Assembly: GCA_944393125.1 (NCBI GenBank)
Contig: CALXZB010000004.1
Span: 1 to 63,659 of the forward strand
Length of the DNA: 63,659 bases
Direction of reading: 5' to 3'
Source of the DNA: an uncultured Clostridia bacterium
Lineage (GTDB): Bacteria > Bacillota > Clostridia > TANB77 > CAG-508
Below are positions 1-63,659 of the stretch, piece after piece; positions within the stretch are counted from its first letter, which is position 1, and every line of letters starts with the position of its first letter. The translations under genes were made by a program, and so were the position numbers. Under the pieces are notes generated by a model. The model was not told where the DNA came from and ran no database searches. It was given only the letters and a program-made list of their open reading frames with translations.

Positions 1-12
1 AATTTTTAAAAC

Positions 13-46
13 AAAAAATCCAACTCTTATCGAGCTGGATTTTTTG
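13..46 (-). terminator. Putative rho-independent terminator downstream of the coat-protein gene pair
   Basis: Imperfect hairpin (ATCCAAC ... GCTGGAT) flanked by an A-run and a T-run. It lies just beyond the minus-strand stop at 81. Confidence 0.5.
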
Positions 47-80
47 TTTTTTGGGCTCCTATTTCAGGACACCCTCTTTT

Positions 81-329
81 TTATCCTTGTTGTAATTCTG
101 TTTTTACAGTTTGAAGTTCTGTTACTGTAGCTTTTTGTGCGGGTTTATAATATCCTTTTGCATTTGCTATTTTAAATAATTCATATTGAAAACATTCATC
201 ATTATTTCTTATTTGTTGAAATGTTTGTCTTAATTGCATATTTTCTGTTTCAGAGATTGCTGTTTGATAAGCACTTAAATCTGCTTTTACATTTCCTAAA
301 ATATCATTTACCATTGTTTTCTCATTCAT
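81..329 (-). CDS. Coat F domain (CotF-like) spore coat protein
   Basis: 82-aa ORF with an AAGGAGAG Shine-Dalgarno (SD) upstream of the ATG. The helical sequence (LSAYQTAISETEN..LRQTFQQIRNNDECFQYELFK) resembles the Coat F family. Confidence 0.75.
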   Translation of the reverse strand: MNEKTMVNDILGNVKADLSAYQTAISETENMQLRQTFQQIRNNDECFQYELFKIANAKGYYKPAQKATVTELQTVKTELQQG

Positions 330-345
330 AATTAACTCTCCTTTA

Positions 346-534
346 CTAATTATTTAAGAAATTCATTAATTTTTGTTTTGTATTTAATGCATCTTGTGCT
401 GATTTTGTAAACATTTGCTTAATTTGAGCATCTTGTACTTGTTCTGCATATGTGGTTAATTTTTGATATGCAGTTTCATGTGTCCCAATTAAATGTCTTA
501 AATGTTGTAATTCAACTTGTGTTAAATCTGCCAT
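346..534 (-). CDS. Small helical protein paired with the CotF-like gene (hypothetical, spore-coat associated)
   Basis: ORF 346..543. Met4 (MADLTQVELQHL..) is preceded by AAAGGA at proper spacing, so the start is set at 534. It sits 17 nt upstream of the coat F gene on the same strand. Confidence 0.6.
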   Translation of the reverse strand: MADLTQVELQHLRHLIGTHETAYQKLTTYAEQVQDAQIKQMFTKSAQDALNTKQKLMNFLNN

Positions 535-644
535 AAAAATCATCCTTTCTTTTCTTGTTTGTCATAGTTTATGTAGATTTAAACTTTTTATACAAAACAT
601 ATAAAAACAAATGCAATAAATATTAAATTATTAGTAATCGTTTT

Positions 645-2969
645 TTATATAATTTCTAAATTAGCAAATTTTGCCATCAAACGCTTATGTCCGAATTTAT
701 CAAAATTAATATCTACTTTCAAGTCTGTACCTTCTGGTTCAACATAATTAATTGTACCTTCTCCAAACTTTTTGTGATAAACTCTAGTTCCAGATTGGTA
801 TGCAGAAAAATCAACTGTTTGATTTGTAGCTTTTTTATTTATATTATTTAAGAAACTTTCTGCTGTCCTAAATGCAAACCCTGTTTCAGAATTCTTTGTA
901 TTTGTTGAGCTTGCTACTGCGTATTGTGGTTCAGTAATTTTATAAGTTTTTATATTTCCATTATTTTTATTACCATAACTCCAAGTATACCCACTATCTG
1001 AGAATTTATCTTCTTTATTTTGAGAAATTTTGCCTATGCATATATCATCATATCCATCTAGCAATTCTTTTGGAATTTCCTGTAAAAACCTTGATGGTGG
1101 GTTATGTGTTGTTGAACCAAATGTTGTACGTTGTTTACTGTTTGTTAAAAATAAGTTTTCTTTTGCTCTTGTTACTCCTACATAACATAATCTTCTTTCT
1201 TCTTCAAGTTCTTTTTGTTCTCCAATTGATTTATATCCTGGGAAAATTCCTTCTTCCATTCCAACTAAAAATACTACTGGAAACTCAAGTCCTTTGGCAC
1301 TGTGTAAAGTCATTAGTGTAACTGTTTCTTCTGTTTCTTCCATATTATCCAAATCACTTGACAATGTAATTCCCTCTAGGAAATCACTTAAATTATTTTC
1401 AGCAAACTCTTTTTCAAATTCCATTGCAACTGTCAAAAATTCATCCAAATTTGCAATCCTATTTTCTGCTTCAATAGTATTTTCATTTTCAAGTGCCCTT
1501 GTATAACCTGTATCTTTTAAAATCTTTTTTATTAGTTCTGAAATAGTAAGTTGATCTTTTTTATTAATAATATCTTCCATACAACTAATAAATTCCCTTG
1601 AATTTAGATATACTCTATTTAATCCGTATTGATCTGCATTTTTAATAATTTGGTACATTGACACATTATTTTGTTCAGCAATTTGTGCAATGTTGTCTAA
1701 GCTAGTTTTCCCTATTCCTCTTTTAGGTTCATTTATAATCCTATTTAAACTTAAATTATCTGATGTATTTTGTACTAGTCTTAAGTATGAAATTATATCT
1801 TTTATTTCTTTTCTTTCATAAAATTTTAAACCACCTATAATTTTATATGGTATGGCTTCTCTTCTTAATATTTCCTCTATTGCTCTAGATTGTGTATTCA
1901 TTCTATATAAAACTGCAAAATCAGAATATTTATATTTTTCTTCTCTTCTTAGATGTTCTATTTGTTCTGCAATATATTTTCCTTCATCATATTCATTATC
2001 TGCTGAAAATACTTTTGGTAAATTTCCAGTTTCATTTTCCGTCCATAATTTTTTATCATATTTTACTTCATTATTTTTTATAACTGCATTTGCAACTTTT
2101 AAAATATTTCCTGTGCATCTGTAGTTTTGTTCTAACTTTATTATTTTAGTTCCTGGAAAATCTCTTTCAAAGTTTAAAATATTTGAAATATCTGCACCAC
2201 GAAAACTATATATTCCTTGATCATTGTCTCCTACTGCTGTAATGTTTCCATGTTTAGAAGCTAACATTGTTACTAATGTAAATTGAGATTTATTTGTATC
2301 TTGATATTCATCTACTAAAATATATTGAAATTTATTTGAATAATATTCTAATACATCAGGATTTTCCATTAGTATTTTAATTGTATAGTTAATTATATCG
2401 TCAAAGTCTATTGCATTATTTTCTTTTAATCTTTTTTGATATAAAGCATATACATTTGCAATTTTCTCTTTTCTAAAGTCTCCATGTGCTTTTAATGTAT
2501 AACTATCTGGTTCTATCATATCATTCTTTGCATTACTTATTTCTGCTGATATTGATTTATCATTTAGTAATTTATCATCTATTTCAAGTTCTTTCATACA
2601 TTGTTTTATTAATGTCTTTTGATCTGTTGAATCAAATATTATAAATGATGTTTCAAAACCTATTCTATCTATAAATTTTCTTAAAATTCTTACACATATA
2701 GAATGAAAAGTTCCTATCCACATGTCTTTTCCTGCATCTCCAATAAGTTTTTCTATTCTCTCTTTCATTTCATTTGCAGCTTTATTAGTAAATGTTATTG
2801 CTAGTATATTCCATGGTAATGCTTTTTTTTGTTCCATTATATAGGCTATTTTATGTGTAAGTACTTTTGTTTTTCCGCTTCCTGCACCAGCTATTACCAA
2901 GCATGGTCCTTCTGTGTTTATTACTGCTTCATATTGTTTGTCATTTAGTCCTTCTAATATATTATTCAT
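645..2969 (-). CDS. pcrA: ATP-dependent DNA helicase PcrA (UvrD/Rep superfamily 1)
   Basis: 774 aa. Walker A AGAGSGKTKVL, DEYQDT motif II, the TLHSAKGLEF and VGVTRA helicase motifs, and a C-terminal Tudor-like tail (YHKKFGEGTI). Confidence 0.95.
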   Translation of the reverse strand: MNNILEGLNDKQYEAVINTEGPCLVIAGAGSGKTKVLTHKIAYIMEQKKALPWNILAITFTNKAANEMKERIEKLIGDAGKDMWIGTFHSICVRILRKFIDRIGFETSFIIFDSTDQKTLIKQCMKELEIDDKLLNDKSISAEISNAKNDMIEPDSYTLKAHGDFRKEKIANVYALYQKRLKENNAIDFDDIINYTIKILMENPDVLEYYSNKFQYILVDEYQDTNKSQFTLVTMLASKHGNITAVGDNDQGIYSFRGADISNILNFERDFPGTKIIKLEQNYRCTGNILKVANAVIKNNEVKYDKKLWTENETGNLPKVFSADNEYDEGKYIAEQIEHLRREEKYKYSDFAVLYRMNTQSRAIEEILRREAIPYKIIGGLKFYERKEIKDIISYLRLVQNTSDNLSLNRIINEPKRGIGKTSLDNIAQIAEQNNVSMYQIIKNADQYGLNRVYLNSREFISCMEDIINKKDQLTISELIKKILKDTGYTRALENENTIEAENRIANLDEFLTVAMEFEKEFAENNLSDFLEGITLSSDLDNMEETEETVTLMTLHSAKGLEFPVVFLVGMEEGIFPGYKSIGEQKELEEERRLCYVGVTRAKENLFLTNSKQRTTFGSTTHNPPSRFLQEIPKELLDGYDDICIGKISQNKEDKFSDSGYTWSYGNKNNGNIKTYKITEPQYAVASSTNTKNSETGFAFRTAESFLNNINKKATNQTVDFSAYQSGTRVYHKKFGEGTINYVEPEGTDLKVDINFDKFGHKRLMAKFANLEII

Positions 2970-3070
2970 TATTTTTTCCTTTCTTTATTCAAATATTTGT
3001 TTGTATTTTACTATATTTTCTTTTAAAATGCAATATTTTTTTGTTTTAATTTACAATTTTTCTAATTTAT

Positions 3071-3120
3071 AACAAGCCCTAATTGTTAAACTTATTTTTG
3101 TTTAATAATTAAGGCTTGTT
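3071..3120 (-). terminator. Long hairpin downstream of the AAA+ ATPase gene
   Basis: 14-nt arms AACAAGCCCTAATT / AATTAAGGCTTGTT with one mismatch around a 22-nt loop, located between stop 3148 and the pcrA start. Confidence 0.5.
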
Positions 3121-3147
3121 TCAAAACTCGCATATTTCTTTTATATG

Positions 3148-4749
3148 TTAATTTTCAATATTTCTCATTTCTTCTAATCCTAACAAATATAGATATACAA
3201 AAGCTGGAATTTTTACAATTTTTTTCCCAGATTTTAATGATATTATGTCATAGTCATCTATATTCTTAGTTATTACGAACAGTCTATCTCTTTCACCTTG
3301 TTTTTGATATATTGGGTTATCTTGTTTGATTGTACTATTTTCTCTATATTTTACTTCTACATACATATTTTCCTTAACCGAATTTGTAATTATATCTATC
3401 TCCTTATTTGTTTTTCCATCTCTATAATACCCCATTGTACCTGTAGTATTTTGAATGTATGTATGCATATGCCTATATACTGCTGTTTCAACTATATATC
3501 CCATCTCTATTGAATCTGTTTGTATATCATCTTTCATTAATACAGCATTTCTCAATGCACTATCTGCAATGTAAATTTTAGGCTTACCCTTTAACATTTT
3601 AGTTCCAGTTGCATTTAATTGTTCACTAACATATATCAAGTTTGCACTTTCTAAGTATTTTATATAATCTTGTATGGTTGGTACAGTTACTCCCTCTAAA
3701 TTTTGACTCATTGTGGTATAATTTATTATATTTGATGATTCAAAACATAAATATAAAAATACTTTCTCGAGTATACTAATGTTTCTAATTCCAAACAATT
3801 CAGGCATATCTCTTTTTAATACCTTATCTACAATATCTTCTCTTAATATTCTTTGGGCTAGATTATCATCTTTAGATAATGCCAATTCAGGAAAACCTCC
3901 TAATGTTAGATATCTGTTGAAATGTTTTTTTATTGGTTCTAATATATTTACTATTCGTGCAAGTTCTTCTAGATTCATTTTTTCTAAGTTATTTACCGAA
4001 AATGTTTTAGGTATTTGTTTATTAATTTTTTCTATGTTTTTATAATTTTCAGAAATATTAGATATTATTTCATTAAAAAGTTCCCTATTCTTTTCTTTGC
4101 TCATCTCTTTTTTCTTGAGTTTATCTTTTATTCCTTGTGGTAGATTCTTTATTCCCTCTATAAGAGCATCTGCATTTAATTCTGACTTTTCTTCCACTAA
4201 TCTACAATATTCATAAAAAGATAATGTTGGTACTGTTATTGTTTTCCATCTTCCGACACCACTCTCTGTAATTCCTCTTTCTATTAGTGGACTTGCACTT
4301 CCAGTTGCTACTATATTCCAATTTTTGTATTGATCGAAAAATACTTTAAGCCAATTATTCCAATCTTTTGCATACTGAATTTCATCTAAAAAAACATATA
4401 TTTGACTGTCTACTGCAAAATTATTTATATATATATCCATTATCTTGTCTAATGTTCCAAATTTTAATATTGGATTGTCTAATGTTAAATATAAAATATT
4501 TTTTTCGTTTATTCCTTTCTCTAATAATTTTTGAATTAGCTGATACAATATTGTTGTTTTTCCAACCCTTCTTGCTCCAGATAATACAATAAATCTTCTT
4601 ACAGTTTTATTTACTATAATTCTTTCTGCTTCATAATAAGCAGTTCTTTTCATTTCTTTTAAATATTCTTTTGGTATTTGACCGCTTTTCCACCAAGGGT
4701 TATATGCATTTAGAATTTTTAATACTTGTTCTTCATCAAAAATTGCCAT
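3148..4749 (-). CDS. AAA+ ATPase with C-terminal DUF4143-like domain (COG1373-type)
   Basis: 533 aa. Walker A SGARRVGKTT and Walker B VFLDEIQY. The C-terminal part resembles DUF4143 (restriction-endonuclease-like). Strong AAGGAGGGG SD. Confidence 0.8.
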   Translation of the reverse strand: MAIFDEEQVLKILNAYNPWWKSGQIPKEYLKEMKRTAYYEAERIIVNKTVRRFIVLSGARRVGKTTILYQLIQKLLEKGINEKNILYLTLDNPILKFGTLDKIMDIYINNFAVDSQIYVFLDEIQYAKDWNNWLKVFFDQYKNWNIVATGSASPLIERGITESGVGRWKTITVPTLSFYEYCRLVEEKSELNADALIEGIKNLPQGIKDKLKKKEMSKEKNRELFNEIISNISENYKNIEKINKQIPKTFSVNNLEKMNLEELARIVNILEPIKKHFNRYLTLGGFPELALSKDDNLAQRILREDIVDKVLKRDMPELFGIRNISILEKVFLYLCFESSNIINYTTMSQNLEGVTVPTIQDYIKYLESANLIYVSEQLNATGTKMLKGKPKIYIADSALRNAVLMKDDIQTDSIEMGYIVETAVYRHMHTYIQNTTGTMGYYRDGKTNKEIDIITNSVKENMYVEVKYRENSTIKQDNPIYQKQGERDRLFVITKNIDDYDIISLKSGKKIVKIPAFVYLYLLGLEEMRNIEN

Positions 4750-4914
4750 CTTTTCCCCTCCTTATATATAATATATACCATATTTTTTATTTTGTCAAGA
4801 AAAATACAAAGTATAGTTTGTATTTTTTCGACTTTTTTCTAAATTATGTTCTTTTTTCTATCAAAAAAACTCCTTTAATACATAGTTTTCCTATATTTTA
4901 AAAGAGTTTTTATT

Positions 4915-5976
4915 TTATTCTTCTTCACCTTTAAGTTTTTCTGCTCTATCTGCTGCAATTAAATTATCTACCATTTCGTCAATATCTCCATTTAGGAAAT
5001 TCTCCATTTGGAATATACTCATTCCTATTCTATGGTCTGTAATTCTTCCTTGTGGATAATTATAAGTACGAATTTTTTCACTTCTATCTCCACTACCAAC
5101 TTGTGTTTTTCTAGCATTTGCAATTTCTGAGTCTTGTTTTTCTTTTTCTATATTATATAATCTAGAACGTAACATCTTCATAGCATATTCTCTATTTTGT
5201 AATTGTGAACGCTCTGTTTGGCATTCAACTACTATTCCTGTTGGTTCATGTATAAGCCTTACTGCTGATGATGTTTTGTTAACATGTTGTCCTCCTGCAC
5301 CAGAAGCCCTAAATACTTCCATTTTAATATCAGCTGGATTTATTTCAATTTCTACATCTTCTACAACTGGTAATACTGCTACAGTAGCTGTTGATGTATG
5401 TATTCTTCCACTACTTTCTGTATCTGGAACTCTTTGCACTCTGTGTACACCACTTTCAAATTTTAATCTACTATAAGCTCCTTTTCCTGTAATCATAAAT
5501 GATATTTCTTTATATCCACCTAGTTCTGTGGCATTTTCATTTAATATATCTATTTTCCAATGCTTTCTTTCTGCATACATTGAATACATTCTAAATAATG
5601 TTCCTGCAAATAATGCTGCTTCTTCTCCTCCAGCTCCTCCACGAATTTCACATATTATATTTTTATCATCATTAGGGTCTTTTGGAATTAATAAAGTTTT
5701 TAGTTCATCTTCAATTTGTGGAAGTTTTTCTTTAGCTTCATAATAATCTATTTCTGCTAGTTCTTTTAATTCTTTATCTTCCATCATTTCTTTAGCATCT
5801 TCCATTCTTTGTTTTTCTTTTTTATATTCTCTATATTTTTGAACTACTTCTTCTATTGAACCATGCTCTCTTATTAATTTTTGCCATTCTGCTTGGTTTG
5901 CAATTATTTCTGGATCACTTATCATTTTAGTTAATTCTTCATATCTGTTTTCTACCACTTCTAATTTGTCAAACAT
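4915..5976 (-). CDS. prfA: Peptide chain release factor 1
   Basis: 353 aa. GGQ motif ([11 protein letters not shown]) and RF1-type tripeptide region [17 protein letters not shown]. Confidence 0.95.
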
Positions 5977-6085
5977 AAATCTTCTCCTTTTTCATAAATT
6001 CGCTTTATATTATACTATATATTACCACTTTTTTCAAGTAATTCATAATAAATTAGTTTTCTTCCGTTTTGAATCTAATAATTTT

Positions 6086-7210
6086 TTATTCTAATTCTTC
6101 TCCCTCTTCATTCCAAAAAATGTCTTCTAATGTCAAAGTATCACTTTCTGGTTGAATATCAGAGTTTCTTTCTTTTTTATCACATACAAAATTCATCATT
6201 TTTTTCTTTATATCAGTTGGTCTACCCTTTAATTCTACTTTCATTATGCTTTGAGTCATTTGTTGAATTTCTTCAGGTGTTAGTCTTATCATTTTTCTTG
6301 ATTTTCTTGAATATATATAAAATATTTTTTGTTCTTCGTCTTCAGCATAGATGCAAAATGAATATCTTTTTCTACCTTCATTATCAGATAATATGCATTC
6401 TTCTAAAATTGCTTGATTTTCTCCTTTAAAAAATTGTTTTTCTATTGTCACGTCATAGCACACTCTTAAAATTACTTTGTAGAGCTTATTTGCTTCTATA
6501 CACCTTGTATTTCCTAATTGTTCTTGTATTCTAGAATCATTCATAAATATTTCTAACATTTCAATTGGTTTCTTACCTTCAGCTATGAGTTTCCCTGCTA
6601 AAGCCATAATATATTCATCTATGAATTTTTCACTTGTTCCTAAATTATAAACTTTTTTAAAAACTCTATCTACTGTTTCTCCATCTAATATTTGTATTGA
6701 AACTCCGTTTTCAACTTTGTTTCCATGTCTATTTCTTCCAAAAGTTTTTGGTTTAGATTTTGTCTGTAATCTCATTAAATCATTTTGAATATCAACTTCT
6801 ATAAATTTTCCATTTGATAGTTTTACTAGTGGACATATATGTTCTTGACTTTTACTTGATGTTTCTCTAAATATTTCATTATTACCTGCTTTTATTTCAT
6901 ACCCCATTCCACGTTTTTGATATATTATCTCATACCCAAATTGTGTAGCCACATATCCAAATAATTCAGCCATTGTAATACATATTAGCTTTCTTTTTAC
7001 TTTTTCCTGTGGCTTTTGTGCTTCTCTTTTTGCTAATTCATATATTTTTTCTTGTGTTTTGCTATCGCCCCATAAATATTTTTCATCAAATGATATATGT
7101 CTTGCAACTTCTTTTTCAATAAATGCTAATCTTTCAATTTCATCATAATCTTTTGGCATTTTTTCTTTTATATATTCTACTAATTCTTTTCTTGTTAACC
7201 TTTTTTCCAT
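6086..7210 (-). CDS. Hypothetical protein, third gene of the yhaO/yhaN-like operon (possible transglutaminase-like Cys-His-Asp fold)
   Basis: 374-aa ORF starting 12 nt after the yhaN-like stop, with a GAGGTAA SD. The weak pattern LICITMAELFGYV ... EHICPLVKLSNGKFIEVD is reminiscent of a transglutaminase-like core. The fold assignment is tentative. Confidence 0.6.
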   Translation of the reverse strand: MEKRLTRKELVEYIKEKMPKDYDEIERLAFIEKEVARHISFDEKYLWGDSKTQEKIYELAKREAQKPQEKVKRKLICITMAELFGYVATQFGYEIIYQKRGMGYEIKAGNNEIFRETSSKSQEHICPLVKLSNGKFIEVDIQNDLMRLQTKSKPKTFGRNRHGNKVENGVSIQILDGETVDRVFKKVYNLGTSEKFIDEYIMALAGKLIAEGKKPIEMLEIFMNDSRIQEQLGNTRCIEANKLYKVILRVCYDVTIEKQFFKGENQAILEECILSDNEGRKRYSFCIYAEDEEQKIFYIYSRKSRKMIRLTPEEIQQMTQSIMKVELKGRPTDIKKKMMNFVCDKKERNSDIQPESDTLTLEDIFWNEEGEELE

Positions 7211-7222
7211 TATATTACCTCA

Positions 7223-9175
7223 TTATAAAATTATTGTATTAAATGAAATTTTTAATTCTTCTAAAATTCTTAGTTCCCTATTAGTACATGTCAAAATAAT
7301 AATTTGTCTATCTGTAAATTCATTTGTTAAAAATTTTAATATATTTTTTAGTCTTTCATCATCATAATAAGCAAATGCTTCATCCAAAATAATTGGCACT
7401 TTTTCTTTTGAAATTTCATCTAACATTGCTAGTCTTAAGGATAAATATAATTGGTCTATTGTTCCTATACTTAGTCTATCTGCTGGAATATAGTTTCCAT
7501 TATCTAGTTCGACAATTAGACCTTGTTCATCATTAAAATGTAATTTACAATATTTTTCATTAGTAATTTTTGAAATATTACTTGATAATTTTTTGGTAAA
7601 TATAGGACTCACATTATTCTTCATTTTTTCATATGCTCTTGATAGTAATTTTTTTGCAAGTTCTATACTTTCATTCATTTTTTCTAAATTTTCATATTGC
7701 TTTTTTAATGAATATATTTCTTCTTCAATACTTGCTATTTTTTCCATTTCTGGTTCAATATTATCTTTTTTTAATTCTAATTTATTTATTTCATTTTTAG
7801 AATTACTTATTTCATTTTCTAATAAATATATTTCTGTATTTATATTTTGCACTTTTAATAAGTTTCTTATCTCATTTTTTTCTATTTTTTCTTCATATTT
7901 TTTTATTAATATATTTTCTTCATAATTATTATTAAGGCTGTTTTCTAATTTTATTTTATTTATTTCTTCTGTTGTTTGTTTAAAAGTATTTTCATATATT
8001 TTTTCTTCATTTTCTAAACTTATTTTTTCTGAATTTATTCTTTCCAAATTTTTATTTTCATTGTCTTTTATTTCTTTTATTTTTGCCTTTAGTTTATTTT
8101 TTAAAAAAACTGAAACAATAAAATATATTGGTATAGTAAGAATAAAAATATATTTAATTATTATATTTTCTATTATTTGTGGAATAAATATAAACCATAA
8201 AACATTTAGTAATATTACTAAGCAAAAAATTATATTTAATTTTTTGTTTAATTTATTTTTTTCACTATTTTTATTAAAATCATTTTTATTATTTTTTTCT
8301 TCTAATATTCTATTATTTATTTTTTCTATTTTATTTTTTATTTCATTAATTTTATTTTTGTTTTCTTCTAGAAAATTTTCTTTAATTTTTATTTTTTCGT
8401 TTTCTAAATTATTTTTTTCTTTTAATAGTTTTATTTCTTTTAATAAATTAAATTTGTGCTCATTTTTTTCTAATTTATTTTTTAATATATTTTTTTCTTC
8501 TTCAATTTCATATTGGAAATTTTCGTATTTTTTTAATTCATTTATTATTTGTTCATTTTTTTCTAAATTTTTTGTAATAATATTTATTGGTTTTTCTCTA
8601 CTTCTATCTGTACCTATTTTTTCTAATTGTATTTTATTTAATTTTTCAACTGCTTTTTTATATGAAATATTGTCCTCTCCTGTTTCTACTAAATTAGATA
8701 TTTTTTGTACTAATACATTTTCAATTCCCTTTTCAAGTTTTACTTCTTGTTGCATTGCTATAGATGTTGCTAAAAACATATCTTCACTTATTTGAGTTTG
8801 TTCTATGAAAAATTCACTACCTTTGTTTTTGTCAATATTAAAATATTTTGTAATATCTTCCCCATTTGTATTAAATATCTTAGGATTTTTTTTATTAAAT
8901 TCTCTATAAATTTCATATTTACTATTATCATCTAATTCATAAATTATTTTTCCAGAATATTCTTCTGAATTCCAAGGTTTATATTTTTCAAAATCTGATA
9001 TATCTTTTCCTTTTTTATTTTTTGATGCACCATATAAAATATTAAGTATAAATTTTAATAATGTTGATTTTCCACTTTCATTTTTACCATAAATTATATT
9101 TAAATTTTTTTCTAAATTTATTTCTTTGTTTTTTAATTTTCCATATGAATTTATTTTTATTTTATTTATTTTCAA
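7223..9175 (-). CDS. YhaN-like AAA/SMC-type ATPase with central transmembrane hairpin
   Basis: 650 aa with a TTG start preceded by a GGAGGG SD. N-terminal Walker A GKNESGKSTLLKF, long Lys/Asn/Glu coiled-coil regions, two central hydrophobic helices, and a C-terminal SIGTIDQLYLSLRLA signature plus PIILDEAF Walker B. Confidence 0.85.
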   Translation of the reverse strand: MKINKIKINSYGKLKNKEINLEKNLNIIYGKNESGKSTLLKFILNILYGASKNKKGKDISDFEKYKPWNSEEYSGKIIYELDDNSKYEIYREFNKKNPKIFNTNGEDITKYFNIDKNKGSEFFIEQTQISEDMFLATSIAMQQEVKLEKGIENVLVQKISNLVETGEDNISYKKAVEKLNKIQLEKIGTDRSREKPINIITKNLEKNEQIINELKKYENFQYEIEEEKNILKNKLEKNEHKFNLLKEIKLLKEKNNLENEKIKIKENFLEENKNKINEIKNKIEKINNRILEEKNNKNDFNKNSEKNKLNKKLNIIFCLVILLNVLWFIFIPQIIENIIIKYIFILTIPIYFIVSVFLKNKLKAKIKEIKDNENKNLERINSEKISLENEEKIYENTFKQTTEEINKIKLENSLNNNYEENILIKKYEEKIEKNEIRNLLKVQNINTEIYLLENEISNSKNEINKLELKKDNIEPEMEKIASIEEEIYSLKKQYENLEKMNESIELAKKLLSRAYEKMKNNVSPIFTKKLSSNISKITNEKYCKLHFNDEQGLIVELDNGNYIPADRLSIGTIDQLYLSLRLAMLDEISKEKVPIILDEAFAYYDDERLKNILKFLTNEFTDRQIIILTCTNRELRILEELKISFNTIIL

Positions 9176-9192
9176 ATAAATCCCTCCAATGT

Positions 9193-10263
9193 TTATTCTA
9201 ATACTTCCATTCCAATTTCTAATGCCTGATCTATTATTTCATCTGTATAAGTCTTATTTTCTATTTCTTGTAATATTTCTTGTGCAAATAGTCCCTTTAA
9301 TGTGTTTTCTTTTGATATTTTTTCTAAATTAAAATTTGGTTTGGTTTCATTTTTTATTTTTATTATTTGATTGTTCAATTCATATTTATATAAATCATAT
9401 ACATTTATTTCAAAATTTCTTTTTCCTGTTAATATTATTTTATATAATTTGTTGAATTGTATTTTTATTTCATTTATTTTTTCAATTAATTCTTCTATTG
9501 AATTTATTTCTGTACAACTAATCTCTGTTTCTACAAATTCAGTTTCATCTAATTTAATAAATTCTAACTTATTTTCAGTAGAATTAATTTCGCCTACTAC
9601 CATTCCATGTTCTCCTAGTTCATCAAATCCTAAAGAAATTGTTGAACCTGGATAAATAATTTTTGAATTTTTTTCAAAATTATTTTTGTGTATATGCCCT
9701 AGTGCTACATAATTAAATCCTTTTTGTTGTAATACAGATTTTGATATTGGGTTATATTGCATATCTAATGAATTTGATCCATCTAAAGTTCCATGTAGTA
9801 CTAATACATTTATTTTTTCTAGGTTTTCTATTTGTAAATTTTCTATGTTTATTGCTGAACAATAAAAATCGTCAAAGCCATACCCATATATATCAATATT
9901 TTCAAATTCAATTTTTTCAATTTGAGGGCCAAAAATATGTACATTTTCATTCCAATTAAATGTTGCATAAAATGATTTTTTTAATATTGGATCATGATTC
10001 CCTGGTGCAATAAAAATTTTAGTGTTTGATATTTCTTTAAACAAGTTATTTATATATTCTATAGTTGATTTTCTAATATGTTGATGTTCGTATAAATCTC
10101 CGGAAATAAATAAATACTCTATTTGATTTTCTTTTATATATTCTATCACTTTTTTAAATACTTTTCTTTGTTCAATTCTTCTATATTCTCCTAAATTTCC
10201 TTTATCAGATAAAGTTACAAACGGAGAATCAAAGTGCATGTCTGCTATATGTACAAATTTCAT
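9193..10263 (-). CDS. YhaO/SbcD-like metallophosphoesterase (DNA repair exonuclease family)
   Basis: 356 aa. Calcineurin-like phosphoesterase motifs HIADMHFD, GDLYE, GNHD and GHIH. It lies directly upstream of the YhaN-like ATPase. Confidence 0.85.
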   Translation of the reverse strand: MKFVHIADMHFDSPFVTLSDKGNLGEYRRIEQRKVFKKVIEYIKENQIEYLFISGDLYEHQHIRKSTIEYINNLFKEISNTKIFIAPGNHDPILKKSFYATFNWNENVHIFGPQIEKIEFENIDIYGYGFDDFYCSAINIENLQIENLEKINVLVLHGTLDGSNSLDMQYNPISKSVLQQKGFNYVALGHIHKNNFEKNSKIIYPGSTISLGFDELGEHGMVVGEINSTENKLEFIKLDETEFVETEISCTEINSIEELIEKINEIKIQFNKLYKIILTGKRNFEINVYDLYKYELNNQIIKIKNETKPNFNLEKISKENTLKGLFAQEILQEIENKTYTDEIIDQALEIGMEVLE

Positions 10264-10300
10264 ATTTTCGCCGTGTGGCTCCCTCCTTTTCTGTTATTTT

Positions 10301-10353
10301 ATTCTATAATATATGTTCATTTTTTTCAATACTATTTACGAAAGTTTTTTCGT
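10301..10353 (-). promoter_or_regulatory. Putative sigma-A promoter of the yhaO-like operon with an adjacent Cheo/LexA-box-like palindrome
   Basis: On the minus strand: TTGAAA (10324-10329), 17-nt spacer, TAGAAT (10301-10306). Just upstream is the palindrome ACGAAA-GTTT-TTTCGT (10338-10353). Confidence 0.45.
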
Positions 10354-10361
10354 TTTTTTCT

Positions 10362-10391
10362 GTAAAAATAAAAAGACACAGTTTGTGTCTG
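10362..10391 (-). terminator. Rho-independent terminator after the T4SS coupling protein gene
   Basis: On the minus strand, hairpin AGACACA-AAC-TGTGTCT followed by TTTTTATTTTT, 8 nt after stop 10399. Confidence 0.75.
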
Positions 10392-10398
10392 TATCCTT

Positions 10399-12456
10399 TT
10401 ATTCATCTATTGGTCCAAATAATTCATCAAATTTGGCTTCAAGTTCTTTTTGTAAGTCATATGTATCTTCTTTAGCAGTTTCATTTTGTTTTATATTACT
10501 TGGATTTTCTTCTATTTCTTCTTTGTTTGTACTTGTATTTTTTTCATTATCATTAATATCTTCTTCAAACATGTCATCTATTGACTGAGAATTATTGGCG
10601 TTTATTTTTTCTCCTATTTTAATTGGTTCTTTATCTTCTTTTTTAGGTTCTTCTTCAAATAAATCATCTAAAGATTCTACTTTTAAATTTTGAGCTTCTT
10701 TTTCAGATTTATCTTCTGTCCATGGGTTGTATGGATTAAATTTTCTCCAAGTTCCTCTATCTTTAACTGCTGCATCATTATGACTTATTTCTGCTCTTTT
10801 TAGTGCAGTTGCCATATTTTTGTGTTTGAAGTAATAAAATTTATTTGCTTTTACAGGTTTTATTCCTTTTTCAAATATGATACATAAATCATTATCCATT
10901 CTTCTTAATTCATCAGGTGTCATTAATGCTCTTGCCATTACTTGGTCTGATATACTTTGTCCTGTTCTATAATATTTCCTATCTTTACTTATTGAAATAC
11001 TATCTCTTTCAATTGTCTTTTCTCCCAATGCTTTTGAGAAATATTCTACTGTTTTATATGAATTACTTCCTAAAAATACATGTGTATCACAGTTTCCTAT
11101 AATTGTTTCATATGATTTTTCATAAACAGCTTCTAATTGGTCTAAATTTTGTAATATTACACTAAATGATATTTTTCTACTTCTTGAAGTTGATATTTTT
11201 TTATCAAAGTCAGGAACTTTTCCTATATTAGCAAACTCATCTAATATAAAATATGTTGGAACTTTTAATGCTCCTCCATTTTCATCAGCATAATTATATA
11301 ATTGTTGTATCATTTGTGAGAAAAATATTGTTAATAAAAAGTCATATGCTGTATGTGTGTCTGAAGATATAACATATACTGCCGTTTTTTTGTTTCCAAT
11401 GTCCTCAAAATTTATTGTGTCTGTTGATGTTAATTCTGCAATTTCTTTTGAGTCAAATTTTCCTAGTTTTGATTGCAATGTACTTAATATTGAGCTATAT
11501 GTTTTTTCTGGTGCTATTTCTATTGATTTATAATTCATTCTTGCTGGATGGTCATATGGCAATTTACTTATTAATTCTGTGAGCAAATTGCTTCCACCAT
11601 TTGAATTTGCAGCTCTTACTAGTTCAGCACAACTTGCTAAGTTCTGTTCTTCTTCAGGTCTTGTTGCCATTAAATAATATATCAATGCCTTTAATAGCAT
11701 TTCTGCAGAATCATCCCAAAATGGGTCTGATCCTCCTCCATCTGTTTTTTGTCCTTTTACTATTGTATTAGCAATTACATCTACATCTATTTCTGATGAA
11801 ATATGCATTAATGGGTTATATCCATCACTATTTTGTGGTTTTACTAAGTTTAGAACTTTTATTTCATAACCATGTTCTTTTAAATACCCTGCTGTTCTGT
11901 CATATAGTTCTCCTTTAGGGTCAGTAAATACATATGAGCCTAACATTTGATATGCATTAGGAATTGAATATGATGCTGATTTACCAGAACCAGAACCTCC
12001 GACTACTAATACATTGACATTTCCTCTTTTATCTACTGGTAAATAATTGTCTTCTGCTAATATTATTCCTTTTTTATTACTTAATATTTGATATTGCTCT
12101 CCATTTTTACTCCAATCACTAGAGCCATGTTCAAAATCTGTATATTCGTTTTTTGGTGCTGATCTTGCAACTCCTACTATAAAAAATATTGCATATATAA
12201 TTGTGAATAAGCCAATATTTTTAAAATATGCTCCAAATAAATTTAAAGATACAACTTCCCCTAATCCTCCAAAAGGATTTTTTATTGTTTCAACAAATTT
12301 TGCAATTCCAGCTCCTAAATCTTTTTCTACTGATGTTGTATTAGCTCCTAATGTTATAGGCACAATTAATACTATGGCTATAAATAACCATAGTATTGCA
12401 AAAATTATAAAATACTTTTTATTTCTTCTTAATGCTCCTTCTACTTTATAATTCAT
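10399..12456 (-). CDS. Type IV secretion coupling protein, VirD4/TraG family
   Basis: 685 aa. N-terminal TM helices, Walker A VVGGSGSGKSAS, FTDPKGELY motif, Walker B YFILDEFANIG, and a long acidic C-terminal tail. Confidence 0.9.
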   Translation of the reverse strand: MNYKVEGALRRNKKYFIIFAILWLFIAIVLIVPITLGANTTSVEKDLGAGIAKFVETIKNPFGGLGEVVSLNLFGAYFKNIGLFTIIYAIFFIVGVARSAPKNEYTDFEHGSSDWSKNGEQYQILSNKKGIILAEDNYLPVDKRGNVNVLVVGGSGSGKSASYSIPNAYQMLGSYVFTDPKGELYDRTAGYLKEHGYEIKVLNLVKPQNSDGYNPLMHISSEIDVDVIANTIVKGQKTDGGGSDPFWDDSAEMLLKALIYYLMATRPEEEQNLASCAELVRAANSNGGSNLLTELISKLPYDHPARMNYKSIEIAPEKTYSSILSTLQSKLGKFDSKEIAELTSTDTINFEDIGNKKTAVYVISSDTHTAYDFLLTIFFSQMIQQLYNYADENGGALKVPTYFILDEFANIGKVPDFDKKISTSRSRKISFSVILQNLDQLEAVYEKSYETIIGNCDTHVFLGSNSYKTVEYFSKALGEKTIERDSISISKDRKYYRTGQSISDQVMARALMTPDELRRMDNDLCIIFEKGIKPVKANKFYYFKHKNMATALKRAEISHNDAAVKDRGTWRKFNPYNPWTEDKSEKEAQNLKVESLDDLFEEEPKKEDKEPIKIGEKINANNSQSIDDMFEEDINDNEKNTSTNKEEIEENPSNIKQNETAKEDTYDLQKELEAKFDELFGPIDE

Positions 12457-12483
12457 ATATTAAACACCTTCTCTTTTGTTTGA

Positions 12484-12777
12484 TTAATGTGATATTCCTG
12501 TATCTTCTCTATTCATTTTAATTTTATTTACTTTTTGTCTTCGTATTTCTGCTACTTCTCTTCTTACTGCTTTTCTTTTTGCTAAAATTTCAAGAGTATT
12601 TTTTTCATATTTTCCAAATGTTATTCCTTTACTAAAATCAAGTGTAGTAGCTTCATATTTAGCTCCACAAACAAGTTCCTTTTTTTTATCATTAGGACTT
12701 GGATTTGTTGCTACTATGTATAAACTTCCTTCTCCTGCTCCTTTAGACTTTTTTGGATCTACTGTGTGACTTCCCAT
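12484..12777 (-). CDS. Hypothetical 97-aa protein with basic C-terminal helix, in the coupling-protein operon
   Basis: ORF with an AAGGAGG SD, 27 nt upstream of the T4CP start. C-terminal AKRKAVRREVAEIRRQKVNKIK. No family recognised. Confidence 0.6.
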   Translation of the reverse strand: MGSHTVDPKKSKGAGEGSLYIVATNPSPNDKKKELVCGAKYEATTLDFSKGITFGKYEKNTLEILAKRKAVRREVAEIRRQKVNKIKMNREDTGISH

Positions 12778-12792
12778 AGTAAATTTGCCTCC

Positions 12793-13320
12793 TTAAACAT
12801 TACCTTTATTTTCTCTTATTTCAAAAGCGAAATAAGGCTTATTAGGTTTTAATTTGCATCTTCCCTTTACTTTATTTTCTTTTTCATCAAAATAAAGTCT
12901 AGGTTTTAATTCTTCTGTAGTTTCAGGATCTATTACACAAATATCCCTTTTCATATTTGGGGTATAATTAAATTCTTTAAATTCCTGTTCTTCTTCTGAA
13001 TATAAAGTATTAAATTTGAAGGAACCTGGATTTTTTGAAATTCTTACCTCATCATCTATCAGTAATCCTGAATTTATCACTACTCTTTCTTTAGCAAATG
13101 ATAAAATCACTATTTGATCACCTTCACTATGTGGCTCGTCAACAAAAAAGGTTTTTCTTCTTGATTCACCTCTTATTTCTTCAATGAAGTCCAATCTTTC
13201 AAGAGTATATTTAGGATACTCATTTAAATATTCCTCTTTTGTCTTATTTATTTGATATATTACTGTGTTTACTCCTTTAGGATCTGTTATGCTAAAATGT
13301 TTTCCTTGTAGCATATCCAT
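12793..13320 (-). CDS. Hypothetical 175-aa protein, first gene of the coupling-protein operon
   Basis: ORF 12793..13335. A GAGGTG SD favours Met6 (MDMLQGKHF), so the start is set at 13320. No family recognised. Confidence 0.6.
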   Translation of the reverse strand: MDMLQGKHFSITDPKGVNTVIYQINKTKEEYLNEYPKYTLERLDFIEEIRGESRRKTFFVDEPHSEGDQIVILSFAKERVVINSGLLIDDEVRISKNPGSFKFNTLYSEEEQEFKEFNYTPNMKRDICVIDPETTEELKPRLYFDEKENKVKGRCKLKPNKPYFAFEIRENKGNV

Positions 13321-13386
13321 ATTTTTACACCTCATTTCTATGCTTTAATCCATAGACTATCTTATGTTTACGAACTCACAATATTT

Positions 13387-13415
13387 ATTTTACTATATTT
13401 ATGTAATTTTGTCAA
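13387..13415 (-). promoter_or_regulatory. Near-consensus sigma-A promoter for the 175aa-97aa-T4CP operon
   Basis: On the minus strand: TTGACA (13410-13415), 17-nt spacer, TAAAAT (13387-13392). It lies between the J-protein stop (13440) and the operon start. Confidence 0.6.
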
Positions 13416-13439
13416 TACTTTGGCTTATTTTTAAGTATT

Positions 13440-14321
13440 TTAGACTCTCCTTGGATTAAATTTTGATATTTGTTTTAATCTTTTAAATATTTCTGTTTCT
13501 TCTTTTGTTAATTTTTCGGGAACTACTATTTTTATTTGGGCAATTAATTTTCCTCGTTCTCCTTTTGAATTTTTATAACCTTTTTCTGGTATTTCTATTG
13601 TTTCACCTGATTGTATTCCACTTGGTATATAAATTTGTGTTTTAGTATCATCTATTGAATTTACTTTTGCCTTTGTTCCTAAAGCCGCTTCCCATGGTGA
13701 AATTGGTACTATTGTATATAAATCTTTTCCATTTAGTTTGAATTTTTTTCCATCTTCTATATTTATTTTAATATATAAATCTCCATTTTTTCCACCATTT
13801 TTTCCGTCTTTTCCTTGGCCTATTAAGCGAATTTTTTCACCATTTTGAATCCCTTCTGGAACTTTAATTGTTATGTTTTTTATTTTTCCTTCTAAATCTT
13901 TTAATCCTATTGTTTTTTCAGCTCCGTAAAATCCATCTTCTATTGTTATATTTATTTCTGTTTCTATATTTTCTCCCTTTACAGCAGGAATCTTACTCTG
14001 TGCTAATTCTTCTTTTATATCACTATTTCCAAAAAACATTCCAAAAAATTCTCCTGCAATTTCTCCAGACGTTTTTGTTTTCTTTCTTCTATATCCTATA
14101 TTATAGTTCCATGTTCTATCATACTTTTTTTTAGTAATAGGATTTGATAATATTCTATATGCTTCATTTACGTCTTTTATTTTTTCTTCTGCAACTTTAT
14201 TTCCTACATTTACATCTGGATGATACTTTTTTGCTTGTTTTCTATACGCATTTTTTATTTGTTCGGCTGTTACTTTACTGTTTTCTAGCTCTAGTATTTT
14301 GTAATAATCTTTAAATCTCAT
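13440..14321 (-). CDS. CbpA-like J-domain co-chaperone (DnaJ family lacking the zinc finger)
   Basis: J domain with HPD (KKYHPDVN) plus DnaJ C-terminal beta domains. No CxxCxGxG repeats. The ATG at 14321 is preceded by a GGGAGGA SD; the longer track ORF starts at a TTG inside the SD. Confidence 0.85.
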   Translation of the reverse strand: MRFKDYYKILELENSKVTAEQIKNAYRKQAKKYHPDVNVGNKVAEEKIKDVNEAYRILSNPITKKKYDRTWNYNIGYRRKKTKTSGEIAGEFFGMFFGNSDIKEELAQSKIPAVKGENIETEINITIEDGFYGAEKTIGLKDLEGKIKNITIKVPEGIQNGEKIRLIGQGKDGKNGGKNGDLYIKINIEDGKKFKLNGKDLYTIVPISPWEAALGTKAKVNSIDDTKTQIYIPSGIQSGETIEIPEKGYKNSKGERGKLIAQIKIVVPEKLTKEETEIFKRLKQISKFNPRRV

Positions 14322-14380
14322 TTGACGTCCTCCCAAGAATATTTTGGTACTTGAATTATATCAATTTTTGCTAAAAAAAT

Positions 14381-15748
14381 CTATAGTTTTTGACAAATTT
14401 CGAAAAATTTCATGGCATTAGATGCTTTTACTAAAACAACATCTCCTTCTCTTAGTTCTTGGTATAGTTTTTCCACAATTTGTTCATTGTTTTTGAAGAA
14501 ATAGGTCTTAATTTTAGTATTCTTAAATGCTTCTTCAAGAATATATTTTGAATTTTCTCCTGAGCAAATTAATATATCAATATTTCTTTTTGCGACTTCT
14601 TCTCCAACCTTTTTGTGTAATTCTATAGAATAATCTCCTAATTCAAACATATCTCCTAAAACTGCTATTTTTCTTTTTCCAGAATGATCTTGAAGAAATT
14701 CTAAACTTGCTTGCATTGATTCATAACTTGCATTATATGCGTCATTTATCAAAATTGCACCATTATCTAATTTTCTTATATCCATTCTTTTTTTAGTTAA
14801 TTCAAACTGTGCAATTCCTTTTTTTATTTCTTCATCTTCTATACCTAATATATGTCCAATTTCTGTTGCACAAAGTGAATTGTATACAAAATGTTTTCCT
14901 CCAACTGGAACTGTAATTTCTAATTTTCCTGATTTGGTAATAGCTTCAAATGTGCTTCCATTTTCATGTAATTTTAAGTTTACCCCATTTAAATCACTTT
15001 TATTTTCAATTCCATATGTATATATTTCGATATCTTCTTTATTTTCTTCTTTCCATTTATGTAATAAGTCATTATCATTATTTATTACAACTTTTGGATG
15101 TATCATTCCTTCTAATATTTCTAATTTTGCTTTTAATATATTTTTTCTTGATCCAAGATTTCCTATATGTGATGTTCCTATATTTGTAATAACAGCTAAT
15201 GTTGGTTGTGCAATTTGAGTTAACAGTCTTATTTCTCCAAAGTGATTCATTCCCATTTCAATAACTAGTGCTTCATGATCTTTTAATTTTAAAATTGTTA
15301 GTGGTAATCCTATATTATTGTTATTATTACCCTCTGTTTTTAATGTTTTGTATTTTCTTCCAACAACACTTGCAATAAGATCTTTTGTACTTGTTTTGCC
15401 TACACTTCCTGTAACTGCAATAACTGGAATATTATACTGTTCTCTTTTATATTTTGCAATTTTATATAATGCCTCTAATGTATTTTCAACCTCCAATATT
15501 ACTTTGTTTGAATATTTTTCCAATTCATTTTTAGGAATATCAGTATTTTCAATAATTACTGCATCTGCACCATTATCTATGGCTTGCTTCCAAAATTTAC
15601 TTCCATCAAAGTTTTCACCTTTGATTCCTATGTATATATCTCCTCTTTGAATTGTTCGTGTATCTTTTGAAAAACTTTCACATTCTAGCTCTTGATTTCC
15701 TGAGATTAATTTTCCATTTGTTATATTTAAAATATCCTTAATTTTCAT
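14381..15748 (-). CDS. murF: UDP-N-acetylmuramoyl-tripeptide--D-alanyl-D-alanine ligase
   Basis: 455 aa. Mur ligase P-loop VTGSVGKTSTK and typical MurF N- and C-terminal domains. Confidence 0.92.
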   Translation of the reverse strand: MKIKDILNITNGKLISGNQELECESFSKDTRTIQRGDIYIGIKGENFDGSKFWKQAIDNGADAVIIENTDIPKNELEKYSNKVILEVENTLEALYKIAKYKREQYNIPVIAVTGSVGKTSTKDLIASVVGRKYKTLKTEGNNNNNIGLPLTILKLKDHEALVIEMGMNHFGEIRLLTQIAQPTLAVITNIGTSHIGNLGSRKNILKAKLEILEGMIHPKVVINNDNDLLHKWKEENKEDIEIYTYGIENKSDLNGVNLKLHENGSTFEAITKSGKLEITVPVGGKHFVYNSLCATEIGHILGIEDEEIKKGIAQFELTKKRMDIRKLDNGAILINDAYNASYESMQASLEFLQDHSGKRKIAVLGDMFELGDYSIELHKKVGEEVAKRNIDILICSGENSKYILEEAFKNTKIKTYFFKNNEQIVEKLYQELREGDVVLVKASNAMKFFEICQKL

Positions 15749-15822
15749 ATTTACCCTCCATTGTAGTTTTTACTATTATATTCTATTTTATTTATATATG
15801 CAATATTGGATATAATTTAAAA

Positions 15823-15866
15823 AGTTAATATTAATTACTATTTTATAAAAGTAATTAATATTAACT
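15823..15866 (-). terminator. Perfect 17-bp inverted repeat downstream of the SASP gene (terminator)
   Basis: AGTTAATATTAATTACT - 10-nt loop - AGTAATTAATATTAACT, followed on the minus strand by a T-rich stretch. It lies 28 nt past stop 15894. Confidence 0.6.
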
Positions 15867-15893
15867 AATTATTTCAATATTTTTATCTAAAAA

Positions 15894-16073
15894 CTATTGG
15901 TTATCAACTGATCTATTAGCAATTTCTATTGCTTTAGAAACTATGCTACCACACGTTTTTGAAGATACATTTTTCCAACTACCACCATCGTTTTTTACTT
16001 GATCATAAACTCCCAATTCTTTTGCTATTTCTGTTCGTAAGTTTTCAGATATTAATTTGTTTCCTCTAGACAT
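15894..16073 (-). CDS. Small acid-soluble spore protein, alpha/beta type
   Basis: 59 aa from the ATG at 16073 (AAAGGAG SD). Sequence MSRGNKLISENLRTEIAKELGV ... GSIVSKAIEIA is typical of alpha/beta SASPs. Confidence 0.9.
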   Translation of the reverse strand: MSRGNKLISENLRTEIAKELGVYDQVKNDGGSWKNVSSKTCGSIVSKAIEIANRSVDNQ

Positions 16074-16185
16074 AGATGATACTCCTTTCAAATTTAATCT
16101 GTTTTACGGACTGTTTGAAAAAAATTATTTAACTTTTTTCAAATATATTATTTGCAAACAAATCACTTTTATGTAGTAAAATTTT

Positions 16186-16220
16186 ATAAGGTAAGGCTTT
16201 TTATACAAGCCTTACCTTAT
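16186..16220 (-). terminator. Terminator hairpin after ypeB
   Basis: Perfect 12-bp stem ATAAGGTAAGGC / GCCTTACCTTAT, 11 nt downstream of stop 16231. Confidence 0.6.
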
Positions 16221-16230
16221 TTTCCCAAAA

Positions 16231-17562
16231 TTATTCAACTAAAGTACCATTTTCTAAACTAGTTACTATTAAAATATCTTCTTCTTCTCCAGTTTCTGCA
16301 TTTATATATGCAATAAATGTTATGTCATCAATCTTTCCTTTAAATTCATAGCAAAATTTCTCTGTTTTCCACTCTGTTGGTATTATTGCCATTCCTTCAC
16401 CTGTAATTTCTATTTTATTTGTTAATTTTTCTTTCGCTTCTTCTATAGTAATTTTATTAGTTGGAATTGTTCGTTCATAATGATTATTTAAATAACCTGT
16501 TGTCTCTAGTCCTACAATTTCTCCATTGTCTAAAGCAATTTTTACTTTTATTAAATCAGCATATATTAGAACATCTCCTTGTTTATATGCATAATTTATT
16601 GTAATAAATCCATTTTGTTTAATATAATAAGTTTCTTGCATATTTTCAAAGCCTTTACTTGAAAGATATTCTTTTCCTTTTGATATTGCATCTTCTTCAC
16701 TTATTTTTTCTTCTTTAACTTCTCTATTAGAATTTAGAAATACAATGTGTCCTCCTTTTTTAGATATTGAAATTCCTATTTTTTGTTCATCATTTGACGT
16801 TATTTCAAATCTATATACAGGTATGTCACCATTTTCTACATAACCATTATTTTGTATGTTTTTAATGTTATCTTTTCCTATAAAATCTTCTGCTTTTGCT
16901 TTTGCAGTTTCTTCATCTATTTCATCTCCTGTTAGTCCTCTTTTTTCACTACTTGTTAAATGTTCAGAAAATGCTCCATCATAAATTAGACCTGTATATT
17001 CATGAAAGTTTTCTTCTACTACATCAAATGTACTAACTTCTGAGATTTCACTATCTTCTGTGTTCTTCATTAAGTCATTCCATGTTAATGTTCCATTATT
17101 TAATTCAACAGACATTTCATTTAATGTATTTGATAAATCATTACTATAATTATACATTTCTTTTATTTTTTCTATGTCATCATCTGTTAATCCTTCGCCC
17201 TCAATGTTTTTTCTTGATAATGAATAACTATATTCACTTACTTGATTTAGAAATTTTTCAGTATTTTCTAATTCTTGACTTTCAATTGGCAACATACCTA
17301 AATATGCTTGTGCAAGATTTGCTTCTCTCCATACATGTGTAAGTATCTCTGCACCATGTTCAGCAGATTTTGAAATCATTGATTTTGCTAGATATGTTTT
17401 TAAATTTTGTACATATTCTACAACTTCATAAAAAGCCATATTATATTCATTTTCTTTTGTTATTGCATATACTTCTTTTTGATTAAGCAAACTATATCCT
17501 AATATAGTAATTATTACTAAAGAAATAATAGTTATAACAACCCATAGTTTATTTTTTTTCAT
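16231..17562 (-). CDS. ypeB: Germination protein YpeB (PepSY domains)
   Basis: 443 aa with an N-terminal TM anchor. YpeB-like N-domain (AFYEVVEYVQNL...) and C-terminal PepSY-like repeats. Strong AAGGAGG SD. Confidence 0.85.
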   Translation of the reverse strand: MKKNKLWVVITIISLVIITILGYSLLNQKEVYAITKENEYNMAFYEVVEYVQNLKTYLAKSMISKSAEHGAEILTHVWREANLAQAYLGMLPIESQELENTEKFLNQVSEYSYSLSRKNIEGEGLTDDDIEKIKEMYNYSNDLSNTLNEMSVELNNGTLTWNDLMKNTEDSEISEVSTFDVVEENFHEYTGLIYDGAFSEHLTSSEKRGLTGDEIDEETAKAKAEDFIGKDNIKNIQNNGYVENGDIPVYRFEITSNDEQKIGISISKKGGHIVFLNSNREVKEEKISEEDAISKGKEYLSSKGFENMQETYYIKQNGFITINYAYKQGDVLIYADLIKVKIALDNGEIVGLETTGYLNNHYERTIPTNKITIEEAKEKLTNKIEITGEGMAIIPTEWKTEKFCYEFKGKIDDITFIAYINAETGEEEDILIVTSLENGTLVE

Positions 17563-17666
17563 GTTGACCTCCTTTTTTATTATTTTTGTTTTTTTTGCAA
17601 AAAATATACAAAAATTTTTTTCTTTATGATAAAATTAATAAAAATTTTATCTTAAGGAGACTATCT

Positions 17667-18791
17667 ATGAAAAAAGTAATAATATTTTATGCAGCATATG
17701 GTGGTGGTCACTTATCAGCCGCTCGTTCAATAAAAGAAAACATTGAATCCTCTTATCCAGATATTCAAGTTGAACTTATTGATTGTATGGAATATGCAAA
17801 CAAGATTGTTAATAAAGTTACAACAAAAGCTTATTCAGAAATGGCAAAAAAAGCACCTCATACTTGGGGAAGATTGTATTGGAAATCTCAAAAAGGTCCT
17901 CTTGCACATATAAGTACAGTCTCTAATAAAGCTTTGTCTATAAAATTAAATAAATTATTGAAAGAACATAAGCCTGATATTATAATATCTACTCATCCTT
18001 TCGCTACTCAAATGTGTGCTTATTTGAAAAAACTTGGAAAGTTAGATGCAAAAATTGCAACTGTTATGACAGATTATGCGCCTCATGATCAATGGTTAGT
18101 TTTTAATCAATATGTTGATTATTATTTTGTTTCACATAATGGAATGAAAAAAGAATTACATGAAAAAGGAATAGCAAATGAAAAAATCTTTGCTACAGGA
18201 ATTCCTTTGTCTAATAAATTTTTGTTAAGATATAATAAATCTCAAATCTTACAAAATTTTGGATTATCACCTGATAGAAAAACTGTACTTTTCTTTGGTG
18301 GTGGTGCATTTGGCCTTGGAAAATCACAAGTGTATAAAATATTTAAATCTTTTTTAGAACGCCATGAGAAGATTCAAATTGTAGCTATTTCTGGTAAAAA
18401 TTCAAAGATGAAAGAAAATTTTGAAAATTTAGTTGAAGAATTTCATAAAGAAGATAATGTAAAAATTTTGGAATATACTGATAAAGTCCCTGAACTTATG
18501 AGCATTTCTGATTTAGTTGTAACTAAACCTGGTGGTCTTACAACAACTGAGAGTCTTGCATCAGGTCTTCCTATTGTTGTTATAAATCCAATTCCTGGAC
18601 AAGAAGAAGAAAATGCAACATATCTTGAAGAAAATAAAGTTGCTATTTGGATAAAAAAAGATGATGATATTGAAAAAATTTTAAATGATTTATTTTCAAG
18701 TCCTGATAAAATGCAAGAAATGAAAATTCGTGCAAGGCTTCTAGCTAAAAAGAATTCAACTAAAGATATTTGTAAAATTTTATTTAATTAA
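17667..18791 (+). CDS. Diacylglycerol glycosyltransferase (MGDG synthase / UgtP family, GT28)
   Basis: The ATG at 17667 is preceded by AAGGAGA. MKKVIIFYAAYGGGHLSAA N-terminus and C-terminal KPGGLTTTESLA motif. The track ORF start at 17586 lacks an SD. Confidence 0.85.
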   Translation: MKKVIIFYAAYGGGHLSAARSIKENIESSYPDIQVELIDCMEYANKIVNKVTTKAYSEMAKKAPHTWGRLYWKSQKGPLAHISTVSNKALSIKLNKLLKEHKPDIIISTHPFATQMCAYLKKLGKLDAKIATVMTDYAPHDQWLVFNQYVDYYFVSHNGMKKELHEKGIANEKIFATGIPLSNKFLLRYNKSQILQNFGLSPDRKTVLFFGGGAFGLGKSQVYKIFKSFLERHEKIQIVAISGKNSKMKENFENLVEEFHKEDNVKILEYTDKVPELMSISDLVVTKPGGLTTTESLASGLPIVVINPIPGQEEENATYLEENKVAIWIKKDDDIEKILNDLFSSPDKMQEMKIRARLLAKKNSTKDICKILFN

Positions 18792-18834
18792 ACATTTTAA
18801 AAGCCACTTCATATAATATAATGAGGTGGCTTTT

Positions 18835-18996
18835 ATGGATTGTGATAATTGTTCTGGTTATAATTTAATTGGTCTTGCATCTACTTTAGCTATTTTTATA
18901 AGTAAAAATATTGATTCAAGTAATTTAGATGCTTTTGCAGCTCTTTTTAGTGCTATTGGTGATAATCTTGGCATTATTTCCGCTTCTCAAAAATAA
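18835..18996 (+). CDS. Candidate unannotated 53-aa small protein (MDCDNCSGYNLIGLASTLAIFISKNIDSSNLDAFAALFSAIGDNLGIISASQK)
   Basis: In-frame ATG..TAA, below the ORF-track length cutoff. A GAGGTGG SD lies 5 nt upstream and forms the descending arm of the upstream terminator hairpin. Confidence 0.45.
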   Translation: MDCDNCSGYNLIGLASTLAIFISKNIDSSNLDAFAALFSAIGDNLGIISASQK

Positions 18997-19020
18997 AAGA
19001 GACACTATCATTTTGCCTCT

Positions 19021-19620
19021 TTATAATTCTCTTCTTCCTTCTAAAGCTTTTGTAAGTGTTATTTCATCAGTATATTCCAAATCTCCTCCTACTGGAATTC
19101 CATGTGCTATTCTTGTAACTTTTATTCCTAGTGGTTTTATTAATTTAGATAAATACATAGCTGTTGCTTCACCTTCTACTCTAGGATTTGTAGCAAGTAT
19201 AATTTCTTTTACTTGTCCATCCATAAGTCTTGAAAGTAATTCCTTTATCTTAATATCTTCAGGTCCAATTCCATTCATTGGTGATATTGAACCATGTAAT
19301 ACATGATATACTCCTTTAAATTCATGTGTTCTTTCCATTGCTATTATGTCTCTTACATCTTCAACAACACATATTTGTGAGTGATCTCTTTTAGGATTTG
19401 CACATATAGTGCATGGGTCATTATCTGATATATTATAACACTGACTACAATATTTTAAATTTTTCTTTGCATTTATGATAGAAGAAACAAATTCATTTGT
19501 TTCTTCTTCTGATGCATTTAATATATAAAATGCTAATCTTGCTGCAGTCTTATTTCCTATGCTTGGTAGCTTTTCAAAACTTTGTATTAATTTTTCTATT
19601 GATGGTGAATAATATGACAT
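19021..19620 (-). CDS. recR: Recombination protein RecR
   Basis: 199 aa. C4 zinc finger [16 protein letters not shown] and a Toprim domain. Confidence 0.95.
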
Positions 19621-19631
19621 TTTGTTCTCCT

Positions 19632-19973
19632 CTACATTAATCCTGGAATATTATATTTCCCCATTGTTGCAGATTGTGCATCATCTACCTGTTTAAATGC
19701 TTGATTTATACAAGTAATTATTAGGTCTTGTAACATTTCTACATCATCTGGATCTACAACATCTTTTTGTAATTCTAGTTTTAAAATTTGTTTTTGACCA
19801 TTAACTTTTACTGTTACAGCGCCTCCTCCTGCTGATGCTTCAAATTCTTTTACTGCAAGTTCTGTTTGTGATTTTTCTAAATCTGCTTGCATTTTTTTTG
19901 CTTCTTTCATTAAACTATTGATGTTCATTCCACCAAATCCTCCCATTCCTGGGAATCCTCCTCTTTTTGACAT
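19632..19973 (-). CDS. ybaB: Nucleoid-associated protein YbaB/EbfC
   Basis: 113 aa. Typical [14 protein letters not shown] ... [11 protein letters not shown] sequence and conserved dnaX-ybaB-recR synteny. Confidence 0.93.
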
Positions 19974-20011
19974 TTTCTTTTCCTCCTTTTTTATTTTTTG
20001 CTAATATGTAT

Positions 20012-21628
20012 TTATTCTATTACATCAAATGGAATATCAAACTCATTTGCAAAATTACTTAATTCTTTTTCTTCATTGTTTTGCTTGTCATCTTCAGGTT
20101 TCATATCTATATATTTTATAAACATTTCTTTTCCACAAGCAATTGTAACTTGATTAGAAATTTCTTTTTTATTTTCTGGCTTTTCTAAAACTGCTTTTCC
20201 AAAAGGTGTTATTCCATTCAAAAATTCTATTCCTATTGTCATATCATTTATTTCAGTTGCATTTGTGTTTAATAAATTTGTATATAACATTATTTTTCCA
20301 GTTCTTTTAAAGTTATCAACTATATTTTTCCAATATTGTGCTGGTTTTTTATTCTTTCCAATACCTTCTATTTCACTTGTATTAATTGTTTTATTATCAA
20401 CTGTATTATTAATTTTAGTGCTTGTTTTTTTGGTATATGAATTGGTTTGTTTAGGTATTCCTCCTCCTGATCTTAAATAATTTTCTATTTTTTCTAATCT
20501 TGAATATATATCTTGATTATTTTTTTCTCCATTATTATTATCAGAATTACTATCTTTATCACATAATCTTATAATTCCAGCTTGAAACAATATTAATCTT
20601 TGTGTTGAATTTTTTATATCATTTTCTAGTTTTGATAATTCACTTATAAGATTTATTGCTCTTTCTTTTGATACTGTACTAGATAATTGACTTAATTTTT
20701 CAAAATCTTTATCATTATATATTGTTAATTTTTGATTTGTTTTTACCATTAAAATATCTTTTATATATTTTATAATTTCCCATAATAAATTATTTAAGTC
20801 TTTTCCTTCATCTAATACTTTTGTTATATTTTCCATGGCTTCATCTATATTATATTCTATAATAGATTTAGTAATGCCATGTATATATGTTAGTTTTGGA
20901 ATTCCTACTAATTCTTTTATTTTATCTTCATCTATATCATTTTCCCCATCTTGGACACATCTCTCTAAAATTGATAATGCGTCTCTCATTGCTCCTTCAG
21001 ATAGTGATGCAATAATATTTAATGCTTGTTTTGTTGCATTTATATTACTTTCTTTGCAAACAATTTCCAGTCTTTTAATAATATCTTCATTTGATATTCT
21101 TTTGAAATCAAATCTTTGGCATCTTGACAGAATTGTTGCAGGTAATTTTTGTGGTTCTGTAGTTGCTAATATAAATTTAACATGTTCTGGTGGTTCTTCT
21201 AATGTCTTTAATAATGCATTAAAAGCTCCTTGTGATAACATATGAACTTCATCAATTATATATACTCTATATTTAGCTTTTGTTGGTAAAAAATTCACTT
21301 CTTCTCTAATTGAACGAATGTCTTCTACACTGTTATTAGATGCAGCATCCATTTCAACAATATCTGTTAACGATCCATTTAATGCTGCTTTACATATTTC
21401 ACACTCATTACACGGTTCTCCATCTTTTGGGTTTAAACAGTTAATTGCACGTGCTAATACTTTTGCAGATGTAGTCTTTCCGGTTCCTCTTCCACCATTA
21501 AATAAGTATGCATGTCCAACCCTATTAGCAATTATTTGATTTCTAAGTGTTCTTGTTATATGTTCTTGACCTACCATTTCACTAAATGTTTGTGGTCTAA
21601 ATTTTCTATAAAGTGCTGTGTACCCCAT
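20012..21628 (-). CDS. dnaX: DNA polymerase III subunit gamma/tau
   Basis: Start set at Met21 (MGYTALYRKFRPQTF). Walker A GGRGTGKTT, zinc module CNECEIC, Walker B IIDEVHML. Confidence 0.93.
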   Translation of the reverse strand: MGYTALYRKFRPQTFSEMVGQEHITRTLRNQIIANRVGHAYLFNGGRGTGKTTSAKVLARAINCLNPKDGEPCNECEICKAALNGSLTDIVEMDAASNNSVEDIRSIREEVNFLPTKAKYRVYIIDEVHMLSQGAFNALLKTLEEPPEHVKFILATTEPQKLPATILSRCQRFDFKRISNEDIIKRLEIVCKESNINATKQALNIIASLSEGAMRDALSILERCVQDGENDIDEDKIKELVGIPKLTYIHGITKSIIEYNIDEAMENITKVLDEGKDLNNLLWEIIKYIKDILMVKTNQKLTIYNDKDFEKLSQLSSTVSKERAINLISELSKLENDIKNSTQRLILFQAGIIRLCDKDSNSDNNNGEKNNQDIYSRLEKIENYLRSGGGIPKQTNSYTKKTSTKINNTVDNKTINTSEIEGIGKNKKPAQYWKNIVDNFKRTGKIMLYTNLLNTNATEINDMTIGIEFLNGITPFGKAVLEKPENKKEISNQVTIACGKEMFIKYIDMKPEDDKQNNEEKELSNFANEFDIPFDVIE

Positions 21629-21654
21629 TTTTTCACGTCCTTTATATTTAAAAA

Positions 21655-21795
21655 ATGGTGTGATTGTCAATTTCTCTATGGAAAACAATTCTCACATAAA
21701 AGTGACTATTTATTGCTGCTTCCTTCCGGACCTGACAAGGTTCATAGGCTCTTATTGAGCTTGTTTTCCATACAGAAATCAACTTTCATACCATT
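21655..21795 (-). ncRNA. ffs: Signal recognition particle RNA (small, roughly 140 nt form); boundaries approximate
   Basis: The minus strand contains the conserved domain IV motif GTCAGGTCCGGAAGGAAGCAGC. The 5' segment TATGGAAAACAA pairs with the 3' segment TTGTTTTCCATA, followed by a T-run. Position is the conserved one between tadA and dnaX. Confidence 0.8.
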
Positions 21796-21798
21796 GCT

Positions 21799-21827
21799 AT
21801 TATATACTCTATTAAATAATTTTGCAA
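21799..21827 (-). promoter_or_regulatory. Sigma-A promoter of the SRP RNA
   Basis: On the minus strand: TTGCAA (21822-21827), 17-nt spacer, TATAAT (21799-21804), immediately upstream of the predicted RNA 5' end. Confidence 0.6.
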
Positions 21828-21836
21828 GTATTTTTA

Positions 21837-22580
21837 TTAATTTTCGATTCTTTTAAAAATTATATCATCAAGATTTGTAATTTCTGTTCCTGTTGTCCCC
21901 TTTTCTATAATTTCATCTGTTGGTATATCTAGTTGGATTGTAGATTGATATTTTTTGCCACTAGTCAATTGTATTATTATATCAAACGATAATTTTGTTT
22001 TTAAGTCTTCATTTGTTATGTTTGTTAATTTTAATAATTGACTATGGTCTATTTGTTCATCATCATTTGAAATATATTGTGATAAATTATTTATTCCATA
22101 TCTAAATGCTACTATTCCTCCTTGATTTGAAATTTTTTGTTCTTTTATATTTGATTCTAATTCGCCTGTATAAACTATATTGGTAATTTCATTTTCTTGT
22201 TTATTTATAAACATCCTTTTTTCATCTACTACTGGTTTATATATTTTGGTTTGGCCTTTTTGATTTTGCTTATTAATTATTAAATTATTAATTTCAACTT
22301 GCTTTATTATTTCTGTTTTTCCATAACTAGAATTTTTTTCAATATAAATATATATATCATTATTTTGGTTTACAGTTAAATTCCATTTTTCTGTTGCCCC
22401 TTCTACAGCCATTCCTTCTACACTTTCTACTATAGAAATTTTAGTTATTTTGAATGGCATATTTAGTTCTCCTTCTACTTGATATCTTAAAATAAGTATT
22501 CCAGAAATAAATAGTATTGAAAATATTATTACTATTATCATAATAATATGAAACATTTTTTTATTTAAATTTCTAATCAT
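21837..22580 (-). CDS. Hypothetical membrane-anchored protein
   Basis: 247 aa with one N-terminal TM helix. Its start overlaps the tadA stop by 8 nt. No family recognised. Confidence 0.6.
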   Translation of the reverse strand: MIRNLNKKMFHIIMIIVIIFSILFISGILILRYQVEGELNMPFKITKISIVESVEGMAVEGATEKWNLTVNQNNDIYIYIEKNSSYGKTEIIKQVEINNLIINKQNQKGQTKIYKPVVDEKRMFINKQENEITNIVYTGELESNIKEQKISNQGGIVAFRYGINNLSQYISNDDEQIDHSQLLKLTNITNEDLKTKLSFDIIIQLTSGKKYQSTIQLDIPTDEIIEKGTTGTEITNLDDIIFKRIEN

Positions 22581-23064
22581 TTTTTCCTCCGCTTTTTATC
22601 TTACGTAATTCTTTAAAAAATTTTTTTAAAATATTTTCACAGTCTTCACTTAAAATTCCTGTTTCACTTTCTACTTTATGATTAAATGTATAATCTTCAA
22701 ACAAATTCAATACAGAGCCAACAGCTCCAGTTTTTTCATCCATTGTTCCAATATATACTTTTTTTATTCTTGAATTTATTATAGCTCCCGCACACATAGT
22801 ACATGGTTCTAAAGTTACATACATCTCACAATCTATTAATCTCCATGATTTTAGTTTTTTACTTGCTTTTTGAATTGCTATTATTTCCGCATGTTTTGTT
22901 GTGTCTATTTTGGTTTCTTTTTGGTTATGTGCTCTTGCTATTATTTTCCCATCTTTTACTATTATTGCTCCAACTGGTACTTCTAATTTTTTATATGCTT
23001 TTTCTGCTTCTTTTATTGCTTGTTTCATATAATATTTTTTATCATGTATTTGAATTTGTTGCAT
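22573..23064 (-). CDS. tadA: tRNA-specific adenosine deaminase
   Basis: Deaminase motifs HAEIIAI and TLEPCTMCAGAI. Start set at the internal Met (MQQIQIHDKKYYMKQAIKEA), because the longer track ORF runs into the tRNA gene. Confidence 0.9.
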   Translation of the reverse strand: MQQIQIHDKKYYMKQAIKEAEKAYKKLEVPVGAIIVKDGKIIARAHNQKETKIDTTKHAEIIAIQKASKKLKSWRLIDCEMYVTLEPCTMCAGAIINSRIKKVYIGTMDEKTGAVGSVLNLFEDYTFNHKVESETGILSEDCENILKKFFKELRKIKSGGKND

Positions 23065-23118
23065 TTTCACACTCTTTCTTTCTATTTTTGTTTCATAAAG
23101 TAAGTATCTTTCACTATT

Positions 23119-23194
<76 letters not shown>

Positions 23195-23310
23195 ATATAA
23201 TTACATTTTGCATTATATCACAAATACGATTGACATGCAATAAAAACTTGACAAGCATGTTATAATTAAATAAAATTATTTTTAACTAAACCAAGTAGAA
23301 AGGATTTTTT

Positions 23311-24027
23311 ATGCAACAAATTTTAAGTAAAATGAGAAAAGCTATTGAAGAATATAATATGATTGATGATGGTGATAAAATTGCTGTATGTCTTTCTGGT
23401 GGAAAAGATTCTATAACATTATTAAATGGATTAAAAGCACTTCAAAGATTCTACCCTAAAAAATTTGAATTAATAGCAATTTCTGTAAATCCAGGATTTG
23501 AATTTTTTGATGAAAAAATTTTGCAAAATAGCTGTGATGAAATAAATGTCCCTTTATTTATTGAAAATAGTAATATTAAGGAAATAGTTTTTGATGTTAG
23601 AAAAGAAAAAAATCCATGTTCTTTATGTGCAAATTTGCGTAGAGGAATAATTAATAGTGTAGCTATTAGAGAAGGATGTAATAAAATCGCACTTGGTCAT
23701 AATATGGATGATGTTCTAGAAACATTTTTACTAAATTTGCTATATACTGGGAGTATTTCAACTTTTTCTCCTAAGAGTTTTATGGATAGAACAAAAATTA
23801 CTCTTATTAGACCTTTAATTTTATTAAGCGAAAAAGATACAAATCGTTTTGTAAAGAAAAATAACAAACACATTATGCCTAAAATTTGTCCTATGGATGA
23901 ACATACAAAAAGAGAAGATATAAAAAAGCAAATCTTTCTGTGGCAAAAGGATATCCCTATGATTAGAGCCAATTTGTTTGGAGCAATTTCTAGAAATTTA
24001 CCTGATTGGAGAAAAGCGGAAAATTAA
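23311..24027 (+). CDS. ttcA: PP-loop ATPase, tRNA 2-thiocytidine biosynthesis TtcA family
   Basis: 238 aa. PP-loop CLSGGKDS and Cys motifs CSLC and CPMD. Confidence 0.8.
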   Translation: MQQILSKMRKAIEEYNMIDDGDKIAVCLSGGKDSITLLNGLKALQRFYPKKFELIAISVNPGFEFFDEKILQNSCDEINVPLFIENSNIKEIVFDVRKEKNPCSLCANLRRGIINSVAIREGCNKIALGHNMDDVLETFLLNLLYTGSISTFSPKSFMDRTKITLIRPLILLSEKDTNRFVKKNNKHIMPKICPMDEHTKREDIKKQIFLWQKDIPMIRANLFGAISRNLPDWRKAEN

Positions 24028-24042
24028 TTTCCGCTTTTCAAT

Positions 24043-25773
24043 TTAATTATCTTTTACTAATTTTACCATTGCCTCTTTTAAATTGTCTAATTCAATATTT
24101 GCATTTTTTTCACTATTTCCTTTAACACCAAAGTAAAGTTTTATCTTAGGTTCTGTTCCAGAAGGTCTTACACAACACCAAGCATCATTTTCTAGAGAAT
24201 AATATAAAACATTAGATTTTGGTAATTCACTCTTATATTCTTCTCCTGTTTCCATGTTTTTAACATAATCCCTATCAATGTCTTTAAAAATCAAAACTTT
24301 ATATGTTCCTATTTTATGAATGTCTTTATTTCTCATCTTTGACATCATTTCTTTAATTTTTTCAGCTCCTTCTGAACCTTCTAAAACAATTGACACTTGA
24401 TCTTCTTTATAATATCCATATTTTTTATATATATTATTCATTTGATCCCATAAAGTTATTCCATGTTCTTTATAATATGCTGCAGCTTCGCACAATGACA
24501 TTACTGCTGCTATACCATCTTTATCTCTTGCGTAATCTCCTATTAGACAACCATAACTTTCTTCAAATCCAAATACATAAGTTTTGTCATGATTTTCTTC
24601 TGCTTTTTTCATTACTTCACCTATATTTTTGAATCCTGTTAAAACTTCTATACATTCTAATCCATAATTTTTAGAAATAGCTTTTGCTAAATCAGAAGAT
24701 ACAACTGTTGTAATAAGCATACCATTTTTAGGTAAAATATCTTTTTCCTTCATTTGAGAAATTCTGTATTCAGCAATTAATAAAGCTGACATATTTCCTG
24801 TATATGACATATATTCACCAGTTTTAGTATCTTTAGCATAAATTCCAAGTCTATCTGCATCTGGGTCTGTAGCTAAAACTATGTCAGCATCAACTTTTTT
24901 TGCTAATTCTAAAGCTAATTTAAAGGCTTTTTTTTCTTCAGGGTTTGGATAATCAACTGTTGGAAAATTTCCATCTGGTTTTTCTTGTTCTGGAACAACA
25001 TAAACATTTTCAAATCCTATTTCATTTAATAATCTTTTTGCAATTGTATTTCCTGTTCCATGTAAAGGTGTATATACAATTTTTAAGTTTTTTCCTTGTT
25101 TTTTCACTATTTCTGGATTTAATATATATTTTTTTAGTGTATTTATGTATTTATCATCCATTTCTTTTCCAATAATATGAAATAATCCTTTTTTAATTGC
25201 TTCTTCTTTATTTATTGTTTTTATCTCTTTAAAATCTTTTATTTCTCTCACTTTATTTATTATTTCTTTATCTCTTGGTGCAATTATTTGAGCTCCATCA
25301 TCCCAATAAACTTTATACCCATTATATTTAGGTGGATTATGGCTTGCTGTTATCATTATTCCTGCTGTTGCTCCTAACTCCCTTACTGCAAATGATAGTT
25401 CTGGTACAGGTCTTAAATTTTCAAATAAATATGCTTTTATTCCATTTGCATTTAATATTAAAGCAGTTTGCATACTAAATTCATCTGACATTTTTCTTGA
25501 ATCATAGCTTATTACAACACCTTTATCTTGTGTTCCTTGTTCTAATATGTAATTTGCTAAGCCTTGTGTTGCTTTTCCTACAGTATATTTATTCATTCTG
25601 TTTGTTCCTATTCCTATTATTCCTCGTAAACCAGCAGTTCCAAATTCTAATTCTTTATAGAATCTATCTTCAATTTCTTTTTCATCGTTTTTAATAGATA
25701 TTAGTTCTTTTTTTGTTTCTTCATCAAAATTTACATCTTCACACCATTTTTTATATTCTTCTAAATAATTCAT
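24043..25773 (-). CDS. pgcA: Phosphoglucomutase / phosphomannomutase (alpha-D-phosphohexomutase)
   Basis: 576 aa. Active-site loop TASHNPPKYNGYK, metal-binding DPDADR, sugar-binding loop GFEESYG. Confidence 0.9.
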   Translation of the reverse strand: MNYLEEYKKWCEDVNFDEETKKELISIKNDEKEIEDRFYKELEFGTAGLRGIIGIGTNRMNKYTVGKATQGLANYILEQGTQDKGVVISYDSRKMSDEFSMQTALILNANGIKAYLFENLRPVPELSFAVRELGATAGIMITASHNPPKYNGYKVYWDDGAQIIAPRDKEIINKVREIKDFKEIKTINKEEAIKKGLFHIIGKEMDDKYINTLKKYILNPEIVKKQGKNLKIVYTPLHGTGNTIAKRLLNEIGFENVYVVPEQEKPDGNFPTVDYPNPEEKKAFKLALELAKKVDADIVLATDPDADRLGIYAKDTKTGEYMSYTGNMSALLIAEYRISQMKEKDILPKNGMLITTVVSSDLAKAISKNYGLECIEVLTGFKNIGEVMKKAEENHDKTYVFGFEESYGCLIGDYARDKDGIAAVMSLCEAAAYYKEHGITLWDQMNNIYKKYGYYKEDQVSIVLEGSEGAEKIKEMMSKMRNKDIHKIGTYKVLIFKDIDRDYVKNMETGEEYKSELPKSNVLYYSLENDAWCCVRPSGTEPKIKLYFGVKGNSEKNANIELDNLKEAMVKLVKDN

Positions 25774-25828
25774 ATTGTATCATCCTTTCAAAAAAAGGAC
25801 AAAATTTAATCTGTCCTTTTAATATGCT

Positions 25829-27070
25829 TTATACTTGATAAAATTTTCTATATAATTCTCTTGCTGTTTCTGGACTATCAATTCCAGATGCATTTTTTAC
25901 TGGAGCAAATTCTTCTTCTCTTTTTACTCTCAATATTGCCATATCATCTAATTCTCCAAATGCATCAAACAAAAAGGCTTCAAATTTATATGCATTAGGA
26001 CCATCTGGTATTACTTTATTACCATTTTTATCTATATATGTTGCCTTTTTAAAAGCTGAATGATATGGTAATGGCTTGTTCCCCATTCTTTCTACTGCAT
26101 TTATATTAAATAAATTACATAAAATATGGGATTCACCATATATAAGTTCTCCTCTTTCATCTGTTGCTTGTGCCATTTCTTCAGGAATTTCTGTATATTC
26201 TACAACTGATGGTCTTCCATTTTTTTTGCAGAAAACTCCTACTTTTTCTTGTGGGTTTGCTTTTACAACAGATTTTCCTGCTGCAGTTACTTGTTTTTGT
26301 ATTGCTATTCCCATCAAAATTGGATCTACCATTTTAACTAAACAGTTGTCTACTCCTCCTATAAATATCCATTCAACTCCAAGCTCTCTCATCTTTTTTG
26401 TCATTCCATTTTTTACAAGAGCTTCATATATTCCGCCATGTCCGTCTGCAGCTTCTTTAATAAGTCCATCTTCTCTAATTAAAATTTTTCCTTCTGTGTC
26501 TACCATTGGTAATTCACCTTGTTTAAAAAAGAATATGTTTTTATCTTTTTCATATCCAAAGTATCTATGCTTTGCAAAAAATTCTATTGTTTCTTTATTA
26601 TTTTCTTCGCTTGTCATAATAAACCATGGTATTATAACATCATATTTTCTTCCTTGTTCTTTTAGTGAATCACTTAATATTTCAAATAATGATTTATGTG
26701 ATTCTAGTCCTATATCAAATGTACCTTTGGGTCCATTATGTCCTAATCTTGTACCTTGTCCTCCAGCCATTGTTACCGCTGCTAATTTTCCAGCTCTTAT
26801 TGCTTTTTCACCAGTTTCTTGAAATCCTTTATAATATCCATTTAATTTTTCTTTGTCTAAAAATTCTATAGGAGTTATTTCTTCATGTGAAATTTCCAAT
26901 TCTTTTTTAGTATTATTATATAGACTATTTATTAATTCAAAATCTATATTTTTAATTTGCTCTAGTAATTGCTTTTGTTTTGATTCATCTAACTTTTCAT
27001 ACATATTCAATAAGTGCTCTTGGGAATATTTTTTAAGAGTTTTTCTAATTGTTTCTAAATTTTCTTCCAT
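25829..27070 (-). CDS. UDP-sugar pyrophosphorylase (UDPGP family, UDP-N-acetylhexosamine pyrophosphorylase-like)
   Basis: 413 aa with nucleotide-binding loop MAGGQGTRLG. Adjacent to the phosphohexomutase gene. Confidence 0.8.
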   Translation of the reverse strand: MEENLETIRKTLKKYSQEHLLNMYEKLDESKQKQLLEQIKNIDFELINSLYNNTKKELEISHEEITPIEFLDKEKLNGYYKGFQETGEKAIRAGKLAAVTMAGGQGTRLGHNGPKGTFDIGLESHKSLFEILSDSLKEQGRKYDVIIPWFIMTSEENNKETIEFFAKHRYFGYEKDKNIFFFKQGELPMVDTEGKILIREDGLIKEAADGHGGIYEALVKNGMTKKMRELGVEWIFIGGVDNCLVKMVDPILMGIAIQKQVTAAGKSVVKANPQEKVGVFCKKNGRPSVVEYTEIPEEMAQATDERGELIYGESHILCNLFNINAVERMGNKPLPYHSAFKKATYIDKNGNKVIPDGPNAYKFEAFLFDAFGELDDMAILRVKREEEFAPVKNASGIDSPETARELYRKFYQV

Positions 27071-27149
27071 TTGTATACTTCCTTTCTTGCTCCATATGAT
27101 ATATATATACTATTTTATCATTTTTTTCAATACTTTATACTAAAAATTT

Positions 27150-27566
27150 TTAAAAGGTATGTTTTCCTAGAGTATTTAATGAATTTTCATATTGTTTTAC
27201 GATGTTTTCAATATCATCTTTTTCTTTTTCAAATTCATAGCAATCTAAAACACTTAAAATATTTCTTCCTTCTAATTCCTTATTTTTATCTTTTATAAAC
27301 TCTTTTGTTCCTATTATAATTACATTTGAATTATCTTTTATTTCTTGTTCTCCATTCCAACCTAATTTTAATATCTTTTCTTTATTTTCTTCTTTTAAAT
27401 TTATTTTTGATATCAATGTTTCTAATGTTTCTCTTAACTTTTTTTGAGTTATTATTGTTATGTCCTCATTTATTTTTTCATTTATATATGGTACTAAAAT
27501 CATTTCTAAATGAAATTCACTTACATAGAAACAACATATTTTTTCTCTTTCGTATTTAATAATCAT
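27150..27566 (-). CDS. Hypothetical protein
   Basis: 138-aa ORF with normal (not shadow-ORF-like) amino-acid composition. No family recognised. Confidence 0.55.
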   Translation of the reverse strand: MIIKYEREKICCFYVSEFHLEMILVPYINEKINEDITIITQKKLRETLETLISKINLKEENKEKILKLGWNGEQEIKDNSNVIIIGTKEFIKDKNKELEGRNILSVLDCYEFEKEKDDIENIVKQYENSLNTLGKHTF

Positions 27567-27718
27567 TTTTTCATTCCTTTCGATTATATTTACTGGTAAA
27601 TTTTACCATTTATTTTTATTTTTGTCAAGCTTTTTCCTTTAAATGAATAATTTATTTTTTTTGGTTAATAATTATTTTAAAGATATTTTTTGACAAAAAT
27701 GTTTTTAGGAGGCGAATT

Positions 27719-28381
27719 ATGAAATTTTTTAAAAGTCAAAAATTTAAAAGTTTTATTTTAATATTGTTTTTATTATTTTTATATATTTTTATATCTGCAC
27801 AACAATATGTTTTTGCAGTATCAGGTAACTTATCAGATGCTGTTTTTAGATTACATGTTATTGCTAATAGCAATTCAGATGAAGATCAAGCATTAAAATT
27901 AAAAGTACGTGATTCTTTATTAGAATATATGAATAAAATTGCTTTGAATTGTTCTACTAAAGAAGATGCTATTTCTCTTGCATTAGAAAATAAAGATATC
28001 TTTGAAAGTATTGCTCGTGAAACAATAGTTGAAAATGGTTATAATTATGATGTAAAAATTAGCATTAATAACTTTTATTTTCCAACAAAAAATTATGGTG
28101 ATATCACTTTACCAGCAGGTATGTATGATGCATTAAGAGTTGAAATTGGAGAAGCCAAAGGACAAAATTGGTGGTGTGTAATGTTTCCTTCATTGTGCTT
28201 TGTAGACATTTCTTCTGGTATTGTAAATGATGATGCTAAAGAATCTCTTGAGCAAAATCTTAGTGAAGAATCATATACTATAATTTCAAATAAGGAAAAG
28301 TCTAATATTAAATTTAAATTTAAACTTATTGAGTTTTTTGCTGAAAACAATATATTTAAAATAGCCCAAAACAATGATTAA
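27719..28381 (+). CDS. spoIIR: Stage II sporulation protein R
   Basis: 220 aa with a signal/TM segment. Hallmark FRLHVIANSNSDEDQALKLKVRD and QNWWCVMFP motifs. AGGAGG SD. Confidence 0.92.
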   Translation: MKFFKSQKFKSFILILFLLFLYIFISAQQYVFAVSGNLSDAVFRLHVIANSNSDEDQALKLKVRDSLLEYMNKIALNCSTKEDAISLALENKDIFESIARETIVENGYNYDVKISINNFYFPTKNYGDITLPAGMYDALRVEIGEAKGQNWWCVMFPSLCFVDISSGIVNDDAKESLEQNLSEESYTIISNKEKSNIKFKFKLIEFFAENNIFKIAQNND

Positions 28382-28503
28382 TAAAATTTTTTTGTATTTG
28401 TAGCAATATTTATGCTTTTAAACCGATATATTTCAAATTTTTATTGTAATTTTTCTTTATTTATGATATATTTCAAAAGAAGAATATTTAAGGAGGAATA
28501 CTT

Positions 28504-29763
28504 TTGGAAAAATTAGTTATAACAGGAAATACACCTTTGCAAGGAGAAGTAACTATAAGTGGTGCAAAAAATGCAGCTGTAGCAATTTTACCAGCAGCAC
28601 TTTTAATAGATGGAATTTGTACTATTGAAAATTTGCCAAATATAAGTGATGTTAAAAAATCATGTGAAATATTAGAGGGACTTGGAGCAAAAATTACATG
28701 GAATACACCAAATGAAATTACAATTGATACTAGAAATATAGAAAAAACAGAAGCTTCTGAAGAATTAACAAGTAAATTTAGGGCTTCATACTACATTATA
28801 GGAAGTATGTTAGGTCGTAAAAAGAAAATTTCTGTTGGTATGCCTGGCGGATGTAAATTAGGTGCAAGACCTATAGATCAACATATAAAAGGTTTTGAAG
28901 CTTTAGGAGCAAAAGTTGAAGTTGGACAAGGCAAAATATCAGCTTCTGCAGAAAAACTTGTTGGAACTTCTATTTATATGGATGTTGTATCTGTTGGAGC
29001 AACAATAAATGTAATGTTAGCTTCAGTTTTAGCACAAGGAACAACAGTTATTGATAATGCTGCCAAGGAGCCTCATGTTGTTGATGTTGCAAACTTTTTG
29101 AATACAATGGGTGCAGACATTCGTGGTGCTGGAACTGATGTTATAAAAATAAATGGTGTTGAAAAGCTTTCAGGAAACAGTACATATTCGGTTGTTCCTG
29201 ATCAGATTGAAGCAGGTACTTTTATGCTTGCAGCTGTTGCTTCAAAAGGTAATGTCTTAATTAAAAATTGTATTTCAAAACATTTGGAATCTGTCACAGC
29301 AAAAATAATAGAAATTGGTGGGCACGTCGAAGATTTTGGAGATGAAATTAGAGTTTGGGCAGATAAAAGGCCTTCTAAAGCAATAATAAAAACTCAACCT
29401 TATCCTGGTTTTCCTACAGATTTACAACCACAAATGGGAGTTGCTCTTGCAATTGCAAATGGTACTAGTAGGATTATCGAAAATATTTGGGAATCAAGAT
29501 TTCAATATACAGAAGAATTAAATAAAATGGGAGCTAATATTACCGCTCAAGGAAAAACAGCTTTTTTTGAAGGAGTAGAAAAGTTATATGGTTCACCTGT
29601 TTATTCTTCTGATTTACGTGCAGGCGCAGCATTAATAATTGCTGGAATTATTGCAGAAGGAAAAACAGAAATATACAATTTAGAGCATATCGATAGAGGA
29701 TATGAAAACATAGAAGAAAAATTTAGAAAATTAGGTGCACATATCGAAAGAATTAAAGAATAG
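28504..29763 (+). CDS. murA: UDP-N-acetylglucosamine 1-carboxyvinyltransferase
   Basis: 419 aa with a TTG start preceded by AAGGAGGA. Active-site loop PGGCKLGARPID. Confidence 0.93.
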   Translation: MEKLVITGNTPLQGEVTISGAKNAAVAILPAALLIDGICTIENLPNISDVKKSCEILEGLGAKITWNTPNEITIDTRNIEKTEASEELTSKFRASYYIIGSMLGRKKKISVGMPGGCKLGARPIDQHIKGFEALGAKVEVGQGKISASAEKLVGTSIYMDVVSVGATINVMLASVLAQGTTVIDNAAKEPHVVDVANFLNTMGADIRGAGTDVIKINGVEKLSGNSTYSVVPDQIEAGTFMLAAVASKGNVLIKNCISKHLESVTAKIIEIGGHVEDFGDEIRVWADKRPSKAIIKTQPYPGFPTDLQPQMGVALAIANGTSRIIENIWESRFQYTEELNKMGANITAQGKTAFFEGVEKLYGSPVYSSDLRAGAALIIAGIIAEGKTEIYNLEHIDRGYENIEEKFRKLGAHIERIKE

Positions 29764-29775
29764 GAAGAAATACTT

Positions 29776-30570
29776 ATGTTAAAATTTTGTAGCTTATATA
29801 GTGGTAGTAGTGGTAATAGTTTATTTATAGAAACAGAAAACACTAAAATTTTAATTGATGCAGGAATGAGTTGTAAAAAAATTGAAGAGGCATTATACTC
29901 TATTGAAGTAGAACCCTCTTCAATTAATGCTATCTTAGTGACACATGAACATTCTGATCATGTAAAAGGATTATCAACAATATCAAAAAAATTTGATATT
30001 CCAGTTTTTGCAACAAAAGAAACTTTTGATGCAATGCCTTTGCAAACAGAAAAATTATCTGAAAAAAATATTAACTTTTTTAACCCTTCTGAAAAATTTT
30101 GTATAGAAGATTTAGAAATTCTACCTTTTAGCATTCCTCATGATGCAGCAAATCCATGTGGTTTTAATATATATAAAGATAATTCTCACCAGATTAGTAT
30201 TGCAACAGATATTGGGCATATGACTAAGCCTATACTTAATCATTTAGAAGGTAGTGAATTTATTTTATTAGAATCTAACTATGATACAGAAGTTTTAAAA
30301 TGTTGTTCATATCCTTTTATACTAAAATCAAGGATAGCCAGTGATACTGGACATTTGTCTAACACAATAGCAGGAAAAACCATCTCCTACTTATGCAAAA
30401 ATAGTAGATTACATACTGCAATGTTAGGTCATTTAAGTAAAGAAAGTAATTTCCCTGAACTAGCTTATCAAACAGTTATTGATGAATTAATTTCAAGTTG
30501 CAATAGTAACAACTCTATTAATTTATCTGTTGCAAGCAGAGATTGCCCTGGAAAATTACTTACATTATAA
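29776..30570 (+). CDS. MBL-fold metallo-hydrolase (YycJ/WalJ-like)
   Basis: 264 aa with the HxHxDH motif VTHEHSDHV. Confidence 0.85.
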   Translation: MLKFCSLYSGSSGNSLFIETENTKILIDAGMSCKKIEEALYSIEVEPSSINAILVTHEHSDHVKGLSTISKKFDIPVFATKETFDAMPLQTEKLSEKNINFFNPSEKFCIEDLEILPFSIPHDAANPCGFNIYKDNSHQISIATDIGHMTKPILNHLEGSEFILLESNYDTEVLKCCSYPFILKSRIASDTGHLSNTIAGKTISYLCKNSRLHTAMLGHLSKESNFPELAYQTVIDELISSCNSNNSINLSVASRDCPGKLLTL

Positions 30571-30862
30571 TATATTATTGTAAAGAGAATAATTTAAGAA
30601 CTAAATATAAATAAAATTAATAATATTGGCAATAGGATTTAGGGGGCCTAAAGTTTAGGATGTAGTAATGACATAAGACTACAAAAATGATTATTTGTTG
30701 ATAGTTCAAATTTGGGGGAATTTAAATTATTCCCTTTACAAGATTAAAAACTTAATTTTTTAAAATTATGAATTAATTTTTATTTAACATAATCTTACAT
30801 CAATATTTTCATTTTGTCAACATAAATCGTTCGACAATATTTGACATCTAAATTATTAATAT

Positions 30863-31390
30863 TTAGTATATTATTCTACATACAAGTAATGAAACAATAA
30901 TCCCTGTTATATCTGCAGCTAGAGCAGCAATTATAATTCCTCTAGTTTTTTTTATTCTTATACTACTTGTATAAATTGCAATTGTATATAAAGTTGTTTC
31001 TGTTGCTCCCATAATTACCGCTGCTAAAATTCCAATAAAAGAATCTACACCATTTTGTTTTATTATATCTGTTGCCACAGCCATTGAGGCACTTCCTGAA
31101 ATTGGTCTTAATATTGCTAGAGGAACTATTTCACTAGGAAATTTTAGAAAGTTCAGAATAGGCAATAATAATTGAGTTATAAATTCTAAGATTCCTGAAC
31201 TTCTAAGCATTCCTATTGCCATAAATAGTCCTATTAATGTTGGAAATATTTTTAAAGTAATTTCTATTCCTTCTGTTGCCCCTTTTAAAAATGCATCAAA
31301 TACTGGAATTTGTTCTTTTACTCCTTTATATATAATTACTAAAATTATTAATGGAATAGCCATTATGGAAATATAATTTATTAAATTCAT
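30863..31390 (-). CDS. spmB: Spore maturation protein B (nucleoside-recognition domain membrane protein)
   Basis: 175-aa polytopic protein directly downstream of spmA. Typical SpmB sequence (FDAFLKGATEGIEI...). Confidence 0.85.
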   Translation of the reverse strand: MNLINYISIMAIPLIILVIIYKGVKEQIPVFDAFLKGATEGIEITLKIFPTLIGLFMAIGMLRSSGILEFITQLLLPILNFLKFPSEIVPLAILRPISGSASMAVATDIIKQNGVDSFIGILAAVIMGATETTLYTIAIYTSSIRIKKTRGIIIAALAADITGIIVSLLVCRIIY

Positions 31391-31392
31391 AT

Positions 31393-31974
31393 TTAATCCT
31401 CTTTTTGAGTATATTTGATTATAATTTTAGCACATATAATTCCCACAGTTAGAGAACAAATTGTGGATATCCATACTGCAAATATTATATTAGTAGGATT
31501 TTTTGAACCTAAAGAACTTCTAATTGCAATTACTGTAGTAGGAATTATTTGTAAAGATGCAGTATTTAAGACAATTAGTAACATCATATTATCACTTAGC
31601 TTTTCTTTGTTCTCATTATCTTTTTGTAATTCATTCATTGCTTTTAATCCTAATGGAGTTGCAGCATTTCCAAGGCCTAACATATTAGCAATAATATTCA
31701 TTACTATATTGTTGTATGATTTTTCATTTAAGTTCCCAAAAACTTTTTTTATAATTGGTTTCAACATTTTTGATAGATATTCAATAATTTTTGTGTTAGA
31801 AGCTACTTCTATTATTCCATTCCAAAGACATGTCATTCCTAGTAAAGTTAAACTTAAATTTACTGCGTTTTCAGTTGAATCAAATATTGATTTATTAAGA
31901 TTTTCTACATTTCCTGTAAAAATTGCATATGTTATTGATATAATTATAAAAATTGGCCACAATATATTTAGCAT
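31393..31974 (-). CDS. spmA: Spore maturation protein A
   Basis: 193-aa polytopic protein. MLNILWPIFIII N-terminus and NMLGLGNAATPLGLKAM motif. Confidence 0.85.
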   Translation of the reverse strand: MLNILWPIFIIISITYAIFTGNVENLNKSIFDSTENAVNLSLTLLGMTCLWNGIIEVASNTKIIEYLSKMLKPIIKKVFGNLNEKSYNNIVMNIIANMLGLGNAATPLGLKAMNELQKDNENKEKLSDNMMLLIVLNTASLQIIPTTVIAIRSSLGSKNPTNIIFAVWISTICSLTVGIICAKIIIKYTQKED

Positions 31975-32051
31975 TTATTTCACCTTTATCTATTTATATT
32001 ATACAAATAAATTAATTATAACATTTCTTTTACAATTATTTGAAATTTTAA

Positions 32052-32080
32052 TTGACCATTTATAACATTTATGTTATCAT
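32052..32080 (+). promoter_or_regulatory. Sigma-A promoter upstream of abrB
   Basis: TTGACC (32052-32057), 17-nt spacer, TGtTATCAT extended -10 (32072-32080), about 40 nt upstream of the AAGGAGG SD. Confidence 0.55.
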
Positions 32081-32119
32081 ATATATGAATTGATTTAAAT
32101 TATTTAAGGAGGACAAATT

Positions 32120-32386
32120 ATGAAATCAACAGGAATTGTTAGAAAAGTTGATGAATTAGGAAGAGTTGTTATTCCAATTGAAATTAGAAATAAATTTGAT
32201 ATTGCTGAAAAAGATCCAATAGAAATTTATGTTGATGGTTCTTCAATAATATTAAAAAAATATGAACCAAATTGTGTTTTCTGTGGTAATACAAAAGACC
32301 TAATTTCTTACAAAGATCGATTAGTATGTTCTAAATGTGCACAAAAACTTGCTAGTTTAGATACTACAATTGAGGAAGATGAATAA
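32120..32386 (+). CDS. abrB: Transition state regulator AbrB (SpoVT/AbrB domain)
   Basis: 88 aa. N-terminus MKSTGIVRKVDELGRVVIPIEIR is the AbrB swapped-hairpin domain. Confidence 0.93.
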   Translation: MKSTGIVRKVDELGRVVIPIEIRNKFDIAEKDPIEIYVDGSSIILKKYEPNCVFCGNTKDLISYKDRLVCSKCAQKLASLDTTIEEDE

Positions 32387-32430
32387 ATAATAAAAAGCTT
32401 TAATTGAAAAACTTCATTTAGTTAATTCAA

Positions 32431-33261
32431 TTAAGGCTTTTTTATAAATTTCATATAGATTTCGTTTTTACTTACTTTTCTATCATTGGCAATTTTTTTA
32501 ATAATTTCTTTTTTATTTAACCCTTGTTTCTCATAGTATTTATAATGTTCTTCTAAACTTAAGCATTCAAATTCATTTTTGCTATCTTCTGTTTCATGAG
32601 TAGCTTCTATAATTAATATCATTTCACCTTTTAAATCATCAATTTTATTTAATAGTTCCTCTATATTTCCTCTAATAAATTGTTCATGTATTTTAGTTAG
32701 TTCTCTTGCTAAAACTACTTTTCTGTTTTCTATTACTTCTTTTAAATCCTCTAATGTTGCTTTCATTTTATGTGGAGCCTCATAAATAATTGTTGTTTTA
32801 TTTGCTTTTTTTATTTCTTCTAATTTTTCTTTTCTTAATTTTTTATTTAAAGGTAAAAAACCTAAAAAACAAAATTCTTTTGTTTCTATTCCTGAAACAA
32901 TTAAAGCATTTATCATCGCACATGCTCCAGGTATTGGTATAACTTCTATATTTTCTTCTATTGTTTTTTTTATAACACTTTCTCCTGGATCGCATATACC
33001 TGGTGTTCCAGCATCTGAAACTAATGCAATATTTTCTCCTTTTTTTATTTTTTCAATTAAAATATCGCTTTTTACTTCCTCATTATGTCTGTGATAACTA
33101 ATTAGAGGTTTTGTAATTTCAAAATGATTTAATAATTTTAATGTTTGCCTTGTGTCTTCTGCAGCAATTAAGTCTACTTCTCTTAAAATGTTTAAAGCTC
33201 TTAATGTTATATCTTCTAAATTTCCTATTGGTGTTGCTACTATATATAATTTTCCTGTCAT
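32431..33261 (-). CDS. rsmI: 16S rRNA (cytidine1402-2'-O)-methyltransferase
   Basis: 276 aa. GKLYIVATPIGNLEDITLRA and AAEDTR motifs of the tetrapyrrole-methylase-fold RsmI. Confidence 0.92.
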   Translation of the reverse strand: MTGKLYIVATPIGNLEDITLRALNILREVDLIAAEDTRQTLKLLNHFEITKPLISYHRHNEEVKSDILIEKIKKGENIALVSDAGTPGICDPGESVIKKTIEENIEVIPIPGACAMINALIVSGIETKEFCFLGFLPLNKKLRKEKLEEIKKANKTTIIYEAPHKMKATLEDLKEVIENRKVVLARELTKIHEQFIRGNIEELLNKIDDLKGEMILIIEATHETEDSKNEFECLSLEEHYKYYEKQGLNKKEIIKKIANDRKVSKNEIYMKFIKKP

Positions 33262-33373
33262 TTTTGCTTTTCCTCCTAATAAATCTTATGAAATTATATT
33301 TAATATTTTATCACATTTTAGGATTTTTGTACATATTATATAAAAAATAAGAATTTAAGCGAGTGTGGTTTTT

Positions 33374-33595
33374 ATGTATAATAGATATTACCCTTATCAA
33401 TATAATCGCTCTAAAGAGCAAATTAACTCGTCTAACCAAATGATTTTACCTCGTGGCTCTCCTTCTTCAAAAAAGAATTTTGACTTTAAGTCTTTGAAAA
33501 AAAATACTTGTTCTTCTCTAAATGATGTAGAGTGTTTTTTAAATAATTTTAGTCACACTTTAAAATATATTAGATTAATTAATTTATTAAAATAA
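33374..33595 (+). CDS. Hypothetical small protein (possibly YqfQ-like)
   Basis: 73 aa from the ATG (MYNRYYPYQYN...). Weak resemblance only, and no clear SD. Confidence 0.35.
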   Translation: MYNRYYPYQYNRSKEQINSSNQMILPRGSPSSKKNFDFKSLKKNTCSSLNDVECFLNNFSHTLKYIRLINLLK

Positions 33596-33638
33596 AAAAT
33601 AATAAATACATAAAATATTTATTATTTTTTATTTTTTA

Positions 33639-34175
33639 TTATTTACTTTTTAAATATATTTCTGATAAATTTTCATTTTCTTCTCCATTAATTAAAAATT
33701 TAACAGATTCTATTTCTTTTAAGTTTGTTAAAGTATTAACTATACTATTAATAATTTTTAGTTTGTTTTCTTCTGTTTCATAGTTTAAAAATTCGTTTGA
33801 AAAATTAATAATTGCACAAGATTTTTCTACTTTTATGTCATGCATAGATGTTCCTTCTGGAATTAGTTTTTTTAGATTGCTACTTTGTGGCCCTTTTATT
33901 AACCAATTCATAATTTCTTTATATGGTTCATTTATTAATAAATTTGCATCTACTATTTTGGTTTCGCTTTCTAGTTCTCCTGTCTCACTGTTAGCAAAAT
34001 ATAATATTACTTTTGTTTGCCTCATTTGTTCTTCTGATATTTCTTCTTGAGGTATATAGTCTTGATATTCTTCATTTCCTTTTTCTATACTTACATTGTT
34101 GTATATAAATAGTGCCAATAGTATTATTAGTATTAATGTTATTATCACTATTATTTTTTTTCTCTTTTTTTTCAT
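33639..34175 (-). CDS. GerMN domain-containing membrane-anchored protein
   Basis: 178 aa with an N-terminal TM. GerMN-like core (VILYFANSETGELESE ... IKGPQSSNLKKLIPEGT ... INFS). Confidence 0.75.
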   Translation of the reverse strand: MKKKRKKIIVIITLILIILLALFIYNNVSIEKGNEEYQDYIPQEEISEEQMRQTKVILYFANSETGELESETKIVDANLLINEPYKEIMNWLIKGPQSSNLKKLIPEGTSMHDIKVEKSCAIINFSNEFLNYETEENKLKIINSIVNTLTNLKEIESVKFLINGEENENLSEIYLKSK

Positions 34176-34306
34176 AAATCCCTCCTTATCACTATTGAAT
34201 TTTATTATCTTATATATATAATTAGAACTATAAAATATTATTTACTTTTCAAAAAAATGAAGTATTCTGGTTAAATACTTCATTTTTGTACTATAATATT
34301 ATTGTT

Positions 34307-35956
34307 TTAATATATTTTAATAAATAATTTATTTATATTATTTTTGATATATTTTTTCAAAGCAATTAACATTACACATAATAATATAATAATTGCAGTT
34401 ATTGATACAATAAAATTAATATTCTCAAAAACTTTTGAAAAATAGCTTAAAATTAAACACATAAAAATTGTAATTACATATTGGTATAATTTATTTTTAT
34501 TATTTTTTGATATTGATTCTTCATTTGTCCAATTAAGATTTGGATTTTTTAAATCAATTAAAATCATAATATAACTATTTAATATATTTAATATGCTTGC
34601 TATTATAAATACTATTATATAATATTCAATACCTATTTTAGGAATTTTTAAACTAATTGTGTATAAAATTGTTATTATAACGATTGTATTCAAAAATATT
34701 TGCGGTAAAGTTTTCATTTTTAGTTGATTATATAATGGTATAGGTATGTATTTCATAAATTTAGCATTCTTTCCTTCTCTAGAAATAGAAGTTATAGACA
34801 AATTCGAAAATGTAAATATTAATTGCAACATCCCTACAATCATTAATGTTATTTGTAGTTTAAAATTATCCATTTCTACATTTCCATTAATATTAACCTT
34901 GCTTATTTCTTCTACATAAATTGGAATAATCAAAAATAGTATAATTGCACATATAAGAACTAATATTAAATATTGAACAATATTCTGCATAAAAGATGAT
35001 GGATTTATCAATATTTTTTTTATTTCTTTTTTTATATATTCCATTTTTTTATTTTTTTGCTTGTATTTGTATGTTTTATTTAATATTTTTGGAGTAGTAA
35101 CTTTATTAGGCAAAATATTTTTTAGATATAGCTTCTTTCCTATTAAAATATAAAATATTAATGGTAATGATGTAATAATTATTACTTTTATAAAATTAAT
35201 TGTAATATCTCCATTTTCTTTGTTATCTAGTATCTTAATTAATGGTTCAATTATAAAAAATCCTTTATTTATTTCGTCAACCTTTAGTTCTGTTTGTTGT
35301 GTTTGATTTAAATTATCTTGAATTGGTTTAGTAATTACTTTCTCTACATATCCAATTTCAGTAAATATTATTATATATGATATTATAGTTACTACTATTA
35401 ATTGAAATACATCTTGATTTCTAAATATTTTCGCTAATTGCATAATAAACAACATCATAATACTAATTATTGTTACAAATAAGATTGGGAAAAATAATAA
35501 TGTTATTATCATTGAAACAAAAAATATTATACTTCGAGCTTCTAAAATTCCATACATCAACATTGGTATAACTAAAAATAATGCTTCTACAAAATACATT
35601 ATAACTATTACTGTATTTAATTTTGCAATTAATATTTCTCTTGTTTTTACAGGCAATGACATTACATTTTCTAAGTCTTTTGAATAATAACATATTCTAC
35701 ATATTAGAGTTATTAGTTGAATTATCATTATTGTTGCAATTATTGGCAAATATATTTTTAAAAATAAAATTGGTGCTCCTGCCTTTTGAAAAATACTTAT
35801 TATTTCTTCTGATAAATATGCTAAAGAAAAAGCAAATATAATTAACATCCATGTGAGTATAGATTTTTTATTTAACTTATTATTTCTTATTATTTTTAAG
35901 CTTTGATAATAGTCTTTTAGAAAGACCTTTGTTAATAAACTTATTTTTTTAATCAT
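34307..35956 (-). CDS. ABC-2 type exporter permease (putative)
   Basis: 549-aa highly hydrophobic polytopic protein. Its start overlaps the ABC ATPase stop by 8 nt. Confidence 0.7.
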   Translation of the reverse strand: MIKKISLLTKVFLKDYYQSLKIIRNNKLNKKSILTWMLIIFAFSLAYLSEEIISIFQKAGAPILFLKIYLPIIATIMIIQLITLICRICYYSKDLENVMSLPVKTREILIAKLNTVIVIMYFVEALFLVIPMLMYGILEARSIIFFVSMIITLLFFPILFVTIISIMMLFIMQLAKIFRNQDVFQLIVVTIISYIIIFTEIGYVEKVITKPIQDNLNQTQQTELKVDEINKGFFIIEPLIKILDNKENGDITINFIKVIIITSLPLIFYILIGKKLYLKNILPNKVTTPKILNKTYKYKQKNKKMEYIKKEIKKILINPSSFMQNIVQYLILVLICAIILFLIIPIYVEEISKVNINGNVEMDNFKLQITLMIVGMLQLIFTFSNLSITSISREGKNAKFMKYIPIPLYNQLKMKTLPQIFLNTIVIITILYTISLKIPKIGIEYYIIVFIIASILNILNSYIMILIDLKNPNLNWTNEESISKNNKNKLYQYVITIFMCLILSYFSKVFENINFIVSITAIIILLCVMLIALKKYIKNNINKLFIKIY

Positions 35957-36674
35957 TTTTTGTTATCTCCATAAATAATTCTTCTAATGATTTATTTTCT
36001 TTTAATTCGCTTCTTATTTCCTCTAATGTTCCTACAAATAACAATTCGCCTTTGTCTATTATTCCTACTCTATCACATATTTTTTCAGCAACATCTAATA
36101 TATGAGTTGAAAAAAATACACATTGATTATTTTTTGCTTTTTCTTTCATTATTTTTTTCAATTCATATGTTGATTTAGGGTCAAGTCCAGTCATAGGTTC
36201 ATCTATTATCCAATTATCTGGTTTATGCAGTAATGAGCCTATAATAACTATTTTTTGTCTCATTCCGTGTGAATAACTTTCTATTTTTTGGTTTAATACA
36301 TTTTCTAATTCAAATATTTTACTAAGCTTTTCAATTTGATTTTTTCTTTCATTCTCCTTTACTTCGTATATATCTGCCATAAAATTTAAATATTCTATTC
36401 CCTTTAGTTTTAAAAACATATCTGGATTGTCTGGTACATATCCAAAATTTTGCTTTGCTTTTATTGGGGCTTTTATAATACTATAACCATTTATTTTTAT
36501 ATCTCCTTGGTCTATATTTAAAATTCCTGTAATCATTTTTATTGTTGTTGTCTTACCAGCCCCGTTTGGCCCTAAAAATCCAAATATTTCTCCATTTTTA
36601 ATTTCCAAATTCATGTTCTTTATTGTTGCTTCTTTTTTATTATAGGATTTCGATAAATTTTCTATTTGTATCAC
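35949..36674 (-). CDS. ABC transporter ATP-binding protein
   Basis: 241 aa with a GTG start preceded by AAGGAGG. Walker A GPNGAGKTT, signature YSHGMRQK, Walker B WIIDEP. Confidence 0.9.
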   Translation of the reverse strand: MIQIENLSKSYNKKEATIKNMNLEIKNGEIFGFLGPNGAGKTTTIKMITGILNIDQGDIKINGYSIIKAPIKAKQNFGYVPDNPDMFLKLKGIEYLNFMADIYEVKENERKNQIEKLSKIFELENVLNQKIESYSHGMRQKIVIIGSLLHKPDNWIIDEPMTGLDPKSTYELKKIMKEKAKNNQCVFFSTHILDVAEKICDRVGIIDKGELLFVGTLEEIRSELKENKSLEELFMEITKND

Positions 36675-36704
36675 TTTGTATTTCCTCCTTGACCTTAATT
36701 ATAA

Positions 36705-36742
36705 CATAAAAAAACGATAAAATAAACCTATTCTATCGTTTT
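36705..36742 (-). terminator. Terminator after the T4SS machinery operon
   Basis: On the minus strand, hairpin AAAACGATA ... TATCGTTTT followed by a T-run. It starts about 17 nt after stop 36759. Confidence 0.6.
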
Positions 36743-36758
36743 TATTGTTAGAGCAATT

Positions 36759-39551
36759 TTATAAATTATTTAACTCTCTTACTCGTGTTCTCATATTTTC
36801 TACTTGTTTTTGAGTTATTCCTTTTACACTACCAAATCTCTTCAAATTTTCTTCTAATTCTTTATTGCTCTTAGAATTTTCTGCTAATTTAACACTTGCT
36901 ATGCTTTCTTTATCTGCCCATTTGTCAGAATTGTTCTTATTTACTTTCATTCCTTTTATTATTAGACTGTCATCCTGTATTCCATATTGTTTATATTCAT
37001 ACATTGCATTCATAGCTTGCTTAATTTTTTCCTTATCTCCCTTATCAATATTCAATTCATTTTGAAGTCTTCTTCTCATAGCTTTATCTTTCATAAATGT
37101 TTCTTTAGCTTTTTCTCTCATTACTTCATTATATCTATCTCCATAGTATTCTTTTTCAACCTGCTCTCTTTTTGCTTCTATAGATTGATAATTTCTTTTT
37201 ACATCTGCTTCAACTCTATTAATAGTTCCTGTACTTAATGCTGCACCAATACCAGCTGCTGCTGTTGTATTTTTTAATGCTGTTGAAGGATCTCCAGAAG
37301 CAATTCCTGCTGCTAGTCCTATTCCTCCCAGTGCTAAAGCTGATGCTGCTCCTGCTCCAAATTTTATTGCATCCCCTGGAATTTCTTTTATACCTTGTTT
37401 TGCAGCAGATTTTAGTTCATTTCCTAATAGTCTTGTATTAATCGCAATTGTACTTCCAATTTTCGACCTTTTCTTTTCTTTGACATTTGGAGTTTCTGGA
37501 ATATCATTCGATTCTATATCTTGAGTTTCAGCTTCTATATGTTCTTCTATATTATCTTCATCACTAGCTTGTTCTTGTTGCATAAACCTTGCTTCATCTT
37601 CATTATGTTGATCTTCTAGTTCTTGATATGCTGCAAAATCCTCATCAGACCAATTACTATTATCACTTATTGCTTCTCTTTGAAGTTCTTCCAAATATTG
37701 TCTTTCGTTAGCAAGTCTTGCTTGTTCTTGGCTAGTATTCAATTCTCTACTTCTACTATCAGAATCATTTGTTGAGTCAGTTCTAGTTTCTTCTCCAGAA
37801 TTAGGATCTCCACTAACAAGTCCTTCATATAATCTCTGTTGAGTATGTTCTGAGTCTGGTTTTATAAATAGTTTATTTTTGTCTTCATTTTCTTTGCCTT
37901 TACTTTCTATTTTACCATTTCCTCCCCCATGTCCACCTTTTGCAAATCTTCCTAATGAACTTATAGCTGACATTGTAAATGCTGCTCCTGCTGCTCCTGC
38001 AAATAATCCTGGTGAAGATGCTTTGTTAAATCCAAACATTGTCCTTAAGAATTTTTCTGCTGGAACCATAAATCCAATTGTAACTAATGCATACATAACA
38101 TTTGTTGATACTAGTTCAAAAGCCATTGTTACGAAAATTGTATATAATATTAAGTGGAATGGTTGAATTGCTAGGTTGAATATATATTCTTTTAACCACA
38201 TATCAAAAGCTTGTGCTTTTCCGTCATGTATTTTATCTACAGGATATGTTAGTGCAACAAAAGGTGCAATAACTGTCAAAAACAGTAAGTATAATAACCT
38301 CTTTAAATATGTAAAAGTAAAAACTAATGTAAATATTACTAATGCAAAAAATGCTAATGTATATCCTACATTTTCCATATTATCAGATGCTTCTTGAGCT
38401 TGAATTCTATATAGTCCCATTAAATTTGTTGGCCATTTTATATATTCTTCTCCATTTTCTTCATATAAGTATTGAATTTCATCTGTTTCTAACTTTTTAA
38501 TATTTTCTTTCAATGTTTCTTTATCTTCTACTCCGCTGATAACTCCTATAGTTACATTGTTTCCTAATGTGTTATTTAATATATTAGTTATACTTTCAAC
38601 AACACTATGAGCAAATATCATTATATAATGCATTAATACAATTAAGCATACTGCAATAATCCAATCTCCTAGCATTTGTTTATATTTTGCCTTTTCTGCT
38701 GCTATACTTGTTGCCATCATTCGAATTCCTATATATATTAATACAATCATTGAGCCAAGTAAAGCAATATTTCTTATTATAAAATACCATTTTGCAATTA
38801 TATTTCTTAATTCATAAGATGAATTATTTACAGATGTAGTAATTTGTTCTCCATCTTTCTCATAATAATATCTTTCAACCTTTTTGTCAGAATCACTTTG
38901 CATATCTTTCCATTCTTCAGCTGTAACAGTTATTGGCTGCGAAGATGTTACATTGCCATCTGAATCTACTGTATTATATTCAACATGTAATTGTTTCGGA
39001 TTGAAAATGTTAGCATCAAATAATAATATTTTTCCTGTAAATATTTCCTCTGGACTTATTGTATATGTTGGAAGTACTAATGTATCTCCACAAGCATCTG
39101 CCACAACTGAGCTAACTGCAACCATGACATTTCCAAGTGCTTCATATCCAATAACAGCTCCAACTACAACACCCGTTAAAGCTGTTTTTATCAACGCTCC
39201 TCCAACAAATTTTAGTGCTGCAACTAATAATCCTGGTGCAAAACATGCAGCAACAACAACTAGTACTATTGCTATAACCCATGGTATTATTTTTTCCCAC
39301 CAATTTGCATCAGAACTATCCATTGCTATAGTAGCATCTGTTCCCATAACTGATTTTTGTATTATGTTCATAATACCATCGCCTATTCCCTGGAGTAAAC
39401 TACATATAGGTCCTATCAATATTCCTCCAACACCAGATCCTTCTTCACTGGCATATACTTTTTTTGGTGTTCCTACATTTATAAGTGCAAGAAATATACA
39501 TATACATATTATTAACTTATATAAAAAATTTTTCTTTGTCATAAAAGTCAT
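36759..39551 (-). CDS. T4SS polytopic membrane protein, TcpH/VirB6-like, with long charged C-terminal region
   Basis: 930 aa. Signal peptide ending VYA-SE, then many TM helices in roughly the first 520 aa. An acidic, Ser/Asp/Glu-rich segment follows, then a Gly/Ala-rich hydrophobic segment and a basic tail. It lies directly downstream of VirB4, as VirB6 analogues do in Gram-positive systems. Confidence 0.7.
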   Translation of the reverse strand: MTFMTKKNFLYKLIICICIFLALINVGTPKKVYASEEGSGVGGILIGPICSLLQGIGDGIMNIIQKSVMGTDATIAMDSSDANWWEKIIPWVIAIVLVVVAACFAPGLLVAALKFVGGALIKTALTGVVVGAVIGYEALGNVMVAVSSVVADACGDTLVLPTYTISPEEIFTGKILLFDANIFNPKQLHVEYNTVDSDGNVTSSQPITVTAEEWKDMQSDSDKKVERYYYEKDGEQITTSVNNSSYELRNIIAKWYFIIRNIALLGSMIVLIYIGIRMMATSIAAEKAKYKQMLGDWIIAVCLIVLMHYIMIFAHSVVESITNILNNTLGNNVTIGVISGVEDKETLKENIKKLETDEIQYLYEENGEEYIKWPTNLMGLYRIQAQEASDNMENVGYTLAFFALVIFTLVFTFTYLKRLLYLLFLTVIAPFVALTYPVDKIHDGKAQAFDMWLKEYIFNLAIQPFHLILYTIFVTMAFELVSTNVMYALVTIGFMVPAEKFLRTMFGFNKASSPGLFAGAAGAAFTMSAISSLGRFAKGGHGGGNGKIESKGKENEDKNKLFIKPDSEHTQQRLYEGLVSGDPNSGEETRTDSTNDSDSRSRELNTSQEQARLANERQYLEELQREAISDNSNWSDEDFAAYQELEDQHNEDEARFMQQEQASDEDNIEEHIEAETQDIESNDIPETPNVKEKKRSKIGSTIAINTRLLGNELKSAAKQGIKEIPGDAIKFGAGAASALALGGIGLAAGIASGDPSTALKNTTAAAGIGAALSTGTINRVEADVKRNYQSIEAKREQVEKEYYGDRYNEVMREKAKETFMKDKAMRRRLQNELNIDKGDKEKIKQAMNAMYEYKQYGIQDDSLIIKGMKVNKNNSDKWADKESIASVKLAENSKSNKELEENLKRFGSVKGITQKQVENMRTRVRELNNL

Positions 39552-39562
39552 TTCATTACTCC

Positions 39563-41515
39563 TTAATAATTCTTTCTAGACTCTACCAATTTATTTAAGT
39601 TTGTTTCCACAAATTCAAATTCTTTTTGTGTAGGCATTATTTTTAATATTGCTGTTTCTTGCCCTACTTTAAATAATCCTTCACCTTTTCCACAAGTAAC
39701 TAAAAATCCTGCTTCTCCTTCGCTCAATTTAAAAACTTCTTTCAAATATTGAATTTCTGATTTATCTTGTGCTAAAAATAATTTTGTATCTGAAGATGTA
39801 AGAACAGCTTGTGCTTCCGGCTTTTCATAAAAGTCTTGGAATCTTTGAGAAACTACTGCAAGTGAAACATTTCTCTTTCTTGCACGTCTTGCCATTGTAT
39901 TTAAAAAGTCTACAGCTTCTGGGTATGGCAATAACATCCATGCTTCATCAACAATAATTCTCTTTTTTCTTGCTTTTCTTCTATCTTCGCTATTTTTCTT
40001 TACAAGTTTTTCCCAAATCCATGTTAAAAGAATTTGTTGTGCTAATGGTCTAGCAAATTTTTCTTCTAGTTGAGAAATGTTTAAATTGATGAATGGTACT
40101 CCTTCTGTTAATTCAAATGTTGACTGTCCATCAAAATATGCCATTTGCCCATTGTATTCTCTTATATATTGTTTCATTACTTTTAGCAAATAACTATAAT
40201 GAAATCTATAATCTTCATTTGTATTTTCTTGAGCTTTCTTTTGTAATCTTTTATACCAAGAACCTACTGTTGGCATTTTTTTCTTTGCTTTAAATAGTTT
40301 GTCTCCTCTATTTGCATTACTTGATTTTTCATATAAACTGCTTGGATCACTTGTAATTCCTATACTTTCATATTCTTCAGCTACAGCCTCAGCTATTATC
40401 TGTTTAGTTAACTCATTTACTTCTTTACTTCTTGTACTTCCTCTAGCCATTGTAAGTAATGATTGTGTTACATCTTCTACTTTACTTTCTACATTAATTG
40501 TTAGTCTTTCTCTTCCTGTTATTTCATCTTTTATCGTTTCTGTTTCCAAATCAAATAAATTTATTACTGTCTTAGATGTAGGACTAATAACAACATTTAT
40601 TCCTCCTAGTGATTCAGCTACTATAGTATATTCTCCTTCAGCATCAAGAGCTAAACTTTCTATTCCCATTAAGATTGAAGATCTGCTTATTAATGTTTTC
40701 ATTGTTACAGATTTACCTGCACCTGATTTAGCAAATATAACCATATTGTAATTAGTTAATGAATTATGAAAATTATCGAATAATATAGGAGTTCCTGTTT
40801 GCTTGTTAAATCCTAATGGTATTCCTGTCGAATGACTAACATCAGATGTTGTAAATGGAAATACTGTTGACATAGATCTCCTATCAAATGTATGTTGTTT
40901 GTTTATTTTATCTTCCATTAATGGCAAATTAGATTTAAATGCATCTTCTTGCATTGCCCATGCTGTTTTTATTCCAACCAAAGATTTTGACATTTCTGTT
41001 GATAATAATTTTGTTAATCTGTCTAATTCTTCCAAACTATATGAAAATATTGTTGAAACAATAGAAGCTTCATATAATCTATTAAATCCTGCTGCAATCT
41101 CATCTCTTAATTGCTCTGCCTCAAGTCTTTTTTGAGTTAAATTACTTTCTCTATTGATATTTCCCTTATCTGCAGCAACAATTCTTTCTGTTTCTAATTC
41201 ATTTATTATTCTATTTAATTCATTTTGAGATTTTGCTTCTTGTATTGGTTTTATATATATTGATGTATTTATATCTCCAAAAAAATACATATCTCTAAAT
41301 AATTCAGGAAATGTACACATTCTTGGTAAACCTGATACAAAAAAACTCCTTGCATATTTTTTAACATTTGATATTATCTCTAGATGATCTATATTACTTG
41401 CATCTATTCCAGATGGAGCAATTAATTCTTTTATACTCTTTTTTTTCAAAAACTGTGTTGATTGTCCTTCATTATACAACTGCATTTTTTCTTCTTCCTC
41501 TTGTTTTCTTGCCAT
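39563..41515 (-). CDS. T4SS ATPase VirB4 (TraE/TrsE/PrgJ-like)
   Basis: 650 aa with an AAGGAGG SD. Typical Gram-positive VirB4 N-domain (IAPSGIDASNIDHLEI...YARSFFVSGLPR), Walker A AKSGAGKSVT, Walker B RIIVDEAWML. Confidence 0.9.
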   Translation of the reverse strand: MARKQEEEEKMQLYNEGQSTQFLKKKSIKELIAPSGIDASNIDHLEIISNVKKYARSFFVSGLPRMCTFPELFRDMYFFGDINTSIYIKPIQEAKSQNELNRIINELETERIVAADKGNINRESNLTQKRLEAEQLRDEIAAGFNRLYEASIVSTIFSYSLEELDRLTKLLSTEMSKSLVGIKTAWAMQEDAFKSNLPLMEDKINKQHTFDRRSMSTVFPFTTSDVSHSTGIPLGFNKQTGTPILFDNFHNSLTNYNMVIFAKSGAGKSVTMKTLISRSSILMGIESLALDAEGEYTIVAESLGGINVVISPTSKTVINLFDLETETIKDEITGRERLTINVESKVEDVTQSLLTMARGSTRSKEVNELTKQIIAEAVAEEYESIGITSDPSSLYEKSSNANRGDKLFKAKKKMPTVGSWYKRLQKKAQENTNEDYRFHYSYLLKVMKQYIREYNGQMAYFDGQSTFELTEGVPFINLNISQLEEKFARPLAQQILLTWIWEKLVKKNSEDRRKARKKRIIVDEAWMLLPYPEAVDFLNTMARRARKRNVSLAVVSQRFQDFYEKPEAQAVLTSSDTKLFLAQDKSEIQYLKEVFKLSEGEAGFLVTCGKGEGLFKVGQETAILKIMPTQKEFEFVETNLNKLVESRKNY

Positions 41516-42665
41516 TTGATTTTCCTCCTTCTTCTGTATTTGATAATTTCTCAGCTGCCAAATTTTTAATTTCTGTTCCTAAGTATTGTTCATTATCTTC
41601 AAGTATCATTCTTGCAACATCATTGATTATATCTTCCATATTGTCTTCTTTTTCTTTTGCTCTCATTTCAAGTTCACTTTGTGCTTCTTGTATTTTTTCT
41701 TTTGCTTTAATCATAGCTTTTTCTTTTATAATCTTATCTAATTCTTTAATTTTCTTTTCATATACATCTGGAGCTGTAGAATATAATTCGCTAAATCCTG
41801 CTTTTACAAGTCTATCTAATGTTAATGTTTCTGCTTCATCTCTGTTATATGCTATATATAATAATTCAATAAGTTCATTTGTTCTTAATATTTTGCCTTT
41901 AACACCACATGCTGACAATGAAGAAATTATTGATTGTGCTCGTGTATATAATTCTGAAAAGGCTACATTTTTTAATTCTGCTTTGTCCAATTTTTCGTTA
42001 CTTGCTTCACTTGCATAATAAGGAACAATAATATAATAATTTTTACTCAATATATTTTTGTTTAAACTCATTCTTTCTGTATCTTTAACAATAGAAACTC
42101 CATATTCATATAAATTTGATTGTTTTGTTAGTTCATATTTTGCCTTTGCCAATTGTTCATCTGTGTACTCATCTGAATCTAACATTTCTTCATATCTCAT
42201 TTTCATATTTTCATACTTATTTTCTATTTCTTTAATTTTCTCTCTATATACAGTCAAACTGTTTTCTAAATTGATTGCTCTTGTTTGAATATATATTTGA
42301 ATAGTATTTCTTAAGCTGTTTAGAAATTGTACGAAACCTTCTTCTACACCATTTTTTTCTACTCCTGACATTAAGTCATAATTTACACCTTGGCATTCTA
42401 CTACCATTAAAAATCTAGTTGAATTTTTTTGTATAATCATATTATCTTCTACTTCATCAAATTCCATAAAATTGAATATTGAATCTTTATTTGAATTTAC
42501 ATTTGTAGTTCTATTTTCTTTTTTTGTTTCGCTTACATTTTGACTCATTTTTTGCTTATATTTCAAATATCCCCAATATATTCCTAGTCCTAGTAAAATT
42601 ATTACTACTGCTCCTAGTATATATATAAGAATTTGTATTAGTTGTTCAGTAGATTGACTATCCAT
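41472..42665 (-). CDS. Membrane-anchored protein resembling a VirB4 N-terminal domain without an ATPase module
   Basis: 397 aa with one N-terminal TM. The body shows the same motif order as VirB4 N-domains (FLMVVECQGVNYDL ... FVQFLNSL ... IQIYIQTR ... ILRTNELIELLYIAYN). No Walker motifs. It overlaps the PrgI-like gene by 8 nt and VirB4 by 44 nt. Confidence 0.65.
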   Translation of the reverse strand: MDSQSTEQLIQILIYILGAVVIILLGLGIYWGYLKYKQKMSQNVSETKKENRTTNVNSNKDSIFNFMEFDEVEDNMIIQKNSTRFLMVVECQGVNYDLMSGVEKNGVEEGFVQFLNSLRNTIQIYIQTRAINLENSLTVYREKIKEIENKYENMKMRYEEMLDSDEYTDEQLAKAKYELTKQSNLYEYGVSIVKDTERMSLNKNILSKNYYIIVPYYASEASNEKLDKAELKNVAFSELYTRAQSIISSLSACGVKGKILRTNELIELLYIAYNRDEAETLTLDRLVKAGFSELYSTAPDVYEKKIKELDKIIKEKAMIKAKEKIQEAQSELEMRAKEKEDNMEDIINDVARMILEDNEQYLGTEIKNLAAEKLSNTEEGGKSNGKKTRGRRKNAVV

Positions 42666-43005
42666 TTAACTTTTCCTCCTTTGCATATACATATAATTTT
42701 TTGCTTTTTCTTTTGAATTTTATATATCTAATTAAAACATCATCTATATTTTCTCCACCTACTTTTTGTGATATTTTTAAACCATTTGCTTCAGGTACTT
42801 TAAATGTTCCTATTGCATATCCTATACCTGCAAATATTAATGTAATTATGATTCCTAACATTGTTAATCCTAATAAACTAAACAAAAAATAAAATATAAG
42901 GCCAACAACTCCTCCTATTGTTGATGTTACTATTGATTTTGTTGAAAATATAAATAATATTCTTCCTTCTCCTTTGACATTTCTTGGTAAATTATATGTT
43001 CCCAT
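42658..43005 (-). CDS. PrgI-family / VirB3-like small T4SS membrane protein
   Basis: 115 aa. MGTYNLPRNVKGEGRILFIFSTK followed by two TM helices. AAGGAGGA SD. Position is immediately upstream of the VirB4-related genes. Confidence 0.75.
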   Translation of the reverse strand: MGTYNLPRNVKGEGRILFIFSTKSIVTSTIGGVVGLIFYFLFSLLGLTMLGIIITLIFAGIGYAIGTFKVPEANGLKISQKVGGENIDDVLIRYIKFKRKSKKLYVYAKEEKLNG

Positions 43006-43049
43006 TTTTTCCTCCTTTGTTATGATATAATAATTCTATTATATTATAA

Positions 43050-43092
43050 CAAAAAAAATCGATAAATGGAAGTATTTATCGATTTTTTTTTA
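43050..43092 (-). terminator. Strong bidirectional-type terminator after the third pilin gene
   Basis: Perfect 10-bp stem ATCGATAAAT / ATTTATCGAT with a 6-nt loop, flanked by a 7-nt A-run and an 8-nt T-run. It lies between the pilin gene (stop 43107) and the PrgI-like gene (start 43005). Confidence 0.75.
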
Positions 43093-43106
43093 TTTTTTAT
43101 ATTAGA

Positions 43107-43466
43107 CTACTTATTTAGTCCATCAGCAAAATTGAAAACCATAGTAGCTATTGTTGAAGCTCCGAAAATTAATATTGCACCAACAACATATGGAATCATT
43201 GTCTTTTTATATTCTGCTTTTTCTTCTGCTGAACCCATCATATATTTTATACCTAGTACCATTAAAACTAATACAGATACAACCATTCCAATTGTTGATA
43301 ATATACCCATTAATTTTTCTCCCAATTCTGATATTCCTTCTGTACCTTCAGGATTAGGTTTTAATTCTCCTGGGCTTGTTGTTGCAAACACAACTGAACC
43401 TAACATAGCTACCATTATTAATACTGAAATTAATGTAACTAAAATTTTCATTGTTCTTGTTTTCAT
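43107..43466 (-). CDS. VirB2/TrbC-like pilin paralog 3
   Basis: 119 aa. Signal peptide (..VVFA-TT), then two TM helices separated by the conserved loop GIKYMMGSAEEKAEYKKTMIPYVVG. AAAGGAGG SD. Confidence 0.75.
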   Translation of the reverse strand: MKTRTMKILVTLISVLIMVAMLGSVVFATTSPGELKPNPEGTEGISELGEKLMGILSTIGMVVSVLVLMVLGIKYMMGSAEEKAEYKKTMIPYVVGAILIFGASTIATMVFNFADGLNK

Positions 43467-43530
43467 TATATAAACCTCCTTTTATTTTTTATTTATATTT
43501 TAATCTGGTTTTCCAGAATTTTAATAACTA

Positions 43531-43947
43531 TTATATGTTTGATAATACTCCCATCATTATTTTCCATATTCCAAATGCTCCGAATGTTATCACACAGCCT
43601 ACTACATATGGCATTAAAAGTTCTTTTGTTTTTGCTTGTTCCTCTATACTTCCTGTCATAAGTTTTATTCCTATTACAGCTCCTATTATTACTGATATAG
43701 AAATTCCTAATGTAAGTAATGCATTATATATTATATTTACTGTATGAACTATTTGATTTTGATCCACTACTGCTTGTTCAGGATCTTTTTTGCCTTCTTC
43801 TTCTCCATCTTTAATAAATTCTTCTCCTGAGTTTTTGATATCCTCCCAAAAACCTGCATTTGAAACTGGTATAAACATAAATTGAAATATTAGAATAATA
43901 ATTATTATTTTAAATATTATGTTTGTTACTTTTATTTCCAATTTCAT
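43531..43947 (-). CDS. VirB2/TrbC-like pilin paralog 2 (divergent)
   Basis: 138 aa. Signal-like N-terminus (..VSNA-G), an acidic mature N-terminus, and the loop GIKLMTGSIEEQAKTKELLMPYVVG between two TM helices. The SD GAGGGG abuts the ATG, so the TTG two codons downstream may be the real start. Confidence 0.7.
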   Translation of the reverse strand: MKLEIKVTNIIFKIIIIILIFQFMFIPVSNAGFWEDIKNSGEEFIKDGEEEGKKDPEQAVVDQNQIVHTVNIIYNALLTLGISISVIIGAVIGIKLMTGSIEEQAKTKELLMPYVVGCVITFGAFGIWKIMMGVLSNI

Positions 43948-43964
43948 CCCCTCTTTTTTGAATC

Positions 43965-44339
43965 TTATATTTTTATAGCTATATTGTATATTACGGTAGC
44001 AATGGTTGGAATAGCAAACAACAATATTGCTCCTATTACATAAGACATCATTGTTTTTTTATATTCAGCCTTTTCCTCTATGCTTCCTAACATATATTTG
44101 ATACCGATAATCATCAAAATAACTACTGACAAAATTGTTCCTACTACATTTATTACTCCTAATATTATTTCTGTCATACCTTTTAGTCCTTCGTCATTAT
44201 CACGAGCTCCCATTGGATTATATTGTTCAGGATTATCTAGTGGATTGTTTATTGCATGTACATTATAATTGCTAAAAATTGCTAATACAATTGCAAATAA
44301 TAATATTATTTTTATCACTATCATTATTCGATTTTTCAC
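43965..44339 (-). CDS. VirB2/TrbC-like pilin paralog 1
   Basis: 124 aa with a GTG start and a GAGGTGA SD. Signal peptide (..NVHA-I) and the loop GIKYMLGSIEEKAEYKKTMMSYVIG between two TM helices. Confidence 0.75.
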   Translation of the reverse strand: MKNRIMIVIKIILLFAIVLAIFSNYNVHAINNPLDNPEQYNPMGARDNDEGLKGMTEIILGVINVVGTILSVVILMIIGIKYMLGSIEEKAEYKKTMMSYVIGAILLFAIPTIATVIYNIAIKI

Positions 44340-44383
44340 TTTGTATCACCTCATTTTACAATTTTATACACTATATTATATAA

Positions 44384-44412
44384 ATTATACAATATTTGAT
44401 GTTTTCTTGCAA
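44384..44412 (-). promoter_or_regulatory. Consensus-like sigma-A promoter of the pilin cassette
   Basis: On the minus strand: TTGCAA (44407-44412), 17-nt spacer, TATAAT (44384-44389), about 45 nt upstream of the first pilin start. Confidence 0.65.
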
Positions 44413-44523
44413 GTTTTTTTGATAAAATTTGTAAGTTTTTTTATAAAAATAGCTATTTTAAGCTAAATTTTTAGTTTGTTTTTCTGTGATTTTCAAAATT
44501 TTTTAGTCAAAATTTAAAATAGC

Positions 44524-44555
44524 TAGATTAGAAAACTTTTAAATTTTCTAATCTA
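44524..44555 (-). terminator. Terminator hairpin after the 449-aa gene
   Basis: Perfect 12-bp stem TAGATTAGAAAA / TTTTCTAATCTA with an 8-nt loop, about 50 nt downstream of stop 44607. Confidence 0.6.
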
Positions 44556-44606
44556 ACTATTGGTATATTTCTAAAACATTTTTGTTTTTCACCGATTTAT
44601 TTAACT

Positions 44607-45956
44607 TTATTCTATATTAAATGAGTATACAAAATTCATTTCATCTTCTAATTTCATTATAATATTAAAATTTTTGTCTTGCATATTCTCTCCATCTCTC
44701 TTAATTTTGGCTTTGTATATATATATTTCTCCATCTTGTATAAGTTCTACAAATTCTATTGTATTTTCTTTTGAAATATTATTTTGTATATATTTTTGGA
44801 AATCATCTTCTGTTGGATATCTGCTACTTCTAAATGTAGTATCTAATTTATTGTATAAATATTCATAATCTTTATCTTTTAATGCCTCTTCTATTTTTTG
44901 TACATTTAGTACTACTTTTTCTTCACTTGTTGCAGTATTATATTGTTCAATAAATTCCGGTAAATCTACAGTATATAAATCTAGGATTAAATTATAATTC
45001 ATTACTGCATTTTCATTGAAAATATAGTAATTTTCATTTTGGTCTATGCAAATATATTGTACATAATCTTCATATACATTATATTTATAACTTTGTAGTG
45101 TTGCAGTAATTATGTTTCTTCTATTTTCTTCAATATATTTTTCATATTCTGATATTCCATTAAATTTGTTTGTCTTGTATTCTTCATCTAATTTTTCATA
45201 CAAATAATCTATGTTATCATACATAACAGATTTAGTATAGCTCTTTAAAAGTTCTTTTGCATATTCTTCATCGTTGATATATTCATAATTGTATTTATTG
45301 TATATTCTATTTTCAATTTCAGTTATATCTATTTTTACTTCTGTTTTATCAAATTGATGTTTATTAGCATATTCATAAGTATATATATTAAATGTTAAAT
45401 TATTATCATCTAATGCTAGAACTAAATTAAACTTTTCTTTTTCAAGGCTGTCTTTTTCTACTATTTGTCCAGATATGTAATAAAACTTTAGAGTTTCTGT
45501 TATTTCTCTTACATACATATTTTCAATCAATATTTCAATATCTTTATAATTTCCTAGTTTTTCTTGTAAATTGTTAGTAGTTAGTGCCATTTCTTTTATA
45601 CTGTTTTCATCAAAAAAACTATATATACGTTTTTTTACTGTTTCTTTTTCCTTCTCTATTGTTTCATTTAAATTTTCCATTCCTTCATCTTGTTCAAAAA
45701 TTAAAATGTCTTCTTCTGTTTTATTTAACTCACAAAGTGCAAAAAAATATTGATTTATAACATTCTTTACAGTAAAAAACTCATTTTTTATTGTAACTCT
45801 TTCTATACTATTTTTAATTTCAGTATTTGATACATTTTCATTTGGAGTTATATCATTATTGATTTTTTTTAGTTTCAGTATCATTATTAAAATTATTAAC
45901 ATTAATATTATTAGTATAGTAATTAATATAATTATGAATTTTGAAATTTTTTTCAT
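44607..45956 (-). CDS. Membrane-anchored T4SS-associated protein with repeated modules (candidate VirB8/TcpC analogue)
   Basis: 449 aa with one N-terminal TM. Internally repeated module (DYLYEKLDEEYKTNKFNGISEYEKYIEEN versus YEYLYNKLDTTFRSSRYPTEDDFQKYIQNN). The functional assignment is inference. Confidence 0.6.
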   Translation of the reverse strand: MKKISKFIIILITILIILMLIILIMILKLKKINNDITPNENVSNTEIKNSIERVTIKNEFFTVKNVINQYFFALCELNKTEEDILIFEQDEGMENLNETIEKEKETVKKRIYSFFDENSIKEMALTTNNLQEKLGNYKDIEILIENMYVREITETLKFYYISGQIVEKDSLEKEKFNLVLALDDNNLTFNIYTYEYANKHQFDKTEVKIDITEIENRIYNKYNYEYINDEEYAKELLKSYTKSVMYDNIDYLYEKLDEEYKTNKFNGISEYEKYIEENRRNIITATLQSYKYNVYEDYVQYICIDQNENYYIFNENAVMNYNLILDLYTVDLPEFIEQYNTATSEEKVVLNVQKIEEALKDKDYEYLYNKLDTTFRSSRYPTEDDFQKYIQNNISKENTIEFVELIQDGEIYIYKAKIKRDGENMQDKNFNIIMKLEDEMNFVYSFNIE

Positions 45957-46013
45957 ATTTATCTTCCTTTAAATTTTATATTTTTTCATTATTGAGTAAT
46001 GGAACTAGATTTA

Positions 46014-49000
46014 TTATCCTCCAGAAATAACCTCTTCACCAGATGCATTTGTATATTTTTCTTGAGTAAATAACAACCAATTTGCATATTTTCTATCATA
46101 TGTTGTACTTGAATAATTAAACGGTTCATAATTTCTTCTAAGTTTTTCTGCATCAAGTTTTCCATTTTCATCTAAAGAATTTCTATATGCATCTGGAAAT
46201 TCATTAATATTTCCATATTGATAACATACTGCTGTTAGAGCATCCATTTGAGCTTGTGAAAAATTGAATTCTGGCAAATAATCAGCAATTTTGCCTTTTA
46301 CTGAACTTTGGAATCCTGATATTATATCATTTAAGACAGTTAGTACTGTGCTTTTATCCACTAAAGAACCTTCACTTAGTGATATTACATCAATTCCATA
46401 AGCAGAAAAATTACTTTGCCAGTTATAATATCCATTTCCAAATAGTGGATGTACTACTTTTGCATTAGATTCACTTGATATAAAAGTAGCTATTCCATAT
46501 GCAATATTATTATGACCATAACTTCCATCTTCGTAAACAATATAGTTCTTCTCATCTGCAGTTAAATATTTTGATGGAAATTTTGTACTTCGACCTGTTT
46601 CATATGCCCATAATGCTCCGTTTTCCCATAGTTTAATATAATTTTCTAACGCATTTCCTATAACTTTGTTCATAGAATTTGGATTAATAATTTGAATATT
46701 GTACTCTGTCACACCATAATCTTCGCCTGTTGCCTTATATAATAAGTATTTTGTTAAATCAATCATTTCGACTGTATCTTCACTATTATTTAATATTTGT
46801 ACTAATATTTGTAGCCCACTAATAATATTGCTTCTTGCAGTTCTATATTTTATAAATAAAGTAACAAAATTATCTTCTTCTGATTTTTTATCTGTCTTTT
46901 CTATTGTTTCTGCTGGAGATGAAATATATTTCGTGGTTAGTGTGGTACTTGTGTTATTAACAGTTCTATTTATTGTTTTATAATAATATTTACTCCATAA
47001 ATTTGTTACACGAGTTATTACATTTGTATATGTTTGTAAATATTCACGTTGTTTTGCCTGTCTAAATCCTTCTGCTAATCCAGCTGTATCTATTGCATCT
47101 TCTTTATCTGGAGAATCTTCACTTGGATATTCATCATCTTCAAAGTCATTGCTTGATTGGGTAGTCGTAGGTTCCGCTACTTGTTTTTCAGCTTTTTGCG
47201 TGTAATCAGCAATCCATACATTTGCTTTTGTTAAAATTATGTTTATGGTGTTTGTCTTAGTTATAATTGTAGTAGTTGTTGTATATTGCTGTTCTAATTC
47301 TTTGGTAAATGGTCCTCCATATTCATTTTTATTGTATATAATTTGGTTATCACCACTATATGCTACATTTACAGTAATATCATCTGTAATTACTTTTGTT
47401 GATTTAGTATATGTATCTGTCATTACAGTTGTATTTTCTGTTAAATTATCGTATATTGTAATTTCTATCTCACTATTATATACTAAGTCTGCTAATTCAA
47501 GAACAAAGTCTTTATCTTGTGATATAACTAATAATGCCCATAAATAGTCAAATGGCATTTTATATTCATTTGTTAATTGTTGGTAATTTATTTTAGTTGT
47601 TATCATACTATATTGAGTTACATTTTTTTGTTCTTGTTCAGGATCATCTGATGTTACTATTTCTGTTGTTTCATTCCAAGTTGCAACTTTTGCATAGTAG
47701 CCTGCAGATCCTGAAGTTGTCCATTGTGAAGATGAATCAACATTAATTGCAGAACCAAATCCACCAGTTCCATTTCCTTGTCCATTATCATACTTATACA
47801 ATAATGGATCAATATAAGCTCCATTTAATTTTATTGCAAAATGTAAGTGTGGTCCTGATCCTATTCCTGATTTTCCTGATAATGCTATAACTTGTCCTTT
47901 TGACACAACATCTCCTACTGATACAAGTAATTGACTATTATGTAAATACCATGATTGAAAGCCGTTACCATGATCTATTGTTATAAAGTTTCCATTGAAA
48001 TCATTATAATCTGAATTTACTACTGTACCAGATTCTGTTGCATATACTTCTGTTCCAGTGGTAACACCTATATCTATTCCTTGATGATATTTAGACGCAC
48101 CATCTACGTCGATATTTCTATATCCAAAAGGTGATGTTATTGAAGCTGTTGGGCTTGTTGGCCATTTAAGTGGTGCGTTTTCTTCATCACTCGTTTCAAT
48201 GCTACTATTTGTATCACTGCTTGTATTTTCATCTTCATTACTAGTAATATTTTCACTACCAAAATTAGGATTGTCAAAATAATTTCCTCCATTTATTACT
48301 TTTAATGCAGAACCTTGCCACTCAGGATGACATGAGCTAGTTCCTGGGTTATCATGCATTGAACTTGCTTGTCCACAATCATTGTAATCTGGATAGAGTC
48401 CACTTACCCATCCAGGTGTACACCAAGTCACCTCGTTAACGTAAAATTCTAATATATTTGTACCACTATGATGTCCCCATTCATTTTTTGCATCTTCTCC
48501 TTTTATATCACAGATAATACATGGAATTATTTGTTCTTGACCATTTTTGTCTATGTAATAATAATCTATGTAATCTCCAACTTTTCCAAATTTATCTGTT
48601 GTAGCTACAGTATACCTTCCATTTATTCTTCCAAATCCTTCGTTATCAAAAGTCATTCCAGCTTGTTCTTTTAATTTTAATTGTTCATGTAAACCTATAA
48701 GTTGCCAACTATTAAATGTATATATTGTACCATAGTTTTGACCTTGTGGTATTTCAATAACATCTCCTTTTTCAATTATTTCTGCCTTACCATCTGTTCC
48801 AATTTCATAGTTTCCACCAGTTGATGATTGATATCCTTTTTCAATAGTAAAATGATTTAATGCTTTTTCTTTAAACTCATCTGATCCTGTTTGATTATAC
48901 TGGTCTATATAAGATTGAAATGTTTCTGGATCTACATATGTTAAAGTCTCTACAGTTCCATCACTTTTTTCTCTTTTTAATTTTATAATTCCTTGCACAT

Positions 49001-63659: not shown

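Follow-up and report, generated by a model that had tools for sequence, protein, structure and literature searches.

A candidate substrate-receptor module for a chromosomally fixed type IV secretion system in gut Clostridia

The 63,659-nt stretch of DNA from an uncultured Clostridia bacterium analysed here (the window) carries a three-gene operon on its minus strand that encodes, in order of transcription, a 175-aa protein (p175), a 97-aa protein (p97) and a 685-aa VirD4-like coupling protein (T4CP). Based on comparison of orthologous loci, we propose that this operon is the substrate-receptor module of a fixed type IV secretion system (T4SS), in which p175 would dock as an adaptor or receptor subunit on the terminal helix of the T4CP tail; we regard this proposal as evenly balanced between right and wrong. 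Gene content, operon signals, vertical inheritance, purifying selection, the joint occurrence of motif and domain, the fusions and the allelic hypervariability are seen in the sequences themselves; that p175 binds the tail, that it serves as an adaptor, and what the cargo would be, we infer.

The coupling-protein operon and its signals

The T4CP gene (positions 10399..12456, minus strand) encodes an ATPase with an all-alpha domain that NCBIfam assigns to the CD1115 family. It matches the Pfam domains T4SS-DNA_transf (E = 1.5e-87), TraG-D_C (1.7e-37) and TrwB_AAD_bind (1.8e-27), and scores 294.8 bits against PF02534 (cutoff, 20.1) and 452.4 bits against the NCBIfam equivalog conju_CD1115 (NF045973; cutoff, 250). 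Two transmembrane (TM) segments occupy the N-terminus (~aa 16-40 and 78-100), followed by Walker A (GGSGSGKS, aa 153-160) and Walker B-like (YFILDEF, aa 402-408) motifs. By domain score, Walker motifs and membrane anchor, the protein is a type IV coupling protein. The initial annotation had described a single coupling ATPase with Walker motifs, a TM anchor and an acidic tail; the profile matches and the residues located agree with this, and no second PF02534 protein was present among the window proteins scanned. It had also considered that the T4CP might be a degraded remnant. The gene is intact: among 76 orthologs, conservation per 20-residue block reaches 91-96% in the Walker and TM blocks and 84-98% over the ATPase core, with the exception of a short loop block (aa 481-500, 59%). 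Of four pairs compared, three have a dN/dS of 0.07-0.12, and the least diverged (L103) has 0.69. At least 565 matching stretches were found in species-representative genomes, the best 80 of which are 64-86% identical; identity to plasmid CD1115 members is 31-39%.

The operon lies between a sigma-70-type promoter (TTGACA-17-TAAAAT, 13387..13415, minus strand; 11 of 12 matches), the best promoter-like site in the region, and an intrinsic-terminator-like hairpin with a T-run at the operon end (10374..10390, minus strand). Because the pattern TTGAYA-N16-18-TAnnnT is kept at the equivalent place in 75 of 76 orthologous loci, the promoter is not a chance match. Directly 5' of the p175 ribosome-binding site (RBS; GAGGTG, 13333..13328, minus strand, read from the sequence), the leader holds the inverted repeat CTATG-(loop)-CATAG (13338..13355, minus strand). 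In an alignment of 47 loci, 96.6% of the cells of this repeat are paired and the pairs are almost invariant, so that an RNA hairpin and a DNA operator are indistinguishable; the repeat gave no match in Rfam. A DnaJ/CbpA-like gene and murF flank the operon on one side, and genes for an SbcD-like Metallophos protein and an SbcC-like SMC/AAA protein on the other, as identified by Pfam. All features of the locus listed in the initial annotation, including the promoter, the terminator and these flanking core genes, were recovered in place on the minus strand.

p175 is encoded at 12793..13320 (minus strand), with the RBS favouring the ATG at 13320, and p97, a basic (pI 9.8) and hydrophilic protein, at 12484..12777 (minus strand). 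The middle slot held by p97 is occupied in nearly every locus that has both flanking genes, by products of 50-140 aa that fall into 14 unlinked sequence clusters in relatives. p97 itself matched nothing in Pfam, PHROGs, NCBIfam or PADLOC and has only five homologs among 5.8 billion proteins. Its dN/dS is 0.74, compared with 0.06-0.17 for murF, cbpA and T4CP, and a near-identical strain carries a wholly different allele. We class this slot as an allelic cassette of hypervariable sequence. The basic C-terminal helix previously ascribed to p97 is present in the window but is missing from a conspecific contig (L102, 98-99% DNA identity), where a 51-bp indel deletes it.

A distal, relaxase-less T4SS cluster in conserved synteny

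The remaining T4SS genes, all on the minus strand, form a Gram-positive-type, relaxase-less cluster. It comprises a VirB4-like ATPase (39563..41515; Pfam P-loop_TraG, DUF87 and AAA_10), which CD1110-family and Mycoplasma-ICE VirB4 models match below their cutoffs and whose best 120 homologs listed are all at least 86% identical; a 930-aa probable VirB6-like channel component (36759..39551) with weak matches to Mycoplasma ICE transmembrane proteins; a 397-aa TraC-like and a 115-aa PrgI/VirB3-like protein (41472..43005), assigned by a PrgI match and by orthologs with PF26593 (TraC-like); three VirB2/TrbC-like pilins (119, 138 and 124 aa; 43107..44339; Pfam T4SS_pilin and TrbC); and, at 44607..50424, a 449-aa unknown protein, a 1134-aa M23 peptidase cell-wall hydrolase and a 331-aa unknown protein (Pfam and orthologs). 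The VirB6-like gene keeps its position after VirB4 in other species, and the last three genes have orthologs in all T4SS loci, although some species carry them after the VirB6-like gene. As noted initially, the T4CP is far from this cluster: its start (12456) lies 24.3 kb from the nearest cluster gene (36759) and 27.1 kb from VirB4 (39563), and the gap is filled with core and sporulation genes (murF, SASP, ypeB, recR, ybaB, dnaX, tadA, spoIIR, murA, abrB-like, rsmI and gerM-like).

This separation is not peculiar to the window. The order murF-cbpA-p175-[slot]-T4CP-sbcD-sbcC is common to ~75 species representatives, and the T4SS cluster adjoins parB in other species, in line with the old, fixed integration postulated at the outset. 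Both modules are syntenic and comparably conserved. Direct co-occurrence can be seen on two contigs, the window and ERZ16268227:scaffold_228 (72.5 kb, another strain), which carries the p175-small ORF-T4CP operon at ~19-25 kb and the VirB4 cluster at ~38-60 kb; independent occurrence of operon and cluster, which would have spoken against a link between them, was not seen where it could be checked. In other species, the T4SS clusters examined do not encode their own T4CP. The window ORFs scanned with Pfam and the Pfam lists for the 10 kb around each module in annotated relatives contained no relaxase, MobC, PcfB or DUF3801 gene, and an integrase or recombinase was likewise found neither in the window nor in those surroundings. 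Thus, the window and the surroundings of the modules in relatives lack the marks of a conjugative element, namely a relaxase, and an integrase with variable presence or location. Taken together, the comparisons strongly support the view that both modules are fixed and vertically inherited.

The p175 family and the T4CP tail helix

p175 has 3668 homologs, none of which carries a name. Searches of Pfam, PHROGs, NCBIfam, PADLOC and PDB sequences with p175 returned no match. An AF2 model built from a diverse alignment (pLDDT 83.7, pTM 0.77) predicts a two-lobed, all-beta protein with a beta-sandwich-like scaffold, for which Foldseek retrieved only generic Ig-like folds (best E ~0.01, TM ≤0.3). Judged by its sequence and this model, p175 is an undescribed family without a known sequence or fold relative, and the initial impression that both small proteins lack a recognisable family holds. 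Likewise, Pfam, NCBIfam, PDB-sequence and Foldseek comparisons revealed no sequence or fold homology between p175 and the known T4CP adaptors TraM, IcmS/IcmW, LvgA and PcfF. The gene is under strong purifying selection, is strictly single-copy beside the T4CP, and adjoins a motif-bearing T4CP (see below) in every case examined. Its variable patches (residues ~64-100 and 154-175) are swapped together with the middle gene between otherwise near-identical strains.

These properties bear on whether the T4SS might still move DNA, for example in chromosomal exchange of the kind known for the Mycoplasma ICE, in which case p175 and p97 would be accessory factors, of a DNA-processing or relaxosome type, that link the T4CP to a nucleoprotein substrate. 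Both ATPases belong to conjugation-derived families (CD1115 for the T4CP; CD1110-like and Mbov_0397-like for VirB4), and the mosaic alleles among strains are consistent with frequent recombination. There is also precedent for a T4CP tail that binds a relaxosome protein (TraD-TraM; compare the name of Pfam PF12696). Among six conjugative CD1115 T4CPs on plasmids, PrgI/VirB4 genes lie alongside in five, and a relaxase, MobC, PcfB or DUF3801 gene is adjacent in three. However, the relaxase, MobC, PcfB and DUF3801 genes are absent from the window and module surroundings as described above; the all-beta p175 has neither an HTH nor an RHH, and none of its fusions involves a DNA-processing domain; and p175 homologs are missing from all 72,556 plasmids, as well as from all 50,697 phages, that were searched. 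We consider DNA transfer improbable.

The acidic tail of the T4CP (aa 556-685, ~130 aa) contains 38 D+E versus 18 K+R residues (pI 4.3). Across the 76 orthologs, the segment aa 601-660 (10477..10656, minus strand) is hypervariable, with a per-block identity to the window sequence of 0.04-0.22, as against mostly 0.84-0.98 in the core. The tail nevertheless ends in a near-invariant motif, DTYDLQKELEAKFDELFGPIDE (aa 664-685; 10402..10467, minus strand), predicted to form an amphipathic helix with L668, L672, F676, L679 and F680 on one face. The helix YDLQKELEAKFDELFGP is the only part of the tail spared from hypervariability (78 of 79 orthologs), and KFDE[LI]F lies within the last 20 residues in the same proportion of orthologs. 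This invariance makes covariation analysis impossible.

The motif persists in T4CPs that are merely 56%, 43% and 33% identical. In L114 (p175 39% identical, T4CP 56%) the T4CP tail reads YDVQKELEIKFDELFGS, and in L112 (p175 33%, T4CP 43%) it reads LDLQKELEKKFDELFGS; pairs of this type lie in changed chromosomal contexts, yet are still adjacent and motif-bearing. The T4CP-like ATPase of L084-86, 33% identical, has KKLEDKWDELFGP at its end, and a p175-Sel1 protein without a motif of its own is encoded ~3 kb away, with a VirB4/HerA-like ATPase also beside it. By contrast, none of the six conjugative CD1115 T4CPs on plasmids has the tail motif or a p175-like neighbour. The p175 domain is also found inside proteins of 500-1138 aa in other bacteria, fused to Sel1, kinase or TIR modules. 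Among 37 independent fusion representatives, 16 contain a single copy of the strict motif, located 57-92 residues upstream of the p175 domain, and most of the remaining fusions align to the same upstream segment.

Could the motif be a compositional coincidence of acidic, helix-prone sequence, and p175 and p97 mere neighbours of the T4CP? Acidic tails are frequent in T4CPs, and the evidence from within the close clade lacks phylogenetic independence; moreover, the stand-alone p175-T4CP pairs may derive from one ancestral arrangement, so that their adjacency would amount to few independent events. However, only 3 of the 102 motif matches in 547,492 residues (ORFs of 120 loci) are background, whereas 92 fall in T4CP tails and 7 in p175 fusions (99 in all). 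In addition, the motif keeps a near-fixed distance upstream of the p175 domain in fusions, and adjacency survives new genomic contexts at identities down to 33% and 43%. The absence of any specific link is thus very improbable.

The fusions raise a further alternative, in which the p175 domain is a portable translocation signal, comparable to XVIPCD or BID, and p175 and its Sel1, kinase and TIR fusions are secreted via the T4CP tail helix. The comparative evidence for pairing of p175 with the tail serves this explanation equally well; Sel1 repeats, Ser/Thr kinases and TIR are typical effector-like domains, and the L084-86 arrangement places a p175-Sel1 protein beside a motif-bearing T4CP-like ATPase and a VirB4/HerA-like ATPase. 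Against it, most fusions bear a motif themselves, suggesting intramolecular or self-association rather than T4CP docking, several fusion loci have no T4SS genes in view, and a strictly single-copy p175 under strong purifying selection beside the T4CP is what one would expect of a machine subunit rather than of a cargo. We hold this alternative to be unlikely. The occurrence of fusions in islands with no T4CP in view, together with the lack of TM segments in the L084 ATPase, raises the possibility that motif and p175 domain may be a general interaction module that is not specific to secretion.

A self-contained conflict or defence module, independent of the T4SS cluster, would use p175 as its sensor and a hypervariable protein for specificity, together with a T4CP-like ATPase. 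The fusions in L081, L087 and L091 reside in conflict-type islands with TIR, RyR, NB-ARC or kinase genes and no T4CP in view, and Card1 is also among the neighbours of p175 fusions. The kinase and TIR parts of fusions match PADLOC models, T4CP-like ATPases weakly match mad8 (E = 1.2e-6 for the window T4CP, its only PADLOC match), and the middle gene diversifies in the manner of an allelic cassette. On the other hand, the T4CP scores above the equivalog cutoff for CD1115 and has retained its TM anchor, PADLOC models match neither p175 nor p97, and operon and T4SS cluster are matched in conservation and synteny. Furthermore, no other T4CP accompanies the T4SS clusters of this clade, whereas conjugative relatives keep one adjacent. 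A self-contained module of this kind appears quite improbable.

Proposed mechanism and comparison with known systems

Returning to the substrate-receptor proposal, we envisage the following arrangement. Two TM helices would hold the T4CP in the membrane, with a long, disordered acidic tail ending in the helix YDLQKELEAKFDELFGP. Cytoplasmic p175 would dock onto this helix through its conserved surface and so become an adaptor or receptor subunit of the T4CP, while its variable patches would change together with the product of the middle gene. p97 would most likely be a cargo or a specificity factor, and the substrates would more probably be proteins than relaxase-processed DNA, a preference to which the lack of a relaxase nearby gives a hint. 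The channel, pilin and hydrolase components would be supplied by the T4SS genes 24 kb away, next to parB. The initial suggestion that the small proteins are adaptors or substrates thus finds comparative support for p175, from its adjacency, the T4CP tail motif and the motif-domain fusions, while a role as a relaxosome factor is unlikely.

To our knowledge, substrate selection by T4CPs is understood for only a few Gram-negative systems, and almost nothing is known of monoderm T4SSs beyond conjugation. The locus offers what may be a simple recognition pair, an invariant helix of ~17 residues and a 175-aa beta protein. Through vertical inheritance, the T4SS has become a core organelle in a lineage of human and animal gut bacteria that is uncultured, very abundant and small in genome (~1.5 Mb), which implies a lineage-defining function other than plasmid spread. 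A hypervariable cassette within a receptor operon hints at discrimination or arms-race biology, and the locus is a candidate contact-dependent interaction system in a gut clade so far studied only by association. It also provides an entry for annotating >3600 'hypothetical' proteins and TIR/kinase/Sel1 multidomain proteins with a p175 module. More speculatively, p175 and KFDELFG might be a portable recognition pair: an order-level clade of small-genome gut Clostridia would use a domesticated, relaxase-free T4SS for protein injection, p175 domains would tag TIR, kinase and Sel1 effectors in other Firmicutes, and the middle gene would be a polymorphic cargo or a kin- or host-recognition determinant under diversifying selection. 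We think this wider scheme doubtful; if true, it would be the first recognition code of an effector-translocating T4SS described in gut commensal monoderms.

The arrangement is reminiscent of TraD-TraM of the F plasmid, in which the end of a disordered acidic T4CP tail docks a small partner that links the T4CP to its substrate. Both systems have an acidic tail ending in a short docking peptide (predicted here) and a small co-encoded partner. However, TraM is an alpha-helical RHH DNA-binding relaxosome protein, unlike p175, and the F TraD tail ends in an acidic-Phe peptide rather than an amphipathic helix; relaxosome genes were not found near the window locus. In the Legionella Dot/Icm system, a chromosomal, non-conjugative T4SS, the DotL tail is a platform for the IcmS/IcmW/LvgA/DotN adaptors that select protein substrates. 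The proposed window system would share the use of the T4CP tail as an adaptor platform as well as the chromosomal, non-conjugative setting. Dot/Icm differs in being of type IVB, in its Gram-negative host and in its use of several unrelated adaptors, none homologous to p175, whereas the host of the window is a monoderm gut commensal; in addition, the Legionella DotL tail is not known to end in a comparable invariant helix. XVIPCD domains of Xanthomonas X-T4SS effectors are reported to be C-terminal and to bind the VirD4 all-alpha domain (PMC8740702). As conserved, portable modules of ~120-200 aa on diverse enzymatic proteins, recognised by the T4CP, they resemble the p175 domain with its Sel1, kinase and TIR fusions in modular logic. 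The p175 domain is instead N-terminal or internal, its proposed contact is the C-terminal peptide of the T4CP, and many p175 fusions carry the docking peptide themselves. Finally, the window T4CP shares its ATPase family and its companions, PrgI and a CD1110-like VirB4, with the conjugative CD1115 T4CPs, but differs from them in its chromosomal location, its synteny across species, the 24 kb that separate it from its T4SS and the lack of a relaxase nearby.

Operon organization and the distal T4SS cluster

The window, low-GC (~27%) DNA from the chromosome of a spore-forming bacterium of the class Clostridia, adjoins the replication origin, with dnaA and dnaN at 60.7–63.5 kb and rnpA, yidC, jag, mnmE, mnmG, rsmG, parA and parB at 51.8–60 kb. 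The three-gene operon described in the initial annotation, with its promoter and terminator, is present at 13415..10374 on the minus strand. It runs from a TTGACA-17-TAAAAT promoter at the 5′ end (from 13415), kept in 75 of 76 orthologous loci, through a leader of ~65 nt, to a terminator formed by a hairpin and a T-run at the 3′ end (to 10374). Its genes, all on the minus strand, encode p175 (175 aa, 13320..12793), p97 (97 aa, 12777..12484) and the VirD4-like coupling protein, T4CP (685 aa, 12456..10399). T4CP matches PF02534 (E=1.5e-87), reaches 452 bits (cutoff 250) with the NCBIfam model ‘VirD4-like conjugal transfer protein, CD1115 family’, and carries two TM segments, Walker A and B motifs and an acidic tail of 130 residues. 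By every sequence criterion it is a bona fide, intact member of the CD1115 family of VirD4-like proteins.

Directly 5′ of the ribosome-binding site, the leader contains an inverted repeat, CTATG-(8–20 nt loop)-CATAG (13338–13355, minus strand), preceded by a conserved ACAWAAGAT box and found in the same place in L001–L080 (L-numbers denote loci from related genomes). The stem is retained where the loop varies in sequence and length, and pair counts indicate that its base pairs hardly vary across loci. Its role may be that of a hairpin affecting translation or stability, or of an operator; an Rfam search of 10200–13600, the repeat included, returned no match, and RNAalifold predicted no structure in the operon leader. 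Directly downstream of the sbcC-like gene, a 374-aa ORF (6086–7210, minus strand) with no Pfam or PHROG match is kept in conspecific contigs (372–374 aa, L102–L104).

The T4SS cluster (36759..50424, minus strand) encodes a VirB4-like ATPase, a TraC-like protein, a PrgI/VirB3-like protein, three VirB2/TrbC-like pilins, a 930-aa VirB6-like membrane protein, an M23 cell-wall hydrolase and two proteins of unknown function. The separation of T4CP from this cluster by some 24 kb of core genes, noted at the outset, is borne out: the gap is 24.3 kb and is occupied by core and sporulation genes. No relaxase, integrase or recombinase was found in the window.

Gene order within the cluster varies between species (window 44607–50424 versus ~14.7–21 kb in L092–L101). 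In the window and L106–L108, a module comprising a 331-aa protein, the hydrolase and a 449-aa protein is flanked by an S1-domain gene and the pilins; other species have this module after the VirB6-like gene and lack the S1 gene at that position. The hydrolase itself may have an M23 domain, a phage-lysozyme-type domain or both, at times in two genes. Some species also carry, between the ypeB and SASP homologs and outside the T4SS cluster, a ~3.4-kb insertion (L008 ~3298, L010 ~3344, L020 ~3973) that encodes a 31–35%-identical paralog of the VirB6-like protein.

Inheritance of the two modules

Scanning one genome for each GTDB species turned up at least 565 stretches that encode T4CP relatives, of which the best 80 were examined. 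These are 64–86% identical to T4CP, all come from uncultured gut Clostridia MAGs (human, Hadza, Nepali, Brazilian and rabbit samples), and include one complete chromosome of 1.549 Mb. The order murF-cbpA-p175-[small ORF]-T4CP-sbcD-sbcC-prfA-pcrA is kept in ~75 of these 80 loci, and T4CP and p175 (54–87% identity for p175) are as conserved as murF. VirB4 is conserved above both, its best 120 homologs all being at least 86% identical. In other species the T4SS cluster occupies the same site, between parB and an ABC transporter with gerM, and none of the clusters examined there contains a T4CP gene. Co-occurrence of the two modules, put forward as a test in the initial annotation, is seen on a 72.5-kb contig of another strain (ERZ16268227:scaffold_228), with the operon at ~19–25 kb and the VirB4 cluster at ~38–60 kb. 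The conserved synteny and the constant cluster site agree with the earlier proposal of an old, fixed integration, which is well supported for this split T4SS.

T4CP is under strong purifying selection, with dN/dS of 0.07–0.12 in three of four pairs; the fourth and least diverged pair (L103) gave 0.69, from only 23 substitutions. These ratios, the intact domains and the lack of a relaxase in the window counter the possibility, raised at the outset, that T4CP is a degraded remnant of a different element. Six plasmid-borne conjugative T4CPs of the CD1115 family are just 31–39% identical to it; PrgI and VirB4 genes directly adjoin five of them, and a relaxase, MobC or DUF3801 gene is adjacent in three. 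The locus is not a conjugative element, because local tests for a relaxase, an integrase and mobility were negative. The conserved surface machinery described for a comparable uncultured gut clade, TANB77, is a Tad-type pilus (PMC11680825), and its ‘conserved pilin’ was accordingly rejected as a record of the present T4SS. No published description of p175, the tail motif or the split T4SS was found in the literature. The T4SS is now a core feature of a large lineage of uncultured gut bacteria.

Two further observations concern local variation. An insertion hot-spot lies between T4CP and sbcD, just past the T4CP terminator (12.0–17 kb; L019, L022, L043, L074, L034, L027 and L075), with cargo that includes a TetR regulator with an MMPL-like transporter and a surface protein, a restriction-modification-like N6-methylase module, and large proteins with type-IV-pilin-like N-termini; no p175-domain protein occurs in these insertions, and the cargo is unrelated. 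In the match lists, P0001, a p175 identical to that of the window, and P0200, an 87%-identical VirB4, share 92,464 bp as the length of their longest contig (the conspecific L102, BRZ_BK NODE_395); P0026, an 89%-identical p175, is on a contig of 71,167 bp (L110, scaffold_369), the same figure as for P0126, a VirB4 identical to that of the window. From these matching contig sizes alone, allele reassortment between the operon and T4SS modules is suggested.

The T4CP tail helix and the p175 domain

Across 76 orthologs, T4CP identity per 20-residue block is 0.84–0.98 in the ATPase core (one short loop block, 0.59), declines to 0.04–0.22 over residues 601–660 and returns to 0.79 in the last 25 residues. 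The terminal sequence, YDLQKELEAKFDELFGP, is essentially invariant, and KFDE[LI]F lies within the final 20 residues of 78 of 79 orthologs. Modeled as a helix, this peptide places L668, L672, F676, L679 and F680 on one face. A conserved amphipathic peptide ending a disordered, fast-evolving tail has the signature of a short linear docking motif, as which it would probably act. Upstream of the terminal helix, tail residues 595–633 (window 10600–10700) contain semi-conserved acidic-aromatic motifs, [LI]DD[LM]FE[ED] in the subclade of the window and DDAP[IVM]LP[QM] in remoter orthologs, which may be further docking sites.

The 3668 homologs of p175 are all unnamed, and neither p175 nor p97 matched Pfam, PHROGs, NCBIfam or PADLOC, in keeping with the initial view that they belong to no recognisable family. 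With a diverse alignment, AlphaFold2 modeled p175 as two beta-rich lobes (residues 6–94 and 99–167; pLDDT 83.7, pTM 0.77); a model from a shallow alignment (at least 79% identity; pLDDT 50) was set aside. The structure and profile searches suggested in the initial annotation were run on p175 and gave no significant or meaningful match, either in PDB and BFVD (Foldseek) or among PDB sequences (profile search). Nor was a p175 homolog found among 72,556 plasmids and 50,697 phages. p175 thus represents a new all-beta domain family, and the invariant T4CP tail helix paired with it is likewise new.

This pairing extends to deeply diverged loci. Stand-alone p175 homologs (39% and 33% identical) lie directly upstream of 56%- and 43%-identical T4CPs in L114 and L112, which end in YDVQKELEIKFDELFGS and LDLQKELEKKFDELFGS, respectively; the chromosomal contexts are unrelated, with enolase in one and spoIID-spoIIID-mbl in the other. 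In L084–86, a T4CP-like ATPase of just 33% identity ends in KKLEDKWDELFGP, and ~3 kb away lies a p175-Sel1 protein without a strict motif of its own. (A 161-aa gene upstream of the L084 T4CP was considered as a p175 homolog and rejected, no homology being detectable.) The motif occurs 102 times in 547,492 ORF residues from 120 loci: at 92 T4CP termini, in 7 p175-domain proteins and in 3 background positions. It is absent from all six conjugative T4CPs, which have no p175 neighbours; tblastn of the 24-aa tail against plasmids, sensitive only to near-perfect matches, returned none. Beside such a distribution, a merely coincidental association of motif and domain is scarcely credible.

A profile search of 1.84 billion representative proteins also recovered the p175 domain in cytoplasmic proteins of 500–1138 aa, where it is fused to Sel1 repeats or to Ser/Thr kinase or TIR domains. 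Among 37 independent fusion representatives, 16 have the strict motif ([KR]F.[ED][LIM]F) exactly once, 57–92 residues upstream of the p175 domain, and most other fusions align to the same 20-residue segment as the T4CP tail. A degenerate DNA pattern used to seek more fusion contexts in metagenomes yielded just 3 short contigs. Given the deep adjacency, the fusions, the split arrangement in L084–86 and the specificity of the motif, we therefore infer that p175 binds the tail helix; that the two interact in some way is, on these comparative grounds, probable.

The setting of the fusions bears on another reading, in which the operon serves in conflict or defence, apart from the T4SS. That reading draws on several fusions in TIR, kinase, RyR and NB-ARC contexts and on weak mad8 matches; we consider it very improbable. 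Pairs of TIR-domain and small RyR-domain genes were observed immediately upstream of p175-fusion genes (L081/L083 1508–2925; L091 4365–5299). A TIR protein with a C-terminal motif and a p175-Sel1 protein in L091, considered as an independent two-protein case, are probably one frameshift-split fusion. Near p175-Sel1 genes a recurring set (L089/L090 1–6723; L091 ~13–16.4 kb; L084 5316–6179) comprises an OmpA/MotB-like protein, an Endonuclea_NS_2 nuclease, a soluble TrwB_AAD_bind ATPase (weak PADLOC mad8 match), a 384-aa unknown protein and an M48 peptidase, and may represent a previously undescribed conflict system employing a T4CP-like ATPase.

The middle gene and a possible adaptor mechanism

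A small ORF of 50–140 aa occupies the slot between p175 and T4CP in nearly all loci having both genes; one exception is L112, where the p175 homolog instead has a ~50-residue C-terminal extension. The slot sequences form 14 unlinked clusters, p97 itself having just 5 homologs in 5.8 billion proteins, and their recurrent features are limited to a short N-terminal M-x-[NS]-x-T-V...AG motif and an acidic C-terminus. Ten diverse representatives gave nothing but sub-threshold noise against Pfam. The basic C-terminal helix first ascribed to p97 is present in the window but is removed by a 51-bp indel within effectively one species (98–99% DNA identity). In that same comparison, dN/dS is 0.74 for the middle gene versus 0.06–0.17 for murF, cbpA and T4CP. 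Strains with near-identical cbpA and T4CP hold wholly different middle-gene alleles, with synonymous divergence also raised; the replaced tract covers p175 residues ~64–100 and ~154–175 and the entire middle gene, and ends at the T4CP start codon. The pattern resembles balancing or diversifying selection, or allele exchange by recombination. Mere neglect seems a poor fit, because the ORF always stays open although the DNA is AT-rich and stop-rich. The pattern also suggests that the variable patches of p175 co-adapt with the product of the middle gene. The hypervariable allelic cassette between p175 and T4CP is new content.

Based on these findings, we propose a plausible mechanism. A T4CP hexamer would sit at the membrane beside the VirB4 channel complex encoded 24 kb away, and its flexible acidic tails would present the terminal helix, recruiting p175. 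p175 would in turn display a cargo or a specificity factor; the most plausible candidate is the hypervariable product of the middle gene, which is basic (pI 9.8). The early proposal that the neighbours of T4CP are adaptor or substrate candidates gains ground for p175, through its comparative link to the tail motif, and p97 would be the likeliest cargo or specificity factor. In this exact form, drawn from sequence comparison, we give the adaptor model about an even chance.

We favour proteins over DNA as T4SS substrates because no relaxase was found near either module and the p175 domain joins protein-interaction and signalling modules rather than DNA-processing ones. On the same grounds it is quite unlikely that the T4SS still moves DNA with the small proteins as coupling factors. 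The fusions could instead mean that p175 and its fusions are themselves translocated, the domain being a signal like XVIPCD or BID; we regard this as unlikely. Functionally, the fusions are most like XVIPCD-type modular recognition (PMC8740702). p175 is not homologous to the partners in TraD–TraM, DotL–adaptor or XVIPCD systems. In the TraD–TraM and DotL–adaptor complexes a tail peptide binds a small partner, and it is these complexes that the p175/T4CP locus functionally resembles most.
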